Positions 1-64,000 of a stretch of 64,000 nt of DNA are shown piece after piece. How positions within the stretch are numbered: the first letter of the stretch is position 1; each line of letters begins with the position of its first letter. The translations under genes were made by a program, and so were the position numbers. The stretch spans positions 89,144-153,143 of the forward strand of contig JABWCP010000001.1 in assembly GCA_013360215.1 (NCBI GenBank). The letters are read 5' to 3'. Source of the DNA: a bacterium. Lineage in GTDB: Bacteria > CLD3 > SB21. A model generated the notes under the pieces. It made no database searches, was not told the DNA's origin, and saw only the letters and a list, made by a program, of their open reading frames with translations.

Positions 1-530
1 GTTTTGACGTATTGGTAGGTATCAATCTTCTACGGGAAGGCTTGGATCTTCCGGAAGTTTCCCTGGTTGCCGTACTTGATGCCGACAAGGAAGGTTTTTT
101 GAGAAGTGAACGCTCGCTGATGCAAACAGCCGGACGTGCTGCGCGCAATGCCAACGGAACCGTGATTTTTTATGCCGATAAAATGACCGACTCAATGAAA
201 TTAGTCATTGATGAAACCGGTCGTCGCCGTGCCATGCAAATGGCGCATAACGAAAAACACGGTATAACGCCGACCACGGTTTTCAAATCAAAGGAACAAA
301 TTATCCGATCCACATCGGTTGCCGATTATTTTACGTACAAAGAAGGCCAGGAGGAAGCTCAAGCTTTAGCGGCAGCCGAAGCGACGATAGACTATCAGAC
401 CATGTTGAGCGCCGATGACCGCAAAGCCATGATAAGCAAACTCAAAACGGAAATGCAAGAAGCCGTAAAAAAATTGGAATTTGAACGTGCCGCCAGCCTC
501 CGGGACCAAATCATTCGCCTCGAAAAATAA
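1..530 (+). CDS. uvrB: Excinuclease ABC subunit B (UvrB), C-terminal portion; the 5' end of the gene lies upstream of the window
   Basis: Reading frame is open from base 3. Helicase C-terminal motifs ([49 protein letters not shown]). Terminal UVR domain ([17 protein letters not shown]). Confidence 0.9.
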
Positions 531-620
531 AACCAACACATCCGTATATCATAAATCCTCGCATAATTGTTTTTACTGTTTCTCGTTGGCATTTTAGCCG
601 CGTTCAATTATATTGCCACC

Positions 621-1424
621 ATGAAAAAATTGACCTCATGGTTTGCAATACTTTTGATTGCGACCGTTATCAAGTCCTGCGGCGGTTGTAATGAGCGACA
701 GCTTCTAGAAAAAGCAAAACCTTATTATGAAAAAGCCGTAGAACTTGAGCAAAACGGACAGTTTTCGTCAGCCGTGGCCTTTTACGATACGGCGATTCAG
801 ATTTTTCCGGATTACCGCGATGCTTATTTTCAAATGGGCACAGTTTATGAACGCCTCGTATTGCCGGAAAAGGCCGCCGCATCATACCGCACCGCAATCC
901 GCATTGACGCGGACTTTGCAGCCGCACATAACAACCTCGGCAATTGCTACGGAAAGCTCAACAAATTGGACAGCGCTTTGCTGCACTTGAAAAAAGCTAT
1001 CCAGTTGGATACTCAATCCCCTTCGGCTCATTACAATTTAGGTCACGCCGCATTGCTCAAAGGTGATTTCTTCGGGGCAGAAACAGCTTTTACTACAGCC
1101 TTAGCATTACGCCCGTCCGACCCTGATTATTTGCAGGCATTAGCAATGCTGTATGTTACACAAAACAAATTGGCCGAAGCACTGCCTCTTTATGAGCGCG
1201 CTGCCTTGCAACGTCCGGCGCAACCGGAATTGAGATACCGTATGGCGTTGGTATATCGCGATCAGAAAATGTACCCTTCGGCATTAACCGAACTTGAAGC
1301 CTACCTGAAAACGCGAACCGACCCCCAGGAACAAACGATGATAAGACGCCTGATCGGCGAAATAAAAGTCGAACAAAGTCGCGAAAAACTGGCTCAGGCA
1401 AGAAAAGTGTACCAAAAACCATAA
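621..1424 (+). CDS. TPR-repeat lipoprotein
   Basis: ATG at 621 gives MKKLTSWFAILLIATVIKSCGG, a lipoprotein-type signal peptide with Cys. Multiple TPR-like repeats follow (AxxYxxAI, NNLGNCY). Preferred over the ORF-track start at 567. Confidence 0.7.
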   Translation: MKKLTSWFAILLIATVIKSCGGCNERQLLEKAKPYYEKAVELEQNGQFSSAVAFYDTAIQIFPDYRDAYFQMGTVYERLVLPEKAAASYRTAIRIDADFAAAHNNLGNCYGKLNKLDSALLHLKKAIQLDTQSPSAHYNLGHAALLKGDFFGAETAFTTALALRPSDPDYLQALAMLYVTQNKLAEALPLYERAALQRPAQPELRYRMALVYRDQKMYPSALTELEAYLKTRTDPQEQTMIRRLIGEIKVEQSREKLAQARKVYQKP

Positions 1425-1489
1425 AAATTTCATTATTTTCCGTTTACCTTCTTTACCAAATTGTATTTATAACATAAGAAAAACGGCCC

Positions 1490-2074
1490 ATGAATTCTGG
1501 TTCTCCGGTTTACGAAAACGCTACGATAGAAACGGATCAGATACTGATCGAACGTATTCGCCGTGGTGATGAAAAAGCGCTCGTCACGATCTATCATAAT
1601 AATATCATGATGGTTCGCAAATATGTGATGGATAACAGCGGCCATGAAGACGACGCGCAGGATATGCTGCAGGATGCCATCGTTGTTCTTTGGGAAAATG
1701 TAACAAAAGGCCAGTTCGACTTGACTTCCAAGATCAGCACGTACCTTTATTCTGTGGTACGAAATAAATGGCTGCGGGAAATCAATAAACGCAAAATCGG
1801 CAAAACGAGCGATATTGCCGATTACGAAATGGCGGAAGAACAGATCGATGCCCTGCGCAGTGTGGTCCAAAAGGAAGAATTTAAGACTATTCTGCGTTGT
1901 ATCGAAAATATGGGCGCTACGTGCCGTAAACTGTTGATGATGTTTTATCTAGAAGAAAAAGGCATGGAAGAAATAGCTCATGAGTTAAAATTCAGCAATA
2001 CAGATGTCGCCAAGGCCAAAAAATGGCAATGCAAAAAAGAACTCGAAAAAATGGTCGAAAAAGCATTTCAATAA
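1490..2074 (+). CDS. ECF-type sigma-70 family RNA polymerase sigma factor
   Basis: 194 aa. Region 2 and region 4 signatures of the sigma-24 family (DAQDMLQDAIVVLWEN, LYSVVRNKWLRE, C-terminal HTH with EIAHELKFS). Confidence 0.8.
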   Translation: MNSGSPVYENATIETDQILIERIRRGDEKALVTIYHNNIMMVRKYVMDNSGHEDDAQDMLQDAIVVLWENVTKGQFDLTSKISTYLYSVVRNKWLREINKRKIGKTSDIADYEMAEEQIDALRSVVQKEEFKTILRCIENMGATCRKLLMMFYLEEKGMEEIAHELKFSNTDVAKAKKWQCKKELEKMVEKAFQ

Positions 2075-2127
2075 AACAGAAACTAAGCACAAGTAAAAAC
2101 AAATAACACGAAATGATGCGATAGAAT

Positions 2128-3033
2128 ATGGTAAATCCGATCGACCGCCAATGGCTTGATGAAAATGAGATTATAGATAAGTTTGTCTTCGGCAGACTGA
2201 CGGATAACGAATCTATCCGTCTGAGTGAATTACGTAAAAACGAAGATTTTAACGTGATGTTTGATCGCGAATTAATGACCATAGCCGCTTTGCGTGCACA
2301 TGGCCGCATGGCCATGAAACAACGCATTAGAGAATTGCTCCATACATCTTCTCCGCTACATTTATCGCACACCGCAAATCCGGCATCCGGAAAAGTAATG
2401 ACCATGCGTTTTGTGTGGCGTGCCGCAGCGGCCGTAGCTGTGATCGCCGGAGGACTCTGGATTTATAAGATGAATCTTCAACCGGCACCGGAAGTTGCTA
2501 AAAAACAAAATATTCAAAACGAGCAAGCACCGATTGTAAACACGGACAAACAGGCTCCTGCTCAAACGTCTACCGAGCCGGGTACTCCATCCAATGATGT
2601 AGCCGCAAAACGTACCAATAAACCCAACGAACGCAAGAGTATGATCGCCGGTCAGTTACCTCCGAGTAAAACTGATCGTACACGTCCGGCCGCTCTGGCT
2701 GCTGTTCCGCATGAAGTGTACGTGCCGATTTCAGTTTTGAATGCGACGGAATCCATAGAAACCCGTATTTTATTTAAAAATCCGTTCGACCTGGTTGCGG
2801 CGGATATACGCGAAACGCAGGATGAAAAGGACGGGCAGCTCAATTGGTTTTATGTGTACTACGAAAATCGTATCGTTAGCGCATATTTGGACAATTCTAA
2901 ATATGTAGCAAGATTTATCGGGACCCATCTGAAGGAAGAACCCGGGGTCTTGATAATAAATACGCCTCAATCCAAATATCGCGTTGATCTTACGACTAAA
3001 GAAAAATTCAAAAAAGCCGTACGCATTCCTTAA
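2128..3033 (+). CDS. Single-pass membrane protein, possible anti-sigma factor partner of the upstream ECF sigma
   Basis: Immediately downstream of the ECF sigma. One predicted TM helix (FVWRAAAAVAVIAGGLWIY) splits a cytoplasmic N-domain from a C-terminal domain. No recognisable ZAS motif, so function is inferred from context only. Confidence 0.4.
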   Translation: MVNPIDRQWLDENEIIDKFVFGRLTDNESIRLSELRKNEDFNVMFDRELMTIAALRAHGRMAMKQRIRELLHTSSPLHLSHTANPASGKVMTMRFVWRAAAAVAVIAGGLWIYKMNLQPAPEVAKKQNIQNEQAPIVNTDKQAPAQTSTEPGTPSNDVAAKRTNKPNERKSMIAGQLPPSKTDRTRPAALAAVPHEVYVPISVLNATESIETRILFKNPFDLVAADIRETQDEKDGQLNWFYVYYENRIVSAYLDNSKYVARFIGTHLKEEPGVLIINTPQSKYRVDLTTKEKFKKAVRIP

Positions 3034-3035
3034 CC

Positions 3036-3641
3036 ATGTGTGATTTTACGGGCATTATTCTGGCCGGCGGTCTATCCCAACGTATGGGTCAGGATAAATT
3101 TAGTCTCTATTTCTACGGAGTCCCACTTCTTAAGAATTTAGCTGATGAATTGGCTAAAACCGCACGCGAAATCCATATCGTAACTAAATCCCCTGACTCC
3201 TTAGCAGCGCTTAATATACATCACTCGATCATCACGGATGTGCATCCGTCGCGATCAGCGATGGCAGGAATCTATACCGGACTTCAATCCGCATTATATG
3301 ACCACGTATTTGTTTTAGCTTGTGATTTACCCCTTTTTGATCATCGCGTAACCACTCTGATGCAATCCAGATTGCTTCAGTTTGATACGATCGTCCCCCA
3401 AACACCCGGCGGCCTTGAAACGCTATGTGCATTTTACCACAAAAAACACCTTCCTATAATTGATTCGATGATCCGAGGCGAAAATTACCGCTTAACGGAT
3501 TTCCTGAATCAAACCAAAAATCTCGTTCTGCCTGCCTCACATTTTGAATCTGCAATTTACCCTGACGTTTTTTTTAACATGAATAGTCCTGAAGATTATT
3601 CGACAGCGTTAAAACTATTTAAAGATCGAAAAAACATCTAA
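3036..3641 (+). CDS. MobA-like NTP transferase (molybdenum cofactor guanylyltransferase family)
   Basis: N-terminal GIILAGGLSQRMGQDK nucleotidyltransferase signature; about 200 aa, typical of MobA/CofC-like enzymes. Confidence 0.6.
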   Translation: MCDFTGIILAGGLSQRMGQDKFSLYFYGVPLLKNLADELAKTAREIHIVTKSPDSLAALNIHHSIITDVHPSRSAMAGIYTGLQSALYDHVFVLACDLPLFDHRVTTLMQSRLLQFDTIVPQTPGGLETLCAFYHKKHLPIIDSMIRGENYRLTDFLNQTKNLVLPASHFESAIYPDVFFNMNSPEDYSTALKLFKDRKNI

Positions 3642-3780
3642 AAAGGGAATATAAAGGATATATAATTGCAACTTTTTTGGTGTTAAACGGTCTTTTTAAG
3701 AAAATATAAAAATCCTGCAACTTTTTGGGATTAAGCATCGTAAAAAACAAAGCTAACCATATAAGAGATAAGGGGCGACC

Positions 3781-5847
3781 ATGAAACTTTTCACGAAAAC
3801 TTTAACAGCAGTTTGTTTATTGATGCTTAGCTGGACATTTCCAGGTATGGCACAAAATGAAATGATTGACGAAGACGGTGTTGTTGCAGATGTGCGTGAG
3901 AAATATTTGGCCGATTCCAAATCGGTCCTTATATACAACGGTAATCGTGAAATTCCCGAAGGACGCACGATCAAAAGCGACATTTTACTGCTCAACGGCG
4001 ACCTTATTATTGCCGGTACTGTGGAAGGTAAAATTGTCGTTTCCAATGGAAATATCATCATGCGCGAAACCGGTTCGGTCACTCGTGATGCTGTCAGTAT
4101 CAACGGCCGCGTCGAAACGGTTAATTCCGATCAGATTGCAGGCAACATTCTGCAGGTAAAGTCCTCTCAGCGCTCAACGAATAAACAAGATATCGCCGCA
4201 AAGCAAGAATCTAATTTTTCAGCCGATGAATTTACAGCAGATGAAACATCAAGCGAAGCAACAGCTTACACTCCATCCGTCAAGTCGAATAGTTATCAAG
4301 AAAATGATCCCGAGGAATTAAACGATGATGAAACCTCCGTAACACCACCTACTGTCCAGCGTAAGGACGGTGCGCGGGTATATGACTATAAAAACAAACG
4401 TAAGAATAAAAGTATTACCCCGTATGTCGAAGTGCCACCTGTGGTAGAAGCTCCTAACGCGGACAACATGACCGAAGCGGATTGGAAGCGGTTCAATCGC
4501 GAGATGGAAAAGTTTAATCGTAAAATGGAAAAATTTAACCGCAAAATGGCACGGATGAATGAAACCGTCGAAAAAGATCTGCCGGAATACGAATATAACT
4601 ATACTCCCCAGACGGATGAAGACGACAATGAAGACGAAGATCGTTCGCACAGCGCTTCGTTTGTACGGGTGGATAATGTGCCTCGCCGTAATGAAGATCG
4701 TACAAGTCCGCGCTATTATTCACGCAATAATTATTGGGACAATCATCAGGAAAAACTTCGTAATACATCCTTCGTTCTTTTTGACTACAATCGTGTAGAC
4801 GGTCTTTATATCGGCGGCAAAATAGATCGTGACCATCAGATATATGATAACAAACCGTTTCAAATATATGGTGAAGCCGGTTATGCTTTCGGACCTAAAG
4901 ATTTCCATTACCGCCTTGGCCTGGATAAAATCTGGGGTGCGGAATACCGATTTACTTTAGGCGGCGAAGTACACGATCTTACGACGACAAATGATAATTG
5001 GATCGTCGGTCAGATGGAAAACGCCATGAATTCCATGCTGCTAAAAATAGACAATCGAGATTATTTTCGTACACGCGGTTTTAGTTTCCAAGCTCAGCAA
5101 AATCTGAACAGTCAATTCAAAATAAGCGTTGCATACAAAGTTGATGACTACTCGTCCGCATCCAATAATGTTAATTGGGCGCTTTTTCGGAGTAAAAAAA
5201 TTGACTTCCGAACAAACCCTATGATTGATGAAGGTCGCATGAACAGCGTTGTTGTACGTGCTGAACTCAATACGCGCGGATGGGTCTATAATAATCGCAA
5301 GTACAGCAAACGTGTAGGATGGGATATTTACGGCGAAGCCGAGCGTAGCCGCGATGAGTGGAATTCCAATTTTGATTTTTCTCGCTACGTTCTGAGCATC
5401 GCACGCTACCAACCGCTGAGCCGTTACGAAAATCTGGATATGCGCCTGATGTTGGGATCGGTGACCGGCACTGTCCCCGCTCAGAAAATGTTTCACCTCG
5501 GCGGCATCTCCACCTTACGCGGTCATGATTATAAAGCGATGTCGGGAAATCAAATGGCATTGGCTAATGTCGAATACCGCATCAGTTCCGGTGCTCTGAA
5601 AAATGATCGCATTTTCCCCATTCACCCGTTTAGTGCCATTTTATTTGCCGACGCCGGTTATGCATGGAATAATACGATTTATTCCATTCGCGAATTGGCT
5701 CGCGGAACCAATCTGCGCGATATACAAACCGACCTCGGCGTAGGTATTGGCGATGAAAATGACCTGTTCCGATTTGATATTGCCAAATCAGTAAGCGAAA
5801 AAGGCAGTCCTTACAAATTTGCATTCCGCGTGAATTACATTTTCTGA
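3781..5847 (+). CDS. Omp85/BamA-superfamily outer-membrane beta-barrel protein with an N-terminal bactofilin-like beta-helix region and heptad repeats (no POTRA detected)
   Basis: Signal peptide (MKLFTKTLTAVCLLMLSWTFPGMAQ). N-terminal GxIxVxNG repeats (DLIIAGTVEGKIVVSNGNIIMRETGSV) typical of polymer-forming cytoskeletal/bactofilin folds. Acidic linker and K/R-rich NR(E/K)MEKF repeats. C-terminal barrel carries the Omp85 signature FHLGGISTLRGHDY and a terminal aromatic (RVNYIF). Confidence 0.6.
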   Translation: MKLFTKTLTAVCLLMLSWTFPGMAQNEMIDEDGVVADVREKYLADSKSVLIYNGNREIPEGRTIKSDILLLNGDLIIAGTVEGKIVVSNGNIIMRETGSVTRDAVSINGRVETVNSDQIAGNILQVKSSQRSTNKQDIAAKQESNFSADEFTADETSSEATAYTPSVKSNSYQENDPEELNDDETSVTPPTVQRKDGARVYDYKNKRKNKSITPYVEVPPVVEAPNADNMTEADWKRFNREMEKFNRKMEKFNRKMARMNETVEKDLPEYEYNYTPQTDEDDNEDEDRSHSASFVRVDNVPRRNEDRTSPRYYSRNNYWDNHQEKLRNTSFVLFDYNRVDGLYIGGKIDRDHQIYDNKPFQIYGEAGYAFGPKDFHYRLGLDKIWGAEYRFTLGGEVHDLTTTNDNWIVGQMENAMNSMLLKIDNRDYFRTRGFSFQAQQNLNSQFKISVAYKVDDYSSASNNVNWALFRSKKIDFRTNPMIDEGRMNSVVVRAELNTRGWVYNNRKYSKRVGWDIYGEAERSRDEWNSNFDFSRYVLSIARYQPLSRYENLDMRLMLGSVTGTVPAQKMFHLGGISTLRGHDYKAMSGNQMALANVEYRISSGALKNDRIFPIHPFSAILFADAGYAWNNTIYSIRELARGTNLRDIQTDLGVGIGDENDLFRFDIAKSVSEKGSPYKFAFRVNYIF
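4495..4557 (+). repeat. Three consecutive imperfect 21-nt in-frame tandem repeats, encoding NREMEKF / NRKMEKF / NRKMARM
   Basis: Units aatcgcgagatggaaaagttt / aatcgtaaaatggaaaaattt / aaccgcaaaatggcacggatg read directly from the sequence, inside the Omp85-like CDS. Confidence 0.8.
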
Positions 5848-5870
5848 TTTGATACAAACTTATCGTACAA

Positions 5871-5900
5871 CCCCGCTTCGTCATCCGATGCGGGGTTTTT
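5871..5900 (+). terminator. Rho-independent terminator after the Omp85-like gene
   Basis: CCCCGC..GCGGGG stem followed by TTTTTATTTT. Confidence 0.75.
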
Positions 5901-5985
5901 ATTTTACATGCATTATCAGGCTTGAATGAAAATATCCTTTAAGGTATATTGTTCAGATTTTTATGAACTTACTATTATTTTTATG

Positions 5986-7149
5986 GCATTTCGTTTAGCT
6001 AATCGTTTTGAAGAATTGCCCGTACATGCTTTTGCCGAGGTGGATCGCCTCAAACGCGAAGCCATTGCCCAAGGAAAAGACGTTATAGATTTGGGTGTAG
6101 GTGACCCCGATGTTCCCACCCCACAACCTATCATAGATGCTTGCACCAAGGCGCTACAAAAACCGGCCAACCACCGATACCCCTACCAAGCCGGTTCAAT
6201 GCGTTTTAGGGAAAGTGTTTCGGCTTTTATGAAAAGACGATACGATGTAACGGTAGATCCTCAACGCAATATCGTTCCTTTGATCGGTTCCAAAGAAGGT
6301 ATAGCCCATTTTCCGATCGCTTTTGTAAATCCGGGTGAAACCGTCATTGCACCGGATCCTGGTTATCCGGCCTATGTGACGGGAACTAAATTAGCCGGCG
6401 GCGTGCTCCATTCGATACCGTTATTAGCAAAAAATCGTTTTCTGATGCCGCTCAATGAAATCCCTGCCGATGTCGTAAAACGTGCACGATTGATGTTTTT
6501 CAATTATCCCAACAACCCGACTACCGGTTGGGCGGATCGAAGTGATTTCGAATCCATCGCTCAGTTCTGTAAAACTAACGACATTATTGCTGCTCATGAC
6601 GCGGCATATCAGGAACTTTTCTTCGAAGAAGCACCACCCAGTCTGATGCAAACAACATGCGGTCTTGACGGCGGCATCGAATTCCATTCGCTGTCTAAAA
6701 CTTTTAACATGACCGGATGGCGCGTCGGATTTGCCGTTGGCGAACCTTCCTTGATCGCCGGACTGTCCAGACTCAAAGCCAACATAGATACCGGTTTATT
6801 CTTAGCGTTACAAGAGGCGGCCGCGTTTGCATTGGATCATTGCGAAGAATTTACGAAACCTATGATCGAATTATATAGACGCCGTAAAGATACGGTAGTG
6901 CAAGGGCTCAATGCGGCCGGATTCAAAAGTCATCATGGCAAAGCAACCATTTACGTATGGACAGAAGTGCCCGGCGGTTCAGATTCAATGACCTTTACTA
7001 AACAATTATTGGATAAAACAGGAGTCGTTGTAACACCCGGTTCGGCGCTCGGTCAGTCCAGCGGATCGTACTTTCGCATTGCGCTGACACAGTCCGAAGA
7101 ACGTCTCTCGGAAGCCGTGCGGCGTATGGCGGCTTTTGCTAAAGCGTAA
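5986..7149 (+). CDS. Class I pyridoxal-phosphate-dependent aminotransferase (LL-diaminopimelate/aspartate aminotransferase-like)
   Basis: Start chosen at MAFRLANRFEELPVHAF. Fold-type I aminotransferase motifs (DLGVGDPD, GSKEGIAH, NYPNNPTG, SLSKTFNMTGWRVG with the PLP-binding Lys). Confidence 0.7.
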   Translation, partial: AFRLANRFEELPVHAFAEVDRLKREAIAQGKDVIDLGVGDPDVPTPQPIIDACTKALQKPANHRYPYQAGSMRFRESVSAFMKRRYDVTVDPQRNIVPLIGSKEGIAHFPIAFVNPGETVIAPDPGYPAYVTGTKLAGGVLHSIPLLAKNRFLMPLNEIPADVVKRARLMFFNYPNNPTTGWADRSDFESIAQFCKTNDIIAAHDAAYQELFFEEAPPSLMQTTCGLDGGIEFHSLSKTFNMTGWRVGFAVGEPSLIAGLSRLKANIDTGLFLALQEAAAFALDHCEEFTKPMIELYRRRKDTVVQGLNAAGFKSHHGKATIYVWTEVPGGSDSMTFTKQLLDKTGVVVTPGSALGQSSGSYFRIALTQSEERLSEAVRRMAAFAKA

Positions 7150-7150
7150 C

Positions 7151-7525
7151 ATGAAAAATAACGATAAAATCCGACTCGTCAATCTGATCATTTATGCTCA
7201 TCATGGTGCACATGAAGAGGAGCGGCGCTTAGGTCAGCGCTTTGAAATCGATGTTGAACTTGGACTTGATTTCCAACCGGCGGCGCTCGCCGATGATTTG
7301 CATCTGAGCGTGGACTACGGCACCGTGTATCAGCGCATTCACACTGTCGTCACGGAAAAGAAATATTACCTGATTGAGGCGGTCGCTGAAAATATCGCGC
7401 AGCGACTACTTAATGATTTCCCGATACAGGTCGTCACAGTCTGTGTCCGTAAACCGAGTGTTCCCATTCACGGTTCCTTGGATCATGTGGAAGTTGAAAT
7501 CACCCGTGAAAGAAAAACCACATGA
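7151..7525 (+). CDS. folB: Dihydroneopterin aldolase
   Basis: IRLVNLIIYAHHGAHEEERRLGQRFEIDVEL is the FolB signature. Size is about 120 aa. Confidence 0.8.
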   Translation: MKNNDKIRLVNLIIYAHHGAHEEERRLGQRFEIDVELGLDFQPAALADDLHLSVDYGTVYQRIHTVVTEKKYYLIEAVAENIAQRLLNDFPIQVVTVCVRKPSVPIHGSLDHVEVEITRERKTT

Positions 7526-8064
7526 AAAGTAAAGTACTGCTCAGCTTAGGCTCCAACATAGGTGATCGGATGCAGCATCTTCGCGAAGCTGTTGATCTAA
7601 TGAGCCGATTTGCCGGCATTACACAGATCGCATCCATTTATGAAACCGAGCCGGTTAGCCCGATCATGCAGGATAATTATTACAATACGGCTATGATCAT
7701 TGATACGGACTTAGATGCTCAGAGCCTCATGAAAAAACTATTAGACGTAGAAAAATCATTAGGTCGTGAAAGAACGATTCCCGGGAACGCACGCACGATT
7801 GATTTGGATATTATATTGTTTGGTGATCTCATTATGAATACGTCGGATACGGTCATCCCCCATCCGCGTTTTGCAGAGCGAAATTTTGTTCTCGTACCGT
7901 CGGCCGAAATTGCCGGGAATTGGCTTTGCCCGGTTCGGCACCTCACGATACAGGAAATTCTAAATCTATCCCGTGATACGCATCACGTACAATGCGCCGT
8001 TTCGCGGGACAATCCCGACGCCATCTTTCACTTATTACCGATGGGAGACGCGATTGGCCACTGA
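7522..8064 (+). CDS. folK: 2-amino-4-hydroxy-6-hydroxymethyldihydropteridine pyrophosphokinase (HPPK)
   Basis: LSLGSNIGDR, IDLDIILFGD and PHPRFAERNFVLVP motifs. Overlaps the folB stop (ATGA coupling). Confidence 0.85.
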   Translation: MKSKVLLSLGSNIGDRMQHLREAVDLMSRFAGITQIASIYETEPVSPIMQDNYYNTAMIIDTDLDAQSLMKKLLDVEKSLGRERTIPGNARTIDLDIILFGDLIMNTSDTVIPHPRFAERNFVLVPSAEIAGNWLCPVRHLTIQEILNLSRDTHHVQCAVSRDNPDAIFHLLPMGDAIGH

Positions 8065-8710
8065 CGAAAAAATACGATTTATCGCCATAGAAGGCGTCCT
8101 TAAGCCGGAAAACACCGCGCTCGCACGCAATCTTTCCCAGATGGCCAATGCCCGACCCATTTTGGAAGCCGAATTTCTTTCTCCATTGGTTAACATTCAC
8201 AGCACCGATCCCAAAGATATGGCCTTCAAAAAGCATATGCTGCACCTTATGGATCGGTATAAAATGCTCAAACAGATTCATCAGACTGAGATTTTTTTTG
8301 AACAGGTCATTTGCGATTATCTTTTTTATGCCGATCGCGTATATGCGAACCTGAAACTTGATAACGAAGATATGCATCTGTACGATACGATGATGAATGT
8401 GATGGAACGCGAATTACCCATACCGGATCTGGTCATCTATCTTCAGAGTAATATTGACACCGTGATGGAAAAAATTCACACCCGGCATGCACTCGGTAAT
8501 GCAAGCAAAGAACGGCAACGCATGGACGAAGCCTACATCGCAGCGCTCAACGAAGAGTTCAATCAATTTTTTCTTTATTACCGTTGGTCACCGGTGCTTA
8601 TTGTTAACGCCAATCAATTAGACCCGGAAAATACCCATCACCTCGAAGATCTTTACCAACGTTTAGATACGCGCTTATCCGGCGTAGTTTACTATAATCC
8701 GCCGGCCTGA
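8054..8710 (+). CDS. Deoxynucleoside-kinase-fold protein with a degenerate P-loop
   Basis: Matches the dNK/dCK/dGK family outside the P-loop (RFIAIEG..., FYADRVYANL, lid-like KERQRMDEAY). The canonical GxGK(S/T) is replaced by GVLKPENT. Start is uncertain (TTG near 8054; the ORF track's 7973 start lies inside folK). Confidence 0.5.
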   Translation: MATDEKIRFIAIEGVLKPENTALARNLSQMANARPILEAEFLSPLVNIHSTDPKDMAFKKHMLHLMDRYKMLKQIHQTEIFFEQVICDYLFYADRVYANLKLDNEDMHLYDTMMNVMERELPIPDLVIYLQSNIDTVMEKIHTRHALGNASKERQRMDEAYIAALNEEFNQFFLYYRWSPVLIVNANQLDPENTHHLEDLYQRLDTRLSGVVYYNPPA

Positions 8711-8729
8711 ATCCCCGAAAGGACGGATC

Positions 8730-9785
8730 ATGCGTGCCCCATCATCATTGCGCGATAACCTCCGATCACTTGTCCAAGAAGGAACACTGTATAAACAAAC
8801 CGACGACGGTCGTGTGCAATGTTACGCGTGCGGTCATCGCTGCATCATCGGCGAAGGGCGCGATGGTATTTGCAAAGTTCGCTTCAACCGCAATAATAAA
8901 TTATGGGTTCCCCACGGATATACGGCCGGCATACAACTTGATCCCGTCGAAAAAAAACCATTCTTTCACGTGTTTCCCGGCAGCACAGCGATGAGTTTTG
9001 GAATGTTAGGATGCGATCTGCACTGCGCGTATTGCCAAAACTGGATCACATCCCAAGCCTTGCAAGACCCATACGCCGGCGTACCGCCCCGTCTTATCAC
9101 CGCCGCCGAATTGGCCCAACATGCATCGGATCATGGCGCGCGCCTTCTCACAAGTACCTATAATGAACCGCTCATCACCGCCGAATGGGCGGTGCGCGTC
9201 TTTGAAGAAGGACAACGCCTAGGTTTATACGGTGCCTTTGTATCCAATGGCAATGCAACACCGGAAGTTTTAACTTTTCTGCGTCCGTATGTTTCTATGT
9301 ACAAAGTAGATCTCAAAAGTTTTAACGACAAAAATTATCGGAAGCTCGGTACCACGTTAAAAAATGTAACCGACAGCATAGAAAAAATTCATGCCATGGG
9401 TTTTTGGTTGGAAATCGTAACCCTGATCGTTCCGGGCTTTAATGATTCGGATGCCGAACTGCAGGGCATGGCATCATTTATAAAAAAAATTTCATCCGAT
9501 ATACCCTGGCATGTCACGGCGTTTCATCCTGACTACAAGATGACCGATCCGGATGAAACCGATGCCGATACATTAGCACGCGCAGCACATATCGGTAAAA
9601 ACGAAGGCCTGCATTTTGTATATACCGGAAATCGCCCGGGTGAACTGCGTGATATGGAAAACACGTACTGCCCGGGATGCAAAGCATTGTTAGTAAAACG
9701 CCACGGTTATCGCATTCAGCAAAATAGGATTATCCACGGAAAATGCCCGAATTGCGATCGGAAAATTCCCGGCTATTGGTCCTAA
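8730..9785 (+). CDS. Radical SAM enzyme of the AmmeMemoRadiSam / PFL-activating-enzyme-like type
   Basis: CDLHCAYCQNW radical-SAM cluster motif. Upstream Cys-rich N-terminus (CYACGHRC...C). Overall similarity to AmmeMemoRadiSam-system radical SAM proteins. Confidence 0.75.
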   Translation: MRAPSSLRDNLRSLVQEGTLYKQTDDGRVQCYACGHRCIIGEGRDGICKVRFNRNNKLWVPHGYTAGIQLDPVEKKPFFHVFPGSTAMSFGMLGCDLHCAYCQNWITSQALQDPYAGVPPRLITAAELAQHASDHGARLLTSTYNEPLITAEWAVRVFEEGQRLGLYGAFVSNGNATPEVLTFLRPYVSMYKVDLKSFNDKNYRKLGTTLKNVTDSIEKIHAMGFWLEIVTLIVPGFNDSDAELQGMASFIKKISSDIPWHVTAFHPDYKMTDPDETDADTLARAAHIGKNEGLHFVYTGNRPGELRDMENTYCPGCKALLVKRHGYRIQQNRIIHGKCPNCDRKIPGYWS

Positions 9786-9993
9786 ATTTACCCCTTATCG
9801 TAATCATTAGTTTTAAATTGAAATAAATAGCACTGGTATAAGTGTGCACGCATTTAATCTTCGATTGATTATTTTCTAACATCTTATTCTTAATAACGTA
9901 ATTGCTAAAATAGCGTAATGACTAATACTTCTTATTCAACACACTGATTCAATCTCCTACAGAAATTTAGTTTAATCCAAAATATTTGATTCC

Positions 9994-11130
9994 ATGCTTT
10001 CTTTTTTATATACTTCGCGCGGTTTCGGTTTCACTAAGAAGGAAAATTCATTGGTTATTGAAGATCCGCGCTCAGAAGCACGTAAGCGCTTATTGCAATA
10101 CATTTTTATCGGCATCAGTATTCTCGTCGTTGCTACATTGCTTGTCGTTGTTAGTTTTTACAAACTTGTTTTGTATAACGCGCCTTCGATCAATGTCGAA
10201 CAATTACCGTTAGATAAAAAGTTACTCATTACTATTCCCAAAGGCGCATCGTTGAATGGCATTTCGAACGTCTTACAGGAAAGCGGTGTTATAGAAAACG
10301 CTACTCTCTTTCGTTTGGCCGCTCGCTATCTCGGCGCAGAACGAAGTCTGAAAGCAGGGCAATATCTTTTGCCGGCACACGGTTCCAATCATCAGATCAT
10401 CCGCATATTACAAAATGCCGTACCCCAGAGTGTTCGTGTGACGATTCCGGAAGGCCGCGGCTTACGCTCCATCATACAGCTTTTATCGGCCAAACTTCCG
10501 CTGGACTCTGCTAAATTTGTCAATGCCGTCAATGACTCTTTACTCTGTCGTGAATTAGGATTCCCGGATAAATCGCTCTTTGGTTATCTGATGCCCAACA
10601 CTTATTTCATTGATCCCGGAACCAGCGAAAGTGACATCGTTCGCTTGATGATCGCGGAGTATACTAATTTTTTTGGCGATGACTTAAAAAAGCGAGCTGC
10701 AGAATTGCAATTGACACCGCGTCAGATCATGACCATTGCCTCCATCATCGAGGGCGAAACTGCGGACGATGACGAGCGATATTTAGTTTCATCCGTTTAT
10801 CATAATCGTGTACGCCGCGGAATGATGCTGCAAGCGGATCCGACCATACAGTTCATCATCAAGGATGGTCCGCGTCGCCTATACAACAAAGATCTGGAAA
10901 TAGACAGCCCTTACAACACATATAAATATGCAGGTCTGCCTCCGGGCCCGGTCAACAATCCAGGCAAAGCATCCATTCTTGCCGCGCTGTATCCGGCCAA
11001 TTCGGAATATCTTTATATGGTGGCGGACGGAAAAGGAAAACACATTTTTTCTAAAACAATGGAAGAACACTTGCGTGCGCGCAAACAATTGGATGCGATA
11101 CGTAAACAATTAGAAAAAAAGAAAAAATAG
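9994..11130 (+). CDS. mltG: Endolytic murein transglycosylase MltG (YceG family)
   Basis: N-terminal TM helix. YceG-like motifs (LQADPTIQF, YNTYKYAGLPPGPVNNPG). Confidence 0.85.
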   Translation: MLSFLYTSRGFGFTKKENSLVIEDPRSEARKRLLQYIFIGISILVVATLLVVVSFYKLVLYNAPSINVEQLPLDKKLLITIPKGASLNGISNVLQESGVIENATLFRLAARYLGAERSLKAGQYLLPAHGSNHQIIRILQNAVPQSVRVTIPEGRGLRSIIQLLSAKLPLDSAKFVNAVNDSLLCRELGFPDKSLFGYLMPNTYFIDPGTSESDIVRLMIAEYTNFFGDDLKKRAAELQLTPRQIMTIASIIEGETADDDERYLVSSVYHNRVRRGMMLQADPTIQFIIKDGPRRLYNKDLEIDSPYNTYKYAGLPPGPVNNPGKASILAALYPANSEYLYMVADGKGKHIFSKTMEEHLRARKQLDAIRKQLEKKKK

Positions 11131-11284
11131 CGTCATTCTCCATCACGTTACCACAAAATCTCACATAACCCGCAGAACCGCAACCTACAATGTTTTACAG
11201 CCAATCGCATAAAAAAATACACCAAACGGTAAAAAAAAACACAAAATCAAAAACCATTTTTATTCTCCGAAGTATAAAATTTTA

Positions 11285-11313
11285 TTGACTTTATTTTCAA
11301 AATAGGTTAAAAT
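11285..11313 (+). promoter_or_regulatory. Sigma-70-type promoter (TTGACT - 17 nt - TAAAAT) for the small basic protein gene
   Basis: TTGACT at 11285-11290, 17-nt spacer, TAAAAT at 11308-11313. About 70 nt upstream of an AGGAG RBS and the ATG at 11386. Confidence 0.55.
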
Positions 11314-11385
11314 AATTTTGTGAGAGTTTGAAGGAGCTCTCATTTAATTAACAGAAGTACTAACAGGTGAAAGGAGTTCAAACCA

Positions 11386-11483
11386 TGCCTACTAAAAAAG
11401 CTGGTGCGAAGAAACCCGCTGCTAAAAAAGCCGCGAAGAAGACCGCTAAGAAAACGACCAAAAAAGCTGCTAAGAAGAAGTAA
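11386..11483 (+). CDS. Lysine/alanine-rich small basic protein (histone H1-like, 32 aa)
   Basis: MPTKKAGAKKPAAKKAAKKTAKKTTKKAAKKK. Strong RBS (GAAAGGAG) 7 nt upstream. Consensus promoter upstream and a hairpin terminator downstream. Too short to appear in the ORF track. Confidence 0.6.
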
Positions 11484-11575
11484 TCTCTTCTAATCGCTTA
11501 CTTACCGGGTTCCGACTGGATTACACCCCGTAAGTTGTCGTTTGCGGAGGGTTACACGACCTCCACAGTCTTTGA

Positions 11576-11610
11576 AAAAGCAGGTATCCTTGATGCCTGC
11601 TTTTTTCTTT
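11576..11610 (+). terminator. Rho-independent terminator after the small basic protein gene
   Basis: AAGCAGG-tatccttgat-GCCTGC stem followed by TTTTTTCTTTTC. Confidence 0.7.
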
Positions 11611-11634
11611 TCTTTTTTTTAATTATGATTTGCT

Positions 11635-12915
11635 ATGAAAAATATTTTAATACCTACCACTATCATAACTACAATCCTATTCCTGTTAAGCAACTCATCA
11701 CTGCAAGGTCAAACCGCGAACTCCGAGGCGATGAGTAAGAAACATGTTTTGGGCAAATGGGTACAACTTCCCGATACGCTGACTTTTTGCGGAGAGGTCA
11801 TCCCTCTCAATGATCCCGAAGTACGCGAACGTGCAGAAGATATTTTTTATACACGGCTGGGCGACGATGATCGCTTCTATCTTTTATTACGACGCACCTC
11901 CCGTTATTTCCCGTTTTATGAAAAAGTTTTTCGTGAAATGGAATTACCATCCGACCTTAAATACTTATCTGTCGCCGAAAGCTCGTTGCGTATTGATGCA
12001 TACTCTTCAGCCGATGCCACAGGTTTATGGCAATTTATTGCAGGAACGGCCAAAATTTGGGGATTGCGCGTAGATAAATATGCCGACGAACGATTTCATG
12101 TCGAAAAATCAACCCGCGCTGCCTGCACTCTTTTAAAGAATCTGCGCATGGCTTTCGGCAGTTGGAGTTTGGCCGCAGCAGCGTACAATACAGGTGAAGC
12201 AAATATCGAAAAAGCCGTTGACGGCCAGCATGATGATAACTATTACAATCTTTTTTTAAACAAGGAAACACGGCAGTACGTGATTCACATCGCCGTACTT
12301 AAGGAAATTTTAGAACATCCCGAAAAATATGGTTACGCCATTCCGGATTCCTCCTACTTCAAACCATTCGATGACCGTACAGAAACAATAGCACTAAAAG
12401 GTCCGGTCAAAGATTTGGGATTGTGGGCAAAATCAATCGGTACCAATTACAAAACGATCAAAATGCTTAACTTCTGGATTATGCGCTATGATTTGCCCGA
12501 AGGTATTTGGGAGCTACGCGTTCCTGAAGGTCTCTCAAGTGATTCTTCGCTCATGCAGTTTTGGCAATCAAAAAATGATTCGATCATTTACGGCGAAAAC
12601 AATCGGGTGACGATTTTTCACACAGTTCAACCGGGTGAATCGCAGATACGTATTGCCGCCATGTACAGCATAAGTATTCAGGAACTGAAAGATTGGAACG
12701 GGCTTAAGAATGATGCTGTTGTGGTAAATCAAAAATTGAAATTGAAAATCCCTGCTCACACTAAGATACAATATCCGGTTCGCAGTGGTGATAATCTTTT
12801 GAAAATAGCCGAACAATTTAAAGTCACAGCAGCACGTATCAAAGAATGGAATAAACGAGAGTTGAATGGTTTGCAGGCAGGTGAAGTACTTACGATCTAT
12901 ATCGGAAGGAATTAA
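11635..12915 (+). CDS. Membrane-bound lytic murein transglycosylase D-like (SLT domain plus two C-terminal LysM domains)
   Basis: Signal peptide. SLT catalytic region (ESSLRIDAYSSADATGLWQF...AAYNTGEANI). Two LysM-like repeats near the C-terminus. Confidence 0.8.
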   Translation: MKNILIPTTIITTILFLLSNSSLQGQTANSEAMSKKHVLGKWVQLPDTLTFCGEVIPLNDPEVRERAEDIFYTRLGDDDRFYLLLRRTSRYFPFYEKVFREMELPSDLKYLSVAESSLRIDAYSSADATGLWQFIAGTAKIWGLRVDKYADERFHVEKSTRAACTLLKNLRMAFGSWSLAAAAYNTGEANIEKAVDGQHDDNYYNLFLNKETRQYVIHIAVLKEILEHPEKYGYAIPDSSYFKPFDDRTETIALKGPVKDLGLWAKSIGTNYKTIKMLNFWIMRYDLPEGIWELRVPEGLSSDSSLMQFWQSKNDSIIYGENNRVTIFHTVQPGESQIRIAAMYSISIQELKDWNGLKNDAVVVNQKLKLKIPAHTKIQYPVRSGDNLLKIAEQFKVTAARIKEWNKRELNGLQAGEVLTIYIGRN

Positions 12916-13866
12916 TTACCATTCCATTTCCAAATAATCCACCATATCGAAGAAAATAAAAAGCTCAGGGTTTTGAGGTACATTATTGATACGCACTTCG
13001 TAGTGCAAATGCGGTCCGGTAGATAAACCGGTGCTCCCCACCTCAGCAATTTTTTGATTACGCTTTACCCGTTCCCCGTTTTTTACTTTATACGATGACA
13101 AATGGCCGTATAGTGTCTTTATTCCGTTACCGTGATCTACGATGATAGATTTACCGTAACCACCGCGCCAAGTCACCCCTTCGACAACGCCATCGGCCGT
13201 AACATAAACCGGCGTTCCCCAACGCGCGGCAATATCCAAACCGGTGTGCGGTATAAACGAACGAAATGATTTACGAACGCCGAAACGATCTGTGATGCGC
13301 CCGCGTTTGATCGGATTGATTGACGGAAGATAAACCAACTTCGCTGCATTGGCACTGATGTTTTCATGCAGTTCCGCATAACTCTGCAATTCGAGTTTAA
13401 TATTACTTTCCAGCTTCTCTAAGTTCTCAAGATTTTTACGCACCAGCCCATCCGCATCGTCCGATAACAAATCCGGGTTGTAATCAATTTCCAAATCACT
13501 GCCACCGATACCGGCATCTTTAAGCAGCATATTGATATCCGGCAGATCGGCGATGACACGCAGTTCACTATCCTTAGTACGAATTAGCTTAAGCTGTTCG
13601 TCAATCACTTTCATACGGCCGCCGATATCGGAAAGTTGATCTTTGAGAATTCGATTTTCCGCGTTGAGTTCGGCCAGGCGTTCATCACCGGAATATTTGG
13701 AAAACAAAAAACCGAGAATACTCATTGAAATAAATAAAAAACTAACCAAAGCCGCCAAAAACAAAGTAAGGCGATTCCGGGAAACCATAAGTTCACGCAT
13801 GCCCGATTGATTCTCGGGAACGTATAACAGGCGGAACCGTTTGTCAGTAAACCATTTCATGGGCAT
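12916..13866 (-). CDS. M23 family murein endopeptidase
   Basis: C-terminal LytM/M23 motifs (GLDIAARWGTPVYVTADGVV, GHLSSY, GSTGLSTGPHLHYEV). TM segment plus coiled-coil N-terminally. Start set at MPMKWF (alternative upstream ATG at 13953). Confidence 0.8.
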   Translation of the reverse strand: MPMKWFTDKRFRLLYVPENQSGMRELMVSRNRLTLFLAALVSFLFISMSILGFLFSKYSGDERLAELNAENRILKDQLSDIGGRMKVIDEQLKLIRTKDSELRVIADLPDINMLLKDAGIGGSDLEIDYNPDLLSDDADGLVRKNLENLEKLESNIKLELQSYAELHENISANAAKLVYLPSINPIKRGRITDRFGVRKSFRSFIPHTGLDIAARWGTPVYVTADGVVEGVTWRGGYGKSIIVDHGNGIKTLYGHLSSYKVKNGERVKRNQKIAEVGSTGLSTGPHLHYEVRINNVPQNPELFIFFDMVDYLEMEW

Positions 13867-14054
13867 AAAAGTACATAAGCATGCCCTTAAAGGCAAGATG
13901 TTTTGAGGATACCGCCTGCACTTTTTCCAAAAAAAGCTGCTATGCAAAGACATTTACTATTGCATATCTATGCGGTTCGGTATAATATTGCGCACCATTA
14001 ATTTTAACTTTACAACGCAGACTGAAATACCTGCATTTTGAGGAGACGCCGAAG

Positions 14055-15974
14055 TTGACCTGGACAACCGATGATGCCAATAAAATCTACAATGTCGAAG
14101 AATGGGGTGCGGGTTATTTTCACATCAACACCAAAGGCCATATTAGCGTAACGCCCACCGGCGACCTTGGCAAATCCATTGACCTTAAAACGGTTGTAGA
14201 CGATATCAAAGCACGCGGCATAGCCCTGCCCGTTCTTGTTCGGTTTCAGGATATTCTTCGAAGCCGCGTTCGGGAGCTCAATGAACATTTTCGCCGTGCG
14301 ATCAGTGAATACAATTATCAAGGCAAATACCACGGCGTTTTCCCGATCAAAGTCAATCAATTGCGTGAGGCCGTCGAAGAAATACTGGATGCCGGTATTC
14401 CCTACGGTTACGGGATTGAGTGTGGCAGCAAACCGGAACTGTATGTCGCGCTAGCTCTTGTCGAAGATAAAGAAACGCTCATCATAGCCAACGGCTATAA
14501 AGATGCGCAATTCATTCGTATGGCGCTCCTGGGTAAACAACTCCGAAAGAACGTTATCATCGTTGTCGAAAAGTTATCCGAGCTGCGGCAGATTTTGCAG
14601 ATATCCAAAGAAATCGGTGTCGAGCCGGCAATCGGTATTCGCGCTAAACTCAGTACCAAAGGCACCGGCAAATGGGAAGCTTCCAGCGGTGATCAGTCCA
14701 AGTTTGGCCTCTCTATGCCAGAGATCGTCGAAGCCATCGAAATGCTCAAAGAAAATAACCTGACGAGCGCTTTTAAGTTACTGCACTTTCACATGGGCTC
14801 CCAAATACCCGATATCCGTACGATCAAAGCGGCCGCTAAGGAAGCTTCGCGTATCTATGCGAGCGCCTATAAAATGGGTATGCCTATTCAGTTTATTGAT
14901 GTCGGTGGCGGTTTGGGCGTTGACTATGACGGATCTCGGACAACATTTCGCAGCAGTATGAATTATAGTTTGCAGGAATATGCCAACGATATCGTTTATA
15001 CTATTTTGGAAGTATGTAATTCGGAAGAAATTCCCCATCCCAATATTGTCAGCGAAAGCGGACGTGCCATCGTAGCCCATCATTCCGTTTTGGTTTTGGA
15101 AATTTTTGGTAACATTGAGAAAAAACCGTCCGCATTTAAAATGGATTTTTCTCCCGAAGATCCGGACATTATACAAGAAATGCTGGATCTGCGTCATCAA
15201 TTGCACAAAAAAAACACCAACTACCTCGAAGTCTATCACGACGCCGCACAACGCCGCGAAGAAGCGCACTCGCTATTCTCACTCGGTTATCTGACGCTCA
15301 TCGAAAAAGCTAAAATTGAGAACCTGTATTGGGAAATCATCAATATCATCCGTGAATATTCCCGCAGTCTGGAAGTGATACCCGAAGAATTAGCCGAGCT
15401 TGAGCCCAAATTAGCTGATCAGTATCTCTGCAATTTTTCGATTTTCCAATCGTTGCTGGACCATTGGGCGATCGACCATTTATTCCCCATTGTACCGATA
15501 CACCGACTCAACGAAGAGCCGACCAAACGCGCTATTCTGGTGGACATCACCTGCGACTCCGACGGAAAAATCTGTAAATTCATTGACATGAAAGATGTCA
15601 AAGATAAGCTGGAACTTCACCCCCTGAATGATGATCCCTATTATATCGGTATTTTCTTATTGGGCGCTTATCAGGATATCATGGGTGATATGCATAATCT
15701 TTTCGGTCGCGTCAATGAAGTACACGTTTTTATGGATGACGAAGAACCGGATAACTACTACGTCGAAGAAATCATTCCCGGTTCCAATGTTGGGCAAGTA
15801 TTATCGCTGGTACAGTACAATGAAAATGAGATCATCAAGCTCATCAAAAAAACCGTGGATCAGCGCATCAAAGAAGGGCAACTCAAACCCAGCGAAGGTG
15901 TTAAATTATTAGACACCTACGAAGCCGGACTTAAAGATTATACCTATCTTCAGCTCAACGGCCGTTCACGTTAG
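14055..15974 (+). CDS. speA: Biosynthetic arginine decarboxylase
   Basis: 639 aa. N-terminal IYNVEEWGAGYFHIN typical of SpeA, and a fold-type III PLP decarboxylase body. Start codon appears to be TTG. Confidence 0.85.
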   Translation: MTWTTDDANKIYNVEEWGAGYFHINTKGHISVTPTGDLGKSIDLKTVVDDIKARGIALPVLVRFQDILRSRVRELNEHFRRAISEYNYQGKYHGVFPIKVNQLREAVEEILDAGIPYGYGIECGSKPELYVALALVEDKETLIIANGYKDAQFIRMALLGKQLRKNVIIVVEKLSELRQILQISKEIGVEPAIGIRAKLSTKGTGKWEASSGDQSKFGLSMPEIVEAIEMLKENNLTSAFKLLHFHMGSQIPDIRTIKAAAKEASRIYASAYKMGMPIQFIDVGGGLGVDYDGSRTTFRSSMNYSLQEYANDIVYTILEVCNSEEIPHPNIVSESGRAIVAHHSVLVLEIFGNIEKKPSAFKMDFSPEDPDIIQEMLDLRHQLHKKNTNYLEVYHDAAQRREEAHSLFSLGYLTLIEKAKIENLYWEIINIIREYSRSLEVIPEELAELEPKLADQYLCNFSIFQSLLDHWAIDHLFPIVPIHRLNEEPTKRAILVDITCDSDGKICKFIDMKDVKDKLELHPLNDDPYYIGIFLLGAYQDIMGDMHNLFGRVNEVHVFMDDEEPDNYYVEEIIPGSNVGQVLSLVQYNENEIIKLIKKTVDQRIKEGQLKPSEGVKLLDTYEAGLKDYTYLQLNGRSR

Positions 15975-15994
15975 ACTGTGGCGGATATAGGACT

Positions 15995-17542
15995 ATGATC
16001 ACACGCACCCGCATTTTGTATCTTACGGGGCCGTTGCTTTTTTTATTAAGCTTTCCCCCGCTTCCTACCGGATTTTTAGCCTATATCGCTCTCCTTCCTT
16101 TTTTTGAATTGCTGCGTCAAAATCAATATCGGTTCGGTTTTAGAACCGGTTACGGCTTGGGTTTGCTTACCATGGGTATTTTTATTCATTGGCTCAATGC
16201 CAATACCGGAGCAACACTACCGCAGGCCACCGGCATGTATCTCGGGACGATCATGTATCTGGCTTTGTATTGGGGATGTTTCGGCGCCATACAAGGTTTT
16301 ATCCAACGCAAACTTGGTGAACGTGGTTTATGGTTAGCTCCCTTTTTGTGGGCATCGCTGGACTACGTCCAGTCGCTCGGCGAACTTGGTTTTACTTGGC
16401 ATAATCTGGCGACAACCCAGTCTTATTATCTTCCTTTGATTCAGTTTATAGATATTACCGGCATTTACGGGCTTTCGTTTTGGATCGCTTTGGTTAATGT
16501 TATCATTTTCAAATTAATCAATGCCTATCGTGAACAGCAAAAAAATCAAGTGGTGTCCTATGCCGTGGGTTTGGGAATGATTTTTCTTTTGCCGCTAGTC
16601 TATGGCTTTTTGTCGTCGTGGCGGGAAACTTCGGAAAAAAAGTTGCGTGTAGCGATCATACAGCCCAATATTGAACCGAACCGCAAATGGCTTGAGCATG
16701 ATTTTGCATACGAAGAATTGTTGCGCTTAACGCAATCCATCCCTGAAGGTAAAACCGATCTGATCATTTGGCCGGAAACGGCCATTCCAGTTCGATTGAG
16801 ACAAGATCGAACTAAACTCGCAGCGATACGTGAAATCTTAAAAGAAAAAAAAGCCTCTCTGCTCACCGGAATACCCGATCGGAAAACGACAGAAACCGAA
16901 GACGGACGACGGACGGCTGAATATTATAACGCCGCGCTCGTTATTCGCCCGGATAATACGCAGCTTGGAAATTATGAAAAAGTTCATCTTGTTCCTTTTG
17001 GCGAATTCGTTCCGAGTTTTTTGAAGTTTTTGGACGCCATCGCCATGGAAGTCGGTGCCTCTAACTATACGCCCGGCGATTCAGTTCATGCTTTTACCAT
17101 TCCTCTCTATTCCGATAGCATCCCGGCCGACTCAGCGTGTATTACTGCTGTCATTTGCCTTGAGTCCATATTCCCCTATCTAGTTCGGGAAGGTTTGGAG
17201 CGGGATGCGCAAGCTTTGGTCATTGTAACCAATGATTCATGGTATGATGGTACGATGGCGCCTGAACAACACGCACGCATCGCCGTTCTGAGAGCGATTG
17301 AGTTTCGCACTTCGGTAGCCCGGTGCGCCAACTCCGGCGTCTCCAACGCCATTGATCCCTACGGGCGCATTACGGCCAAGTTGGATAATGGCTTGCAGGG
17401 AGTGCTGTATGCGACGATACCGTTGCAAACCAGTACCAGCATTTATATGCGATGGGGCGATTGGTTCGCTCACAGTCTTTGGGTGATCACCACTTTATCG
17501 CTGTGCTTTTTGTTTTTTTATAAACCGTCGAAGCTCGATTGA
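15995..17542 (+). CDS. lnt: Apolipoprotein N-acyltransferase
   Basis: Multiple N-terminal TM helices plus a C-terminal CN-hydrolase domain with the E/K/C triad context (WPETAIP..., ICLESIFP). Confidence 0.85.
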   Translation: MITRTRILYLTGPLLFLLSFPPLPTGFLAYIALLPFFELLRQNQYRFGFRTGYGLGLLTMGIFIHWLNANTGATLPQATGMYLGTIMYLALYWGCFGAIQGFIQRKLGERGLWLAPFLWASLDYVQSLGELGFTWHNLATTQSYYLPLIQFIDITGIYGLSFWIALVNVIIFKLINAYREQQKNQVVSYAVGLGMIFLLPLVYGFLSSWRETSEKKLRVAIIQPNIEPNRKWLEHDFAYEELLRLTQSIPEGKTDLIIWPETAIPVRLRQDRTKLAAIREILKEKKASLLTGIPDRKTTETEDGRRTAEYYNAALVIRPDNTQLGNYEKVHLVPFGEFVPSFLKFLDAIAMEVGASNYTPGDSVHAFTIPLYSDSIPADSACITAVICLESIFPYLVREGLERDAQALVIVTNDSWYDGTMAPEQHARIAVLRAIEFRTSVARCANSGVSNAIDPYGRITAKLDNGLQGVLYATIPLQTSTSIYMRWGDWFAHSLWVITTLSLCFLFFYKPSKLD

Positions 17543-18282
17543 CCATGATTCAAAAGCCTTCATTTTTCATATCTGACATTCATTTTATGGGCGGGCGCTC
17601 AGCGGCGGAGTTTCATAAATACAGAATGGTCAAATCTTTTTTTGAGCACGTCGCTGAACATGGACAAGAGCTTTTTATACTCGGGGATTATTTTGATTTC
17701 GGCATTGATTATCGTCACAGCCTTCCCTCGCAAAACGTACGCGGCCTTGCGTTGTTGGTATTATTGGCAGACGCAGGAGTACAAATTCATTACCTTGTCG
17801 GCAATCATGATTTTTGGCTCGGTGATTTTTTACAAAAGGAGTTGGATATTAAACTTTATTATGAGCCATTTTCGATTTCACGCAACGGGAAAAATATTTA
17901 TCTTATACACGGCGACGGATTATCCGATCTTGATAAATCCTATCGCACGATGCGCCGCATTTTGCGCGCTCGTTTCAATCAGTTTTTATTTCGATGGTTA
18001 CATCCCGATCTCGGTATCGCCTTAGCCAATCGTATGTCGCACGCGAGCAAAAATCAGGATGTTTTATATACCAAATACAATCAGGATGAAAGCTATTTTA
18101 AGTCGCTGAATACCATTTTTGATCAGGGCTATGATATGATATTGATGGGACATCATCATCAGCCTATGATGCGTGTTTTCAATAATAAAATATATTATAA
18201 TCTGGGAGACTGGATTCAGCACGGCAGTTACCTTGAATCCGACGCGCAGGGGTTTTCGCAAAAAACTTGGAAACTTACATGA
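17539..18282 (+). CDS. lpxH: UDP-2,3-diacylglucosamine diphosphatase-like metallophosphoesterase
   Basis: FFISDIHF, GDYFDFG, GNHDFWLGDF, HGDG and GHHH metallophosphatase motifs. Overlaps the lnt stop. Confidence 0.7.
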   Translation: MTMIQKPSFFISDIHFMGGRSAAEFHKYRMVKSFFEHVAEHGQELFILGDYFDFGIDYRHSLPSQNVRGLALLVLLADAGVQIHYLVGNHDFWLGDFLQKELDIKLYYEPFSISRNGKNIYLIHGDGLSDLDKSYRTMRRILRARFNQFLFRWLHPDLGIALANRMSHASKNQDVLYTKYNQDESYFKSLNTIFDQGYDMILMGHHHQPMMRVFNNKIYYNLGDWIQHGSYLESDAQGFSQKTWKLT

Positions 18283-19481
18283 GTTATATTCGACGAGTAT
18301 TGTTTATCCTGTTATGCTTTCAAGCGTCGCTCTTTGCACAAGCACAGGTTTCAACGGACGCATTGAAGTCGCAGTTAACTTCCCTACGCGAGCTATTAAG
18401 AGATACGGCGCGCTTCCGTTCGACGCACGCTCCGGTTTTGATGGACCAGCTGATGGATTGGAATGAAATTACACGTCGAAAATTTGAAGCCAATTGGGTG
18501 AACCTTACCAAAAGCTGGCAGTTACGTTTCGAAAGAGCGATACGACAACGCCTCAGCGAGGTTTTTACACAATACCTGATACACAATGCGGCAACATTAC
18601 GCCGTGCCGAGTCCCGTTGGTTTGACGAAGAGATCGGTATAACACGCGCCAAAGCGTCTCTGGAAATCGTACAAAATCAAGAAATCGTGCGCATCGCGTT
18701 GCGGCTTTCCTTTTCCGAGAACCGATGGCGAATATACGATATACGTACGCCCGAATTTCGTTTGCTGCGTGACCTTTTACCGGATTGCGATGAAAAGATC
18801 AGTGACGGATATAGCAATGAATACGTAGAAGCGCTGATCACCAACGCCGAACATTTTGTCATTGACGATTTTAATGCCGTTGAGTCAGGTGTTTTTCCGC
18901 GCAATTGGGGTTGGCGCAAGCGGGATGATGATCTGATGCGTTCTTCACAGCGCGTCTATAGTGTCGTCAAAGACAGTCAGGACAGCTATTTATCCGCCAT
19001 AGCCCGCGGCACATCCGTTGCGCTAGTTCGGCCTTACAGTTATGATCTCCGTGAATATCCGGTACTCAAATGGAAATGGCGCGTCAATACCATGCCTCCG
19101 GCTTCATCCCAAAACGATGCGATCGAAAACGCCGCCTCGGTAACCGTCATTTTTTATCAAAATTGGCTCGGTGTGCCGATCACCATAACCTATGCCTGGG
19201 CCTATGAAGGCGGCACTTGTACGACGGTCAAAACTTCGGGTTGGTTATACGATAACTTTTCGATCGTTTTACGCAATGCCCAATCACCGCACGGTCAATG
19301 GATCGAAGAGACCATAAATCTTAGGGAAGATTATAAACGTATTTTCGGCGAATACCCACCGGATCAAATCGCCGGGTTATACATTATCACGGACAGCCCC
19401 AATTTTCAGTTTCCAACAACCGCCGATTACGATCATATCCGGGCTCAAAAAAGCACCACTACATATTCGTGCCGAAATTGA
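18267..19481 (+). CDS. Secreted two-domain protein: MlaC/Ttg2D-like phospholipid-binding N-domain fused to an uncharacterised C-terminal domain
   Basis: Signal peptide. N-half resembles MlaC (MDWNEITRRKFEANW...LTKSWQLRFERA...YLIHN...NRWRIYDI). C-half of about 210 aa has no recognisable catalytic motif. Confidence 0.5.
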   Translation: METYMSYIRRVLFILLCFQASLFAQAQVSTDALKSQLTSLRELLRDTARFRSTHAPVLMDQLMDWNEITRRKFEANWVNLTKSWQLRFERAIRQRLSEVFTQYLIHNAATLRRAESRWFDEEIGITRAKASLEIVQNQEIVRIALRLSFSENRWRIYDIRTPEFRLLRDLLPDCDEKISDGYSNEYVEALITNAEHFVIDDFNAVESGVFPRNWGWRKRDDDLMRSSQRVYSVVKDSQDSYLSAIARGTSVALVRPYSYDLREYPVLKWKWRVNTMPPASSQNDAIENAASVTVIFYQNWLGVPITITYAWAYEGGTCTTVKTSGWLYDNFSIVLRNAQSPHGQWIEETINLREDYKRIFGEYPPDQIAGLYIITDSPNFQFPTTADYDHIRAQKSTTTYSCRN

Positions 19482-19715
19482 AAATTTACCTCAGTAACCC
19501 GGCTTCCAAGCCTTTGATTTTAGATACAAATTTTCCTTGCTTGCATAACTCTGATTTTCTATCTTCCTGCCCCTAAAACGGGATCTAAAAACAACAGCGT
19601 ACACAAGGACGCCTAACCAAACCTCCGTTTACGCGGAGCCAGTAAAAGGAAATTTTGCGGATGCACCCTGTGGTCTGCCCATCCGGCGGATAAACATCAG
19701 CAAATAAAAGTTATC

Positions 19716-21431
19716 ATGTCACAAACCACAAACCAAGCCCGTGACAAATTTCACGGCAAAGCCCCGCTCCCTTTCGTCAAAGTCAATGAAGCCATCGGTG
19801 ATTATTCCGAATCGGAATTTCTTGATCTCAAGACCATGTATGATCGCACACTGAGTGAAATTTCACAAAGCACGATCGTCAAAGGTAAAATCCGTGCCAT
19901 CAATGAAAAAGAAGTCAAAGTGGACATCGGATTCAAAAGCGAAGGCATTATTGCAACAACCGAATTTGGTTCCAACCTCGACAAATACAAAGTCGGCGAT
20001 GAGATCGAAGTTTATCTTGACAATATGGAAGATAAAGAAGGCAATGTGATCCTTTCACACAAAAAAGCCGACTTTATGCGTTCCTGGGAAAAAATCAACC
20101 GCTTGCATGACAGCGGTGAAACCGTCAGCGGTACAATCGCCAAACGTATCAAGGGCGGTATGGTTGTCAGCGTGATGGGTATTGACTGCTTCCTCCCCGG
20201 ATCGCAAATCGATGTTAAGCCGATCCGCGATTTTGATGCGTATGTAGGCCGCGAAATGAATTTCAAAGTCGTTAAGATCAACAACCTGCGCAAAAATGTG
20301 GTTGTCAGTAGCCGCGTTCTCATCGAAGAATCCACCAAAGGCCAGCGTGAACGCATCCTTACGGATTTACAAAAAGGTCAGATTCTTGAAGGAACGGTCA
20401 AAAACATTACCGATTTCGGTGCGTTTATTGATCTTGGCGGAGTGGACGGACTATTGCACATTACCGATATGTCTTGGGGTCGTGTCAAACATCCTTCGGA
20501 AATCGTCAAACTTGATGAAAAAATCAAAGTTATGGTCATTGATTTCAACGAGCACAAAGACCGCATTTCCCTCGGCCTCAAACAAATGCAGCCGGAACCG
20601 TGGCTCGAAGCCGCTAAAAAATATTCCATCGGTTCGATGGTCAAAGGTAAAATTGTTTCGATCACCGACTACGGCGCCTTCATCGAAATCGAAAAAGGTA
20701 TCGAAGGTCTCATTCACATTTCTGAAATGTCATGGAATCAAACGATCAAACATCCTTCGCAGATGTTCAATCTCGGCGATGAAGTGGAAGCCGAAGTCGT
20801 TAATATCCAGGCGGATCAACGCAAAATATCCCTCTCGATCAAAAAACTGCAAAATGATCCTTGGGAACATGTGGATGACCGTTATCCCCTCGGCAGCAAA
20901 CACGCCGGTACAGTACGTAATCTTACCAACTTCGGCGTTTTCGTGGAACTCGAACCCGGTATTGACGGTTTAGTTCACATTTCCGATTTATCATGGACTC
21001 GTAAGATCCGCAATCCTAATGAAATGGTCAAAAAAGGCGATCACTTGGATGTTGTCATCATGGGTATTGATAAAGATAATCGCCGTATCTCCATGAGCCA
21101 CAAGCATGTCACGGAAAATCCGTGGGATGGCTTTATCCAGGCTTATGCCGCCAGTACGGAAACAACCGGCAAAATCATGCGTCATATCGAAAAGGGTGTG
21201 ATCGTCGAATTGCCGCTCGGCGTCGAAGGTTTTGTACCGACGTCGCACTTGCCGAAATCCGATAAAAAAGACGCTTACGGCGAAGGCGTAGAACTCAACT
21301 TAGTCGTGATCGAATTTGATAAGGACAACAAAAAAATCGTCCTGTCCGCGACAGAGCTTGAAAAACAAAAAGAAGCTAAAATGGTCGAAGAATATAACGC
21401 CAGCCAAAAAGGCGGCGAAGCGCAAGCTTAA
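19716..21431 (+). CDS. rpsA: 30S ribosomal protein S1
   Basis: 571 aa with six S1 repeats (GxV/I...G-FGAFV/I...GLLHIS motifs). Confidence 0.95.
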   Translation: MSQTTNQARDKFHGKAPLPFVKVNEAIGDYSESEFLDLKTMYDRTLSEISQSTIVKGKIRAINEKEVKVDIGFKSEGIIATTEFGSNLDKYKVGDEIEVYLDNMEDKEGNVILSHKKADFMRSWEKINRLHDSGETVSGTIAKRIKGGMVVSVMGIDCFLPGSQIDVKPIRDFDAYVGREMNFKVVKINNLRKNVVVSSRVLIEESTKGQRERILTDLQKGQILEGTVKNITDFGAFIDLGGVDGLLHITDMSWGRVKHPSEIVKLDEKIKVMVIDFNEHKDRISLGLKQMQPEPWLEAAKKYSIGSMVKGKIVSITDYGAFIEIEKGIEGLIHISEMSWNQTIKHPSQMFNLGDEVEAEVVNIQADQRKISLSIKKLQNDPWEHVDDRYPLGSKHAGTVRNLTNFGVFVELEPGIDGLVHISDLSWTRKIRNPNEMVKKGDHLDVVIMGIDKDNRRISMSHKHVTENPWDGFIQAYAASTETTGKIMRHIEKGVIVELPLGVEGFVPTSHLPKSDKKDAYGEGVELNLVVIEFDKDNKKIVLSATELEKQKEAKMVEEYNASQKGGEAQA

Positions 21432-21454
21432 TCTTCAGCCGTAATGAATCTGTT

Positions 21455-21493
21455 AAGGGTTGAATAGCGTAAGCCGTTCAACCCTTTTCTTTT
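21455..21493 (+). terminator. Rho-independent terminator after rpsA
   Basis: AAGGGTTGAA-12 nt-TTCAACCCTT stem followed by TTCTTTT. Confidence 0.8.
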
Positions 21494-21506
21494 AACCGTT
21501 TGAACT

Positions 21507-22151
21507 ATGAGCAGTCATCCGCTATTAAAATACGAAACTGAGTGTTGGGAACACGGTCATCCCCACGTTGCCGGCGTGGATGAAGCCGGACGCGGTCCTC
21601 TGGCCGGGCCGGTCGTCGTGGCCGGTGCGATTTTTGAACGCGATTTTGTGATCGAAGGCGTTACCGACAGTAAACAGCTCACGGAAGAACGACGGGAGTT
21701 TTTTTTTAACACCATTCAAAGTAGTGCCTTAGCATTTCACATCGAAATCATCGATCATGAAAAAATAGATAAAATCAATATTCTGCAAGCTTCGCTATTA
21801 GGAATGCGGATGTGCGTCGAAAAGATGCGTATACCCGCTGATTTTGTTTTGATTGACGGCAACTCCGAAGCGTTTCCTAAAAACAACACCTATTATACCC
21901 GTCAGCGCCCTATCGTCAAAGGTGATGCCAAAAGTTTTACGATCGCGGCCGCTTCCATACTTGCCAAAGTAACACGGGATCGTTTGATGGTCGAATACGA
22001 TAAAATTTTTCCACAATACGGATTTGCCAAACACAAAGGTTATCCGACCGCCGACCATATCCAAGCCCTCAAAACGCACGGACTTTGTATGATCCATCGC
22101 AAAACCTTTTGCGCTGGAATTATGAATGAGCAGATGGGATTAGAATTTTAG
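21507..22151 (+). CDS. rnhB: Ribonuclease HII
   Basis: VAGVDEAGRGPLAGPVVVAGAI catalytic motif. Size is about 214 aa. Confidence 0.9.
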   Translation: MSSHPLLKYETECWEHGHPHVAGVDEAGRGPLAGPVVVAGAIFERDFVIEGVTDSKQLTEERREFFFNTIQSSALAFHIEIIDHEKIDKINILQASLLGMRMCVEKMRIPADFVLIDGNSEAFPKNNTYYTRQRPIVKGDAKSFTIAAASILAKVTRDRLMVEYDKIFPQYGFAKHKGYPTADHIQALKTHGLCMIHRKTFCAGIMNEQMGLEF

Positions 22152-22924
22152 CGGATAGATAACTGTCGACGAAGAAAATTGCGAAGTATGCGATTAACTT
22201 CTTCCGGTTTTTCCATCATGCTGAGATGCCCGGATGCTTGTAGCATGTGAAACTCTATGTTTTGATCCAGCTCCCCCATTTTTTTTCGCCGTTCCTCAGA
22301 AACCAGTACATCATCGGTGCCGGTGATGATTAATTTCGACACGCGGCTTTGGATCAACATATCGGTATTATCTTCGCGTCGGGCCATCGCACGCTGCCCT
22401 TGCACCATGCCTTTAATATCCGCCTGTGTCATGATCGGAGCAATCGCTCCCGACAAATGCGACTGGTTGGCGGAGAGCATTTTGATTTTCATCATGTCTA
22501 CGACAAACGCGCCGCCTTCCCTTTCTATGCGTTCTGCCATAGCATAACGATTTTGTATGCCTTCTTGTGTATCGGCAAAGGGTTGCGAATTCACCAACGT
22601 AAAAGAGAGAATATCGGCTGTGCCATCCTGACGCAACATCTCCAAAGCGATATATCCGCCCATAGAGTGCCCGAGAAGATGATAGCGGGCAATGTTTTTT
22701 TGTCGTAAACATAGCGTTACCCATCGTGCATAATCAGCTATGGTTTCCAATTCATAAAACGGAGTCTTACCCATACCCGGAAGGTCCAAAGCAAAAAACC
22801 GATATGTATCCGACAGTTCAAACTGATTTTGCCAAATCGAATGATCAAGCGGGTAGCCGTGTATAAATACAACGGGTACACCGCTACCTTGATCCTTACA
22901 ATGAAATTTAATTTCACTATTCAT
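22148..22924 (-). CDS. Alpha/beta-fold hydrolase
   Basis: VVFIHGYPLDHSIW and the nucleophile elbow GHSMGG. 258 aa. Confidence 0.7.
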   Translation of the reverse strand: MNSEIKFHCKDQGSGVPVVFIHGYPLDHSIWQNQFELSDTYRFFALDLPGMGKTPFYELETIADYARWVTLCLRQKNIARYHLLGHSMGGYIALEMLRQDGTADILSFTLVNSQPFADTQEGIQNRYAMAERIEREGGAFVVDMMKIKMLSANQSHLSGAIAPIMTQADIKGMVQGQRAMARREDNTDMLIQSRVSKLIITGTDDVLVSEERRKKMGELDQNIEFHMLQASGHLSMMEKPEEVNRILRNFLRRQLSIR

Positions 22925-22950
22925 AGCGATGCCCTCTGTTTAAGCAGTCA

Positions 22951-24393
22951 TTAATACGCTTTAGCGAAAATTACCTGCACATCCGTTTCTTGGCCTGTCA
23001 ACACACAGCGACCTTTTTCTCCGGACTGCTCCATCGGTATGCATCGGATCGTGGCCTTGGTTTCTTCTTTGATCTTGGCTTCATCTTCGCGCGAACCCGC
23101 CCAAAAGCAACGTGCAAAACCTTCTTCGTTTTCTACGATCTTTTTTAATCCGGCATAATCGCTGACGAAAATTGTATTTTTATCGCGAAATTCTTTTGCC
23201 CGATCAAATAGATTTTTTTGAATCTCTTCCAATAACGCTGGAATACGTGACGAAGCTTCATTGACCTTCATAGTGATTTTATCCGTTTTGGCCGTTTTAT
23301 CACGACGTGCGCATACGATCTGGCCGGCGGCTAAATCTTTCGGGCCCAGTTCGACGCGGATCGGCACGCCTTTGACTTCCCATTCGTTAAATTTGAAACC
23401 CGGGCGATACTGATCACGGTCATCCACATGCGTGCGAATGCCTTTGGATTGCAAGTCGGTTTTCAACTTTTGCGCGGCTTCCACCGTCGCAGTACGTTCA
23501 TTATCTTCTTTATATATCGGAACTATCACCACCTGCATCGGTGCCAATTTAGGCGGTAAAACCAATCCGTTATCATCGCTGTGTGCCATAATGAGTGCAC
23601 CGATCAGACGAGTGCTTACCCCCCAACTGGTTGCCCATACATGCTGGAGCTGAGCATTCTCATCCTGAAACTTCACGTCGAACGCTTTGGCAAAATTTTG
23701 CCCGAGATTATGCGACGTACCGGCTTGAAGCGCCTTTTTGTCTTGCATCATCGCTTCGATACAGTAGGTGTGCAGTGCGCCGGCAAATTTTTCAGAATCG
23801 GTTTTTTTTCCGTGGTAAACCGGCAATGCCATATACTCTTCAGCGAACGTTTTATAAACATGCAGCATCTGCATAGCTTCTTTTTCCGCGTCATCATACG
23901 TCGCATGCGCGGTATGCCCCTCCTGCCATAGAAATTCCGTCGTCCGTAAAAACAATCGAGTACGCATCTCCCATCGCACGACGTTCGCCCATTGATTGAT
24001 CAAAATCGGCAAATCGCGATAGGAATGAATCCAGTTTTTGTACATACTCCAAATGATTGTTTCCGACGTCGGTCGTACGTATAAACTTTCTTCCAGTTTT
24101 TTTCCACCGCCATGCGTGACCACCGCACACTCCGGCGAAAAGCCTTCAACGTGCTCTTTTTCTTTAGTCATGAAACTTTCCGGTATGAATAGCGGAAAGT
24201 AGGCATTGACATGGCCGGTATCTTTAAACATTTTATCTAAAGATTGTTGAACCAACTCCCATATCGCATAACCATTTGGACGAATTACCATACAACCTTT
24301 GACCGGCGCATAATCGGCCAGTTGAGCCTGCGCAATGACATCCAGATACCATTGTGAATAATCTTGTTCGCGTTTAGTAATTCGTTCAGCCAT
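22951..24393 (-). CDS. proS: Proline--tRNA ligase, archaeal/eukaryote-like type
   Basis: 480 aa class II aaRS lacking the bacterial insertion domain. Class II motifs plus a C-terminal Zn-binding-like region. Confidence 0.85.
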
Positions 24394-24581
24394 GGGTCGA
24401 TTCCTTCGATAAAATAAAAAAACTGTTTCGGGTTATCGGGGACACCGGAAACAGCTTTTGTAAATTAATACGTTTTCGTAATACGTTTAAAAGTGTTTCC
24501 TATCTCAAGTTGTACTAGGTCGATTATTTAAAAAAGTAAAAATCATAGTCTGTATCTATCATACATTATGTAATAAAGATG

Positions 24582-24655
24582 TGCGCCCGGCGGGAATCGA
24601 ACCCACAACCTTTGGCTCCGGAGGCCAACACTCTATCCAATTGAGCTACGGGCGC
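24582..24655 (-). tRNA. tRNA-Arg (anticodon CCG)
   Basis: Reverse complement folds as a cloverleaf: GCGCCCG acceptor stem, TAGCTCAATTGGATAGAG D-arm, anticodon loop CT-CCG-GA, GGTTCGATTCC T-arm. CCA not encoded. Confidence 0.85.
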
Positions 24656-24894
24656 AAACAAAAACAGCGCGTGCATAGTACAAAACGAGGTTTACAAATT
24701 CAAGGTGAATTATGAATAAAAACAATAAATTCTCCTCAAAAAAATTCTTGCAGAAGTAATAACAAATACCTAATATTTCCGCAACAAATCAGTCCCATAT
24801 TACCTCGTTTAGTTCATTTCTTTTAAGTATTTGTTTTTAAATGTTAATCAATTCTTCACGATGTCCCAATCTCAACTAATAAGGAGAAGTCAGG

Positions 24895-27800
24895 ATGAGA
24901 GGTAGTTTTTACTCTCGTAATTGGCGTGGCGCTTTTGTGTATATGGCAATGTTCTTATTTGCCCTTACACTTAACCTCCGCGCTCAGGTGACCACATCTG
25001 CCATAAGCGGTATGGTCAAAGATAATAACGGCACACCGCTTCCGGGCGTCAACATAGTCGCCGTACACGAGCCATCAGGAACAAAATCAGGAACCTATAG
25101 TCGTTCCGACGGTCGCTTTAATATTCCCGGTATGCGTGTTGGTGGTCCTTATACGATTACCGCCTCAATGATCGGATACAAAGAGCACAAAATTGAAAAT
25201 ATCAACCTTGCTCTCGGCGAAGACAAAAATCTTTCATTTGTATTGGTTGAAGAAGCGGTAGAAATGGAAGGTTCCGAAATTGTTGCTGAGCGTAATCCGA
25301 TCATCAGCGATACGCGAACAGGGGTAGCCCAGTCAGTTTCAACAAAAGAAATTGAAAACCTCCCTACTATTTCTCGTAGTTTTGACGATTTCACGCGCCT
25401 TACCCCTCAATTTTCCGGTAATAGCGCAGCTGGCCGCAATAATCGTTATAACTCAATTCTCATTGACGGCGCCGTAAACAACGATTTGTTTGGGTTAGCC
25501 GCAAGCGGTACACCCGGCGGCCAGGCTGGTACCCAACCTATCAGTTTGGATGCCATTCAGGAGTTTCAGGTAGAAATTGCACCGTATGATGTTCGTAAAG
25601 GAGGGTTTACGGGCGGTGGAATTAACGCAGTAACGCGCTCTGGAACAAATAAGTATGAAGGCTCAGGCTACTACTATTTTCGAAATGAAAGCTTTGTCGG
25701 CAAGTACGAAAACGCAACATCTTATGCAAATTTAGACGAAAAAGTCGCCGGTTTCCGTATTGGCGGCCCCATAATTAAAGATCAATTATTTTTCTTCGTA
25801 AATGGCGAGTATTCTACCCGCACAACCCCTACACCGCTTGGTATACTTGGTAACGGAAAAAGCAACGATTTCACCGGTATATCATCATCCGATGCGCAAC
25901 GCGCGATACGGATATTGGATTCGGTCTATAACTACAAAGCCGGCGGTTATGGTATCCAAGATTTGAAACGCCCCAATACCAAATTTTTTGCTCGTCTTGA
26001 CTACAATTTAAACAACCAACATCGTCTTACCTTACGTCATAACTTCGTCGACGCAAGCGATGACAATCTGTCCCAGTCATTAAGTTCGACCTCTGCGAAC
26101 TCAGGTTTTCGTTTGAGTGATGCAGGTTATGAATTCTTGAGCACTACGAACTCAACCGTGTTCCAGGTAAATAGCGTCATCACAAACGAATTGCACAACG
26201 AAGCAATTATCGGTTACTCCACAGTTAGAGATCGTCGAAAAATCAACGGATCGCCTTTTCCGGCTATTAACGTTCGCATTGGGAGTAATACTCTGATTGC
26301 GGGTAGTGAAAATTTTTCACAAGCAAACAGTTTGGATCAGGATATTCTTGAAATCACAAATAATTTGACGTACTACATGGGTGACCATACAATTATGGCC
26401 GGCACTCATAATGAGTTTTTCTCTTTCAAGAACGTTTTCATTCGTGATTTTTACGGCAATTATACTTTTAGCAATCTTGACTCATTAGCCGTAGGATCTC
26501 CCAGTTCTTATGGTTTGAGCTATTCTTTGGATACCAATAATTTAAAACCCAGCGCCAAATTTGATGTCCAACAATATGGATTTTACGTTCAAGATATGTG
26601 GCGAGTTACTCCTACAATGAATGTGACATTGGGTCTTCGTTTTGACTTACCGGTATTGCCGACCAATCCGACCAATAACCCCACCGTTGATACAACCGTA
26701 TTTGCGGGCGGTTTGAAGCTAAAAACTTCCGAGGTCCCGAGCGGAAATTTGCTCTTTTCACCTCGACTTGGATTTAACTGGGATGTGAAGGGTAACAATA
26801 CTACCCAGGTTCGTGGTGGCATCGGTATTTTCTCCGGACGTACTCCCTATGTATGGATTTCTAACCAGTATGGAAATACGGGTATTGAAATTGGCCGCAC
26901 AACAACCAATCCTGGGCCGCGAAGCTTCAGAACAGATGTCAACAACCAACCCGGGAAAGTATATACTGCCCCACCCAGCGAAATTGATTTGACCGATCCA
27001 GATTTTAAATTACCCCAAGTTTATCGATTAAATCTGGGCGTTGATCACGAGCTGCCGATGGGCATTACCGGCACAGTTGATTTTCTGTTGTCAAAAAATA
27101 AAAATGATATCCTCTATCAGGATATTAATCTTGTTGGCTCTTCAGGTACTTTGCAACTCAGCAATAGCGGTGACGAGGACGGAAATCGTGTCCGTTACAC
27201 AACTACGCCGACGAGCACCACGGTAAACAAAATTCGCAGCCAGTACTCCAACGTTATTTATTTAACAAACGCGGATTACGGATACGAATATAGTTTTACA
27301 ACTCAACTGAGAAAATCTTTTTCAGCTGGATTATTTGGTAGCTTTGACAAAGGATTTTTTGCAAGCATCGCATACACGTATGGACGTGCATTTGACAATA
27401 ACAGCGGTACCTCCAGCCAAGCGTTTTCAAACTGGCGGTTTAATCCAGTCAAACAAGATCCAAATAACGCACCATCCGCTACGTCAAACTATGAGACACG
27501 TCATCGGATTATCAGCTCCGTGGTTTATGATTTTGAATTCATACCTAAATACACGACAACTGTCTCTTTGTTTTACAACGGATTCTCAGGTAGGCCTTAT
27601 TCCACAACGTATGACGGTGATGTCAACGGCGACGGCCAGACGTCCAATGATTTGATTTATGTTCCCAAGGATCGTAACGATATTAATATCGTTCCTGCTA
27701 CAGCCAGTGGTGGTGCGCCAGCCGATACGCGTACCGCGGATCAGATTTGGGTTGCACTCGACGAGTATATCTCCGGCGATCCTGTTTTACGTAAATCAAG

Positions 27801-28146
27801 AGGTAAAATTATTAGCCGAAATGCAAGCCGTGAACCATGGACTAACCGACTTGATTTCCGCCTTGCGCAAGAAATACCTGTCGCCGAACAATGGGGCAAG
27901 TTCGAATTGACTGCGGACATTCTCAATTTGCTCAATTTTCTTAATGAATCTTGGGGATTGTCGGAATTTGTTAACAATCAAAACAACAGCGCTATTGTTT
28001 ACCGCGGTATCATCAGTGGCAAACCTGCATTTACATTCGGAAAGTATAATTTCCTCACAAAAGAATACGAAAACCCAAAACGCACCCAAGTCAGTGATTT
28101 GGCATCACGTTGGCAGTTGCAGCTCGGCGTTCGCTATACTTTCTAA
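24895..28146 (+). CDS. TonB-dependent outer-membrane receptor with an N-terminal carboxypeptidase-regulatory-like domain
   Basis: AAGGAG RBS. Signal peptide. CarbopepD-reg-like N-domain (SGMVKDNNGTPLPGVNIV). Plug and 22-strand-barrel-sized body (1083 aa). C-terminal LQLGVRYTF. Confidence 0.8.
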   Translation: MRGSFYSRNWRGAFVYMAMFLFALTLNLRAQVTTSAISGMVKDNNGTPLPGVNIVAVHEPSGTKSGTYSRSDGRFNIPGMRVGGPYTITASMIGYKEHKIENINLALGEDKNLSFVLVEEAVEMEGSEIVAERNPIISDTRTGVAQSVSTKEIENLPTISRSFDDFTRLTPQFSGNSAAGRNNRYNSILIDGAVNNDLFGLAASGTPGGQAGTQPISLDAIQEFQVEIAPYDVRKGGFTGGGINAVTRSGTNKYEGSGYYYFRNESFVGKYENATSYANLDEKVAGFRIGGPIIKDQLFFFVNGEYSTRTTPTPLGILGNGKSNDFTGISSSDAQRAIRILDSVYNYKAGGYGIQDLKRPNTKFFARLDYNLNNQHRLTLRHNFVDASDDNLSQSLSSTSANSGFRLSDAGYEFLSTTNSTVFQVNSVITNELHNEAIIGYSTVRDRRKINGSPFPAINVRIGSNTLIAGSENFSQANSLDQDILEITNNLTYYMGDHTIMAGTHNEFFSFKNVFIRDFYGNYTFSNLDSLAVGSPSSYGLSYSLDTNNLKPSAKFDVQQYGFYVQDMWRVTPTMNVTLGLRFDLPVLPTNPTNNPTVDTTVFAGGLKLKTSEVPSGNLLFSPRLGFNWDVKGNNTTQVRGGIGIFSGRTPYVWISNQYGNTGIEIGRTTTNPGPRSFRTDVNNQPGKVYTAPPSEIDLTDPDFKLPQVYRLNLGVDHELPMGITGTVDFLLSKNKNDILYQDINLVGSSGTLQLSNSGDEDGNRVRYTTTPTSTTVNKIRSQYSNVIYLTNADYGYEYSFTTQLRKSFSAGLFGSFDKGFFASIAYTYGRAFDNNSGTSSQAFSNWRFNPVKQDPNNAPSATSNYETRHRIISSVVYDFEFIPKYTTTVSLFYNGFSGRPYSTTYDGDVNGDGQTSNDLIYVPKDRNDINIVPATASGGAPADTRTADQIWVALDEYISGDPVLRKSRGKIISRNASREPWTNRLDFRLAQEIPVAEQWGKFELTADILNLLNFLNESWGLSEFVNNQNNSAIVYRGIISGKPAFTFGKYNFLTKEYENPKRTQVSDLASRWQLQLGVRYTF

Positions 28147-28166
28147 GGCAAGCTTTTCCTGAGTAT

Positions 28167-28204
28167 AAAAAGCCCTGATGCCTTCGCATCAGGGCTTTTT
28201 ATTT
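28167..28204. terminator. Bidirectional rho-independent terminator between the convergent TonB receptor and M28 peptidase genes
   Basis: AAAAGCCCTGATGC-cttc-GCATCAGGGCTTTTT: a perfect 14-bp stem flanked by an A-tract and a T-tract. Confidence 0.85.
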
Positions 28205-28453
28205 ATAATATCTGTCCCGGTCTGGATTTCCTAAATAAACACACAAAGCGTGACACAATGCAAGAAGCGGCAAGAATTATCGAGTCGATAATTCTGAACG
28301 ATAGATTCATGTGTTCTGGATTGCGTTGTTATACAGAGAGGCGTAAGTAAACGTACGCCGACTTACTGAAAAGATCAGTATAAACTTGTAGTATCTTTTT
28401 CTAGTTAACGATTTAGTCACCATCGTACAAAAACAATGGAAAAACCTGCTAAT

Positions 28454-30052
28454 TTACTCCTTCTCTATCGCACGCTTAGGCAAAACTTCATCAGACATAG
28501 CACTCATATAAACGAAGTAAGCGACAATAGCCGCATTGCGTTTCAAATCTAAAGGCTGGATATGATCATACATATCCATGTTGGTATGCCAAGTGATATT
28601 ACCATAATCCATGGGATCTTGAATGAACTGAAATCCGTTTAATCCGGCACTGATAAAAGACATGTGGTCCGTACTACCGGTACCTTTAAGTGAAATGGTT
28701 GATGCGCCCCAGGAGCGGAAAGGTTCCATCCATTGTCTAAAATAAGACTGCACATCTTCATGCCCTTGCAAATAAATGCCGCGGATTTGACCGCCGCCAT
28801 TGTCCATGTTAAAATAGACATTGAATTTTTCATACCCCGGTTTAGCGCCGGTCGAATCATATAAATGTTTATTAACATAACCTGCCGAGCCGAGTAAACC
28901 TTGCTCTTCTGCTGACCAAAGGCCTATTTTGATGGTGCGACGGGGTTGAAAACCGATAGCTTTGAGAATACGAATAGCCTCCATCATTACGGAAACGCCG
29001 GCGGCATTATCCGTCGCTCCGGTGCTGGAATGCCAAGAATCCAGGTGCGCCCCGATCATCACAGTTTCATCTTTGCGATCACTTCCACTCCAAGTCCCTA
29101 TCGTATTATACGCTTTCAAATCTTTATCACGCCACTCGACTTGGAGATCACATTCCATGATCACTTCTTTACCGCTTTTGATCAATTCGATCAGCTGATT
29201 GTACTGCTCCGCAGAAATAGCAATCTGCGGTGCTACCGATGGCGGATTAGGATCCCACGCTTTGGGATTCGTATTACTGAACGGATCGGATTCGTCCACA
29301 AGCGGCATGGATGCACCCATAACACGCACTATGCCCGAATGAGGTGTACCGCCGCGAAAACTAAACGATCCTCCGTCCACGATAAGCGCCGGTTGTTGAT
29401 TATTAATCCATGTAAATATCCTCTGCCTTTCAATAAAAGCCGAGAATCGAGGCGACTTACGAAAACTCTGACGAAAAGATTCTGCTCGTCCTTCATTTTT
29501 ACCGGCATTGGACATGGTTAATAATTCACTATCGCTCCAGCGTTTAGCATCCGCTTCAAAATCTTCTTCAATCTTTACCTTATCGCCTAAAAGAACAATG
29601 GCATTCTTGAGCTTGTTTGAATATTTCTTCTGAATGTCCTCGAGTTTAGTTTCGTTGATATACAAGATTTTTGATCGTACCGTACCGCGCGTAGCGGGTG
29701 ACCAAGCTTTGGGATAAGCGATGAGTGGTATCGCATACGGCGCTACAATGCCGGCACGAAAACTTTTCATATCCCATCCGCGACCAAATTCTCCCCACGG
29801 CTCGACTTCCGCCGATAAACCCATTTTTTCAAGCGCCTCACGTGTCCAATCGTTAGCGGCCGCTAATCCTTTAGAATTAGTTAAACGTGCACCGATCACA
29901 TTTGTAAGAACATTCAGAGTTTGCAGAGCTTGCGAGCGCTCTATCGCCTCGGTTTTTATGGCTTCGGCGGCGGCCGAATCACCTTTTTCCGCTTGTGCAA
30001 ACAGCGAAAGACTACAGCACAAGATTACAATCAACATACGATAAAAATGCAT
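28454..30052 (-). CDS. M28 family zinc aminopeptidase with PA domain
   Basis: Signal peptide. M28 metal-binding motifs (HLDSW, DNAAG, SAEEQGLLGS, HTNMD). Confidence 0.8.
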   Translation of the reverse strand: MHFYRMLIVILCCSLSLFAQAEKGDSAAAEAIKTEAIERSQALQTLNVLTNVIGARLTNSKGLAAANDWTREALEKMGLSAEVEPWGEFGRGWDMKSFRAGIVAPYAIPLIAYPKAWSPATRGTVRSKILYINETKLEDIQKKYSNKLKNAIVLLGDKVKIEEDFEADAKRWSDSELLTMSNAGKNEGRAESFRQSFRKSPRFSAFIERQRIFTWINNQQPALIVDGGSFSFRGGTPHSGIVRVMGASMPLVDESDPFSNTNPKAWDPNPPSVAPQIAISAEQYNQLIELIKSGKEVIMECDLQVEWRDKDLKAYNTIGTWSGSDRKDETVMIGAHLDSWHSSTGATDNAAGVSVMMEAIRILKAIGFQPRRTIKIGLWSAEEQGLLGSAGYVNKHLYDSTGAKPGYEKFNVYFNMDNGGGQIRGIYLQGHEDVQSYFRQWMEPFRSWGASTISLKGTGSTDHMSFISAGLNGFQFIQDPMDYGNITWHTNMDMYDHIQPLDLKRNAAIVAYFVYMSAMSDEVLPKRAIEKE

Positions 30053-30077
30053 GTTACCTCACAGGATAGTTTTATGT

Positions 30078-30893
30078 TTATTGATTTTTGGATTCAGAAG
30101 TCGTCAGTATTTCGATAATCGTTTCATGTTTTTTAATACGCGCTATGGTAAGTGCCGTGCGCCCTTGCACATCTTTGGCTTTCAAATCAACGCCACGATT
30201 AACTAATAACCGAACAGCCTCCATTCGATTATAGTTAACCGCAAGCATCAATACGGTTTCTCCGTTGGGTGTTCTTGCTTCAAGATTAGCTCCTTTGTCC
30301 AGTAAAGCCTCAATGATCGGCGCTTTTCCTTTGATAGCGGCCTGCATCAGCGGTGTAAATGAGAACCGATCCATTGCATTAGGATCCGCTCCGCGATCTA
30401 GTAAAAGACGTACAACATCCAAACGATCCAGTAACACGGCAAAGGTAAGCGCGCTTTTACCGTCTTTGTCACGCCCATTTACATCGGCACCTGCGGCTAT
30501 GAGATCGGACACAAGTTCAGCCGGTGCATAACGCACACCGTACATCAATGCTGTTTGCCCATTATTGGCAACGGCCGTCGGATCAGCGCCCTTGCGTAAT
30601 AGTGAACGAACAATACCGATATGCCCTTCACGCGAAGCGATCATCAGCGGCGTAGGGTCATTGGACTCGCCTTGCGAAACCGAATCCTTATGATTGGTAA
30701 ACCTCATGTTTGGATTCATCCCGGCCTGAAGAAACATATTGGTCAGAATAAGATCGCCTTTTCGAATTCGCGACAAAAATTCCTGATCGTTGTATGCAAT
30801 TCCAAGGCGCATCAAATCGCGTTGGGCGCTGTCTTTTGGGTTTGAACAGGAAACGATGACTAAACACATCGCAAGCATAACTATCGTACGCAT
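30078..30893 (-). CDS. Ankyrin-repeat lipoprotein
   Basis: Lipobox (LAMCLVIVSCSNP) followed by about 6 ankyrin repeats (TPLM.A...G....V..LL..GAD.N). Start placed at MRTIVML to avoid overlap with the upstream gene. Confidence 0.7.
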   Translation of the reverse strand: MRTIVMLAMCLVIVSCSNPKDSAQRDLMRLGIAYNDQEFLSRIRKGDLILTNMFLQAGMNPNMRFTNHKDSVSQGESNDPTPLMIASREGHIGIVRSLLRKGADPTAVANNGQTALMYGVRYAPAELVSDLIAAGADVNGRDKDGKSALTFAVLLDRLDVVRLLLDRGADPNAMDRFSFTPLMQAAIKGKAPIIEALLDKGANLEARTPNGETVLMLAVNYNRMEAVRLLVNRGVDLKAKDVQGRTALTIARIKKHETIIEILTTSESKNQ

Positions 30894-30909
30894 AATAACT
30901 ACATTCCTT

Positions 30910-31401
30910 TTAACCGCCATAATTCCAACCGGTGTCCCGTAATAAAATAGGTTTAAAATCACGACGTACTTTAGCATTAATGATGGAGGCTACTATGATC
31001 GAATGATCACCCCGTTCGATACGATCGGTAACCGTACATTCGATATACGCGTACGCTTCATCCAATATCGGTGCGCCGCTTTGATCCGTATCAAACGAAT
31101 ATCCATTGATCATCTGGCCGTTTACTTCAATGTTTTTAAAAAATTTTCCGGCAATCGATTTTTGATCTTCTGATAAAATATTCAGTGCAAATGAATCGGT
31201 TTGACGTATCGCCTCATTGGCCCAACTGTCTTTGCGCAATCCCAGCATGATCAGAGGCGGTTCAAAGGATGCCTGACTTACCCAAGTCACGGTTGAGGCG
31301 ACATACGGGCTTCCTTGGAAATCATGCTGCGCTTTGGCCGTCAAAATGAACATACCGTATTGGAAAAAACGTAATGCTTTTTTTTTATCTTCGTTGGTCA
31401 T
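30910..31401 (-). CDS. Flavin reductase-like FMN-binding domain protein
   Basis: 163 aa with flavin-reductase-domain similarity (FALNILSEDQ...AGKF, GDHSIIVASI). Confidence 0.65.
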   Translation of the reverse strand: MTNEDKKKALRFFQYGMFILTAKAQHDFQGSPYVASTVTWVSQASFEPPLIMLGLRKDSWANEAIRQTDSFALNILSEDQKSIAGKFFKNIEVNGQMINGYSFDTDQSGAPILDEAYAYIECTVTDRIERGDHSIIVASIINAKVRRDFKPILLRDTGWNYGG

Positions 31402-31409
31402 ATTAATGT

Positions 31410-32585
31410 TTATATCGTTTTGGTTAATTTACCGACAGTTTCTGTTATGCGTTTGATCGTATAGTCTATATGGTCCGGTGTGTTCCCGCGTCCAAGTCCA
31501 AATCGTAATGAGGCTTTCGCCAATTCTTTAGAAATGCCCATGCGCAGTAAAACATGCGAGGGTTCAGGGACGGCCGACGAACATGCCGATCCGGTGGACA
31601 CAGCAATATCTTTGAGCGCCATGATAAGGCCTTCGCCATCAATGTCCGGAATGCTGACATTGAGATTATTCGGAAGCCGACGGGAAAAATTGTCGTCTTT
31701 TTCAAAATCAGGACCATTTAACCGAATGCCTTTTATTGTTTGTTTTAAGCCACTCCATAGGCGCTCTCTAAGTACGGTATAATGTTTTTGGTTTTGTTGT
31801 AATTCATCAACGGAAAGGCGCGCCGCTTCGCCCATGCCCACGATACCCGGCACATTAAGTGTGCCGGAACGTCGCCCGTTTTCATGACCCCCTCCGTGTA
31901 AAAGAGCCGTGAGCTGAATACGGGGATTACGTTTTCGAATATACAGTGCGCCAACGCCTTTGGGACCATAAAACTTGTGTGCTGAAAGGGATAATAAATC
32001 AGCATTAAGGTTTTCTACGTGCACCGGGATTTTGCCAAGAGCTTGTACCGCATCGGTATGAAGAATAATACCTTTCTCACGTGTAATAGCGCCAATAGCT
32101 GCTATATCTTGAATCACGCCGGTTTCATTGTTGGCCAACATGACACTCACCAAAATCGTATCGCTTCGTATGGCGCTGACGATTTTTTGAGGATCCAATA
32201 AACCGTCTTGTGAAACCTCCAATACAGTGATTTCAAAACCGGCTTCTCGCAAATATTCACACGTATCCAATACACTGGCGTGTTCGGTCGAAACCGTGAT
32301 GATATGGCGTCCCTTGTTTTGAAACGTTTCGGCTATACCTTTGATTGCAAGATTATTAGCTTCCGTCGCACCGCTTGTAAATACTATTTCATCCTTGCTT
32401 GCCCCGATAGCCGTAGCGATGCGGATCCGCGCTTGTTCTACGGCTTCTTCGGCGATCCAACCGTATTGATGCGTTCTACTGGCGGCATTACCGTAATGCT
32501 CAGTTAAATATGGCATCATTTTTTGCAAAACGCGCGGGTCGAGCGGCGTCGTCGCATGGTGATCTAGATAGATCGGTTTTTTCAT
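31410..32585 (-). CDS. iscS: Cysteine desulfurase (NifS/IscS family)
   Basis: Class V aminotransferase fold with SAHKFYGPKGVGALYIRK (PLP Lys) and the active-site loop GSACSS. Confidence 0.85.
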   Translation of the reverse strand: MKKPIYLDHHATTPLDPRVLQKMMPYLTEHYGNAASRTHQYGWIAEEAVEQARIRIATAIGASKDEIVFTSGATEANNLAIKGIAETFQNKGRHIITVSTEHASVLDTCEYLREAGFEITVLEVSQDGLLDPQKIVSAIRSDTILVSVMLANNETGVIQDIAAIGAITREKGIILHTDAVQALGKIPVHVENLNADLLSLSAHKFYGPKGVGALYIRKRNPRIQLTALLHGGGHENGRRSGTLNVPGIVGMGEAARLSVDELQQNQKHYTVLRERLWSGLKQTIKGIRLNGPDFEKDDNFSRRLPNNLNVSIPDIDGEGLIMALKDIAVSTGSACSSAVPEPSHVLLRMGISKELAKASLRFGLGRGNTPDHIDYTIKRITETVGKLTKTI

Positions 32586-32697
32586 GGCGACGCAAAGTAG
32601 ATAATCACTATCATAAAATCAACCGACAGGCCGATGAAAAAAACTTGTTAAAAAAAAATAGCTTTCGTAAGATAGGCTAAACCAAAAGGAAATTATT

Positions 32698-33108
32698 ATG
32701 AAAAAAATTCTGACGTTTTTATTGTTCACGGGCGCAATTTCCGTTTACGCGCAGGACGTTTCAAAGCAACTTGAGCGCCTAGATCCGGGTACGGCCACGG
32801 CCAATCTGGATAACTTCGGTAAAACTCACAGTGAACAAATCACGGCAGCGCACCAAGCTCGTCTGGGCGAACTCATCAAGGCCGGTACGATCATTATTCG
32901 CCAAGACACTATGATCACCGCGGATAAACCGGTTAAAATCGCATTTAACTGGCCTGTTGCAAGCGGTCAAAATCTCAAAGATAAATCCATGGTCAAACGC
33001 GACCCGCAGATAATGACACTCTATCCCGCTAAAGATCCGAGCAACAAAGATATTCCACAGCGGTGGCAGGTCACTTACAAAGATGGCACAGTCAAAGCGA
33101 TACAATAA
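32698..33108 (+). CDS. Small secreted protein of unknown function
   Basis: 136 aa with signal peptide (MKKILTFLLFTGAISVYAQ). No recognisable motif. Confidence 0.5.
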   Translation: MKKILTFLLFTGAISVYAQDVSKQLERLDPGTATANLDNFGKTHSEQITAAHQARLGELIKAGTIIIRQDTMITADKPVKIAFNWPVASGQNLKDKSMVKRDPQIMTLYPAKDPSNKDIPQRWQVTYKDGTVKAIQ

Positions 33109-33132
33109 ATTTTTTGTTTAGTTATCAAATAA

Positions 33133-33167
33133 GCACCCCTTCATCAAAACGGATGAAGGGGTTTTTA
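33133..33167. terminator. Bidirectional hairpin terminator between convergent genes
   Basis: CCCCTTCATC-aaaacg-GATGAAGGGG followed by TTTTT. Preceded by an A-rich run for the minus-strand reading. Confidence 0.8.
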
Positions 33168-33193
33168 GTGGACCTAACTGAGGATATATCGTA

Positions 33194-33388
33194 TTAGAAA
33201 TTTGTCTCAAGCCATTTTGCTGCAAAAGCGGCTTCATCCTCATGAGCGGGCATACGGACAAACCGTTCGTTGAATTTCCATGCACCGGTTTTGGGCGAAA
33301 TTGACGAATAAACAATCATAATCGTTTTCCAATTCGCATCGCGCTTTTGTTTATCCGTTTTTTCGCCAAACGTTTGTTTCTTGGCCAT
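33194..33388 (-). CDS. DUF4295-like Cys-less small basic protein
   Basis: 64 aa, MAKKQTFGEKTDKQKRDANWKTIMIV...SPKTGAWKFNERFV. Pattern resembles the MAKK...KSPKTGAY(S/T)FKE DUF4295 mini-proteins that sit beside rpmB/rpmG in Bacteroidota. Contains no Cys. Confidence 0.5.
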   Translation of the reverse strand: MAKKQTFGEKTDKQKRDANWKTIMIVYSSISPKTGAWKFNERFVRMPAHEDEAAFAAKWLETNF

Positions 33389-33419
33389 ATTTTTATAACT
33401 CCATTTAAAAATTCATAGA

Positions 33420-34640
33420 TTAATTCACTGCGCTCTCTTCCGCGGATTGGATTATCCACTCGGGAAACGGATCAACAAATCGCACCCAATCCGTATGATC
33501 GATTTTCATCTCTTCGTCCGTAAGCAAACACTTTTCAAATGCTTCGCTTAACGAGACTTTATCCATGTCTTTACCTATGAGGACGATTTCCTGACGACGA
33601 TCTCCGTATGGCGGGTGCATTTGTGCTTCGATATCTTGTATATACGCCGCATCGTCCGGCCATGAACGGCGATCTATCGCAGACCACCAAAAACCAGCCG
33701 GTTCATAGTTGCATGTACCGCCGGCTTGTTCCCAATGCCCCGCCCACTCCATGCGCGTCGCCAGCCAAAAATAACCCTTGGATCGAAGCACTCCGGGCCA
33801 CTCTGTATGCACCCATACCCAAAATCGTTCGGGATGAAATGGTTTTCTTGCGCGAAAGACAAAACTGGAAATACCGTATTCTTCCGTCTCCGGCGTATGT
33901 TCACCGCGCAATTCCTTAAGCCAGCCGGGAGCCGACGAAGCTTTATCAAAATCAAAAAGTCCCGTATTCAATATCTGCGTCAATGGCACATCACCGTATT
34001 TAGAAAAAACAATCTGCGCGTCAGGATTCAATCTTTGGCATACGGAAAACAAAACTTTTCTGGCCTCTTCACCGATCAGGTCTGTTTTGTTTACGATTAT
34101 GACATTGGCAAACTCAATTTGGTCTATCAACAAATCGGCGATCGAGCGCTCATCTTCCTCACCCAAAGCAATGTTTCGATCTATCAGTGAATCGCTGCCG
34201 CAATAGTCGTTAAAAAAATTATACCCGTCCACAACAGTAACCATCGTATCCAGTCTGGCGTAACGGGATAAACTTTCGCCCTGTTCATCTTCAAACGTAA
34301 ATGTTTCGGCAACCGGCAACGGTTCGGATATTCCGGTTGATTCGATCAACAGATAGTCAAATCGCCCTTCTTTGGCCAGGCGCGCTACTTCGACAAGAAG
34401 GTCTTCGCGCAATGTACAACAAATGCATCCGTTGGTCATTTCGATCAATTTTTCTTCTTTGCGACTTAAGGCGGCCTCACCGTTTTTGACGAGCGATGCA
34501 TCAATATTTACTTCGGACATATCATTGACGATTACCGCGACACGTTTACCTTCGCGGTTTTTCAAAATGTGATTGAGTAATGTCGTTTTTCCGGCGCCTA
34601 AAAATCCGGAAAGCACGGTGACTGGAAGTTTTTTAATCAT
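33420..34640 (-). CDS. COG0523-family GTPase (CobW/ZigA/YeiR-like putative zinc metallochaperone)
   Basis: Start at MIKKLPV. Walker A LSGFLGAGKTTLLNHIL. Canonical metal-binding GCICCTL (CxCC) motif. C-terminal CobW_C-like domain. Confidence 0.8.
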   Translation of the reverse strand: MIKKLPVTVLSGFLGAGKTTLLNHILKNREGKRVAVIVNDMSEVNIDASLVKNGEAALSRKEEKLIEMTNGCICCTLREDLLVEVARLAKEGRFDYLLIESTGISEPLPVAETFTFEDEQGESLSRYARLDTMVTVVDGYNFFNDYCGSDSLIDRNIALGEEDERSIADLLIDQIEFANVIIVNKTDLIGEEARKVLFSVCQRLNPDAQIVFSKYGDVPLTQILNTGLFDFDKASSAPGWLKELRGEHTPETEEYGISSFVFRARKPFHPERFWVWVHTEWPGVLRSKGYFWLATRMEWAGHWEQAGGTCNYEPAGFWWSAIDRRSWPDDAAYIQDIEAQMHPPYGDRRQEIVLIGKDMDKVSLSEAFEKCLLTDEEMKIDHTDWVRFVDPFPEWIIQSAEESAVN

Positions 34641-34800
34641 AAAAGCATCTCTAAAATAAGTGTAAATGAAGAATAAATCATCACTGGCCGGGTCACGGCA
34701 ATACATAACACCGATCTTTTGTGTAAGGCCAATGGAAAAGGAATAATGGAAAACCTCTGTTAGAAGTTTCCTCATTTAAGGAATAAATGTTAATGTGTAT

Positions 34801-35157
34801 TTAGACGAACAATGGCGGGGCTCGAGCGGAACGACGTGGTAAAATACTTTCAAGAAACCAAACATGGCTGTGGCCTGTGTTCTCATTGATACTAGACACA
34901 ATAACGAGTGACAACGAATCAACACGATCGTGCCCCAATGCAAATTGATGAGCCAAACAATACGGATGTTGGGCGTCTTCCCCTGTAGAATAGCCGATAT
35001 CGCTGCTGGCAATTTCAACCGTATGAACCGATATGCCGCACTGATCCGTATGCAGCATCGGTAGCAGGCTACAAACGATCAGATAAAAAACAATGTATAA
35101 ATATCGTAACAAAGAGTGCACGTTCCGCTTTCCGATTAGAACTAATAAAGGCGTCAC
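34801..35157 (-). CDS. Small membrane-anchored Cys/His-motif protein (paralog of 38263..38592)
   Basis: About 118 aa. N-terminal hydrophobic helix then LLPMLHTD...C...H...CLAHQF...GH.H motifs shared with its paralog. Probable GTG start. Confidence 0.5.
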   Translation of the reverse strand: MTPLLVLIGKRNVHSLLRYLYIVFYLIVCSLLPMLHTDQCGISVHTVEIASSDIGYSTGEDAQHPYCLAHQFALGHDRVDSLSLVIVSSINENTGHSHVWFLESILPRRSARAPPLFV

Positions 35158-35190
35158 ATGATAAGTAACGCCTTGTATTTATGAGAAACC

Positions 35191-35745
35191 TTATTGAATC
35201 CGAATCGGAAACTCCACCTCAATATCCGTTTCGCCGGGTGTAGATGTACCGTTTTTGACTCCGGGCTGGTGTTTAAGCGTCACATGCGCTTCGCCGCTTG
35301 AGGCCGCACCGGTAATCCAACGCGTCAGTAAACCGACGGGAATATTATTATCATCCACATCGCGATAGTTTACGACAAGGTTAACATCGTGGCCATGAAA
35401 GAAAAACATATGATCATTACGTTCATCATACACTTCATTGGAAATCGTATCGGCGGGTTCTTCCGTTTCGTTTAATAAAACGATCGTAGCGTGATAGGTT
35501 TTGTTTGCGGCTAATTTAATTGTATCAAACTGTACCGGATCCGCGCCGCCTTCACCGTCCAAATCGCGAAACGAGGCCGTAACCGTATTCGCCGCATTCG
35601 AAGTATCTACAAACTTAATCACGACCGATGTGATGAGTTCTTCCGGATTGGTTTCCTTATCGTCTTTTTCGCATCCGCTGAATACAAATAATGACATCAG
35701 TATAGTTACAGTTAATAACGCTGTTTTTGAGAAAACACGTGTCAT
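35191..35745 (-). CDS. His-motif lipoprotein, receptor-associated
   Basis: Lipobox (LFVFSGCEKD). Contains HMFFFHGHD. Immediately downstream of the TonB-dependent receptor on the same strand. Confidence 0.55.
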   Translation of the reverse strand: MTRVFSKTALLTVTILMSLFVFSGCEKDDKETNPEELITSVVIKFVDTSNAANTVTASFRDLDGEGGADPVQFDTIKLAANKTYHATIVLLNETEEPADTISNEVYDERNDHMFFFHGHDVNLVVNYRDVDDNNIPVGLLTRWITGAASSGEAHVTLKHQPGVKNGTSTPGETDIEVEFPIRIQ

Positions 35746-35785
35746 ACAACACCCCTTAAGTTTTTCGATTAATGATTTATTTTAA

Positions 35786-38167
35786 CTAAAATTCTAGGTT
35801 ACCAAACGGAATCTGAACACGCAGCACAATATTGCGACCGGGATCATCTATATAATATCGAAACCGGCTCAGATAATTCGCGTACCGCGTATTGAATACA
35901 TTATTGATGGCCAGACTGATCGTGATCGGCGACCAGGATGTATGCCATTCGCACCCAACTTCAAAATCAACCGTCACATAGCCGGGTGGCGGAGTGACCG
36001 TAACCGAGTCGGCATCGTTTACAAACGTCTCGGCACCTTCAGGTACATGCGATTGACGGCGATACCATGTTATCCCGATATCCACATACGGTTCATGGAT
36101 CGTACCCGCATCTGAAAAATGCCAATGCATAAGTCCACTAAATCGGTCGGAAGGCATATAAATCAGGGGCTCATCTTTTTTCAAATCGCGACCGCGCACG
36201 ATAGACCATCCGGCATCAAGACGCACAATGTCAAGGGCATGCCATTGGATCTGACCGTCAATACCGGTCAATTGAGCTTCGGTCTGCGCATAACGAAACG
36301 TCGGAAAAGCCCCCCTGATCGTGAGCGTAGGTTTACGCGATGGATACAAATGAATATAGTTATCCATGCGGTTTACAAACACACTCACATCGCCGTTGAT
36401 CTTTTCACTGTTATGATGCAAAGTGATATCCGTACTGTAGCTTTTTTCTACACCCATCGCAGGATCGCCGATTTCGTATTGTGCCGTGCCATGGTGAACT
36501 CCGTTACTATATAACTCATTTACTCCCGGCGGTCGCCACGCCGTACCGGCATTGATCCCGATTGACCAATATTCCGCAAAACGCCGGTTCACACCGACGG
36601 CCGCCGAAGTACTGCGATAAACATGGTCTTCATTTTCATTTACACCCAACTTCAACTGTTGTTGTGCTGTAAAGGAAGCATCCAGCCATCGTTGGTCATA
36701 GCGTAACCCCGCCTCTGCTGACCAATCATCTTGCACCCATTTTTCGATCCAGTACAGACCGGCATTATATGTACGGAAACTGGGAATCAGACGTATCGCT
36801 TGATTGACATTGCGCTGCCGCATGACATTGACGCCGATGGTTCCGGCAAAGTCCCCGATCGGACGATGACGCCATCGTACATCGGCGGTGTAGGTGTACA
36901 GCGAAAGATCAAAGGAAGGTTTTTTTAAATCCTCGGCCGGTGTACCGAGCGGCTTATGCGAATCAAACTCCTGACGATGATTGCGTTGCCAACCGCCCTG
37001 AAATTCGAAACGATCACCGGCATCCGTTTGACGGTGCACACGAGCTGATATCAGATCATGAGTGATTACCTGACGTGGATTTCCGATCGCGAAGGAAAAA
37101 TCATCCTCGGTTAATGGAACACGGTTGCGTTTTATCGCAGCGATAAGATCGCTGGTATTCCCGATATGCGAACCTTTGTAGATACCAAGTTCCGTTCCAA
37201 AATGACTATAATACAATTGCGATTCCCAGCGATGGTTTCGAAATCCCACCGCCGCAGATCCGTTGAACTCCTGAAATCCGGAATTACCTATGACATAACG
37301 CGGTGTTTGAGCATTACCCGCCTTACGCCCGCTGACCTGTGCACGCCAACCAAAACCGGGTTTATTGGCAAGGCCCCCTTCGATTCGCAATGCTCCGGCC
37401 ATTTGGCGATTATTGGTAAAACCGTTGAGAGAGAGCTCGCCTCCGATTCCGGCATGTTCCGGTAACGGACTTGGCTCTACACGTATCACGCCGCCGATAG
37501 CACCTGCTCCGTATTCTAAACCCGAAGCGCCGCGTATCACCGTAATGCTTCCGGCCGCAAACGGATCTATTTCGGGTGCGTGTTCCCCTCCCCACTGCTG
37601 TCCTTCCTGCGTTACGCCGTCATTGAGCACGACGACGCGTTGGCTATGCAGGCCGCGCACTACCGGTTTGGCAATCGACGGACCGGTTTGGAGTAACGAG
37701 ACCCCCGGAACATCCTTTAGGGTTTCTCCCAGGGTTTGTCCGCGATGTTGATCCAGCTGCCCTTCATCCAGTGCCGTCACGGATTGATAGGAATCCATTA
37801 CATTATCCCGCTCCACGGTTACAGTTGAACCTTCGATCTGTAACGGATCCGGAGTTAATGTGATGTCCAATGTTATTGAACGATTGAGTTCGATCGTTTT
37901 TTTATAAATACCGTAACCGATGATCTGGGCCGTAACTTCATACGTACCGGCCTTGAGACCGCTGATCACATAATGACCGTGCGCATCCGTAATTGTTCCC
38001 TTTTTTAAGGCGGGAAAAAATACAGACACACCGGGTAATCCATCATGGGTATCTTTATCGTACACAGTTCCGCTGAGTTTGAATGTCTCACCGGGATTTT
38101 CTTCAGCAACAGCCGTCGAAAAACCAAATATGAGCATGACCCAAACCACAACGGAAGTACGATGCAT
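35786..38167 (-). CDS. TonB-dependent outer-membrane receptor (CarbopepD-reg N-domain plus plug plus barrel)
   Basis: Start at MHRTSVVVWVMLIFGFSTAVA signal peptide. SGTVYDKDTHDGLPGVSV carboxypeptidase-regulatory-like domain. Plug region (DEGQLDQHRGQTLGETLKDVPGV). Terminal aromatic residue. Confidence 0.8.
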   Translation of the reverse strand: MHRTSVVVWVMLIFGFSTAVAEENPGETFKLSGTVYDKDTHDGLPGVSVFFPALKKGTITDAHGHYVISGLKAGTYEVTAQIIGYGIYKKTIELNRSITLDITLTPDPLQIEGSTVTVERDNVMDSYQSVTALDEGQLDQHRGQTLGETLKDVPGVSLLQTGPSIAKPVVRGLHSQRVVVLNDGVTQEGQQWGGEHAPEIDPFAAGSITVIRGASGLEYGAGAIGGVIRVEPSPLPEHAGIGGELSLNGFTNNRQMAGALRIEGGLANKPGFGWRAQVSGRKAGNAQTPRYVIGNSGFQEFNGSAAVGFRNHRWESQLYYSHFGTELGIYKGSHIGNTSDLIAAIKRNRVPLTEDDFSFAIGNPRQVITHDLISARVHRQTDAGDRFEFQGGWQRNHRQEFDSHKPLGTPAEDLKKPSFDLSLYTYTADVRWRHRPIGDFAGTIGVNVMRQRNVNQAIRLIPSFRTYNAGLYWIEKWVQDDWSAEAGLRYDQRWLDASFTAQQQLKLGVNENEDHVYRSTSAAVGVNRRFAEYWSIGINAGTAWRPPGVNELYSNGVHHGTAQYEIGDPAMGVEKSYSTDITLHHNSEKINGDVSVFVNRMDNYIHLYPSRKPTLTIRGAFPTFRYAQTEAQLTGIDGQIQWHALDIVRLDAGWSIVRGRDLKKDEPLIYMPSDRFSGLMHWHFSDAGTIHEPYVDIGITWYRRQSHVPEGAETFVNDADSVTVTPPPGYVTVDFEVGCEWHTSWSPITISLAINNVFNTRYANYLSRFRYYIDDPGRNIVLRVQIPFGNLEF

Positions 38168-38262
38168 CGTTAAAATAGGCATGCATTTCCTTCGTGTAGA
38201 TCGCGGCAAACTAAATGTCGCCGGATACAATCATGAAACCAAAAGGGAGTTTTAAATGGAAA

Positions 38263-38592
38263 CTAGGAAATTACGGGAGGACCGCGACCGGCATGAACCT
38301 GATCAAGTGATGCGGTGTGTATCGGTGAGTAACAAACAATTTCAAATAACGGAATATAAACATGCGAAACGCCGTGAAATTGGACTAAACTATGTGATGC
38401 GCTGTACTGGTGCGCCAAACAAAAGTCCGCGTCATCCGATAAATGATGACCGTTTTCAACGTCGGTAATGATCGTTTGCGCAGCTCCGCTACAAGGCAAA
38501 CGATCCGTATGAAAAAACGGCAGCAGCATAACCAGCGGTACATACGCGATCAATATCAGGCGCGATAAAATATGTTTAGCCGGTTGCTTCAT
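38263..38592 (-). CDS. Small membrane-anchored Cys/His-motif protein (paralog of 34801..35157)
   Basis: 109 aa. N-terminal helix then LLPFFHTD...C...GHH...CLAHQY...H.VSH; aligns along its whole length with the 34801..35157 product. Confidence 0.5.
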   Translation of the reverse strand: MKQPAKHILSRLILIAYVPLVMLLPFFHTDRLPCSGAAQTIITDVENGHHLSDDADFCLAHQYSASHSLVQFHGVSHVYIPLFEIVCYSPIHTASLDQVHAGRGPPVIS

Positions 38593-38615
38593 AAAGTATG
38601 ATAAGATATCGTTAG

Positions 38616-39182
38616 TTATTTGTCAAGCGGTTTGACGTTGGCCGCTTCATCCAAAATATCAAACAGACGACGGAGCGTTTCGCTTGTTATAACGATAGGA
38701 TTTTCAGCTGTTGGTTTAGAGGTGATACTCGGGGACGCATCGGCGCTATCGGGTTGATTTTTGTTGGCATCCGGTATCACGTGCAGCTTAAAAATTGAAA
38801 GACCGATTCCGCCTTCAGCCATAAGTTCGTCTGACAAATGTGCTATAGCCGATATTTTGATGACATAGATACCATCTGTCAAAAGTTTTGCGGGAGTGGT
38901 AATGGCCGTTTCGTGATGTTGGCCATATCTGATTTTTCTGACACTTCCGGGTATCATCGAGGCGCGCCAGCATTCTTCGATGCGTTTTCTTCCGTTCTGG
39001 CTTTCTTCCGGTAAATACCGGCCTACCGTGATGGTAAAATAATCAATCATCATCGGTACATCCGCCACGGTGCTCCATTCGATTTCCCAATTCTCCTCAG
39101 GAACAGTCATACCGCGTTGCTGCGGCTTCTGTATGGCATCCTGAGGACGCACTTGTATAAAAAATCGTTCCATACCTACCAA
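38616..39182 (-). CDS. Hypothetical protein
   Basis: 188-aa ORF overlapping the upstream exonuclease gene by 7 nt. No recognisable motif. Confidence 0.45.
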   Translation of the reverse strand: MVGMERFFIQVRPQDAIQKPQQRGMTVPEENWEIEWSTVADVPMMIDYFTITVGRYLPEESQNGRKRIEECWRASMIPGSVRKIRYGQHHETAITTPAKLLTDGIYVIKISAIAHLSDELMAEGGIGLSIFKLHVIPDANKNQPDSADASPSITSKPTAENPIVITSETLRRLFDILDEAANVKPLDK

Positions 39183-39817
39183 TTAACCTCTATTTGAATC
39201 GGTTTATTTCCGCGATCAAAATATTTGACGTGGCCTTCACGTACACCGTATTCTACCACATCACGCAAAACCTGCACATCTTGCTTACAATAGTCAATGA
39301 TCTCCTGTATCCGCCCTTCTTTCCACCATTTAAGCGCTTCCAGACCATCCGCACTTTTACCCACATTTAAAGTCGCAGTTGCCACACTGTCCAACTTGAT
39401 GCGATGTTTGAGTTTGAAACTCAGATATTGCGCGACGTCAAACGAACGCTTGTTGATTGGGGAAACATCTCCGTAATGCGATAATACTTTACTGTCAAAG
39501 TTATCGCCATTAAATGAGACAACTTTATCAAAGCCGCTCATATACTGAATCATCGCAGGCACATCTTTTTCATACCATACCTTGAAACCATCATTTTCCG
39601 CATAGGTTACCGCAATAGAAATCAGCATCAGATCCGCTCTATCCCAGCCACCGACTTCTTCGGCCAGTTTCTGAGTTTCCACATCGTAGTATACCAAACG
39701 TTTTCCGGCTGTGATCGGCTCTTCAACCTGAATCGTTGAAGATTCCAGATCAAAATGCGAATAACAGCTAAACCAATATTCCGCAGGATAGCGATCTTCA
39801 GGTACAACAAGCGTCAT
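39176..39817 (-). CDS. RNase H-fold DEDDy-type 3'-5' exonuclease (YprB/PolB-exonuclease-like)
   Basis: Exo I (YYDVET), Exo II (FNGDNFD) and Exo III (YCKQDVQVL) motifs in the correct order. 213 aa. Confidence 0.6.
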   Translation of the reverse strand: MTLVVPEDRYPAEYWFSCYSHFDLESSTIQVEEPITAGKRLVYYDVETQKLAEEVGGWDRADLMLISIAVTYAENDGFKVWYEKDVPAMIQYMSGFDKVVSFNGDNFDSKVLSHYGDVSPINKRSFDVAQYLSFKLKHRIKLDSVATATLNVGKSADGLEALKWWKEGRIQEIIDYCKQDVQVLRDVVEYGVREGHVKYFDRGNKPIQIEVNW

Positions 39818-40339
39818 TTATTCCCCGCTGTAATCCACTAAACTCAGGACTTTATACGGATTCAGTTTTTCTCGTGCACCTAGAAACGATAACTCGATTA
39901 CGACGCTTATCGCGGCCACTTTACCTCCCAATTTCTCCACTAATGCGCACGTCGCACCGACCGTACCGCCGGTTGCCAAAAGATCGTCCACGATCAACAC
40001 GCGTTGTTCTGGTTGGATCGCATCGGTATGCATGTGCAACGTGTTTTCACCATACTCAAGTGCATACGAAGCGGATATCGTTTGATACGGCAGTTTCCCC
40101 GGCTTGCGAACGGGAATAAATCCAACTCCCATTTTTTCAGCGATGGCTGCACCAAAAATAAATCCACGCGATTCGATGCCGGCAATAAGATCAATTTTCA
40201 GTTCAGCGGCGGCTTCTGTCATTGTACGAATAACATGCCTAAAAGCATCCGCATCACCTACCAATGTCGAAATGTCTTTAAAATTAATTCCCGGCTTTGG
40301 AAAATCCGGAACTTCACGTATATATTTTTTATAGTCCAT
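39818..40339 (-). CDS. apt: Adenine phosphoribosyltransferase
   Basis: VLIVDDLLATGGT PRPP-binding motif and the overall APRT pattern. Start at MDYKKY. Confidence 0.85.
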   Translation of the reverse strand: MDYKKYIREVPDFPKPGINFKDISTLVGDADAFRHVIRTMTEAAAELKIDLIAGIESRGFIFGAAIAEKMGVGFIPVRKPGKLPYQTISASYALEYGENTLHMHTDAIQPEQRVLIVDDLLATGGTVGATCALVEKLGGKVAAISVVIELSFLGAREKLNPYKVLSLVDYSGE

Positions 40340-40359
40340 AATACGATGCACACTTCAAA

Positions 40360-40632
40360 CTAATATTTAATCATAAAACCGGTGAATTCGGATGTTGCAT
40401 GCACCCATTCGACGTTTACATTTGTTACACGCGCAAACGTCGGGCCCTTGCGAAGATATTGGAGAAATTGATCGAGTTCGGTGTCATGCCCTTCGACGAC
40501 GCAGTATACATCGCCATTCTCGAGGTTTTTTACCCAACCGTTCAGTTTACATTCAGCGGCGCGCTTTTCCACAAATCGGCGATACCCGACACCTTGCACC
40601 ATTCCGCTGACGGTGATGACGGCCCGTTTCAT
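40360..40632 (-). CDS. acyP: Acylphosphatase
   Basis: VSGMVQGVGYRRFV and GWVKNLENGDV signatures. 90 aa. Confidence 0.85.
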   Translation of the reverse strand: MKRAVITVSGMVQGVGYRRFVEKRAAECKLNGWVKNLENGDVYCVVEGHDTELDQFLQYLRKGPTFARVTNVNVEWVHATSEFTGFMIKY

Positions 40633-41639
40633 CCTTTGATTTGCTTGTACTCCGGCAGATCCGAATAACGTACCGTCTGGTTACGACCATGTTCTTTAGC
40701 GTAGTATAAACCTTTATCGGCCCATTCAATCAACGTAAACTGGTCATTCATCAGATCGTCAGGAAGTGACGAAATACCGACGCTCACCGTCCTGCGAATG
40801 GAATTGGTCGCATCTTTAAATTCATGCTCTTCGACTTTTTTACGAATACGATCCGCCACTACAAATGCATTATCAATATCCGTATCCGGAAGAATCGCAA
40901 TAAATTCCTCGCCGCCAAAACGTCCGCAAATATCTACCAATCGCGCCGTTTCAAGAATTATCGCGGCAATGTCCTTAAGCACCACATCGCCAAAGGCATG
41001 GCCATAGGTATCGTTTACTGATTTGAAATGATCCGCGTCAAACATGATAACGGATAAAGGACGCTTATAACGTACGGCACGACGAAATTCGTCATCGAGT
41101 TTTTTGTTGATGTATCGGCGGTTGTATAACTTGGTCAATTCATCCGTAACCGATAATTCTTCAAGTTGACGGTTGGCGTTACGAAGCGAATCATTGAGTT
41201 GCTTGATGCGCAACATGGAACGAATACGCGCTTGCAATTCGCCCATATCGTAAGGTTTTGTGAGGTATTCATCGGCACCGCAATCAAGTCCTTCGATTTT
41301 GCTCATCAGTTCGCTTTTCGCCGTCAGAAGAATGATCGGAATATACTGACCTTCCTCGGTAGCTTTCACGCGTTTGCATACTTCGAAACCGTTCAATTTG
41401 GGCATCATGACATCCAAAAGAATAATGTCCGGTATCAATGCCTCCGCCTTATGCAGCGCTTCTTCGCCGTCCTTGGCCGTGTACACTTCGTACTTCATTT
41501 TGGATAAAAGAAGCTTGAGGATGTACAACCCGTCATCATCGTCATCCACGACCAATACACGCGTCGGGCGTTTATTGTCTTCCGCGTTGCGCTGGGCTTC
41601 GTCTTCTTTGATTGTGTCTTTCGTCTGCAATTCCATCAT
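40629..41639 (-). CDS. Response regulator receiver fused to a GGDEF diguanylate cyclase domain
   Basis: REC domain (VLVVDDDDD...LLDVMMPKLNG). GGDEF domain with the GGEEF active site. Confidence 0.8.
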   Translation of the reverse strand: MMELQTKDTIKEDEAQRNAEDNKRPTRVLVVDDDDDGLYILKLLLSKMKYEVYTAKDGEEALHKAEALIPDIILLDVMMPKLNGFEVCKRVKATEEGQYIPIILLTAKSELMSKIEGLDCGADEYLTKPYDMGELQARIRSMLRIKQLNDSLRNANRQLEELSVTDELTKLYNRRYINKKLDDEFRRAVRYKRPLSVIMFDADHFKSVNDTYGHAFGDVVLKDIAAIILETARLVDICGRFGGEEFIAILPDTDIDNAFVVADRIRKKVEEHEFKDATNSIRRTVSVGISSLPDDLMNDQFTLIEWADKGLYYAKEHGRNQTVRYSDLPEYKQIKG

Positions 41640-41650
41640 GGCTTCGCCTT

Positions 41651-42343
41651 TTAATAATCTCCATGGGAAGGTTTTATGATCATTTCTTCGATAACCGTAG
41701 GTGGTGGCACATGATACGCATAAACCACCGTATTTGCAATATCTGCGGGCGGTATCATGGTTTGGGTATCAAACGTCGTTTTGTTCTTTTCCCAAAAATC
41801 AGTTCGCACTCCGCCGACCGTAAGATGTGTTACGCGAATTCCTAACGGTCGCATTTCTTCGCGTAGCACTTCGCAAAATCCGAATAATCCAAACTTGGAC
41901 GCACTGTATGCGCCGTTTTTGATAAATCCTTTGCGCCCGGCCGTTGAACCGACTAAAAAAATATGCGCTTTGCTACTCTTTCGCATAAGCGGCAAAAGGG
42001 CCTTCGTCAAATAAAAAGAACCGTTCAGATTGGTATCTATAACCTGCGTCCAATCACGATGCATTGTGTTTTCGATCGTATCAAAAAATCCGACGCCTGC
42101 GCAGTGAACCAAAACATCAAGTGTCGGTGTGTGTTCAGATATTTTAGAGACCGCTTCCTCGACCGATTTTTCCGAACGTATATCGCAAGGAATCGAAATC
42201 AGACGACTTTTTAAGTCGTTCGTTGTATCATGTTTTGAGGTTCGGGACATTGCAAAAACATCCGCACCCTCAGCCAACCATGCTTTCACCGCTGCCGCGC
42301 CAATACCGCCGGTCGCTCCGGTTACGGCCACTTTGAGAACCAT
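41651..42343 (-). CDS. Short-chain dehydrogenase/reductase (SDR) family oxidoreductase
   Basis: TGATGGIG Rossmann motif. Catalytic YxxxK (YSASK). Confidence 0.8.
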   Translation of the reverse strand: MVLKVAVTGATGGIGAAAVKAWLAEGADVFAMSRTSKHDTTNDLKSRLISIPCDIRSEKSVEEAVSKISEHTPTLDVLVHCAGVGFFDTIENTMHRDWTQVIDTNLNGSFYLTKALLPLMRKSSKAHIFLVGSTAGRKGFIKNGAYSASKFGLFGFCEVLREEMRPLGIRVTHLTVGGVRTDFWEKNKTTFDTQTMIPPADIANTVVYAYHVPPPTVIEEMIIKPSHGDY

Positions 42344-42415
42344 ACTTTACGGTGATTTATTGATATGATAAATTAAGTAAAACTACGCAATTATGCGCGC
42401 ACTAGCAACCCTTTT

Positions 42416-42742
42416 CTAATGCGGACGCATAATGTCACTGATGAGATTTGCCAAAGGCTCTTCATTTCTTTTTTTGGCCGCTTCTTCGATCGCACGTAGT
42501 ACATTTATTTTTGAGTCCAGCGTAGATGAGGTTTCCTCATGCGGCTGATGGGTTATTAGAGACTGGGCGTAATCCAATAAAAGAAATCGCTGTTCCAGCG
42601 TCATTTCGTCAATGAGCTTATGTAACCATCGGCGTGCATTATTCGTTTGCAAAATCAAAATCCGGTCGTCATCCAGACCCGGTTCACTCACAATGGGTTT
42701 TGAAATTTCTATTTCATCATACTGTATATTCATAGTCCTCAT
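42416..42742 (-). CDS. Hypothetical protein
   Basis: 108-aa ORF abutting the UbiA-family gene. No recognisable motif. Confidence 0.4.
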   Translation of the reverse strand: MRTMNIQYDEIEISKPIVSEPGLDDDRILILQTNNARRWLHKLIDEMTLEQRFLLLDYAQSLITHQPHEETSSTLDSKINVLRAIEEAAKKRNEEPLANLISDIMRPH

Positions 42743-43584
42743 TATCCGTTGTATATTGCAAATAATCCGATAAACATGGCTAACTTCAGAAGTTGATTCA
42801 GCCGGCGTATTTTGAGTGCGGATGTATCACGCCACATCATAAAAGTCACCGCAACGATCAAAGGCATCAATCCGCTCAGCACGATCAGCGCATACCACTT
42901 ACCATAAAAACCGGTATGATAAGGCCAGTACATCGCAATGCTAAGAATGATAAATGACAACGTCACGATAAGCAATGATGCACGAACGCCATACAGTACG
43001 GGAAATGTATTCGCACCGCCGACACGATCGCCTTCGATATCCTCTACGTCTTTAAGTAACTCACGCCCGAACTGAAATAAGAAGGTAAATAACGCAGGAT
43101 ACCACGCATGTTCCGTTTGATCAAAGGCCATACCTCCGGCCAAAAAGTTTACCGATGTAAAAAAACAAACGGTCAGGTTACCCCAGATCGGTGTGCGCTT
43201 AAGATATACACTGTAATAGTATAATAGTAGAACAGAAAAAACTACGATACCAAAAACAGCCCAATTTATCCAAGTACTCAAAATTACGGCCGAACCCGTT
43301 AAAAAAACATAATACCGTCTCGCAGCCATCAATGACATAGCCCCGCTGGCTATTACGCGGTGCGGTTTATTGATACGATCAATCTCAAGATCAAAAATAT
43401 CATTGATCACATTGGCTCCCGCACAGACAAAGGCCGCCACAATTCCGGAAAGCAGCGCAATACCCCATGCGACTTCATCTTCTGATGCATCGCTGATCAC
43501 GAGGATCAACATCGGCGAGAGAAATGAAATCAACGCATTGAGCGGTCGTATAATAGTCAAATAAGGAGTGATACGATGCATCAT
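42742..43584 (-). CDS. UbiA-family aromatic/isoprenoid prenyltransferase
   Basis: NDIFDLEIDRINKPHR (NDxxDxxxD) motif. About 8 predicted TM helices. Confidence 0.7.
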   Translation of the reverse strand: MMHRITPYLTIIRPLNALISFLSPMLILVISDASEDEVAWGIALLSGIVAAFVCAGANVINDIFDLEIDRINKPHRVIASGAMSLMAARRYYVFLTGSAVILSTWINWAVFGIVVFSVLLLYYYSVYLKRTPIWGNLTVCFFTSVNFLAGGMAFDQTEHAWYPALFTFLFQFGRELLKDVEDIEGDRVGGANTFPVLYGVRASLLIVTLSFIILSIAMYWPYHTGFYGKWYALIVLSGLMPLIVAVTFMMWRDTSALKIRRLNQLLKLAMFIGLFAIYNG

Positions 43585-43620
43585 GTTAAATGTCGTAACA
43601 ATGGCAATGGAACCGAATAA

Positions 43621-43654
43621 GAAAAAAAAAAGGGCATGCCAATCGCATACCCTT
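43621..43654 (-). terminator. Rho-independent terminator of the rpsP-rimM-trmD-rplS operon
   Basis: On the minus strand: AAGGGTATGC-gattg-GCATGCCCTT followed by a run of 10 T. Confidence 0.75.
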
Positions 43655-43673
43655 ATTCAATAAAAGTCGAAAC

Positions 43674-44048
43674 TTATTTTGCGGCCGTTTGTGCCGTTTC
43701 CGTTGTATCCACAATATCTTGAATACGTGCACTCTTACCACGGCGACCGCGGATATAATAAAGTTTGGCACGACGAACACGACCACGCTTCAAAACTTCG
43801 ACGGTACCAAGGCGGGGCGAATTAGCCAAAAAGATACGTTCCACGCCGACACCGTTTGAAATTTTGCGAACGGTGAATGATTCATGGATACCGCTTCCAC
43901 GGCGTTGGATTACGACGCCTTCAAATGTCTGAATACGTTCTTTATCGCCTTCAACTACTTTTACATCTACGGCAACCGTATCGCCTGCGCGAAATTCCGG
44001 TATATCGTTACGCAACTGGAATGCCGTAAAGGCATCTACTTTGTTCAT
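43674..44048 (-). CDS. rplS: 50S ribosomal protein L19
   Basis: Start at MNKVDAF. Typical L19 sequence (RAGDTV.V.VKV.EG.KERIQ.FEGVVI). Confidence 0.9.
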
Positions 44049-44076
44049 GGGTTCCTCCAAAATATGTATTGTTAAA

Positions 44077-44820
44077 TTATTTTTTTAATACTTCTTCTTT
44101 ACGTATCAAATCGGGACGAAGCTTACGCGTCATTGCCAACCTTTGCTCTTCCCGCCATGTTTGTATCGCTTCGTGATGCCCTTGCAGTAATACCTCAGGT
44201 ACTTTCATTCCACGAAAGTTTTCCGGCCGCGTATAATACGGGCAATCTAAAACACCTTCCTGAAACGAATCCGTCAACGCCGACTGCGCATCACCGATGG
44301 CACCCGGTAAAAGTCGAACCGTCGCATCCACCATTGCCAAAACCGGTATCTCGCCGCCGGTCAGAACATAATCTCCGATGGAAACAGATTGGGTAACTAG
44401 TTTTTCATGGACCCTTTCGTCTATACCTTTGTAATGGCCGCAAATAAAAACCAGATGTTTTTTCAATGAAAATTCCACGGCTTTTTTCTGGTCAAATGTT
44501 TGCCCCATCGGTGAGGTCATAATTACATCCGTATCCGGACTAATCACATCGCGTACATGATTTGCACTGGTGATCGGAGGAATCTGAAGCACCTCCTCAA
44601 TACAAGCAAACATCGGCTCCGGTTTGATAAGCATACCGCCGCCGCCGCCGTAAGGTGTATCGTCTATGGTGCGATGCCGATCTTGCGTGTATGTACGCAG
44701 ATCAATGGCACGAATCTGTACCAGCCCTTTTTTGGCCGCACGTCCCACGATACTGTGACCCAGTGCATCGCCGATCATTTTCGGAAATGCCGTGATGATG
44801 TCTATACGTAAAGTACTCAT
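44077..44820 (-). CDS. trmD: tRNA (guanine37-N1)-methyltransferase
   Basis: [10 protein letters not shown]-type N-terminus, SPOUT-knot region (GGE.P), conserved operon position. Confidence 0.9.
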
Positions 44821-44841
44821 TGTAAAAGAACATCGCTCCGT

Positions 44842-45369
44842 TTAGGAGACCGTCTGATATTCCAGCAAACCCGGAATCAGATGTATTGTAATAACGCCGG
44901 TTTCTTTATTGATAGCCTTAATAAATTCTGCAACGGCCGGAATTCGGTATCTTTTGCCTTGCACCTCAATGACGTACAGATCATGTGCAGGTGAGGTTTC
45001 GACATCGGCTAAAATTCCTATTTTTTTTCCGGATTCGTCCCGCACTTCCAAACCCGTAATATCCTTCACATAAAAAGCATCTTCGGGTAAAGCCGGCAAC
45101 AACTTTTCGAGTAACCATATTTCGCCTTGCGACCAAACATCCGCGGAAGACTTATCCTGCATCTCACGCAATTTCAGGATCGTATCATTACCAAAACGTA
45201 TGCGCTCAATATGCATTTCCGCTTGTTTACCGAACCGCGACTTTAAAACACAGGGCGTACCGGATTCCAATTCTTCCAGACCGTCGTTGAAAACTTCGAT
45301 CTTAAGTTCGCCACGTAAACCGTGGCTGCGCAAAATACGACCGACCTGAATTAATGCCTCGGATTGCAC
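44842..45369 (-). CDS. rimM: 16S rRNA processing protein RimM
   Basis: GRI..HGLRGELK N-terminus plus PRC-barrel C-terminus. Operon context. Confidence 0.85.
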   Translation of the reverse strand: MQSEALIQVGRILRSHGLRGELKIEVFNDGLEELESGTPCVLKSRFGKQAEMHIERIRFGNDTILKLREMQDKSSADVWSQGEIWLLEKLLPALPEDAFYVKDITGLEVRDESGKKIGILADVETSPAHDLYVIEVQGKRYRIPAVAEFIKAINKETGVITIHLIPGLLEYQTVS

Positions 45370-45375
45370 GTACAG

Positions 45376-45612
45376 TTACTCCAGGATCTCCAGCACGGCG
45401 CGTTTACCGGCGCGTGCCGAAGCGGCCGCGAGCAGAGTTCGTAAGGCTTTGGCGTTTTGTCCGCGTTTGCCGATCACTTTGCCCAGGTCGCCTTGGCCTA
45501 CCTTGAGTTCGTAAACGACTACACGTTCACCATCCACCTCTTTGACTTCGACTTCATCGGGTTTATCAACCAGGTGTTTGACAACAAATTCAATGAAGCT
45601 CTGCATCGTCAT
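45376..45612 (-). CDS. KH-domain RNA-binding protein (YlqC/UPF0109 family)
   Basis: 78 aa with GKVIGKRGQNAKALRTL KH motif, between rpsP and rimM as in many bacteria. Confidence 0.8.
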   Translation of the reverse strand: MTMQSFIEFVVKHLVDKPDEVEVKEVDGERVVVYELKVGQGDLGKVIGKRGQNAKALRTLLAAASARAGKRAVLEILE

Positions 45613-45651
45613 TCCTCCTTAGAAGTTAGTTGCAGACCAGTCCTGTATGAA

Positions 45652-46053
45652 TTAAGCCGCAGATCCTTCAGAAGCTTTTTCAGTTTTTTTCTTCACCGCT
45701 TTTGTACGTTTGGCACGTTTTTCCGCGGCTTTTTTAGCTTGATTGGCTTTCCACTTTTCCATTTCGGCGTTGACTTCTTCGACGGAAAGACCTTTCGCCG
45801 TCAGGCGCCAGCGGTGCAGAATACCCGCACTGCGGAATAATGTCTTTACCGTATCCGAAGGTTGTGCACCATCCGTAAGCCATTTCAGCGCTTTCTTCTC
45901 GTCAATCGTGATTTGCGGCGGAGTCGTCAGCGGATTATAACTGCCGATACGTTCGATATAATCACCGTCGCGTTTACGCGTGCTGTGCGCCGCTACAATA
46001 CGATAAAACGGTTGATGGGCTTTGCCCCCGCGCTGCATTCTGATCTTAACCAA
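45652..46053 (-). CDS. rpsP: 30S ribosomal protein S16
   Basis: MVKIRMQRGG...FYRIVAA...RDG N-terminus plus a basic C-terminal tail. Confidence 0.9.
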   Translation of the reverse strand: MVKIRMQRGGKAHQPFYRIVAAHSTRKRDGDYIERIGSYNPLTTPPQITIDEKKALKWLTDGAQPSDTVKTLFRSAGILHRWRLTAKGLSVEEVNAEMEKWKANQAKKAAEKRAKRTKAVKKKTEKASEGSAA

Positions 46054-46253
46054 GGTATTTTACCTCCAATTCGATGTACGTTAATTTTATATATAAACTA
46101 CTAAACTTTTTATACTTAACACATTTTTCACTTTAGCGCACATCATAAAAAAAACAAAGGATTAACGCAAGATTTTTTTTGTTCAGATATCAATGCGCTA
46201 TTTCCATTCCTACAGACGTGTACGCCGTGTTACAACTCATCTATTCTCAAACC

Positions 46254-47591
46254 CTATCGCCCCATTTGCGACATCATATTCATCACTTCAGCCGGATTCA
46301 TTTTTCCGATCTTTTTCATCATGCGTTTCATATCATCAAATTGTTTAAGCAGACGGTTCACTTCCTGTACCGAAGTGCCGCTGCCGCGGGCAATACGCAA
46401 ACGGCGGCGCCCGTCCAGCATCTGCGGACGTTCGCGTTCTTTGGGGGTCATGGAAGAAATAATCGCCTCCATGCGAACCAAAACTTTATCGTCCATCTGC
46501 ATGCCTTTGATTTTGCTGCCGACACCCGGTATCATCGAAAGAATAGATTCCAGCGAACCGAGTTTTTTGATCTGCCCGAGTTGCGTCGAAAAATCGGCGA
46601 GCGTAAACTCGTTTTTCATCATCTTCTCGTGCATCTTCTGGGCCTGCTCTTGATCAATCGTCTCTTGCGCTTTTTCCACGAGACTGACGATGTCGCCCAT
46701 ACCCAAAATACGCGACGCCATGCGATCCGGATAAAATTCTTCCAGCGCATCCATTTTTTCGCCGGTACCGATAAATTTGATCGGTTTTCCCGTAATACTG
46801 CGTATAGATAATGCCGCACCGCCGCGCGCATCACCGTCCAACTTGGTCAGTACTACACCGTCAAAATCCAATCGTTTGACAAACTCGGCCGCGGTATTAA
46901 CGGCGTCTTGTCCGGTCATACCGTCGGCAACAAATAAAATTTCGTTAGGCTGCGTTTTAACTTTGATCTGTTCGAGCTCCGTCATCAATGCATCATCAAT
47001 ATGCAAACGACCGGCCGTATCGAGTACGATCAGATCACGCCCGTGTTGCCGTGCATAGGTCACCGCATCAAAACAGATTTTGACCGGATCAAGGGAACCC
47101 GCTTCGTCGGGAGAAAATGTCGGAATATCGAGCGTTTTGCCAAGGGTGCGCAACTGATCGGCCGCAGCCGGACGATATACGTCCGCCGCCACCAGCATGG
47201 GCTTACGACCTTTTTTTCTCAGATAGTTTGCTAATTTGCCGGAAAACGTCGTCTTACCGGAACCTTGCAAACCGACGACCATCACTACTGTCGGGGGAAT
47301 GCCTGCGTGTTTGAGCGGCGCGTGTTCGTGCCCGAGTGTCTCGACCAGTTCATCATACACGATCTTGACGAGCTGATCACCCGGCGAAACGCTGCGCAAC
47401 ACTTCCTGTCCGAGCGCTTTGGCCGTGGCTTTATCAATAAAGTCTTTGACTACTTTAAAATTGACGTCGGCTTCCAAAAGCGCCATACGAATTTCGCGCA
47501 ACGCTTCCTGGATATTCTTTTCATTGATAACGCCGCGCCCGGCAAGACGCTTGAAAGCACCTTCTATTTTGGCCGAAAGATCATTGAACAT
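46254..47591 (-). CDS. ffh: Signal recognition particle protein Ffh
   Basis: N, G and M domains (GLQGSGKTT, DTAGR, Met-rich C-terminus). Confidence 0.95.
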   Translation of the reverse strand: MFNDLSAKIEGAFKRLAGRGVINEKNIQEALREIRMALLEADVNFKVVKDFIDKATAKALGQEVLRSVSPGDQLVKIVYDELVETLGHEHAPLKHAGIPPTVVMVVGLQGSGKTTFSGKLANYLRKKGRKPMLVAADVYRPAAADQLRTLGKTLDIPTFSPDEAGSLDPVKICFDAVTYARQHGRDLIVLDTAGRLHIDDALMTELEQIKVKTQPNEILFVADGMTGQDAVNTAAEFVKRLDFDGVVLTKLDGDARGGAALSIRSITGKPIKFIGTGEKMDALEEFYPDRMASRILGMGDIVSLVEKAQETIDQEQAQKMHEKMMKNEFTLADFSTQLGQIKKLGSLESILSMIPGVGSKIKGMQMDDKVLVRMEAIISSMTPKERERPQMLDGRRRLRIARGSGTSVQEVNRLLKQFDDMKRMMKKIGKMNPAEVMNMMSQMGR

Positions 47592-47613
47592 ATTTTATCC
47601 TGTAGTCTGATCC

Positions 47614-49437
47614 TTAATCTTTTTTCTTACGCTCTTCACGACGACGATCCGATTCTTTGAGTACTTTTTTACGAAGACGGAATGTTTTAGGCGTAATTTC
47701 AACCAATTCGTCATCATTAATGAACTCAATATAATCTTCCAAACTCATCGGACGCACCGGTTCCAATCGAACCGCATCATCCGAACCGGAAGCACGCATG
47801 TTGGTCAGTTTTTTTCCTTTTCCAACATTCACGACAAGATCGTTTTCACGGGAATGTTTACCGATGATCATTCCTTCGTAAACCGGTGTCTGAGGATCCA
47901 CGATCAATTCACCGCGTTCCTGCAAACCAAACAATGCATACGCTACGGTTTCCGTTTGTTCCATCGAGATCAAAACACCGTTTAAGCGTCCGCCGATATC
48001 GCCTTTGTACGGCGCGTAGTCGTGAAAAATATGATTGAGTACGCCGGTTCCGCGGGTATCGGTGAGAAATTCACCGCGATATCCGATCAATCCGCGCGCC
48101 GGAATAACAAATTCGATTTTCACCTGTTTATTGTCCAAGTGAATCAGGTTTTTCATCTCGGCTTTACGCTTACCCAATTTTTCGATCACGACACCCATAT
48201 ACTCTTCTGGTACGTCAATGATCAGATATTCCATCGGCTCCAGTAATTGGCCGTCGACGCGTTTCATGATCACTTCGGGACGCGACACTTGAAATTCAAA
48301 TCCTTCACGCCGCATATTTTCGATAAGAATACAAAGGTGCAGTTCACCGCGTCCGGATACTTTGAACGTATCCATACTTTCGGTATCTTCGACGCGCAAT
48401 GCGAGATTCGACAATAATTCTTTATACAAACGTTCGCGTAAATGGCGTGACGTTACAAATTTTCCGTCTTGCCCTGCGAAGGGTGAATTATTGACGATAA
48501 AATTCATAGCAATCGTAGGTTCATCCACGTGTATCGGTTCCAGTGCTTCCGGATTATTGTAATCCGCGATCGTTTCACCGATCTGAATTTCCTCCATACC
48601 CGCCATGGCTACGATTTCACCGGAGTAGGCGCTTTCCGTTTCCGTACGTTTCAAGCCTTCATAGGCGAAAAGCTTCACCACACGGCTATTGTAGCGCGTA
48701 CCGTCTTTTTTCATAACGGCCACATTTTGGCCGGTTTTGATTTCGCCCCGCTGAATGCGACCGATAGCAATCCGTCCGAGATAATCGGAATAGTCTATAT
48801 TGGCTACCAGCATTTGAAACGCCGCTTCCCGTTCGCCCGGCGGACTCGGGATACGTTCGAGGATCGTATCGAACAGGGGCACCATGTCGCTATTGGCCTG
48901 ATCAATTTCATACTGCGCAAATCCCATCTTAGCTGACGCGTAGATGGTGGCGAAGTCCAACTGCTCGTCGTTGGCGTTGAGTTCGAGAAAAAGATTAAAT
49001 ACTTCGTCGAGCACTTCGTGCGGCCGCGCACCAGGGCGGTCAATTTTATTGATCACGACGATCGGTGTACAGTTGGAAGCGAGAGCTTTTTTGAGTACAA
49101 ATTTGGTTTGCGGCATAGGCCCGTCAAACGCATCCACTAGTAGCAATACGCCATCCACCATGGTCATGATACGTTCCACTTCACCGCCAAAGTCGGCGTG
49201 ACCGGGTGTATCCACGATATTGATTTTTGCGCCTTTGTAACGAATCGACGTGTTTTTAGCTAAAATGGTAATGCCGCGTTCACGTTCGAGATCGTTGGAG
49301 TCCATCACGCGTTCGGCGACCTGTTGATTTTCGCGAAACGTGCCGCTTTGGCGCAAGAGCTGATCCACCAAGGTTGTTTTGCCGTGATCAACGTGGGCTA
49401 TGATAGCTACATTGCGAATGTCCGTTCGGCGCTTCAT
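47614..49437 (-). CDS. typA: Translational GTPase TypA/BipA
   Basis: IRNVAIIAHVDHGKTTL and later EF-G-like domains. Start placed at MKRRTDIRN; an in-frame upstream ATG at 49485 would add a 16-aa extension. Confidence 0.85.
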   Translation of the reverse strand: MKRRTDIRNVAIIAHVDHGKTTLVDQLLRQSGTFRENQQVAERVMDSNDLERERGITILAKNTSIRYKGAKINIVDTPGHADFGGEVERIMTMVDGVLLLVDAFDGPMPQTKFVLKKALASNCTPIVVINKIDRPGARPHEVLDEVFNLFLELNANDEQLDFATIYASAKMGFAQYEIDQANSDMVPLFDTILERIPSPPGEREAAFQMLVANIDYSDYLGRIAIGRIQRGEIKTGQNVAVMKKDGTRYNSRVVKLFAYEGLKRTETESAYSGEIVAMAGMEEIQIGETIADYNNPEALEPIHVDEPTIAMNFIVNNSPFAGQDGKFVTSRHLRERLYKELLSNLALRVEDTESMDTFKVSGRGELHLCILIENMRREGFEFQVSRPEVIMKRVDGQLLEPMEYLIIDVPEEYMGVVIEKLGKRKAEMKNLIHLDNKQVKIEFVIPARGLIGYRGEFLTDTRGTGVLNHIFHDYAPYKGDIGGRLNGVLISMEQTETVAYALFGLQERGELIVDPQTPVYEGMIIGKHSRENDLVVNVGKGKKLTNMRASGSDDAVRLEPVRPMSLEDYIEFINDDELVEITPKTFRLRKKVLKESDRRREERKKKD

Positions 49438-49667
49438 GGAAGGGGTACTCCCCTTTTTTTCTTCAGAAATCACATCTTCGATCATAAGACTCCAGGATAT
49501 TTATCAAAAACAAAAACAATAAATTACGTGTTTATTCAAAGGCGCGGCAATATATTTATCCGACCCTGCAAAAACAAGTACTTTTATAGCAAAATCCAAT
49601 CATTACGAATGCACGGCAAAACTTTTAAATTAGATTAGAATCTTTTTATCCTTTTTTTATTTTTATG

Positions 49668-49708
49668 TGCTACACTGTAGCATAACGTGCGCATTTAATG
49701 CCGCACGT
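49668..49708. promoter_or_regulatory. Perfect 15-bp palindrome TGCTACA-C-TGTAGCA followed by a 7-bp inverted repeat (ACGTGCG-10 nt-CGCACGT) in the divergent typA / lipid-cluster promoter region
   Basis: Read directly from the sequence, within a 440-nt AT-rich intergenic region. Confidence 0.4.
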
Positions 49709-49928
49709 ACCGTGGCGGCGCTTTTAAGTCGCACATCAAATTGTTTATGTATTAGTATGTAAAATAAAACAAATAATTTTTAAAATATTATATAACAATC
49801 AAATATGGCTAATAAATACTAATAAAATAGTACTATTTTCTACTTGACAATAGTTTTATTTTGTTTAACATTTAGTTGTCCATATTAAACATTTTAACGC
49901 TACTATTTAAACGCGAGGAAGATGTCGT

Positions 49929-50675
49929 ATGGAAATTGCGATTTTTTTTGCAGGACATTGGTTCACGTCCTTGTTTTCCCAAAGTTTCTTTTTACACCGT
50001 TATTCGGCTCACAAGATGTTTAATATGAACGCGTTTTGGGAAAGGTTCTTTTATTTTTTCACGTTTCTGACGCAAGGATCGTCGTTTCTCAACCCGCGTG
50101 CATACGCCGTGATGCATCGAATGCACCACGCTTTCAGTGATACCGAAAAAGATCCGCATTCACCGCATTTTTTTAAGGATGTGTTTCGCCTGATGTGGCA
50201 TACCAAAAAAGTTTATTTTGACCTGTTGACGGGAAAAACTATTCCCGAACAACAATTTGACGGCGATACGCCGCGCTGGGGTTGGCTTGATGCGATGTCC
50301 AATGCCTGGGTCGTGCGCGTCGCGTGGGGTGTAGGATACTTTATTTTTTATTATTTTTTCGTCCCGGAAGGATATACCTGGCTATACGCCCTTTTACCAC
50401 TGCATTTTTTGATGGGACCGATACACGGCGCGATTGTCAACTGGTGCGGACATAAGTACGGATATGCTAATTTTGACAATCGTGATAAATCGAAAAATTC
50501 ACTCGTCTGGGACTTTATGTTGCTGGGCGAATTATTTCAAAATAATCATCATAAATACCCTAACCGGCCTAATTTTGCCGTGCGTTGGTTCGAATTGGAT
50601 CCGACCTATCCGATTATGAAGGTTTTGGATTGGATGCGAATCATACGTATACGCCGCAAATCCAACGCCGCGTAG
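49929..50675 (+). CDS. Membrane fatty-acid (acyl-lipid/acyl-CoA) desaturase-like protein
   Basis: GAGGAAG RBS. Three His boxes (HRYSAH, HRMHHAFSDTEKDPHSP, NNHHKYP) typical of Delta9-type membrane desaturases. Shorter (248 aa) than typical DesC. Confidence 0.6.
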   Translation: MEIAIFFAGHWFTSLFSQSFFLHRYSAHKMFNMNAFWERFFYFFTFLTQGSSFLNPRAYAVMHRMHHAFSDTEKDPHSPHFFKDVFRLMWHTKKVYFDLLTGKTIPEQQFDGDTPRWGWLDAMSNAWVVRVAWGVGYFIFYYFFVPEGYTWLYALLPLHFLMGPIHGAIVNWCGHKYGYANFDNRDKSKNSLVWDFMLLGELFQNNHHKYPNRPNFAVRWFELDPTYPIMKVLDWMRIIRIRRKSNAA

Positions 50676-50685
50676 AAAGAGAACC

Positions 50686-51036
50686 ATGCTTACTTTTCTG
50701 AAAATCCTATTCAGCGTTATTTTTGCGGGCATGATCGCCGTCGTGGTTACTACCAGCTACGAAAGTAATCTATTTACTCTGATCGCTACCTGGGATCCCG
50801 CGAATTCTATGGCCCCGTGGTTTTCGGCCACGCTGTGGGATTTTTATGCTAATGTCGTTTTTATTTTTGTGTGGGTTGCATATAAAGAAAACAATGTTCT
50901 TCGCAGTATTGTGTGGTTGATCTTGCTGGTTACTCTCGGAAGCATCGCCACGGCACTGTACGCATTGATTCAGCTTTTCAAACTGCAAACCGGGCAAACT
51001 ATACGTGATTTTTTTACGGCACAAAACGCAGCATAA
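50686..51036 (+). CDS. Small integral membrane protein (DUF1475-like)
   Basis: 116 aa with 3-4 hydrophobic helices, embedded in the lipid-modification cluster. Confidence 0.45.
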   Translation: MLTFLKILFSVIFAGMIAVVVTTSYESNLFTLIATWDPANSMAPWFSATLWDFYANVVFIFVWVAYKENNVLRSIVWLILLVTLGSIATALYALIQLFKLQTGQTIRDFFTAQNAA

Positions 51037-51051
51037 GCGCAGAAAAGACGC

Positions 51052-51831
51052 ATGGTACATGATTTTTGGAACTATCAGCTGATCGCGCTGATCGTCATGA
51101 TTTTAATTATGACGATTGTTTGGATTATCCATCTGATTATCCGGCGCGCCGATATTGTTGATATCGCTTGGGCATACAGCCTGTCGATATTGGCTGGAAT
51201 GTTTGCCTTGTTATCACCGCACGAAGGTTTGCGCCCTGTTCTGATGGCCGTGCTTGTCGGGATTTGGGGTTTACGACTTGGTACGCACCTCTTGTTGCGT
51301 ATCGCGGGTCATGAGGAAGACGGCCGCTATCAACAAATGCGTCGCGAAGGAAAAGGAGCATTGGATTTTTTTTGGTTTTTTCAATTTCAAGCCCTGCTCA
51401 ATGTCATACTCTGTATTCCGTTTTCATTCGTTGCACTCAACCCCGTCAACCGCCTCGGCTTTTTTGAATACGCAGGTTTGAGTATCGGCGTTATTGCGAT
51501 TATCGGTGAATCGCTCGCGGATGCGCAACTCCGTCGTTTCAAGGCGCGTACCGGCACCCGCGGCCAAGTCTGTCGCGATGGATTATGGAAGTATTCACGC
51601 CATCCTAATTATTTTTTCGAATGGTTGATATGGGTGGCCCTTTTTGTTTTCGCCTGCGGCTCACCGCTCGGGTGGATTTCCTTTATCGGCCCTTTATTGA
51701 TGCTGTATTTTCTTTTTAAAGTCACCGGTATTCCGGCTACGGAAGCGCAAGCATTGCGTTCCAAAGGCCTCGCATATGCAGAGTATCAACGCACCACCAG
51801 CGCGTTCGTACCGTGGGTCAATAAACAATAA
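51052..51831 (+). CDS. DUF1295 / steroid 5-alpha-reductase-like membrane protein
   Basis: GLWKYSRHPNYFFEWLIWVA C-terminal signature of the DUF1295/ICMT-like family. Confidence 0.65.
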   Translation: MVHDFWNYQLIALIVMILIMTIVWIIHLIIRRADIVDIAWAYSLSILAGMFALLSPHEGLRPVLMAVLVGIWGLRLGTHLLLRIAGHEEDGRYQQMRREGKGALDFFWFFQFQALLNVILCIPFSFVALNPVNRLGFFEYAGLSIGVIAIIGESLADAQLRRFKARTGTRGQVCRDGLWKYSRHPNYFFEWLIWVALFVFACGSPLGWISFIGPLLMLYFLFKVTGIPATEAQALRSKGLAYAEYQRTTSAFVPWVNKQ

Positions 51832-51852
51832 CAAAATATACAAAACTACGAC

Positions 51853-52881
51853 ATGATTCATACCCTACTTAAAAACGACCTCATTCCGGATGCATTCATT
51901 CGTTACGGTATTCGCAGACTATTACGTCAGCGTTTGTTTGAAGAAAAGAAACCGACGATCGAACTCCAATGGCAGCACTGGAAAAACTATATCAATATGC
52001 TCAAAGAAAGCCCTATCGCCATTGATACCAAGGCCGCGAATGAGCAACATTACGAGGTGCCAACCCGTTTTTTTCAGCTCGTACTGGGACGGCATCTGAA
52101 ATACAGTTCCGGCTATTGGCAAGAAGGTGTCACGGAATTGGATCGCGCCGAAAAAGACATGCTGGCCTTAACTTGTAGCCGAGCCGATCTGCGTGACGGA
52201 CAGGATATTTTGGAACTCGGATGCGGTTGGGGCTCCCTATCGCTTTATATGGCCGAACATTTTCCTCAAAGCCGCATCACCGCGGTTTCCAATTCCCGCA
52301 CCCAAAAGGAATTTATTGATGCCACAGCACGGCAACGCGGGTTTAATAATCTGACGATCATCACCGCCGACATGAATCATTTTACGACCGATCAAAAATT
52401 TGATCGCGTGGTGTCTGTAGAAATGTTTGAACACATGCGCAATTACCGCACGCTTCTCGCCAAGGTCGCCCAGTTTATGAAAGACGATGCCCGGCTTTTT
52501 GTACATATCTTTACCCACCGGGAGTATGCCTATCTTTTCGAAGTGCGCGATGAAAGCGATTGGATGGCCAAATATTTTTTTACCGGCGGTCAGATGCCCG
52601 GTGATATGCTTTTTCATTATTTCAATGAAGATCTTCGCATTGAAGAACATTGGCGCGTATCGGGTTTGCATTACGCCAAAACATCCGAAGCGTGGCTGGC
52701 CAACATGGATCGCCACCGCAAGGAAATCATGCCGCTTTTGGAATCAACCTATGGCAGCAACAATGCGCGCATGTGGTGGGTGTACTGGCGAATATTTTTT
52801 ATGGCCTGCGCCGAACTATGGCAGTACAACCAAGGTGACGAATGGTTAGTCAGTCATTACCGATTCAGGAAAAATATATGA
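51853..52881 (+). CDS. SAM-dependent methyltransferase of the cyclopropane-fatty-acyl-phospholipid synthase family (short form)
   Basis: ILELGCGWGSLSLYMAE SAM-binding motif. CFA-synthase-like core of 342 aa. Confidence 0.7.
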   Translation: MIHTLLKNDLIPDAFIRYGIRRLLRQRLFEEKKPTIELQWQHWKNYINMLKESPIAIDTKAANEQHYEVPTRFFQLVLGRHLKYSSGYWQEGVTELDRAEKDMLALTCSRADLRDGQDILELGCGWGSLSLYMAEHFPQSRITAVSNSRTQKEFIDATARQRGFNNLTIITADMNHFTTDQKFDRVVSVEMFEHMRNYRTLLAKVAQFMKDDARLFVHIFTHREYAYLFEVRDESDWMAKYFFTGGQMPGDMLFHYFNEDLRIEEHWRVSGLHYAKTSEAWLANMDRHRKEIMPLLESTYGSNNARMWWVYWRIFFMACAELWQYNQGDEWLVSHYRFRKNI

Positions 52882-53603
52882 ACCTGAAACGATCCTATTA
52901 CCTTTTGTTTGCGCTTTCGTCGGTCAGTTTGTCGGCCATAGTGTCGCCGACGGAAACGCCGACACTGCAACTTAAAACACCGGCATGGGATAACAAAAGC
53001 GGGACTCTGTTGTACACGGAGGAACGTAAACAATTTGACTCCGATGGAAAACCGGGACGATGGGAGTTTAATTATCAAAATCCCAAAGGACAAATCGTCG
53101 TTCAACGTTCAGTAAATTTTCAGCAAGACAAGCTCAAGCCTTCTTTTATACTTCGCGATTTACGCAACGGCTATAGTGAAGGCGCAGAAATCATCGGTAA
53201 TAAAATCAAAGTTTTTAGCGGCGGTTCGCCGGACGATCCGTACCAGGAAAAAACAATCCGGGTTCCTGAACCGGCTGTGATTGATGCAGGATTCCATTTT
53301 TTCATCGAACAACATTGGCGTGCTTTACTGAACGGTGAAACTAAAACGTTTTATTTCGTTGCACCGAGCCAATTGGATTATTTTTCATTTCGCGTTTATA
53401 AATCCGGTGAAACTCAGACCGGAGGCCGCACCGCGTATCAGTTGACTATGGATATTGATAATTTTTTACTCCGTCTTTTCGTGGACCCGATACGACTTAC
53501 ATATGATCCGGAAAGCCGTAAACTGATCGGATACGAGGGCATTTCCAATATCTACAACGACGAAGGCAAAGCCCATCATGTACGCATGGAATTTGTTTAT
53601 TAA
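52878..53603 (+). CDS. Secreted protein of unknown function in the lipid cluster
   Basis: Start at MNLKRSYYLLFALSSVSLSA (signal peptide), overlapping the upstream stop (ATGA). Confidence 0.5.
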   Translation: MNLKRSYYLLFALSSVSLSAIVSPTETPTLQLKTPAWDNKSGTLLYTEERKQFDSDGKPGRWEFNYQNPKGQIVVQRSVNFQQDKLKPSFILRDLRNGYSEGAEIIGNKIKVFSGGSPDDPYQEKTIRVPEPAVIDAGFHFFIEQHWRALLNGETKTFYFVAPSQLDYFSFRVYKSGETQTGGRTAYQLTMDIDNFLLRLFVDPIRLTYDPESRKLIGYEGISNIYNDEGKAHHVRMEFVY

Positions 53604-53626
53604 TTTCAATTCGGAGCGAGACTGAT

Positions 53627-54892
53627 TTGGAACGGTTAGCTATTATAGGCACAGGCATTGCCGGAATGGGATGTGCTCATTTTTTAAATCACCGGTATGA
53701 CATTACGATGTACGAACAAAACAACTACATCGGAGGACATACTCATACGGTCACCGTAGATGAAGAAGGTTCGCCTGTTTTTATTGATACCGGCTTTATG
53801 GTTTTTAACTTGGTTACGTATCCTAACTTAGTGCGACTCTTTAAAGAACTGGGCGTAGACTATAAGCCGACTTCCATGTCTTTTAGTGTTCAGCATGTAC
53901 CCAGCAAATTAGAATTTAACGGATCCGGCCTTAACGAATTATTTGCGCAACGTAAAAATTTGTTTAACCCGCCCTATATCCGCATGCTTTTGGAAATAAA
54001 TCGTTTTAACAATACGTGCCGTGAAGTGATCGAAAAATCGCAGTTCGCCGATTATACGCTCAAAGAATACGTTGAGGAAAAAGGATATAGTGACGATTTT
54101 TTGATGAAGTATCTCGTACCGATGAGTTCCGCAGTATGGTCTACCCCGCCGGATGCGATGCTTGGTTTTCCAGCCGCAGCGCTGGTTCGCTTTTTTGATA
54201 ACCACGGTTTTCTCGGTTTACATACCCAACATCCATGGTACACACCGGTCAACGGGAGTCAACAATATCGGGAAAAGCTTATCGCACCTTTTAGGGATCG
54301 TATTTTTACGGATCGAGCCGCCGTGCACGTTCGTCGCGAGAATGGGAAAGTTTTCATTACGGATAAACGCGGCGACAAAGCTGCTTTTGATAAAGTCATT
54401 ATAGCATCGCACGCCGACCAAGCGCTGGCCATGTTGGAGCAACCGTCGGAAGCCGAATATCGTTTGTTGAAAGAATTCAAATACCAAAAAAATATTACTA
54501 CATTGCATACGGATGCATCCGGCATGCCGCGAACCCGCCGGGCCTGGGCTTCATGGAATTATCGAATGGATCAAAAACATGACGGTTCACTTGAGGCGCA
54601 TACGATTTATTGGATGAATTCGCTCCAGCATGTATCCCAAAAAACAAATTATTTTGTTTCGATCAATGGCGCGGAACGCATTGCACCGGATCGCGTGATT
54701 CGCCGCATGACCTATGAGCACCCCGTTTTTTCAGTAGCCGCGATGAAAGCGCAATCCGAGCTCCCGACCCTCAACACCAAAGGACCGGTGTATTTTTGCG
54801 GGAGTTATTTTCGCTATGGATTTCATGAAGATGCGTTTATGTCCGCATTGGCATTGTGCCGTCAAATCACGGGAGAAGCGATTTGGTTATGA
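53627..54892 (+). CDS. FAD/NAD(P)-binding amine-oxidase-family oxidoreductase
   Basis: N-terminal dinucleotide-binding motif IAIIGTGIAGMGCAHFL...YEQNNYIGGH. Confidence 0.7.
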   Translation: MERLAIIGTGIAGMGCAHFLNHRYDITMYEQNNYIGGHTHTVTVDEEGSPVFIDTGFMVFNLVTYPNLVRLFKELGVDYKPTSMSFSVQHVPSKLEFNGSGLNELFAQRKNLFNPPYIRMLLEINRFNNTCREVIEKSQFADYTLKEYVEEKGYSDDFLMKYLVPMSSAVWSTPPDAMLGFPAAALVRFFDNHGFLGLHTQHPWYTPVNGSQQYREKLIAPFRDRIFTDRAAVHVRRENGKVFITDKRGDKAAFDKVIIASHADQALAMLEQPSEAEYRLLKEFKYQKNITTLHTDASGMPRTRRAWASWNYRMDQKHDGSLEAHTIYWMNSLQHVSQKTNYFVSINGAERIAPDRVIRRMTYEHPVFSVAAMKAQSELPTLNTKGPVYFCGSYFRYGFHEDAFMSALALCRQITGEAIWL

Positions 54893-55692
54893 ATTCATGC
54901 CTGTACCGATGCCGTGTCATGCATCACCGGATGGAACCGAAGCCGCATCGCTTTTTCTATAATATTTTCATGTTCTATCTGGATTTGGACGAATTGGACA
55001 CACTATCCGATAAACTTACACTTTTCGGACATAATGCATTTGCAGTTTTCAATTTTAAAGACACCGATCATTTATTTTATAGCGGCACATCGCGACGTGA
55101 GCATATCACAACCTATCTGCGACAAAACGGCATTACTTCTCCGGTAGGTCGTATCATGTTGCTGACGCATGTTCGTATGTTGGGTTATGTATTCAATCCC
55201 GTGTCGTTTTATTTTATTTTCGATAATGACGACCAACCGATTTGCGCCATTCCGGAAGTTGGCAACACGTTTGGCGAAATGAAACCCTACTTGATTCGCC
55301 GCAGCATGGAATCGTCCCATACATTTTACCTGAAAACCACAAAATTTTTTTATGTCTCCCCATTTATTGATATGGATGCAGAGTTTGAATTTGACCTCAC
55401 GTTGCCGGACGATCAGCTGATGATGCGTATCAATGATATTCAGAATAATCGCCGTTTTTTTGTCAGCACCTTATCCGGAAAACGACAGATACTAACCGAT
55501 GCAAGATTGGCACTGTATCTTCTTCGGTTTCCACTCGTAACCTTGCAGGTGATATTTTTTATTCACTGGCAGGCATTTAGACTGTGGTTGAAAAAATTAC
55601 ATTATCATAAAAAAACGGATTTTCCCGACTTACAACGGGAGGTACATCATGCAGGAAGTTATGTTAACGCCATTGCCACAGAGCGCCGATAA
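54889..55692 (+). CDS. DUF1365 family protein
   Basis: YRCRVMHHRMEPKPHRFFYNIFMFYLDLDELD N-terminal signature. ATGA overlap with the upstream oxidoreductase. Confidence 0.65.
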   Translation: MNSCLYRCRVMHHRMEPKPHRFFYNIFMFYLDLDELDTLSDKLTLFGHNAFAVFNFKDTDHLFYSGTSRREHITTYLRQNGITSPVGRIMLLTHVRMLGYVFNPVSFYFIFDNDDQPICAIPEVGNTFGEMKPYLIRRSMESSHTFYLKTTKFFYVSPFIDMDAEFEFDLTLPDDQLMMRINDIQNNRRFFVSTLSGKRQILTDARLALYLLRFPLVTLQVIFFIHWQAFRLWLKKLHYHKKTDFPDLQREVHHAGSYVNAIATERR

Positions 55693-56920
55693 CACCAAAA
55701 AATTAATGCCGGGTTTTTACGAAAAACTGGTACTTCGTACGTTCGAAGGAATGCATCAAGGTTACATGCGCATCCATTTGCCGGACGGACGAATGTATAC
55801 GTACGGTAATGCCAATGCCGAATTGCAGGCAACAATCCAAGTGCGCAGCAATAATTTTTTTAAGAAATGCGCTCTTTACGGTGATATCGGTTTCGGCGAA
55901 GCCTATGTGGATGGCGATTGGGACACCGACAGCGTTACCCGTGTGATTCGCTGGTTTTTGCTCAACGTCGAACAAGCGCCTACCATTTCCGGATCCAAGC
56001 GCCGCATCGTCACCGCTAATTTTCTCAAAGGGATAAATCGTTTATATCATCGGTTGCGGGAAAATACCGTCAAACTTGCGCGTAAGAATATTCAGGCTCA
56101 TTACGATCTGAGCAATGAATTTTTCAAAACGTTTCTGGATGCTTCCATGACTTATTCAAGCGCGTATTTCCGTACGCCCGATATGTCGCTGGAAGCCGCA
56201 CAAACGGAAAAATATGACCGTCTTTGCCGTCAGCTGAAACTCAAGCCGACGGATCACGTTCTCGAAATCGGTAGCGGCTGGGGCGGGTTTGCCTTGCATG
56301 CGGTCAAACACTACGGTTGTAAGATTACGACGATTACGATTTCAGAAGAACAGTATCATTATGCCCGCGCACGTTTTGCAGCCGAGGGATTTGCGGATCG
56401 GATTTCAATATTGTTTACGGACTATCGCAATGTCAGTGGTCAATTTGACAAAATCGTATCCATCGAAATGCTGGAGGCCGTAGGGCATCGCTATTTCAAA
56501 ACTTACTTTGCAAAACTTCATGAAGTACTAAAACCCAATGGCCTTGTCGGCTTGCAAGTCATTATATGCCCCGATTCACGCTACACCGCATTGCGCAAAG
56601 GTGTGGACTGGATTCAAAAACATATTTTTCCCGGATCCTTGTTGCCATCCGTAGGTGTGCTCCATGAGGCCGCTCATCGCACCGGCGATCTTTCACTGGT
56701 TGATCTCAAACATCTTGGTCGTCATTATGCCCGCACATTGGCCACTTGGCGTGATCGCTTTAATCAGAATAACGAACTGGTACAGGCGCTGGGTTTTGAT
56801 GAAAGTTTTCGACGGAAATGGAATTATTATCTTAGCTATTGCGAAGCGGCTTTCGAAGCGCGTAATATAGGTGTTGTACAAATGATATGGTCACGCCCCA
56901 ATAATATGCTGGTTTCATGA
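55649..56920 (+). CDS. Cyclopropane-fatty-acyl-phospholipid synthase family methyltransferase (long form)
   Basis: 423 aa. N-terminal region typical of Cfa (LRIHLPDGRMYTYG). SAM motif VLEIGSGWGGFALHA. C-terminal YLSYCEAAFEARNIGV. Exact start uncertain. Confidence 0.75.
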   Translation: MQEVMLTPLPQSADNTKKLMPGFYEKLVLRTFEGMHQGYMRIHLPDGRMYTYGNANAELQATIQVRSNNFFKKCALYGDIGFGEAYVDGDWDTDSVTRVIRWFLLNVEQAPTISGSKRRIVTANFLKGINRLYHRLRENTVKLARKNIQAHYDLSNEFFKTFLDASMTYSSAYFRTPDMSLEAAQTEKYDRLCRQLKLKPTDHVLEIGSGWGGFALHAVKHYGCKITTITISEEQYHYARARFAAEGFADRISILFTDYRNVSGQFDKIVSIEMLEAVGHRYFKTYFAKLHEVLKPNGLVGLQVIICPDSRYTALRKGVDWIQKHIFPGSLLPSVGVLHEAAHRTGDLSLVDLKHLGRHYARTLATWRDRFNQNNELVQALGFDESFRRKWNYYLSYCEAAFEARNIGVVQMIWSRPNNMLVS

Positions 56921-57396
56921 TCACCGATTTCTTTCGACGACGCCTTATTCAGCCGCTGATGGATTTGTTACGCCAAGGCCTTTCCGCCGAAAAACTTGCG
57001 CTGAGTGTCAGCCTCGGTTTTGTGTTGGGTATATTCCCTATGATCGGCGCCACGACCATTTTATGTTTGGTGATCGGAGCGCTTTTTCGTGTTAACCAAC
57101 TGGCCATTCAAACGGTTAATTATTTTCTCTTTCCTGTACAAATCGCTTTTTATATTCCTTTTTTTCAGATGGGTGCTTGGCTTTTCGGATACGATCATTT
57201 TCCTTTCACGTTTGAAGAGATCGCAACCATGCTCAGCCGTAATCCATGGCAAGCCATCGTATCCCTATGGTGGGCCAATCTGCGTGCTATAACGGCATGG
57301 CTTCTTACGGCGCCGCTTTTAGGCGGAATACTCTATCTGATTTTAGTTCCCGTTTTCAAACCTATCACAGCGCGTTTCTTTCCGGACAAGGCTTGA
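56917..57396 (+). CDS. DUF2062 family membrane protein
   Basis: 159 aa with 3-4 TM helices. Overlaps the cfa-like stop. Confidence 0.55.
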   Translation: MITDFFRRRLIQPLMDLLRQGLSAEKLALSVSLGFVLGIFPMIGATTILCLVIGALFRVNQLAIQTVNYFLFPVQIAFYIPFFQMGAWLFGYDHFPFTFEEIATMLSRNPWQAIVSLWWANLRAITAWLLTAPLLGGILYLILVPVFKPITARFFPDKA

Positions 57397-57496
57397 ATTC
57401 CAAAACTCAGCAATGTATCTTCATCGGATAGCCGGAATAACTTGATTACGTTTTTCGTTGTAGTATCATAATCCTTTTTTTGAAAGCTATAGACGC

Positions 57497-59479
57497 ATGG
57501 CACCGCTGCGTAGGATGATCCTTACGTTGTTCTATCCGCTTGCTTTTATACTGGCGAGTAATAACGGCGGGAATCCACTTGTAGATTCTCTTTCGAGCAT
57601 TTCGCCCGAATCACCATACTATTCCACGGCTATGGTACGCCTGTCTGAAATTCTCATGACGGAAAACACCGTGTTATCCCGACGTGCCGCGGAGGAGGCT
57701 ATGCGCAATGCTATACGCACATCGCCCGACGATCCGTGGCACTATGTACGTTTAAGCAAAATACAATTTGAACGCAGTTTTTACCGTTCTGCGTTTGCCG
57801 CCTGCGATGATGCGATCCGGGTCAATCAATCTAAACCAGTGCCTTATCATGATGTTTTTTCCGAAGCCTATTACTACAAAGGCCTGATCAAAGAACGGCA
57901 AGCGCTCAAATACAAAGATATGATCAGCCCCGTTAACGAAGATTTCAGCATTTCTTTATCCAATTTCGGTTACGAAGATATGTTGGAATCAGCGCGATAC
58001 TACGAAAAAGCGCTGGAATATAATGGCACACATCGGGACGCCCTTTTTCATCTGGGGTTGTTGTATTATGAAATTCGTGCGTTTGATAAAATGTCGGCTT
58101 TGTTTGAAAAAATCATTCAGTATAAGCCGGAAGACAAAGATGCCTTGATGTTTTTGGGGCTGGCTTATTATCACCGCGGCGATTTTGCACAAAGCCACAC
58201 CTACTACCAACGCGCCATGCATGCGATGTCGCCGGAAGAGGCTTCGCGTGTTAATCATATCGGACATATCATACCCCGAGACGATAAAGAAAGCTATTTG
58301 TCCCGCGCCGGAAGCCCTACGCAATCATCAGCTTATGCGGCACAGTTTTGGCGGAAGCGTGATCCCCTGTTGTCGTCGGATTACAATGAACGTATGTTGG
58401 AACATTATAATCGAATGGCGTACGTCAATCTTCGTTTTGGAATACCGCGACAGAATATCATGGGTTGGGAAACAGAACGGGGTATGATCTACATTCGGTA
58501 CGGCAAACCCTCGCAATGGGTGCGCACACAACCGGACGAAAAAATGCTGGGCGGTACCGAAATATGGTATTATCCGAGGTTCTCATTTCGTTTTGAGGAT
58601 CATTACAGCAGCGGAAAATTTTTGCTGGATAATCCCTCACTGCTCGCATCGGAATCGGCCTATAACGAGCATTCGGAAGATTACGTATTTCCGGCCGAAC
58701 GTTTATTCCCTGTGACGGCCAGAGTGTATCAATTCAAATCCCAATCCGGTCTCAACAAAATACGCGTGTATTATTCCGCCCTGATCAAGTCCATGGACCC
58801 CGATTATGAGACCTACGGTCCGACCGGCAAAACACAAACCGGTTTTTTTATCACAGATTCCGAGCGAAACATTTTATCTAAAACCATGGATACTTCGCTC
58901 GTTGAACCGAAAGAAACCCGGGATGCGCATGTATATAAAACGACCACGATGGAGACCTTCATACAAAGTAAAGAGCCCGTGCAGTGGTCTCTCGAATTAA
59001 AATCTTTGGGTGAATTTCGTTATGCGATGGCCGGCGATTCGTTGACCCTCCGAAGTTTTTCGTCACGCACTTTGGATATGAGCGATGTTGTTTTGGCCGA
59101 TTATGTTGACGAAAATAAACCTTATGCCGTTTTTGCCAATACCCAAGGTGTTTTGCAGGCAGACAAACCCCTATACTTTTTTGCCGAAGTGTACAACCTT
59201 ACTTTAGAAAAAGATCAAAGCCGTTTTGTCGTGGAAGCCGGATTAGCGCCGCATGCGACGGGTGGCATACGAACCTTTTTGCAAAAAATTTTCGGAAACA
59301 CCGATGCCTTGGTGTATTCGACGTTTGAACAAACCGGCACGTCCCGTGATGATACCGTTACCTTTGCGCTCAATGTCAGTGAGGTACCGCCGGGAAACTA
59401 TGATGCCGTTGTACGTATAAGGGATTTGATTTCCGGGCATACCACCGAACAGAAAACATCTATCAGGATCGTACGATGA
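57497..59479 (+). CDS. TPR-repeat protein with a GWxTD-like domain
   Basis: Signal peptide. TPR repeats. Motif IMGWETERGMIYIRYGKPSQW resembling the GWxTD domain family. Confidence 0.55.
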   Translation: MAPLRRMILTLFYPLAFILASNNGGNPLVDSLSSISPESPYYSTAMVRLSEILMTENTVLSRRAAEEAMRNAIRTSPDDPWHYVRLSKIQFERSFYRSAFAACDDAIRVNQSKPVPYHDVFSEAYYYKGLIKERQALKYKDMISPVNEDFSISLSNFGYEDMLESARYYEKALEYNGTHRDALFHLGLLYYEIRAFDKMSALFEKIIQYKPEDKDALMFLGLAYYHRGDFAQSHTYYQRAMHAMSPEEASRVNHIGHIIPRDDKESYLSRAGSPTQSSAYAAQFWRKRDPLLSSDYNERMLEHYNRMAYVNLRFGIPRQNIMGWETERGMIYIRYGKPSQWVRTQPDEKMLGGTEIWYYPRFSFRFEDHYSSGKFLLDNPSLLASESAYNEHSEDYVFPAERLFPVTARVYQFKSQSGLNKIRVYYSALIKSMDPDYETYGPTGKTQTGFFITDSERNILSKTMDTSLVEPKETRDAHVYKTTTMETFIQSKEPVQWSLELKSLGEFRYAMAGDSLTLRSFSSRTLDMSDVVLADYVDENKPYAVFANTQGVLQADKPLYFFAEVYNLTLEKDQSRFVVEAGLAPHATGGIRTFLQKIFGNTDALVYSTFEQTGTSRDDTVTFALNVSEVPPGNYDAVVRIRDLISGHTTEQKTSIRIVR

Positions 59480-59754
59480 AATGGTTAGGATGGTTTCATA
59501 AACCCAAATCAGCTATTTCCGTTGAAATTTTTAGCAAATCGGATTGTCATTTATGCGATGAGATATCCGATGCGTTTCATGGTCTGCAAAATGAATTCCC
59601 CATGACCATAAAATACACCGATATTACTTCCGATGAAACCTTGTTTGAAAAATACCGCTACGATATTCCCGTAGTATTTGTCAATGGCCGCAAAGCATTC
59701 AAGTATCGCGCAACAACCGATGCGATACGAAAACGTTTGCGCAGAGAGATATAA
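59476..59754 (+). CDS. Glutaredoxin-like (DUF836/thioredoxin-fold) small protein
   Basis: 92 aa with CHLC redox motif. ATGA overlap with the upstream gene. Confidence 0.6.
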   Translation: MKWLGWFHKPKSAISVEIFSKSDCHLCDEISDAFHGLQNEFPMTIKYTDITSDETLFEKYRYDIPVVFVNGRKAFKYRATTDAIRKRLRREI

Positions 59755-59755
59755 A

Positions 59756-60739
59756 CTAAGCCGCGGTCTCTTTTACGTTATGCAAGCGTTCAAAAATCCC
59801 CACTTTATCCAAATGGAGCACCGTTGCCGTTCCATCCGGTGATGGCGCAAACATCGGCAAAAAACGTGCATTCCATTCGAAGTCGGCATGCAAATAAGAA
59901 CGCCGTGCACTCGCGATTTGCATGGAAGTTTCCTCCGTGCCTTTGAGCGATACGATGAGTTCGGCCTCACCTTGCATCAAATCGGCAGGCGTCAAACCAT
60001 TCAAAGGACTTTCAGCGTTCAACGGATGTACGACAGTCCAGTTGAGCGGAAGAAAGTTGACCGTGGAACGCTCCAAATTCAGATTAAAAAATTTACGCGT
60101 CGGTGCTCCCGATTCATCCAATACCATTGAAAACATCATATTGACTTCAACATCCATCAGCTGTGTGTCTTTGGAATTGGCCAGCCGCATCATGACCGCC
60201 TGTCCGTCGCGATACGGAGCGATCAAAACTTTATCGCTCCAAACGATTTTGGCGTCCGGTCTGGAAAAACGAGCATAAAGTAACCCGGTCGCAAGAGCAA
60301 AACAGAGTAGCCCGATCAATGCCTCCGCCGAAGCGACAATATTGGCTGCAACGCCTGTGGGATTGACGCGCCCGTAACCCACTGTCGTAAGAGTCTGTGC
60401 GCTAAAGAAAAAATCTTCGATATATTCACTGGCTGTATCAGAGGACAATAAGCCTGAAAAATGTTCCCGGCCGATCACAAAATATACCGACGCAAACACA
60501 AGGTTAATCGCAGTATAGATACCAAAGATAACGGCAAAAAATCGCCCCCAACTCATAGTTAGTAACGCATTGAGATAACTAAAACGATCCGCAAAGGATG
60601 CGCCGCGTTTGATCACATTAAATCGCCCGTCGGCATTCATCAGACGTTTGCCCTGATTATTGATCGTGCTGCTAAAACCGGAATCGTTGTAATCTTTGAT
60701 CGTACGCGCAAGTTTCGTGAGCATAGGTTTTTCTGCCAA
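59756..60739 (-). CDS. Inward-rectifier-type potassium channel (KirBac-like)
   Basis: Two TM helices flanking a pore helix and the K+ selectivity filter TTVGYG. Large cytoplasmic C-terminal domain. 327 aa. Confidence 0.75.
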   Translation of the reverse strand: MAEKPMLTKLARTIKDYNDSGFSSTINNQGKRLMNADGRFNVIKRGASFADRFSYLNALLTMSWGRFFAVIFGIYTAINLVFASVYFVIGREHFSGLLSSDTASEYIEDFFFSAQTLTTVGYGRVNPTGVAANIVASAEALIGLLCFALATGLLYARFSRPDAKIVWSDKVLIAPYRDGQAVMMRLANSKDTQLMDVEVNMMFSMVLDESGAPTRKFFNLNLERSTVNFLPLNWTVVHPLNAESPLNGLTPADLMQGEAELIVSLKGTEETSMQIASARRSYLHADFEWNARFLPMFAPSPDGTATVLHLDKVGIFERLHNVKETAA

Positions 60740-60815
60740 TTCGTAGGTGAATTAAAAAGTAATTTTATAAATTTTTGACTGCAATGACGGTCGCTAATCG
60801 GTTACCGACGAACCA

Positions 60816-62159
60816 TTATAATAGATTACTGGCCAATTCTGCCAAGGCGCTGCGCTCCCCTTTGAGCAAATTGACATGCGCAAACAGATCCTGACCTTTC
60901 ATGCGATCCACCAGATACGCCAAACCATTGGACTGTGTATCAAGATACGGTGAATCAATTTGATAAATATCGCCGACAAATACCATTTTAGCACCTTCGC
61001 CCGCACGGGTGATAATGGTTTTTATTTCATGCGGCGTCAGGTTTTGCGCTTCATCTACGATAAAAAATATTTTATCCAGGCTCCGCCCGCGGATATAAGC
61101 CAGCGGCGCAATGACCAATTTTTCGCGCTCAAGCATTTCAGCAATGCGTGTCACTTCGGTGCTTTCCTGAGAAAATTTATTTTTTATCACGGCTAGATTA
61201 TCCCACAGCGGTTGCATATACGGATCAAGTTTTTCATGGACATCGCCCGGCAGGTATCCGATATCCCGATTACTGAGCGGTACGACCGGTCGTGCTAAGT
61301 ATATTTGACTGTAAAGCTGTCTTTGCTGCAGTGCGGCGGCCAGCGCCAGCAGCGTTTTGCCCGTACCGGCTTTACCCGTCAGCGTAACCACCGCAACCTC
61401 CGGGCGCATGAGCGCATCCAATGCAAACACCTGCTCCGCATTGCGGGGTTCGATGCCATACGCTCGTTTTTTCTCGATACGTTCCAAACCCTGCGCCGAT
61501 GGATTATAGTGTGTGAGTACGCTGCTGCTGTGATTTTTGAGAATATAGTATTCATTAGCTACCGGTTTACGCGGCAGTTTGAGATCATCGGCCGGGACGG
61601 CCTCAGTCTGTTCATAAAATCTGCGGATCACCTCGGTATTAAAATTTTCATGCGTCTGAATGCCCGTGTACAGTTCGTCCACGTTGCGAATTTTCCCGGT
61701 CTCATAATCCTCCGCCGGAATGCCAAGCGATTTGGCTTTCATCCGGAGATTGATGTCTTTGCTGATGATGATGACTTCGCGATCCGTACGCTTATGCCGT
61801 AGCTGATCCGCCAGCGCCAAAATTCGGTGATCGGGTTTATTGGTCGTAAAGGCATTATACACGAGCTCCGAGTGCGCCTCACCGACTTCGACAAATAAAC
61901 GCCCGTGGCCTTTTTTTAATTGAAGGCCTTTATTGAATAATTGTGCCTTGGATAACTTATCCATCTCGCGGATAAATTCGCGCGCCTGAAAATTGATCAG
62001 ATCACTACCTTTTTTGAATTGATCAATTTCTTCCAGTACGACGATGGGTATCACGACATCGTGCTCTTTAAAATTATAAATGCACGTGTAGTCATACAGG
62101 ATCACATTGGTGTCGAGGATAAAAAGTTTCGTTTCGGGCTTGGTTTTAGAATTCGGCAT
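60816..62159 (-). CDS. PhoH2-type protein (N-terminal PIN domain fused to a PhoH-like ATPase)
   Basis: PIN acidic residues (FILDTNV...LEEID). Walker A GKAGTGKT. Size is about 447 aa. Confidence 0.8.
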   Translation of the reverse strand: MPNSKTKPETKLFILDTNVILYDYTCIYNFKEHDVVIPIVVLEEIDQFKKGSDLINFQAREFIREMDKLSKAQLFNKGLQLKKGHGRLFVEVGEAHSELVYNAFTTNKPDHRILALADQLRHKRTDREVIIISKDINLRMKAKSLGIPAEDYETGKIRNVDELYTGIQTHENFNTEVIRRFYEQTEAVPADDLKLPRKPVANEYYILKNHSSSVLTHYNPSAQGLERIEKKRAYGIEPRNAEQVFALDALMRPEVAVVTLTGKAGTGKTLLALAAALQQRQLYSQIYLARPVVPLSNRDIGYLPGDVHEKLDPYMQPLWDNLAVIKNKFSQESTEVTRIAEMLEREKLVIAPLAYIRGRSLDKIFFIVDEAQNLTPHEIKTIITRAGEGAKMVFVGDIYQIDSPYLDTQSNGLAYLVDRMKGQDLFAHVNLLKGERSALAELASNLL

Positions 62160-62171
62160 AGGCTTCCTTGG

Positions 62172-63230
62172 TTAAGGGATCACGGAAGGAAGAATATCGT
62201 TGTGAATTATTTGGCGAACGGATGTCAGGACTTGATCGGATACGGTATAGTTGACATGAGGGTCGGCGGTTGCGATCACCACGATATCCAGCGCCGGTAC
62301 GACGTAGATCAACTGTCCGCCATAACCGAAGGCATAAGCCGCCGGATAATCCATAGCCTCATCCAACCACCACAGATGGCCATACGCGTGGTTATCATCC
62401 AAAACATCGGTAAAAGAAATATCCGGCCATAAATCTGAAAAAACACGCTGCCCGTCGTAACAACCACCGTCCAGATACGTCATACCGATCTTGGCCATAT
62501 CCCGTGCCCGCAGATATAAACCCGTACCGCCCAAAGGAATCCCCTGCGGATCGGCCTGCCAATGCATCGAATCAATTCCAAGCTTCGAAAAAAATTTATT
62601 CCTAGACCATGATATTAATTTATTATCGGTACGATCTGACAATATACCCGAGATAATATGCGGCACGGCCGAACTGTAGTTAAAAACACGCCCCGGCACG
62701 GTATCCATCGGGAGGTGTACTGCGAATGAAACATAATTCCCATACAAGCGATCGGCGACTTCATTCCACGCATATCCCGCAGACATCGTCAGGAGATGTT
62801 TCAATGTGATTTGCCGTGCACGGTTATCGCTGATATCTTCATAATATTTTGGGAAATACCGGCTGAGTTTATCGGAAACATTGTGGATGGTATGATCATA
62901 CAGCGCAACACCGGTCAAAGCACCGACGATGCTTTTGGTAACCGAACGTTGTTCAAAAAATGTTGCTGAATCCGCAGACTGAAAATATTTTTCAAACACC
63001 AAGCCGTTTCCCCGCACGACCAATAAAGCGTAGAGTGTTTCGATCGCGGATGCATGGCTGTTCCACACATTGACGCTTGTAGAATCCATTCTCGCCTCCG
63101 CAAAAGATATACGGCGCAAAGCGGCCGTTTCATCGCACGGCGGTTCCTGCAGGTCATTGCTACGACAGGAGGTAAATAATAGAAAAAATGTAAGAAGTTT
63201 CCTAAGTTCTCTCATACACCCTACGCTCAA
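62172..63230 (-). CDS. Beta-lactamase-family serine hydrolase
   Basis: Signal peptide. SxxK motif (SVTKS). Size and pattern of class C beta-lactamase/PBP4-like hydrolases. Confidence 0.7.
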   Translation of the reverse strand: MSVGCMRELRKLLTFFLLFTSCRSNDLQEPPCDETAALRRISFAEARMDSTSVNVWNSHASAIETLYALLVVRGNGLVFEKYFQSADSATFFEQRSVTKSIVGALTGVALYDHTIHNVSDKLSRYFPKYYEDISDNRARQITLKHLLTMSAGYAWNEVADRLYGNYVSFAVHLPMDTVPGRVFNYSSAVPHIISGILSDRTDNKLISWSRNKFFSKLGIDSMHWQADPQGIPLGGTGLYLRARDMAKIGMTYLDGGCYDGQRVFSDLWPDISFTDVLDDNHAYGHLWWLDEAMDYPAAYAFGYGGQLIYVVPALDIVVIATADPHVNYTVSDQVLTSVRQIIHNDILPSVIP

Positions 63231-63253
63231 ACATTAAAATTCACGTTGAATTT

Positions 63254-64000
63254 CTATTTATCTAATAATTTTATGATAGCGTCAAGAAAATCAAAATAAT
63301 CTGGGTGTATATCAGAATACTTTAGTTCATCAAAAAGGGTATCTTTAAATTCATTCACAAATTCTTCAGAATCATCTTTACTTATATCATTTTGATTTAA
63401 CCAAAGTTTCAATGCGAATATTTTACCTTTTGAGTGATTACTAAATTCTTTTTTTTTCTTAAAACCCTTTTTTGAAATTAAATTTTCTAAGGTCTTTTGA
63501 AAGTATTCATCTTTTATAAAGTCCTCACTGGTAACGGCTTGAACCGTTTTGAATAATTCATCGTATCTTTTCCAAACTCCGTAGACTCTTTCCTTTTGAA
63601 ACTCCTTTTGTCTTGAAACAGCAGCCTCATCAGCATCGCTAATAATCAGACACTCTCGTCTTGCAAGTTCCATTAATGGTGTGATCATTTTTATTGATGA
63701 AACACCTTTTGCATGAGTAACACCAATTCCTTCAAAAAACTCTTTTTGAGTTTTGTGCGATTTACTACTTAGTGCAGTTTTAAATAATTTTTTGTCTTTC
63801 CAGCCTTCAAAAATAATATTCTTTTTTTTAAGAACCTCGTACACAGAAAACCCGAGTGCTCTATATATCAACTCTTCGTCTTTGAAGTTAGAATCGTTCG
63901 CAATACTTATATTGGTTACTTCATTTTCTTTTTTTACAATTAAATGCCTCTCAATGTTTTCATTATCTATCATAAAAATGGAGTGCGTTGATGCAAACAC
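63254..64000 (-). CDS. C-terminal 248 aa of a larger protein (N-terminus beyond the window) with a TOPRIM-like motif pair; possible OLD/GajA-like nuclease
   Basis: Open to the window edge. IIFEGWKDKK (conserved Glu) and CLIISDADEA (DxD) resemble the TOPRIM catalytic motifs. Encoded in a markedly AT-rich segment. Confidence 0.4.
   Translation of the reverse strand: MFASTHSIFMIDNENIERHLIVKKENEVTNISIANDSNFKDEELIYRALGFSVYEVLKKKNIIFEGWKDKKLFKTALSSKSHKTQKEFFEGIGVTHAKGVSSIKMITPLMELARRECLIISDADEAAVSRQKEFQKERVYGVWKRYDELFKTVQAVTSEDFIKDEYFQKTLENLISKKGFKKKKEFSNHSKGKIFALKLWLNQNDISKDDSEEFVNEFKDTLFDELKYSDIHPDYFDFLDAIIKLLDK

Follow-up and report, generated by a model that had tools for sequence, protein, structure and literature searches.

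A 64-kb stretch of bacterial DNA (GCA_013360215.1 JABWCP010000001.1:89144-153143; here called the window) carries at positions 1490-5847 a string of four genes, for an ECF sigma factor, a membrane protein, a MobA-like nucleotidyltransferase, and an outer-membrane barrel of the Omp85 superfamily whose N-terminal region is not made of POTRA domains. This locus raises the question of what such a barrel is for and whether its position behind an ECF sigma factor gene has any bearing on its regulation. All features described are on the plus strand.

The last gene (3781..5847) encodes a protein of 688 amino acids that Pfam, a family alignment, an AF2 model, and Foldseek assign to the Omp85 superfamily. 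Its hydrophobic N terminus and a conserved ...A-Q, after which cleavage is predicted, mark a Sec signal peptide at residues 1-25 (3781..3855); A24 and Q25 are almost invariant in the family alignment. Residues 331-688 (4771..5844) form a 16-stranded Omp85 barrel. DSSP counted 16 main strands at residues 331-684 of the AF2 model, Foldseek matched the barrel to those of BamA (E value of 1e-13), TamA, and Sam50, and the Pfam Omp85 domain (PF01103) was found at residues 438-682 with 34.4 bits versus a cut-off of 24. The sequence GGISTLRGHDY (5500-5532) contains the loop-6 (V/L)RG(F/Y) lid-lock motif and FADAG (F622-A-D624-A-G626; 5644-5658) the strand-13 FxDxG motif, as these are given in PMC11358297; in TLRGH the fourth residue of the loop-6 motif is His, where some homologues have Y or F. 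Residues R580, F622, G626, and F688, the Phe with which the protein ends, are invariant in the family alignment.

Neither Pfam nor the AF2 model revealed a POTRA domain in the 330 residues upstream of the barrel; the predicted structure shows a beta-helix and disorder. Residues 41-128 (88 amino acids; 3901..4164) form a bactofilin-like right-handed beta-helix that is confidently folded in the model, with a core that can be superimposed on BacA or Thermus bactofilin. The beta-helix is followed by a disordered acidic/polar linker (residues 129-226; 4165..4458; pLDDT <50) that is 18% D+E and 34% S/T/N/Q, is 2-9% identical to its counterparts in close homologues, and includes a 15-nt tandem repeat found with TRF (4216-4245). 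Next comes a charged heptad-repeat helix recognized from the AF2 model and TRF (residues 227-263; 4459..4569), within which 2.8 copies of a 21-nt tandem repeat (4491-4549; TRF) encode FNR(E/K)MEK; this helix is 30-59% identical in most close homologues and 16% identical in homologue P0007. According to the model and alignment, a second, mostly disordered linker with the conserved motif SASFVRV (residues 264-330; 4570..4770) leads to the barrel. About 200 of the 330 residues are flexible linker in which the heptad helix is embedded. These results bear out the preliminary description, which had reported an atypical Omp85 barrel gene and, in place of POTRA repeats, a bactofilin-like domain, an acidic stretch, and heptads encoded by a 21-nt repeat.

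Bactofilins polymerize into filaments in the cytoplasm, independently of nucleotides. The domain in the window protein differs from bactofilins (PF04519; BacA 2N3D, Thermus 6RIA) in that a signal peptide directs its export and it is joined to a barrel of the outer membrane, and in that its PF04519 score (16.0 bits over the whole protein, 19.2 bits when the domain is scored by itself) is below the cut-off of 27.9, a threshold that some of its profile-linked relatives pass. Because the domain is located behind a signal peptide, it is expected to be extracytoplasmic; its placement in the periplasm is an assumption from general Omp85 topology.

Relatives of the 688-residue protein were recovered by homologue search in the FCB group, from at least 175 genomes counted at species level that belong to a CLD3-like clade, Ignavibacteria, KSB1, or Zhuqueibacterota. 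Their N termini are variable, with zero, one, or three beta-helices, or helical. When loci were classified, 46 encoded a single beta-helix, 11 encoded three, and 23 encoded none, with the members that lack it being 420-500 amino acids long. A beta-helix profile detected the domain in 62 of the 85 homologues and in none of the remaining ORFs of those loci, and one triple-copy member (L056) scored above the Pfam cut-offs of Bactofilin (47.6 bits) and of Omp85. The combination of a bactofilin-like domain with Omp85 was not found in the Omp85 classification literature that was searched. It is as unfamiliar among known Omp85 types as had been supposed but it is not a one-off: the window protein belongs to an undescribed family that is common in uncultured Ignavibacteria-like bacteria.

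Accessory Omp85 paralogues without POTRA are already known as "noNterm" Omp85 proteins (PMC4104836, Heinz & Lithgow 2014; PMC11358297, Leptospira LIC12252/12254/12258), which have no assigned function and have been proposed to aid in adapting to harsh conditions. The beta-helix-less members of the family would qualify for this group. The window protein would not, because noNterm proteins have a short periplasmic stub, in contrast to the 330 pre-barrel residues with a folded 88-residue domain found here, and N termini of the bactofilin or DUF583 type do not figure in either paper. In most homologues the first half of the barrel also aligns to positions ~300-580 of the DUF5686 model (PF18939, Bacteroidota), with scores mostly under threshold, and a Pfam search of the window protein gave no DUF5686 match.

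E. coli bamA itself belongs to the envelope-stress regulon of sigmaE. The window encodes no other Omp85 protein or BamA, and its barrel shares with those of BamA and TamA the 16 strands, the loop-6 Arg-Gly, the strand-13 FxDxG, and a C-terminal aromatic residue, features that would also be expected if the protein were the canonical BamA of this genome with a degenerate N terminus. We consider this extremely improbable. BamA and TamA carry POTRA, whereas in the window protein a long disordered segment tethers a bactofilin-like beta-helix to the barrel, and an N terminus that varies this much within the family is unlike that of an essential, conserved machine. Omp85 paralogues lie no more than 10 kb apart in some loci, the predicted promoter of the gene, described below, is of the stress type, and a close relative encodes a homologue of BamD/YfiO, which points to a normal BAM complex. 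A second way to account for the domain order is a type V-like system, either two-partner or autotransporter-like, with its parts fused. In such a system the beta-helix is a passenger that crosses the membrane through the barrel or with its aid and is displayed at the surface on the long acidic stalk; where the fusion is missing, the exported cargo would be the secreted Toastrack beta-helix proteins encoded next to the barrel gene. The window protein does resemble TpsB/FhaC and the type Vd protein PlpD in having an Omp85-type barrel after an N-terminal module, and the fold of this module is similar to those of secreted beta-helical passengers and TpsA. However, any right-handed beta-helix resembles autotransporter passengers, and among the top structural matches of this domain, which include secreted autotransporter and TpsA beta-helices, bactofilins match equally well. 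To our knowledge, every characterized TpsB and type Vd transporter uses POTRA, which is absent here, as are a patatin domain and, in the nearby part of the window, a gene for a TPS-domain partner. The helix is also 67 residues away from strand 1 rather than directly preceding it, and its domain family is found in many secreted or membrane-anchored proteins other than Omp85, commonly with an N- or C-terminal transmembrane anchor, which could not be secreted in this manner. We therefore regard a type V-like mechanism as unlikely.

The sigma factor gene (1490..2074) encodes a group IV (ECF) sigma-70 factor of 194 amino acids, identified with TIGR02937 (sigma70-ECF, 69.2 bits versus a cut-off of 42.9) and Pfam (Sigma70_r2, 33.8 bits versus 24; r4_2, 18.4 bits, under its cut-off), with orthologues that are 62-77% identical clade-wide. 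Its conserved upstream neighbor is a gene for a TPR-repeat protein (567..1424; Pfam TPR_1 and others), in the order uvrB-TPR-sigma in three other loci (L004, L087, L090). Comparison of upstream regions by eye suggested a candidate housekeeping-type promoter for the sigma gene, TTTACC-17 nt-TTTATA (1443..1471), and a GTTTAC core is shared by five lineages at this location. The sigma gene is not preceded by the ECF motif described below for the Omp85 gene, and thus has no autoregulatory signature. Downstream are ORF2 (2128..3033) and, 2 nt after it, the MobA-like gene (3036..3641), which encodes a 201-residue protein of the NTP_transf_3 family (PF12804, E value of 1e-26) with best NCBIfam scores below the MobA equivalog cut-offs (PRK00317, 106.6 versus 164; TIGR02665, 81.3 versus 151.85). 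The order of sigma factor, protein of ~310 residues, and NTP_transf_3 is kept in L004, L087, and L089.

It might be supposed that all four genes are one operon in which the MobA-like enzyme and the barrel share a pathway, for instance one that exports molybdoenzymes or modifies the envelope. All four face the same way and are separated by short gaps, a single strong intrinsic terminator follows the last (hairpin and U-run at 5869..5897 from a pattern scan; dG -18.2 kcal/mol, z -4.8), and the identical order is present in GCA_031402315.1. The string was found in only one lineage besides this one, however, and in a close relative 125 kb separate the Omp85 gene from the block of sigma factor, membrane protein, and MobA-like genes. 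The corresponding block ends without an Omp85 gene in L087 and L089, while close relatives retain the Omp85 gene and its downstream neighbors with different genes upstream. The neighbors of the Omp85 gene here are genes for the MobA-like enzyme and an aminotransferase, but in none of ~75 other loci was a MobA-like gene next to it. A promoter for the Omp85 gene is moreover predicted within the 139-nt gap that precedes it. A shared operon and pathway is thus very unlikely, and the four genes are not a conserved unit. Judged from these gene orders, the MobA-like gene is part of the sigma block and not of the Omp85 unit, and it is probably unrelated to barrel function.

The predicted promoter, TGCAAC-N17-CGTA (3716..3742), has a -35 element (TGCAAC), a T-tract, and a -10 element (CGTA), with 17 nt from AAC to CGTA, and ends 38 nt 5' of the ATG. 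It is the sole strict match to the motif in the window; a degenerate second -35-like copy (TGCAACTTTTTT) with a poor -10, CGGT, can be read at 3667..3692. The orthologue in L004 has GAAAC-N17-CGTA upstream, and a sigmaW/sigmaE-like motif, G[ACT]AACTTTT-N12-13-CGTA, is located 30-70 nt 5' of most single-beta-helix members (38 of the 46). A search of 2.7 Mb gave 69 strict matches, compared with ~15 expected by chance; 38 were directly 5' of Omp85 homologues, 6 of u595 genes, and 5 of Toastrack genes. Positions left free in the search pattern were conserved as well, including the T-tract and a C or T before the G (39/39). As in ECF promoters, the AAC and CGT elements are 16-17 nt apart, oriented toward the gene, and kept in orthologues. 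In other lineages the motif also precedes neighboring genes for secreted Toastrack and repeat proteins, and a gene for an HtrA-like protease beside the sigma block carries it both in this lineage (GGAAC-N17-CGTA in L005, with 98.7% identity to the window) and in a relative (TGTAACTTTT...CGTA in L087).

The family motif is the same as the consensus of B. subtilis sigmaW-type promoters, tGAAACnTTTt...CGTA (PMC5758882). The predicted regulon members here, an HtrA/DegP-like protease and Toastrack proteins among them, also recall the envelope-stress regulons of B. subtilis sigmaW and E. coli sigmaE, but the hosts are diderm FCB-group bacteria, the sigma factor is similar at the family level only, and the regulon is a prediction. 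The Omp85 gene is likely to be under ECF control from its own promoter, a view based on the conserved ECF-type motif directly upstream and not on gene linkage. Envelope-stress control by an ECF factor, proposed in the preliminary description from linkage, is therefore supported by the promoter and not by gene order, which is not conserved. Since the adjacency of the sigma and Omp85 genes arose in only one or two lineages, the adjacent sigma factor is only a putative cognate factor. Two findings count against the model of ECF control by this factor: a nearby ECF sigma factor in Ignavibacteria has its own, differing promoter, and the sigma gene here lacks an autoregulatory signature.

ORF2 encodes a single-pass membrane protein of 301 amino acids. 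In an alignment of five orthologues, regions of ~75 residues at the N terminus and ~100 residues at the C terminus are conserved, and between them lie a transmembrane helix (residues ~97-113) and a linker that varies. None of the five had a Pfam match, and no PDB match was found; the NCBIfam "antisigma" model gave an E value of 0.01 (15.9 bits versus a cut-off of 100), and there was no similarity to the zf-HC2 anti-sigma factors that are neighbors in other lineages (hhalign probability, 0.2%). The earlier suggestion that ORF2 is an anti-sigma factor is thus consistent with its position and single-transmembrane topology, but no sequence comparison backs it. Position and topology also invite comparison with FecI-FecR-FecA, in which a sigma factor, a membrane protein, and an N-extended outer-membrane barrel are encoded in that order, here with the MobA-like gene between the last two. 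By analogy, the barrel would sense a cue at the outer membrane or outside the cell, the beta-helix would contact the C-terminal domain of ORF2, and the freed sigma factor would induce the barrel gene. As in fecIR-fecA, an ECF promoter is predicted for the barrel gene and a sigma70-like promoter for the sigma gene. A flexible linker of ~200 residues could span the periplasm to reach the conserved, periplasmic C-terminal domain of ORF2, and ECF/zf-HC2 pairs are found within 6 kb of 16 of the 46 single-copy homologues. FecA, however, is a TonB-dependent receptor, and the Omp85 protein lacks the features of that class. No similarity of ORF2 to FecR or any anti-sigma family could be detected, some family members lack the beta-helix that would make the contact, and in the close relative the sigma block and the Omp85 gene are 125 kb apart. 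Surface signaling of this kind is consequently quite improbable, even more so than a type V-like mechanism.

The explanation that we favor, with moderate confidence, is that the 688-residue protein is an accessory, POTRA-less Omp85 protein with its own ECF-sigma-dependent promoter and a member of an envelope-stress regulon. The adjacent sigma factor (1490-2074), held in check beforehand by the ORF2 membrane protein, would fire the Omp85 promoter upon envelope damage. The barrel would then be inserted in the outer membrane with its N-terminal part left in the periplasm, where the tethered beta-helix could serve as a protein-protein docking or self-associating module, possibly assisted by coiled-coil pairing of the heptad helix. 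Together with the lateral gate of the barrel, the beta-helix might help assemble, anchor, or stabilize envelope proteins under stress. Envelope stress has been linked to a Toastrack protein of B. subtilis whose gene shares an operon with a pspC homologue (PMC11237479). Among the Toastrack proteins encoded next to the Omp85 homologues, 33 of 35 have signal-peptide-like N termini; homology of the fused beta-helix to them could not be demonstrated, and no Toastrack or u595 partner gene is encoded in the window. The B. subtilis protein is YvlB, the operon of which is sigmaW-dependent.

A broader and more speculative interpretation, which we consider improbable at present, is that the family represents a new envelope system of FCB bacteria, in which the barrel either exports or displays small beta-helix modules, whether these are bactofilin-like domains fused to it or Toastrack proteins with genes of their own, or anchors a self-associating, bactofilin-like scaffold in the periplasm. 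If the former is true, these proteins would constitute a new, POTRA-independent branch of type V/two-partner secretion under ECF stress control. If the latter is true, they would be the first case of a "cytoskeletal" polymer of beta-helices that is attached to the outer membrane.

The product of the Omp85 gene (window 3781-5847, 688 amino acids) exceeded the Pfam threshold for Omp85 (34.4 bits versus 24), and residues 59 to 112 matched Bactofilin below threshold. An AlphaFold2 model from 20 homologues, with a moderate mean pLDDT of 66.6 that was lowered by the linkers, placed a signal peptide at the N terminus, an all-beta segment at residues 49 to 126 (pLDDT 80 to 91), disorder at residues 127 to 226, a helix at residues 232 to 263, further disorder at residues 264 to 330, and a barrel of 16 strands at residues 331 to 684. 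In Foldseek, the barrel matched those of BamA (E value of 1e-13), as well as TamA and Sam50. Strands 11 and 12 are joined by a loop with GGISTLRGHDY, in which R580 is invariant; F622-x-D-x-G626 is in strand 13; and the C-terminal Phe is invariant. The loop and strand-13 motifs are lid-lock features of Omp85 proteins (PMC11358297). Thus, the model segments, the structural matches, and the barrel motifs agree with the preliminary description of an Omp85 barrel with a bactofilin-like N-region rather than POTRA repeats, and the gate and lid motifs are intact.

The exported bactofilin-like beta-helix is carried on a flexible tether of approximately 200 residues that includes a heptad helix. Sequence-only searching of the PDB with the beta-helix profile gave marginal matches (LptA, E value of 0.07; bactofilin, E values of 0.18 to 0.7), and therefore a fold search was needed for this domain. 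Among close homologues the barrel was more conserved (57 to 64% identity) than the beta-helix (35 to 59%), and the acidic/polar linker was practically unconserved (2 to 9%). Identity of the heptad helix was 30 to 59% in most close homologues and 16% in one of them, P0007. Both the acidic stretch and the heptads noticed earlier are present: a 21-nt repeat of 2.8 copies (4491-4549) encodes FNREMEK-FNRKMEK-FNRKMAR, in which M and F alternate with the 3-4 spacing of a canonical heptad pattern. This pattern suggests that the helix may pair as a coiled coil. The acidic linker also contains a 15-nt tandem repeat of two copies (TTTACAGCAGATGAA, window 4216-4245), which encodes FSADEFTADE.

A scan in which each species was represented by a single genome identified at least 175 genomes that encode relatives of the protein; a word-indexed protein search recovered only 34. 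The best 80 of the 175 belong to the CLD3-like clade, Ignavibacteria/Ignavibacteriales, candidate division KSB1/Zhuqueibacterota, and metagenome-assembled genomes (MAGs) labelled as miscellaneous "Bacteroidota"; these lineage names come from record titles and one contig name, and the taxonomic labels of MAGs are unreliable. All of the relatives found are from uncultured organisms. Homologues from the CLD3-like clade were 45 to 53% identical to the window protein and had its layout. A hidden Markov model of the beta-helix matched 62 of 85 Omp85 homologues and no other open reading frame (ORF) in the same loci. Among 81 nonredundant loci, 46 had one copy of the beta-helix, 11 had three, 1 had two, and 23 had none; another branch of the family has a helical N-region. 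The triple tandem copies are of the KSB1/Zhuqueibacterota type, in proteins of 740 to 785 amino acids (for example, at locus L056, 9563-11782, and ten other loci). An architecture search for proteins combining Omp85 and bactofilin domains, suggested with the preliminary description, had a positive outcome: the L056 protein was above both Pfam thresholds (Bactofilin, 47.6 bits; Omp85, 47.5 bits). Shorter Omp85-like ORFs, considered paralogues, are located less than 10 kb from a family member at L021 (88-1314), L024 (3355-4590), and L040 (38-607).

The beta-helix domain is not limited to barrel proteins. A search of 1.84 billion representative proteins with the domain profile yielded 4,907 matches at E values below 1e-3. 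An Omp85 barrel was present in 54 of the best 148, and the other 94 comprised some fragments of Omp85 homologues and secreted or membrane-anchored proteins with 1 to 5 domain copies. Some of the nonbarrel proteins exceeded the Bactofilin threshold and overlapped weakly with Toastrack DUF4097. The combination of Omp85 and bactofilin domains is mentioned neither in a classification of Omp85/TpsB proteins (PMC4104836) nor in literature retrieved by full-text search.

A predicted promoter, TGCAAC (3716-3721)-N17-CGTA (3739-3742), is located on the + strand 38 nt before the ATG of the Omp85 gene, in the 139-nt gap that precedes it. At L004, the locus of a relative, GAAAC-N17-CGTA precedes the ATG of the orthologue by 44 nt, in sequence that cannot otherwise be aligned. 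When 2.7 Mb of loci was scanned on both strands with the strict pattern G[ACT]AAC-N-T-N14-15-CGTA, there were 69 matches versus approximately 15 expected by chance, as calculated arithmetically from the pattern. Thirty-eight were directly upstream of an Omp85 homologue in the same orientation, 6 were upstream of an adjacent gene preceding Omp85 that encodes a secreted repeat protein designated u595, and 5 were upstream of Toastrack genes just downstream of Omp85. Several further matches were Omp85 upstream regions in which the ORF start was miscalled; the start positions of ORFs in the retrieved loci were assigned mechanically. The rate of strict matches near Omp85 starts was approximately 90-fold that in the remaining sequence, 38 of the 46 members with a single beta-helix had the motif, and 3716-3742 was the only strict match within the 64-kb window. 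Positions that the pattern left unconstrained were also conserved, with T after AAC in 31 of 39 sequences, followed by a TTT run, and C or T before the G in 39 of 39, giving the consensus (C/T)G(A/C/T)AACTTTT-N12-13-CGTA. This consensus shares its form with the sigmaW-type ECF promoter of Bacillus subtilis (tGAAACnTTTt with a -10 element of CGTA; PMC5758882). Because the motif is enriched, conserved beyond the search pattern, and sigmaW-type in form, ECF-dependent transcription of the Omp85 family is well supported as a prediction. A second TGCAACTTTTTT element (window 3667-3692) with a poor -10 element (CGGT) is located 49 nt further upstream than the predicted promoter and may represent a duplication of it or an additional promoter.

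The Omp85 gene is the last of four ORFs on the + strand (1490-2074, 2128-3033, 3036-3641, and 3781-5847), separated by gaps of 53, 2, and 139 nt. The four-gene string is positioned as originally described, and its terminator is present as a hairpin followed by a U-run (5869-5897; dG of -18.2 kcal/mol, z of -4.8). The first ORF encodes an ECF-type sigma factor (Sigma70_r2; TIGR02937, 69.2 bits versus a cutoff of 42.9), and the third encodes a MobA-like NTP_transf_3 enzyme that scored below every MobA equivalog cutoff. The second (ORF2) encodes a protein with one transmembrane helix and a variable linker between two conserved parts, an N-terminal segment of approximately 75 amino acids and a C-terminal domain of approximately 100 amino acids. 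ORF2 is without a family: it had no match in Pfam or the PDB, or to the zf-HC2 anti-sigma factors of other loci, and the sole match in a database search was a 97%-identical copy. The proposal that ORF2 is a putative anti-sigma factor fits its position and topology, from which we infer this function, but no similarity to any anti-sigma family was detected. An Rfam search of window 1-9000 gave no matches.

In genomes with sigma orthologues (62 to 77% identical) the order was always uvrB, TPR, sigma, and a membrane protein of approximately 310 amino acids, usually followed by an NTP_transf_3 gene. The MobA-like gene is considered part of the sigma block because this order recurs apart from the Omp85 gene in relatives. 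In several lineages (window 3033-3036; L087, 7569; L089, 7548), it either directly adjoins the ORF2-like gene or overlaps with it, which suggests translational coupling within the block. In close relatives the order downstream of Omp85 is retained and the upstream genes are unrelated and divergent. The retained genes, for an aminotransferase, FolB, HPPK, a deoxynucleoside kinase, and a radical SAM protein (window 5926-9785), stay in synteny with Omp85 throughout the CLD3-like clade. The window also includes two more genes for large outer-membrane barrels, with CarboxypepD_reg and OMP_b-brl_4 domains (24895-28146) and with CarboxypepD_reg, Plug, and TonB-dependent receptor domains (35786-38230), which are typical of FCB-group bacteria.

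In five lineages, the regions preceding the sigma and TPR genes had no autoregulatory copy of the ECF motif. Instead, all five had a conserved sigma70-like GTTTAC...TAtttA element. Upstream of the sigma gene in the window (1440-1471), and likewise at L004, L087, L089, and L090, (C)GTTTAC(C/A) is followed 17 nt downstream by an A/T-rich hexamer, which looks like a housekeeping-type promoter of the ECF sigma gene. A generic scan for sigma70 promoters gave no more signal than shuffled sequences did.

L005, a locus from the window's own lineage, extends 4.2 kb further upstream than the window and includes a divergent gene for an HtrA/DegP-like protease with Trypsin_2 and PDZ domains (696-1784, minus strand; approximately 2.4 to 3.5 kb upstream of window position 1), with GGAAC-N17-CGTA upstream. 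The protease gene of a relative (L087, 1009-2079) has TGTAACTTTT...CGTA 59 nt upstream, and in both loci the gene adjoins the sigma block. DegP/HtrA is a hallmark member of envelope-stress ECF regulons. The window's sigma factor is the best candidate regulator, because it is adjacent here and linked to a motif-bearing htrA-like gene in two genomes. The envelope-stress control first proposed from sigma linkage gains a conserved ECF-type motif, and the linkage, which is confined to two places, is the weaker support. The Ignavibacteria usually have pdxJ (minus strand), followed by Omp85, M14 peptidase, ECF sigma, and zf-HC2 anti-sigma, with the last three genes approximately 1.5 to 2 kb downstream of Omp85 (L030, L051, L060, L077, L080, L081, and others). 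That sigma factor is probably not the regulator of the Omp85 gene, because its own conserved promoter, GGAACT-N16-tCGTGTT, is unlike the Omp85 motif.

In KSB1, Zhuqueibacterota, and other lineages, two Toastrack genes (LiaF_C and DUF4097) lie downstream of Omp85, in most cases after an intervening epimerase gene, and the u595 gene is often found there as well. This conserved operon is found at L056 (12208-15327), L023 (11207-13065), and L006 (9660-11393), the latter two without the epimerase. Signal-peptide-like N termini were present in 33 of 35 Toastrack proteins, and domains of this type recur as partners of envelope-stress systems (PMC11237479). The u595 protein is secreted, has approximately 600 amino acids with four internal repeats of approximately 140 amino acids, and is without a Pfam family (for example, L033, 7889-9676; L062, 956-2773; L056, 15437-17149). 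Its gene adjoins Omp85 forms lacking the beta-helix in 17 of 23 loci, and six copies have the ECF motif upstream. The beta-helix domain had no similarity in hhalign comparisons to the neighbouring LiaF_C/Toastrack, DUF4097, or u595 families; therefore, a "Rosetta-stone" homology argument is unsupported. Toastrack, u595, zf-HC2, and M14 partners were not found by tblastn of the 64-kb window. A conserved, predicted ECF-type promoter motif is common to Omp85 and stress-type genes.

The most likely scheme is that envelope damage would free the sigma factor from ORF2, resulting in transcription of the htrA-like, Omp85, and other genes, a regulatory logic similar to that of the sigmaE and sigmaW stress regulons. 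The Omp85 barrel would then insert in the outer membrane with its N-region remaining periplasmic, the default topology of Omp85 proteins. In that compartment, the beta-helix may provide a surface for docking or self-association and so help to assemble, anchor, or stabilise components of the envelope. It is possible, though unlikely, that the beta-helix is instead a passenger displayed on the surface by a type V-like system; the domain order is passenger-like and the neighbours are secreted beta-helix proteins, but POTRA domains are wholly absent and the same beta-helix domain is found in membrane-anchored proteins. Signalling by the Omp85 protein to ORF2 as a FecA-like transducer is more doubtful.

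That the four genes comprise a single functional operon is very improbable. The complete order of TPR, sigma, ORF2, MobA, and Omp85 was found only in the window's own lineage (L005, 98.7% nucleotide identity) and a single MAG, GCA_031402315.1, and in GCA_964415295.1 the sigma block is approximately 125 kb from the Omp85 homologue on one contig; the sigma block beside the Omp85 gene is a lineage-specific juxtaposition of two units. It is scarcely credible that the protein is the canonical BamA. A BamD/YfiO homologue in a close relative's genome (L087, 11652-12476) is indirect evidence that the clade has a normal BAM complex. Every defining barrel feature of the Omp85 superfamily that was tested is present in the window protein. 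However, POTRA domains were tested for and are absent, so that the protein is not classed as BamA, TamA, TpsB, or type Vd, and it is not classed as a "noNterm" Omp85 protein because the N-domain is folded. That domain resembles bactofilins in fold and through profile-linked relatives, although its score is below the Pfam threshold. The window protein is best regarded as representing a new Omp85 subfamily.

The construction of bacterial and organellar outer membranes depends on Omp85 proteins as core machines, and the POTRA domains in the periplasm are presumed to handle their substrates. A family spanning several poorly studied phyla with a bactofilin-like beta-helix in place of POTRA domains provides a concrete case of Omp85 barrel capability without them, and would extend bactofilin-like domains to the diderm periplasm. 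The predicted sigmaW/sigmaE-like stress promoter joins this family with an HtrA-like protease and secreted Toastrack proteins, giving Ignavibacteria, KSB1, and CLD3-type bacteria a first predicted envelope-stress regulon for which both a promoter consensus and members are proposed.

Follow-up and report, generated by a model that had tools for sequence, protein, structure and literature searches.

A cluster of six minus-strand genes at positions 33194–38592 of the 64-kb window (the whole stretch of DNA analysed, 64,000 nucleotides) raises the question of which metal it serves and how its expression is controlled. The first-pass annotation had taken it for a candidate Zur-type metal-acquisition operon, tentatively for zinc, of undescribed architecture. 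Our analysis supports the zinc-acquisition identity and, with a probability of roughly 0.55, favors a zinc-acquisition and allocation cluster of two units, each of which would be headed by a metal-sensing (zinc-responsive) ribosome-arrest leader. Unit 1 would comprise leader A, a ZnuD-like outer-membrane receptor (B) and its surface lipoprotein partner (C), and unit 2 would comprise leader D, a ZigA zinc metallochaperone GTPase (E) and a bL38-type ribosomal protein (F).

All six co-directional ORFs were recovered where they had first been placed, with the stated domain content: A (38263–38592, 109 aa), B (35786–38182, 798 aa), C (35191–35745, 184 aa), D (34801–35121, 106 aa), E (33420–34640, 406 aa) and F (33194–33388, 64 aa), which follows E after 31 nt. 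The start codons of two genes need correction. The most likely start of B is ATG 38182, not 38167 or 38230; this ATG and the preceding AAGGA are kept in a divergent relative, and the NCBI annotation also gives 798 aa. For D, the most likely start is GTG 35121 or TTG 35112 (106 or 103 aa, lengths also called elsewhere) and not GTG 35157, to which the longest ORF extends. A bidirectional intrinsic terminator with an 11-bp stem (33135–33162) closes both the cluster and the convergent gene 32698–33108. Gene-neighborhood conservation, a check proposed at first pass, revealed an identical gene order in same-species MAGs (~95% nucleotide identity) and partial blocks (U188-A-B and E-F) in more divergent relatives, with the E-F adjacency retained in L175; the cluster is therefore no chance arrangement.

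The first-pass assignment of B to the CarbopepD-type TonB-dependent receptors is confirmed by Pfam (N-terminal CarbopepD_reg, Plug and TonB barrel). Its nearest solved structure in the PDB is the zinc importer ZnuD of Neisseria meningitidis (4RDR; E = 2.5e-23), which is ahead by 15 orders of magnitude, and the alignment spans both plug and barrel. Three of the four zinc ligands of ZnuD (PMC4557270) are aligned and kept in B: within the high-affinity site, the acidic-His pair at the plug apex (D99-H100) and the His of a loop (H499) correspond to an E-H pair and a loop H that are invariant across 73 homologs, whereas Glu340 has no clear counterpart. B differs from ZnuD in its additional CarboxypepD_reg domain, in its score against the ZnuD model (139 bits, cut-off 950) and in having a dedicated lipoprotein partner, which ZnuD lacks. 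This partner, C, bears the lipobox (FSGC) and the HMFFFHGHD string noted at first pass, of which the first His (H112) alone is invariant within the family. Its Ig-like beta sandwich carries invariant His, Asp and Glu positions, and C-E-K-D-D is its signal for surface export. Its family consists of uncharacterised beta-sandwich lipoproteins, obligate neighbors of B's receptor type that adjoin it in ~80 Bacteroidota genomes.

E carries the cobW and CobW_C domains and the CxCC motif (GCICCTL) of a COG0523 GTPase, as first annotated. It is a ZigA equivalog in NCBIfam (NF038288, 662.2 bits vs cut-off 600) and falls below the cut-offs of the CobW (145.5 vs 332 bits) and Mrf (191 vs 375 bits) models; NCBI also names the cluster identical to E ZigA. 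Membership of the CobW group had been named at first pass as an argument against zinc, and with E above the ZigA cut-off and below that of CobW, this argument does not apply. The Cys-free, basic F is indeed DUF4295-like (E = 0.0098 in Pfam when searched by itself); DUF4295 is matched by 12 of the 14 members of its family (best 8.4e-7), and the family profile matches ribosome chain 9i5t_15 (E = 8.6e-4), placing F as a divergent member in the bL38 (DUF4295) family of ribosomal proteins. The suggestion that F is a Cys-less paralog of a Zn-ribbon protein has to be given up: the alignment of F-like proteins contains no conserved Cys, its relatives elsewhere are unremarkable genes that stand alone or are linked to L28/L33, and we know of no Cys-containing (Zn-ribbon) counterpart of bL38. 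The pairing of genes for a COG0523 GTPase and a small ribosomal protein, in a context of zinc limitation, recalls the ZigA/COG0523 chaperones of Zur regulons and, in mycobacteria, the operon of alternative ribosomal proteins that includes the COG0523 protein Mrf, but here the partner is bL38 and E scores as ZigA, not as Mrf.

A and D are paralogous, as had been claimed (32% identity, E = 7e-9), but rather than small Cys/His membrane proteins they are better read as putative CruR-like ribosome-arrest leader peptides. Each consists, in order, of an N-terminal membrane anchor, HTD, C-L-A-H (nt 38410–38421 in A, 34948–34959 in D), 41 residues, an arrest-type motif (RGPP at nt 38275–38286 in A, RAPP at nt 34813–34824 in D), three residues and the stop codon; the 41 residues are unconserved in sequence and identical in number. 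Of all six-frame ORFs in the window that are 40 aa or longer (441 in total), R[GA]PP is present just twice, at the C-termini of A and D. C34 of A is unconserved, and one relative (P0126) has RDPP in place of RGPP. No Pfam or NCBIfam model, including DUF2946, matched A or D.

Leaders of this layout recur in a related set of 80 non-redundant Bacteroidota loci with the B-C module, for which neighbors were counted within 10 kb. In 56 loci the orthologous receptor is immediately preceded by a small ORF ending in [RK][GA]PP plus 1–8 aa, and in three of them a further copy follows the lipoprotein, as in the present cluster; the CxxC-to-R spacing is 43–48 residues in 39 of the 56. Such motif-ending ORFs are rare (63 of 4113 small ORFs), and 59 of the 63 adjoin the receptor–lipoprotein module. 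Alignment of 24 diverse leaders revealed invariance of M1, one anchor-proximal His, CxxC and PP alone, at a mean column identity of 26%, which is typical of arrest peptides and not of folded proteins. An exact TAnnTTTG ends 2–17 nt before the start of 21 Bacteroidota leaders (background 3.5% per 60 nt). As hhalign aligned only the N-terminus of A and D with these leaders, at 23% probability, the link between them is one of architecture and position, with no demonstrable homology.

The genomic context of the module points to zinc. In other genomes it co-occurs with ZigA, FolE, DUF1826 and Fur-family genes, all four of which are present at L027, and ZigA lies near it in only 5 of the 80 loci, including L008 with the order leader-ZigA-receptor-lipoprotein. 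In addition, TGCAAC-N3-GTTGCA palindromes were found in 8 of the 10 loci that lack a leader directly upstream of the receptor (background 0.067 per kb). As the palindrome stands before ZigA/FolE/DUF1826 operons as well, and next to Fur-family genes, it is likely to be a Zur box.

On the gene identities, leader anatomy, recurrence upstream of orthologous receptors and zinc context established above, we propose the following mode of control; that the ribosome stalls, that zinc is the ligand, which way the switch works and how stalling is coupled to expression are inferred largely by analogy. A sigma-70-like site, TTGACA-17-TATCAT (38598–38626, minus strand), matches at 11 of 12 positions, is the best match in 7.6 kb and probably acts as the promoter of A; its TTGACA and the non-coding ATATCTTATCATA are kept in the divergent relative L088. 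It ends 5 nt before A's ATG, implying a leaderless or near-leaderless leader mRNA, and by analogy with Bordetella CruR the 5' end would lie at the leader's start codon or just before it. The ribosome on the leader would stall three codons short of the stop, the two prolines of R(G/A)PP occupying its P and A sites, and the stall would block premature termination in the C-rich spacer downstream, allowing expression of the following genes. Lying 41 residues upstream of the arrest motif, the His/Cys motif H...C-x-x-H should just have emerged from the exit tunnel; when zinc is sufficient it would bind the metal, release the arrest and lower expression.

Termination in the spacer may be Rho-dependent or occur via hairpins. 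In both A and D, a C>G skew of 1.5–2.5 (background 0.9) covers the 3' end and the spacer behind it, and resembles the rut region of cruR; folding of the A-B spacer revealed no significant structure (z = 0.26). Within the 160-nt D-E spacer, a terminator-like minus-strand hairpin with a T-rich tail (34749–34771; fold z-score −1.96) begins 29 nt past the D stop, out of reach of a stalled ribosome, and may serve in attenuation. Directly 3' of the C stop lies a 10-bp hairpin with CTTATCATG in its loop and 3' arm (35148–35174, minus strand), which might terminate or attenuate transcription where the two units meet; a weak promoter-like site (TTCTCA-18-TATCAT) overlaps it.

Among the closest known systems is the CruR-CrtA(BfrG)-Bp2921 operon of Bordetella pertussis (PMC9426467; PMC12914433), in which arrest of the DUF2946 leader CruR has been demonstrated in vitro and expression of the receptor encoded downstream is lost when RAPP is mutated. 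It likewise starts with a small ORF that carries an export signal and a Cys motif and, ~45 residues further on, RAPP with a 3-residue tail; a non-coupled spacer and the gene of a TonB-dependent metal importer come next, a logic suited to an uptake system active at metal scarcity. In contrast to CruR, A and D show no DUF2946 sequence match and carry CxxH at 41 residues instead of CxxC (essential in CruR) at 45; the partner here is a surface lipoprotein instead of a PepSY_TM protein, the context is zinc (ZigA, ZnuD-like) instead of copper, and a second leader would control a cytoplasmic COG0523 GTPase. The RAPP/RGPP arrest peptides, which include ApdA, ApdP and a "TonB-related uORF" class reported from an in silico survey of Gram-negative bacteria (PMC12992588), share the C-terminal motif, the N-terminal localisation signal and the position upstream of a TonB-dependent receptor, but the text of that survey contains neither zinc nor COG0523, nor the present family, its His/Cys motif, fixed spacing or lipoprotein partner. 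CutF-CutO of Rhodobacter capsulatus (bioRxiv 10.1101/2025.02.05.636593) also controls the next gene through a nascent exported leader that combines a Cys motif with a proline-rich stall site at its C-terminus. There, however, stalling is triggered by copper and exposes the ribosome-binding site of a detoxification gene, so that expression is turned on at high metal, the opposite of the polarity required for an uptake or chaperone unit.

Other readings were weighed against the two-unit arrest-leader model. A conventional Zur-repressed zinc operon, in which A and D would be stable small membrane or periplasmic Cys/His metal binders passing zinc from the receptor to an inner-membrane transporter and the C-terminal R(G/A)PP would have no regulatory meaning, seems unlikely. 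ZigA and ZnuD-like receptors are typically under Zur control, A and D retain several His and one Cys, and Bacteroidota relatives place the candidate Zur box before the B-C module, sometimes together with a leader. However, neither a Zur/Fur box nor a Fur-family gene was found in the 64-kb window, and the "Zur-type" label of the first-pass annotation is not borne out here. Also against it stand the arrest-peptide-like conservation of the 24 leaders, the fixed position of the motif 1–8 residues before the stop and its fixed distance to the Cys motif, and the finding that RAPP and RGPP stall ribosomes and are avoided in proteomes (PMC12992588).

A copper system, with A and D as CruR-type copper sensors, B importing copper chelates and ZigA a coincidental neighbor or one serving another metal, is quite improbable in our view. 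The experimentally studied leaders of this class (CruR and CutF) all sense copper, the Bacteroidota leaders have CxxC, and the L008 module adjoins the copper-associated MbnP and di-haem peroxidase. Nevertheless, A and D are CxxH leaders, and B matches OprC in the plug only (5e-5, vs 2.5e-23 for ZnuD) and scores 62 bits on the TonB-copper model (cut-off 472). The ZigA equivalog stands directly behind leader D, as it does behind a leader in L008, the palindromic box is common to the B-C module and FolE-ZigA-DUF1826 operons, and the EMBO J survey reported its copper-related leader classes to be absent from Bacteroidota. The least credible alternative is haem or iron uptake, with B as a haem-type receptor and C as a haemophore-like surface lipoprotein. 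The top NCBIfam matches of B are indeed haem/haemoglobin receptor subfamilies, and haem receptors share with ZnuD a pair of facing His residues, one at the plug apex and one in a loop; yet these matches (171 and 147 bits) lie far under the cut-offs (317–324 bits), PDB haem receptors match the plug of B alone, C resembles neither HmuY nor other haem binders, and the context consists of ZigA, FolE and DUF1826, with no haem-utilisation genes nearby.

The architecture that the first-pass annotation considered undescribed is thus new in part: RAPP/RGPP leaders upstream of TonB receptors have been described (PMC9426467; PMC12992588), whereas their link to zinc or COG0523 has not. The arrest-leader mechanism has to date been demonstrated for copper alone, and the present cluster leads us to propose that it may also operate in a zinc context.

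The six minus-strand ORFs (33194-38592) that the first-pass annotation had described as a Zur-type metal acquisition operon were all found in the window, and profile searches against Pfam identified B (35786..38182) as a TonB-dependent receptor with CarboxypepD_reg, Plug and TonB-barrel domains and E (33420..34640) as a COG0523 GTPase with cobW and CobW_C domains. No Pfam or NCBIfam family was matched by the small ORFs A (38263..38592) and D (34801..35121) or by the lipoprotein C (35191..35745); A and D are paralogs of each other (32% identity over 73 residues, E=7e-9). The start of B is most likely the ATG at 38182, giving 798 aa, since a divergent relative keeps both this ATG and the AAGGA preceding it and the NCBI annotation has the same length, and D probably starts at GTG 35121 or TTG 35112, giving 106 or 103 aa as called elsewhere. 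The cluster is closed by a bidirectional intrinsic terminator (33135-33162). Neighborhood comparison found an identical gene order in same-species MAGs (~95% nucleotide identity); at greater divergence, locus L088 retains A, 66% identical, together with B and the 188-aa gene upstream of A (U188), and L175 retains E and the small gene F, with F 80% and the C-terminus of E 53% identical. U188 (38616-39182, minus strand) encodes a cytoplasmic protein without a family and ends 23 nt before A. Elsewhere in the window, a few kb from the cluster, Pfam tags on syntenic MAG loci mark a second large CarboxypepD_reg-type outer-membrane protein of 1083 aa (24895-28146, plus strand) and an M28 zinc peptidase (28454-30052, minus strand), and an Rfam scan of the window returned one tRNA and no other RNA family. 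Shine-Dalgarno-like motifs precede about one third of the host's genes, with strong ones ahead of ribosomal genes, which suggests that the host is not a typical member of the Bacteroidia; despite this usage, the closest homologs of C are from Bacteroidota.

A and D share a single order of elements, comprising a basic N-terminus, a hydrophobic anchor (maximum 19-residue Kyte-Doolittle values of 2.18 and 1.93, respectively), H-T-D, C-L-A-H, 41 residues, R(G/A)PP and a 3-residue tail, with A ending in GRGPPVIS-stop and D in SARAPPLFV-stop. Of the 441 ORFs of 40 aa or more in all six frames of the window, A and D alone contain R[GA]PP, each at its C-terminus. CruR (DUF2946) of Bordetella pertussis has a comparable layout: its export signal is followed by CxxC and, 45 residues on, by RAPP, with three more residues before the stop codon, and a long spacer separates it from a gene for a TonB-dependent transporter. 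[quoted passage not shown] In vitro, CruR was later shown to arrest at RAPP. RAPP and RGPP proved to be the most potent motifs of this kind and are avoided in proteomes, and leader ORFs that end in them, bear signal sequences and lie ahead of TonB-dependent receptor genes were reported in silico as a class across Gram-negative bacteria (PMC12992588). CutF of Rhodobacter follows the CruR principle with opposite polarity (bioRxiv 10.1101/2025.02.05.636593).

Like CruR, A and D carry an N-terminal signal or anchor and an arrest motif three residues before the stop codon, and A lies 80 nt ahead of a TonB receptor and has a promoter-like sequence where it starts. They differ in having C-L-A-H where CruR has an invariant CxxC, which the positionally equivalent leaders of Bacteroidota also carry, and in the spacing from Cys to arrest motif, which is 41 residues in A and D, 45 (plus or minus 1-2) in CruR and 43-48 in 39 Bacteroidota leaders. 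No match to DUF2946 (Pfam) with E<=1 was obtained for either A or D or for any of eight Bacteroidota leaders. With the caveats that residue C34 of A is not conserved and that a relative of A (P0126) has RDPP in place of RGPP, we regard A and D as probable arrest leaders. A word-indexed search with A and D returned near-identical sequences only, and the NCBI family name HYC_CC_PP was considered and dropped because it was absent from both the scans and the literature search.

Comparable ORFs recur in Bacteroidota beside a module consisting of an orthologous B-type receptor and a C-type lipoprotein, for which one genome per species was scanned to yield 80 loci. At 56 of the 80, the orthologous receptor is directly preceded by an ORF of 95-150 aa that ends in [RK][GA]PP and 1-8 further residues (median spacer 56 nt), and a second leader copy 3' of the lipoprotein, as in the window, is present in three. 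Small ORFs with such endings are rare in these loci (63 of 4113), and 59 of the 63 adjoin the module; the arrest motif in the Bacteroidota leaders is RGPP in 30 cases, RAPP in 17, KGPP in 8 and KAPP in 4. When 24 diverse leaders were aligned, invariance was confined to Met1, a single His following the anchor, CxxC and PP, and mean column identity was 26%; a folded protein would fit this pattern less well than a sensor-plus-arrest peptide. None of the Bacteroidota leaders matched DUF2946 or any other Pfam or NCBIfam family. Homology of A and D to these leaders was considered and dropped, as hhalign (A+D against the 24) aligned the N-terminal anchor only, at 23% probability. Given this result and the lack of a DUF2946 match, what we propose is a CruR-like way of working in the same position, and not membership of DUF2946.

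The sequences around the leaders carry several candidate signals. A is preceded by a sigma-70-like site (TTGACA-17-TATCAT, 11 of 12 positions) that is the best in 7.6 kb and ends 5 nt before the ATG, and the non-coding ATATCTTATCATA is kept in L088. The -35 box of this putative promoter lies inside the last codons of U188, and both gene and junction are kept in L088. An ACGATA-TCT-TATCAT repeat over the -10 box was examined as an operator and rejected, since it is not palindromic in L088, and it is accordingly treated as promoter. In 21 Bacteroidota loci, an exact TAnnTTTG, which we take to be the -7 promoter consensus of Bacteroidota, ends 2-17 nt before the leader start (background 3.5% per 60 nt). 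As these promoter-like sites end just before the leader starts, the mRNAs that encode the leaders appear to be leaderless or nearly so. C outnumbers G 1.5-2.5-fold (strand background 0.9) at the 3' ends of A and D and for ~60 nt beyond, resembling the rut region mapped in cruR. The D-E spacer contains one terminator-like hairpin (fold z = -1.96) and a second lies directly 3' of C; the fold of the A-B spacer is not significant, and no attenuator model could be derived from RNA folding of both spacers. Both leaders have the octamer CTTATCAT a short way upstream: for A it makes up the -10 region (38598-38606), for D it falls within the post-C hairpin (35148-35174), covering parts of its loop and 3' arm. 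An 8-mer common to two regions of ~60 nt has a chance probability of ~0.05.

The first-pass annotation had read the COG0523 protein as pointing to zinc, and had named clustering with the cobalamin-type CobW proteins among the outcomes that would speak against this. E scores 662.2 bits against the ZigA equivalog model NF038288 (cut-off 600; residues 5-393 on model positions 1-390 of 390) and 145.5 bits against the CobW model TIGR02475 (cut-off 332.1). Since E passes the ZigA cut-off and lies far under that for CobW, the zinc reading of this protein is supported. E comprises PF02492 (1.3e-57) and PF07683 (2e-27) and carries the CxCC motif as GCICCTL, and its identical protein cluster is named ZigA by NCBI. 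In five further loci, a ZigA gene lies no more than 10 kb from the module: the order is leader-ZigA-receptor-lipoprotein in L008 and leader-receptor-lipoprotein-ZigA-...-cation-efflux protein in L073, and L027 contains a Fur-family gene, a MerC-like gene, FolE, ZigA, DUF1826 and the lipoprotein. The MerC-like gene (L027:6158-6562; PF03203, 7e-17), which encodes a small membrane protein, adjoins ZigA, and a similar-looking 136-aa membrane protein is encoded 3' of ZigA at L073:12608-13018; this kind of protein could be an inner-membrane metal permease of the zinc regulon.

Among solved structures, B is closest to Neisseria ZnuD, a zinc importer, with both plug and barrel covered (E=2.5e-23); the next matches cover the plug only (haem receptor ShuA, ~4e-8; OprC, 5e-5). 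The buried high-affinity zinc site of ZnuD is formed by Asp99, His100, Glu340 and His499 (PMC4557270). The Glu-His at the plug apex of B (GGEHAPE) aligns with D99-H100 and the His-His in NGVHHGT with H499, and the plug Glu and His and the loop His are invariant across 73 homologous receptors; Glu340 falls in a poorly aligned loop. B scores 139.4 bits against the ZnuD family model NF038289, far under the cut-off of 950, and is under every curated receptor cut-off tried. By sequence comparison, B is thus ZnuD-like, outside the ZnuD family proper.

Nearly all of the 487 homologs of C are from Bacteroidota and none has a Pfam family. After duplicate removal, the receptor is present in 78 loci and the lipoprotein lies immediately downstream in 77. 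Invariant positions of the C family are the lipobox Cys, H112, H159, D61, D63, E104, E108, D129, D131 and D174; the HGH string of C, which had been flagged as a His motif, turned out not to be conserved. The lipoprotein export signal of Bacteroidetes, K-(D/E)2, sits immediately behind the lipidated Cys (PMC5080379). C has C-E-K-D-D at this place, its homologs mostly C-K-K-D-D/E, and a K-D/E-D/E type signal is present in 47 of 77 homologs, mostly as CKKD. This match suggests that C is probably surface-exposed and forms a capture-and-import pair with B. Another lipoprotein of ~155 aa, with a His/Glu-rich stretch (e.g. EEEGHEHEHDHAEEE) and no Pfam family, is encoded 3' of lipoprotein C in 10 loci (L012:10571-11038, L001:8613-9086, L074:7854-8336 and seven more) and may be an extra metal-binding component.

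The proposal of a Zur-type operon fared less well in the window, where no Fur-family protein is encoded and where an inverted-repeat scan and a search with the Bacteroidia palindrome, which may not be that of the host, found no Zur box upstream of A or D. Zur may or may not control this locus. The palindrome itself, TGCAAC-N3-GTTGCA, came from the Bacteroidota loci. The receptor upstream region was readable in 65 of these, 55 of which have a leader directly upstream; of the remaining 10, eight carry the palindrome, singly or twice, a short way upstream of the receptor (background 0.067 per kb). The last two are L008, in which the leader is placed before ZigA, and L055, whose leader the tally missed. 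The palindrome is likewise found ahead of two operons, FolE-ZigA-DUF1826 in L027 and ZigA-COG0523 in L074, lies directly beside Fur-family genes in L027 and L079, and overlies the leader promoter in about five leader-bearing loci. It is often paired, with copies ~40 nt apart (L012:7631-7690, L020:7602-7655, L062:7604-7672, L027:6091-6145, L074:10993-11060, L079:7420-7475 and others). Most simply, TGCAAC-N3-GTTGCA is a candidate Zur box of Flavobacteriales and other Bacteroidia, which would place the module in the zinc regulon of those Bacteroidota carriers. From this distribution, leader and repressor would seem to control the module either alternatively or additively; k-mer enrichment upstream of 56 leaders revealed no common operator.

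On several independent lines, we hold with good confidence that zinc is the metal of the locus. Whether zinc is also the ligand of A and D is a separate matter, for which the context makes the odds about even. Every characterised member of the CruR-type leader class is a copper sensor, and in L008 the module has MbnP and a di-haem peroxidase beside it, a caveat to zinc as the leader ligand. There, directly after the zinc-type module, a 143-aa ORF ending in FHPPQA is followed by MbnP (7.6e-56) and by a protein resembling di-haem cytochrome c peroxidase by sequence, the L029 homolog of which matches CCP_MauG (4e-51); this stretch (L008:7240-9618) may form an adjacent unit of copper type that has a proline-ending leader of its own. 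If the leaders sense copper or do nothing, the cluster would come down to a normal zinc locus containing a pair of odd small genes.

The last gene of the cluster, F (33194..33388), encodes a 64-aa protein that had been proposed as a Cys-less copy of a zinc-ribbon protein, a view not borne out by the alignment of F-like proteins, which lacks a conserved Cys. Alone, F reaches 16.1 bits (E=0.0098) against PF14128 (DUF4295), under the gathering threshold of 27, and a word-indexed search with F returned near-identical sequences only. A full HMMER scan of 1.8 billion representatives recovered about a dozen relatives of 57-107 aa with 38-50% identity and the pattern MAKKQTF..K....K.VK.V.S..S.KTG.W.F.E..V. 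DUF4295 is matched by 12 of 14 family members (best 8.4e-7), and the family profile matches the ribosome DUF4295 chain 9i5t_15 (E=8.6e-4) and, weakly, F. johnsoniae bL38 (7jil_4; E=0.23). DUF4295 is ribosomal protein bL38, which stabilises uL6 (PMC11851116). From the family matches and the ribosome-chain match, F is, as judged by profile comparison, a bL38-type protein. F-like genes elsewhere either stand alone or lie beside L28 or L33 (L090, L093 and five further metagenome loci); F itself is without bL28/bL33 linkage and follows ZigA. As a zinc-regulon marker elsewhere F was rejected, with a COG0523 gene within 5 kb in 0 of 85 metagenome loci carrying F-like genes; the ZigA-F pair is nevertheless kept in the divergent L175. 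MAKKQTF-type bL38-like genes lie directly upstream of L28 and L33 in L090:485-1159, L093:137-634, L133, L135, L136, L139 and L095, the order in these uncultured lineages being bL38-L28-L33 as against L28-L33-bL38 in Bacteroidia, which suggests that bL38 is more widespread than Bacteroidia and Rhodothermia.

Zinc regulation is regarded as essentially transcriptional, via Zur, and we know of no riboswitch or leader-peptide sensor for zinc. The absence of post-transcriptional copper and zinc sensors was noted in the CruR paper (PMC9426467), and the later study of the leader class mentions neither zinc nor COG0523 (PMC12992588). Relative to this literature, a CruR-type leader system in a zinc context, duplicated in one cluster and with one copy before a COG0523 chaperone and a bL38 gene, would be new. 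We tentatively propose, at a probability of about 0.35, that A and D are the first zinc-responsive arrest leaders, a CxxH variant of CruR controlling an importer with its surface lipoprotein and ZigA post-transcriptionally, ZigA being co-expressed with an alternative bL38. If so, nascent-chain metal sensing would extend from copper to zinc and would be tied to ribosome remodelling under zinc limitation. Should the leaders respond to zinc, nascent-chain sensing would be a general strategy of tunable specificity (CxxC versus CxxH), a testable candidate Zur box would be available for Bacteroidia, the question would be raised of why a bL38-type protein is tied to ZigA, and a function in cell-surface zinc capture could be assigned to the receptor-lipoprotein pair that is widespread and unannotated in Bacteroidota.

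Follow-up and report, generated by a model that had tools for sequence, protein, structure and literature searches.

Two small open reading frames with R(A/G)PP tails as probable metal-sensing arrest leaders of a ZnuD-like receptor operon and a ZigA gene

The window, meaning the whole 64,000-nucleotide stretch of DNA that was analysed, contains two small ORFs, called A and B here. Every feature described in this paragraph lies on the minus strand, between 33.4 and 38.6 kb. In the direction of transcription the order is B, a TonB-dependent receptor, a lipoprotein, a hairpin, A, a COG0523 GTPase and a 64-aa ORF. B (38263..38592, 109 aa) is the ORF 5' of the receptor-lipoprotein operon. It is followed by an 80-nt spacer (38183..38262) that is moderately C-rich and G-poor and ends with an AAGGAA Shine-Dalgarno sequence. 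The receptor gene (35786..38182, 798 aa) starts at ATG 38182. The TTG start at 38230 in the list of open reading frames is over-extended, as the gene calls of the relatives are for 798 aa. The lipoprotein partner of the receptor (35191..35745, 184 aa) comes next, and a terminator-like hairpin (35148..35174) with a dG of -15.8 kcal/mol and a z of -4.5 lies 3' of its gene. Some sources call this lipoprotein a 'type 1 periplasmic binding fold superfamily protein'. A (34801..35121) has 106 aa when read from GTG 35121, and the longest ORF reaches 35157. It lies 5' of the GTPase gene, from which it is separated by a 160-nt spacer (34641..34800) with a C-rich, G-poor stretch and a conserved hairpin of 9-10 bp (34749..34771). 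The GTPase gene (33420..34640, 406 aa) starts at ATG 34640. An upstream ATG at 34775 is not a conserved start; it is ATA in the relatives, where the gene calls are for 406 aa.

The preliminary description of this DNA placed small ORFs at 34801..35157 and 38263..38592, and both are there. It saw them as flanking the receptor-lipoprotein pair. In a functional sense they do not flank it, since each of them heads a downstream gene. The 80 nt from B to the receptor and the 160 nt from A to the GTPase gene, on the same strand, are constant in all relatives. The GTPase is a ZigA zinc metallochaperone by the equivalog model NF038288, where it scores 661.6 bits and the cutoff is 600. Domain scans of the receptor find Plug, barrel and CarboxypepD_reg, and its sole solved relative in the PDB at E<=1e-10 is ZnuD (4RDR, E=2.5e-23). 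The receptor scores 139 against the NCBIfam ZnuD model, far under the cutoff of 950, so we call it ZnuD-like and not a ZnuD equivalog. Together, a COG0523 ZigA-type GTPase and a ZnuD-type receptor fit a Zur or zinc-limitation locus. The suspected link of the small ORFs to metal handling, through the TonB receptor and the COG0523 protein, is supported by these matches and by the analogous ORFs that recur in the Bacteroidota.

That A and B are paralogous is confirmed by BLASTP, which aligns A 10-80 with B 2-71 (E=7e-9, 32% identity over 73 residues). They had been said to align end to end. This is true of the N-terminal two thirds and of the last seven residues, but not of the stretch that separates these parts. 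A hydrophobic helix stands at the N terminus of both, with 19-residue Kyte-Doolittle maxima of 1.9 in A and 2.2 in B. The one in B is at about residues 8-27 (38512..38571, minus strand; Kyte-Doolittle 2.18 at residue 8) with K2, K6 and R11 before it, and AlphaFold models a helix at residues 4-28 with pLDDT 70-79. As predicted, this helix looks like a signal anchor more than a cleavable signal peptide. After it comes LPxxHTD and, about 30 residues on, C(L/V)AHQ(F/Y). The comparison was made across six family members, which are A, B and four close relatives: the B orthologs P0001 (97%) and P0002 (66%), both of the same length as B, and the A orthologs P0004 (96%) and P0003 (83%). Both motifs are invariant in 6/6 members. 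C.AHQ, which is likewise invariant in all six, is a candidate metal-binding CxxH motif; it reads CLAHQ in B (C58-Q62, 38407..38421, minus strand) and in A (C67-Q71 in the 118-aa numbering, 34945..34959, minus strand).

Other Cys and His positions fare less well. The Cys shortly after HTD was listed as a shared feature, but P0002 has Q at this position and the L004 ortholog has S. Part of the distal His is also lost among relatives, as in the change of SH to SQ in L004, although a few are kept. The conservation of Cys and His on which a metal-related role had been staked is thus partial, and comes down to one Cys and a few His.

The start of A is probably GTG 35121 and not GTG 35157 as first proposed. 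The gene calls of the relatives P0004 and P0003 begin at 35121 or later, and in L004 the frame of GTG 35157 is lost through a 1-nt insertion. Selection on B is purifying (dN/dS 0.17 against L001 and 0.17 against L004), which means that B is translated. A shows weak constraint (dN/dS 0.62). Past its helix B has no confident fold, with pLDDT <50 over residues 28-109 and a mean of 41.9 in a model made from an alignment of only five sequences, so that little weight can be put on the missing fold. It must be noted that gene callers miss or mis-start such ORFs, and L007 has a spurious antisense call where B should be.

As in the preliminary description, neither protein could be placed in a named family. 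Scans of A and B against Pfam and NCBIfam, including DUF2946 and the NCBIfam small-protein models, gave no match at E<=1. A phmmer search with A of 1.84 billion representatives, together with two word-indexed searches, one with B and one with the profile, returned the four close relatives only, all from one lineage. All four are from MAGs with identical synteny. A scan of JGI metagenome contigs for the family found none. The family cannot be widened by sequence.

The preliminary description also pointed to a TGATAAG-containing stretch before both starts. The heptamer is present at both places, at 35159-35165 on the A side and at 38599-38605 on the B side. However, it is not enriched; there are 11 copies in the window against 7.2 expected, and 10/100 shuffles reach 11. 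On the A side it is the loop of the hairpin 3' of the lipoprotein gene and is TGGTAAG in relatives. On the B side the plus-strand TGATAAG is, on the coding strand, the -10 hexamer TATCAT of a sigma-70-like match, TTGACA-17-TATCAT (38598..38626, minus strand, 11/12), that ends 5 nt before the ATG of B. L001 has the same -35 element and the same 16-nt block, ATATCTTATCATACTT, even though synonymous sites between the two loci are saturated (dS ~1.5). This block overlaps the -10 hexamer, and there is no second good copy of it in the window. No Zur motif is known for this lineage with which the block could be compared. We therefore reject TGATAAG as an operator shared by A and B: it is not enriched, the A-side copy is an unconserved terminator loop and the box at B has no second copy. 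The promoter block of B taken by itself would fit an operator, a leaderless transcript or the two together.

The most informative feature that A and B share is a C-terminal R(A/G)PP followed by three residues, and it was absent from the preliminary description. B ends in RGPP (R103-P106, CGC GGT CCT CCC, 38275..38286, minus strand) and then V-I-S-stop. A ends in RAPP (CGA GCC CCG CCA, 34813..34824, minus strand) and then L-F-V-stop. Both were read from the sequence. The RAPP of A is kept in P0003 and P0004. In all orthologs the tail is RAPP, RGPP or RDPP and always three residues more, with RDPP-AIV in P0002. The distance from the Cys to the Arg is exactly 45 residues in 6/6 members (41 after CxxH), though the intervening sequence is not alignable between the paralogs. 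Such a tail is rare. The window has 511 six-frame ORFs with 50 codons or more, and R(A/G)PP+3 is found in only 2 of them, A and B. R[AG]PP was found 0 times in the 21,607 residues of the long ORFs of the window.

Experiments have established RGPP and RAPP as arrest cores (PMC12992588, PMC10951233), and the arrest motif of CruR, CutF and ApdA/ApdP is of this type. Bacterial proteomes avoid these two tetrapeptides more than any others, and they are over-represented at the C-terminal ends of small exported proteins 5' of TonB receptors (PMC12992588). Fujiwara et al. (EMBO J 2025) describe such small RAPP/RGPP uORFs 5' of TonB receptors as universal in Gram-negatives (PMC12992588). The class consists of small proteins (<300 aa) with the motif near the C terminus, a localisation signal and a co-oriented downstream gene. 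A and B have all of these, and in B the downstream gene is that of a TonB receptor as in the published class. That survey went by motif and annotation only. Neither the CxxH family nor the receptor-lipoprotein module is described in it, and the same is true of a uORF ahead of ZigA; the words zinc, CobW, COG0523 and GTPase are absent from its main text. Among the matches listed in our literature search no paper links ZnuD or COG0523 to RAPP or arrest peptides.

The closest characterised system is that of CruR (Bp2923, DUF2946/PF11162), the copper-responsive uORF of the TonB transporter BfrG/CrtA in Bordetella pertussis (PMC9426467). [quoted passage not shown] Its action depends on copper, which relieves the arrest, and on termination by Rho (PMC9426467). 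The 2025 survey found that CruR arrests in vitro (PMC12992588). B, like the CruR gene, encodes a small protein, exported by prediction in the case of B, and precedes the gene for a TonB-dependent transporter. By their place in the sequence, both A and B appear to stand first ahead of a metal-homeostasis gene, which is the receptor gene for B and ZigA for A. They share with CruR a RAPP-type motif that leaves three residues to the end, a metal motif some 45 residues 5' of it (Cys to Arg is 45 in A and B) and a long spacer to the gene that follows (162 nt for CruR, against 80 nt for B and 160 nt for A). The differences must be given too. A and B have no significant match to PF11162. Their motif is C-(L/V)-A-H, which is CxxH and not CXXC. 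They lie in a zinc context, with a ZnuD-like receptor and ZigA, whereas CruR lies in a copper context with PepSY_TM. Their host lineage is non-proteobacterial and FCB-like. Finally there are two copies in one locus, and one of them is ahead of a gene for a cytoplasmic GTPase.

CutF of Rhodobacter capsulatus is a second case, in which stalling controls the translation of cutO (10.1101/2025.02.05.636593; 10.1101/2022.11.11.516240). Like A and B as we read them, it has a nascent chain that is exported, carries a Cys motif and has a proline-rich stall site at the C terminus; through this chain it senses metal across the membrane for the gene that follows. It involves EF-P. Unlike A and B, CutF has a detoxification enzyme under its control, and copper switches it on.

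We think it likely that A and B are regulatory uORFs of the RAPP/RGPP arrest-peptide kind, resembling CruR and CutF and sensing a metal, probably zinc. The argument is from analogy. R(A/G)PP+3, a fixed spacing of 45 residues, poor conservation outside the motifs and the lack of a confident fold are together the signature of CruR and CutF, which is why we read A and B as regulatory peptides. We are less confident of the metal and of the downstream mechanism than of the assignment to this class. Relative to CruR we would place A and B, with good though not full confidence, as a CxxH variant of the CruR/RAPP-uORF kind and not as detectable members of DUF2946. Remote homology and convergence could both give this resemblance in sequence, and either may hold.

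The lipoprotein has 487 homologs, mostly in the Bacteroidota, and 80 genome loci were collected around them with a search alignment of eight lipoprotein sequences. The lipoprotein adjoins the receptor in 78/80 loci. Enough DNA upstream of the receptor was available in 67 of the 80, and in 46 of these 67 an ORF with a membrane helix, His/Cys and an R[AG]PP tail lies directly 5' of the receptor. These 46 ORFs are 100-150 aa long (mostly 105-115), end with 1-6 residues after R[AG]PP and lie 12-244 nt 5' of the receptor. In about nine more loci the tail is a KGPP, KAPP or longer variant. Across those loci (~1.05 Mb) an R[AG]PP-type tail is found in 52/5,936 ORFs. The last Cys is 44-49 residues from the Arg in 45 of the 46. 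The metal motif is CxxC in many and HxC in others. Each has an N-terminal hydrophobic segment and then an invariant His. Columns of the alignment average 29% identity, and conservation in it is limited to a His, the Cys and R.PP, so what is kept is a set of motifs and not a domain. In L017 such an ORF is directly 5' of ZigA, and L018 has two copies, one 5' of the receptor and one 5' of ZigA, as in the window.

It must be noted that what A and B have in common with the Bacteroidota ORFs is an architecture. When the window family was compared with them using hhalign the 22-residue tail alone aligned, with 66% probability. Since the match is confined to the RxPP tail we claim shared architecture and not homology. 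PF11162 matched 3/27 of the Bacteroidota analogs at E ~0.05, which is sub-threshold (14-15 bits against a cutoff of 23.7).

The proposed mechanism follows that of CruR. The predicted signal-anchor helix would direct the nascent chain to the membrane, and the ribosome would then arrest at R(A/G)PP. The motif itself is present in A and B; the arrest is extrapolated from the experiments on ApdA, ApdP and CruR. During arrest the Cys/His motif would be 41-45 residues from the peptidyl-transferase centre, just beyond the exit tunnel. Exposed there it could bind a metal, probably Zn(II), and binding or metal-induced folding would alter the duration of the arrest. Ribosome occupancy at the end of the uORF would in turn set downstream expression, of the receptor and lipoprotein by B and of ZigA by A. 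We favour a direction in which the arrest persists without metal and the downstream genes are on, and in which metal releases the arrest so that they would be off. This direction is taken from CruR by analogy, since both control uptake systems.

How could a persistent arrest keep the downstream genes on? One way would be for the ribosome to cover a C-rich, G-poor stretch on which Rho could load. The best 78-nt C/G ratio is 2.29 3' of A (99.7th percentile) and 1.58 3' of B (96th percentile). This composition fits Rho shielding of the CruR type, which we weakly favour by that comparison. The other way is the one used by CutF, which melts a stem-loop over the RBS. In the MFE structure of the B spacer an AUUUCCU over the last codons and the stop of B does pair with the AGGAAAU Shine-Dalgarno region of the receptor. 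However, the fold is no better than that of shuffles (z=0.29), and the AUUUCCU/AGGAAAU pairing is lost in L001. Constrained folding, in which the footprint of the stalled ribosome was forced to be unpaired, raised RBS accessibility in 0 of 5 loci. For these reasons we reject unmasking of the RBS as in SecM and CutF as the favoured mechanism and consider it the less likely one. The A spacer has no compensatory pairs among the relatives, which are too similar, and the double changes in the B spacer all stem from the single divergent sequence L001. The covariation is too shallow to establish an RNA switch.

We favour zinc for three reasons, namely ZigA, the ZnuD-like receptor and the His-rich CxxH motif. 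One can imagine the same arrest architecture sensing copper or another metal, as in CruR and CutF. All of the characterised relatives are copper-responsive, many of the Bacteroidota analogs have CxxC and the receptor does match a TonB-copper model. However, that match is weak (62.6 bits) and far under the cutoff. Among solved structures the receptor points to ZnuD, and the copper transporter CrtA (solved, PMC12914433) is absent from its structure matches at E<=1e-10. Domain scans found no PepSY, PCuAC or Sco genes near the locus or in the loci of the relatives. A protein that matches the zinc equivalog lies behind A and behind the uORFs of L017 and L018, and the CxxH of A and B sits in His-rich surroundings and is not a CXXC. 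We consider copper or another metal unlikely as the signal here.

The preliminary description had another idea, that A and B serve the receptor as stable, membrane-anchored periplasmic metal-binding or redox proteins. In such an accessory, chaperone-like role the C-terminal prolines would be incidental. There is some reason to take this seriously. CxAHQ and several His are predicted to face the periplasm, selection on B is purifying, and CutF itself was first conjectured to be a copper chaperone (PMC9426467, discussion). Such a role is also compatible with a regulatory one. However, it leaves the R(A/G)PP+3 tail and the 45-residue spacing unexplained. Residues 28-109 of B are modelled with pLDDT <50, and the Bacteroidota analogs keep motifs and no domain. 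Even between near relatives there are differences at the first Cys and at part of the distal His. The position of the ORFs does not fit well either, because they are always immediately 5' of another gene, and for A this gene encodes a cytoplasmic GTPase and not a receptor. Each ORF heads a downstream gene and carries the R(A/G)PP tail, so the proposal of stable factors flanking and serving the receptor has to be given up as the main reading, and we regard it as improbable.

SecM, ApdA and ApdP also have an N-terminal targeting signal and regulate a downstream gene (PMC10951233, PMC7897499), but they monitor export, sit 5' of sec or yidC genes and have no metal motif. That A and B are monitors of secretion or insertion of this sort, freed from arrest by the pulling force of Sec or YidC alone with the Cys/His irrelevant, is very hard to credit, because even though a targeting helix with a RAPP-type tail is exactly the layout of monitoring substrates (PMC7897499, PMC10987492), the downstream genes here are for metal acquisition and not sec or yidC, and the Cys/His motif stays at a constant distance from the arrest site across very divergent sequences.

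We return to A and B as metal-sensing arrest peptides. To our knowledge, post-transcriptional metal sensing by a nascent peptide has been shown experimentally for copper only, in CruR and CutF. The authors of the CruR study state that no riboswitch is known for Cu or Zn (PMC9426467). A and B could be the first zinc-responsive arrest leaders, in which a CxxH/His peptide reads Zn and gates both the receptor operon and ZigA, and this could be the standard switch of the Bacteroidota module. We put this forward tentatively, as a proposal with slightly less than an even chance of being right in full. Zinc would be read while the ribosome is parked at R(A/G)P-P, and it may be extracytoplasmic or cytoplasmic zinc.

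The architecture can be put as a rule: a membrane helix, a His/Cys motif, R[AG]PP 44-49 residues on, 1-6 residues more and a stop. This rule finds dozens of small ORFs, unannotated or called 'hypothetical', 5' of a widespread Bacteroidota receptor-lipoprotein module (46 sampled loci). No Pfam or NCBIfam model covers them. The same loci supply natural variants of the spacing and of the motif for experiments. If A and B do work in the way we propose, metal sensing by a nascent peptide would reach a second metal and a cytoplasmic target, and it would do so twice in one locus.

On the minus strand, a C-rich, G-poor stretch lies directly after the stop of A, the uORF ahead of the ZigA gene (34700..34815, (-)), and its best 78-nt segment has a C/G ratio of 2.29, the 99.7th percentile of that strand. 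The equivalent stretch directly after the stop of B, the uORF ahead of the ZnuD-like receptor gene (38183..38275, (-)), reaches 1.58 over its best 78 nt, the 96th percentile. This composition is rut-like in both cases. A hairpin also encloses the receptor's start codon (about 38145..38186, (-)), corresponding to columns 111-148 of the alignment A3. In A3 it is retained in the divergent relative L001, with one double-sided change from CG to UA. The hairpin may restrict translation of the receptor without involvement of the uORF.

A promoter-like TTGACA-17-TATCAT and the start region of B occupy 38590..38626 (-). The 3' end of this promoter match is 5 nt from the ATG of B, which lacks a Shine-Dalgarno sequence. 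One can imagine that B is translated from a leaderless mRNA, and this may be the case. Alternatively, the block ATATCTTATCATACTT at the promoter may be an operator, possibly for Zur; it is identical in L001 (730..780) despite a dS of about 1.5. It must be noted that the -35 of the putative promoter falls within the 3' end of the upstream 185/188-aa gene, whose stop overlaps it. This ORF (38616..39182, (-)) lies directly 5' of B, is syntenic in all relatives (185 aa there) and has no match in Pfam or NCBIfam.

Between the lipoprotein gene and A there is a terminator-like hairpin, AAGGCGTTAC-TTATCAT-GTGACGCCTT, with a U-rich tail on its 3' side (35148..35174, (-)). It is stable (dG -15.8 kcal/mol, z -4.5), and the receptor-lipoprotein transcript probably terminates here. 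If this termination is real, expression of A and ZigA requires either read-through or an overlapping weak promoter. A weak match that overlaps the hairpin is TTCTCA-18-TATCAT (9/12).

A uORF preceding ZigA also occurs outside the window, so it is not unique. In the Bacteroidota locus L018 (5032..7573), ZigA comes after a second RGPP uORF, which itself follows a second lipoprotein paralog, and the order in L017 (2188..3808) is uORF-ZigA-receptor-lipoprotein. The uORFs 5' of the receptor in L020, L046, L048, L056, L059, L061 and L062 end in NKGPP or LKAPP rather than R[AG]PP. These K-tail uORF regions lie at about 3.4-3.7 kb in L056, 4.2-4.6 kb in L062 and 5.2-5.6 kb in the other loci. Just 5' of most of them is a conserved acidic ORF of ~108 aa (...EDSEEVEENL...YNRDEIREIANNM...). 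Small arrest-peptide ORFs are easy to mis-annotate. In the relative L007 the B ortholog escaped the gene caller, which placed a 70-aa antisense ORF there (6654..6866), and the mechanical ORF list of the window starts the receptor (TTG 38230) and ZigA (ATG 34775) too far 5'.

Beyond ZigA and the 64-aa ORF that follows it, a block present in all relatives (28454..32585, (-)) encodes a cysteine desulfurase-like aminotransferase, a flavin reductase, an ankyrin-repeat lipoprotein and an M28 (zinc) peptidase. In the interval that separates ZigA from this block, the opposite strand carries a 136-aa secreted ORF (32698..33108). The 64-aa ORF itself (33194..33388, (-)) is immediately 3' of ZigA, a position kept in all relatives. 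Its DUF4295 match is below threshold (E=0.0098; 16.1 bits vs a cutoff of 27). One possibility is that this ORF encodes a zinc-limitation paralog of a small protein known from Bacteroidota.
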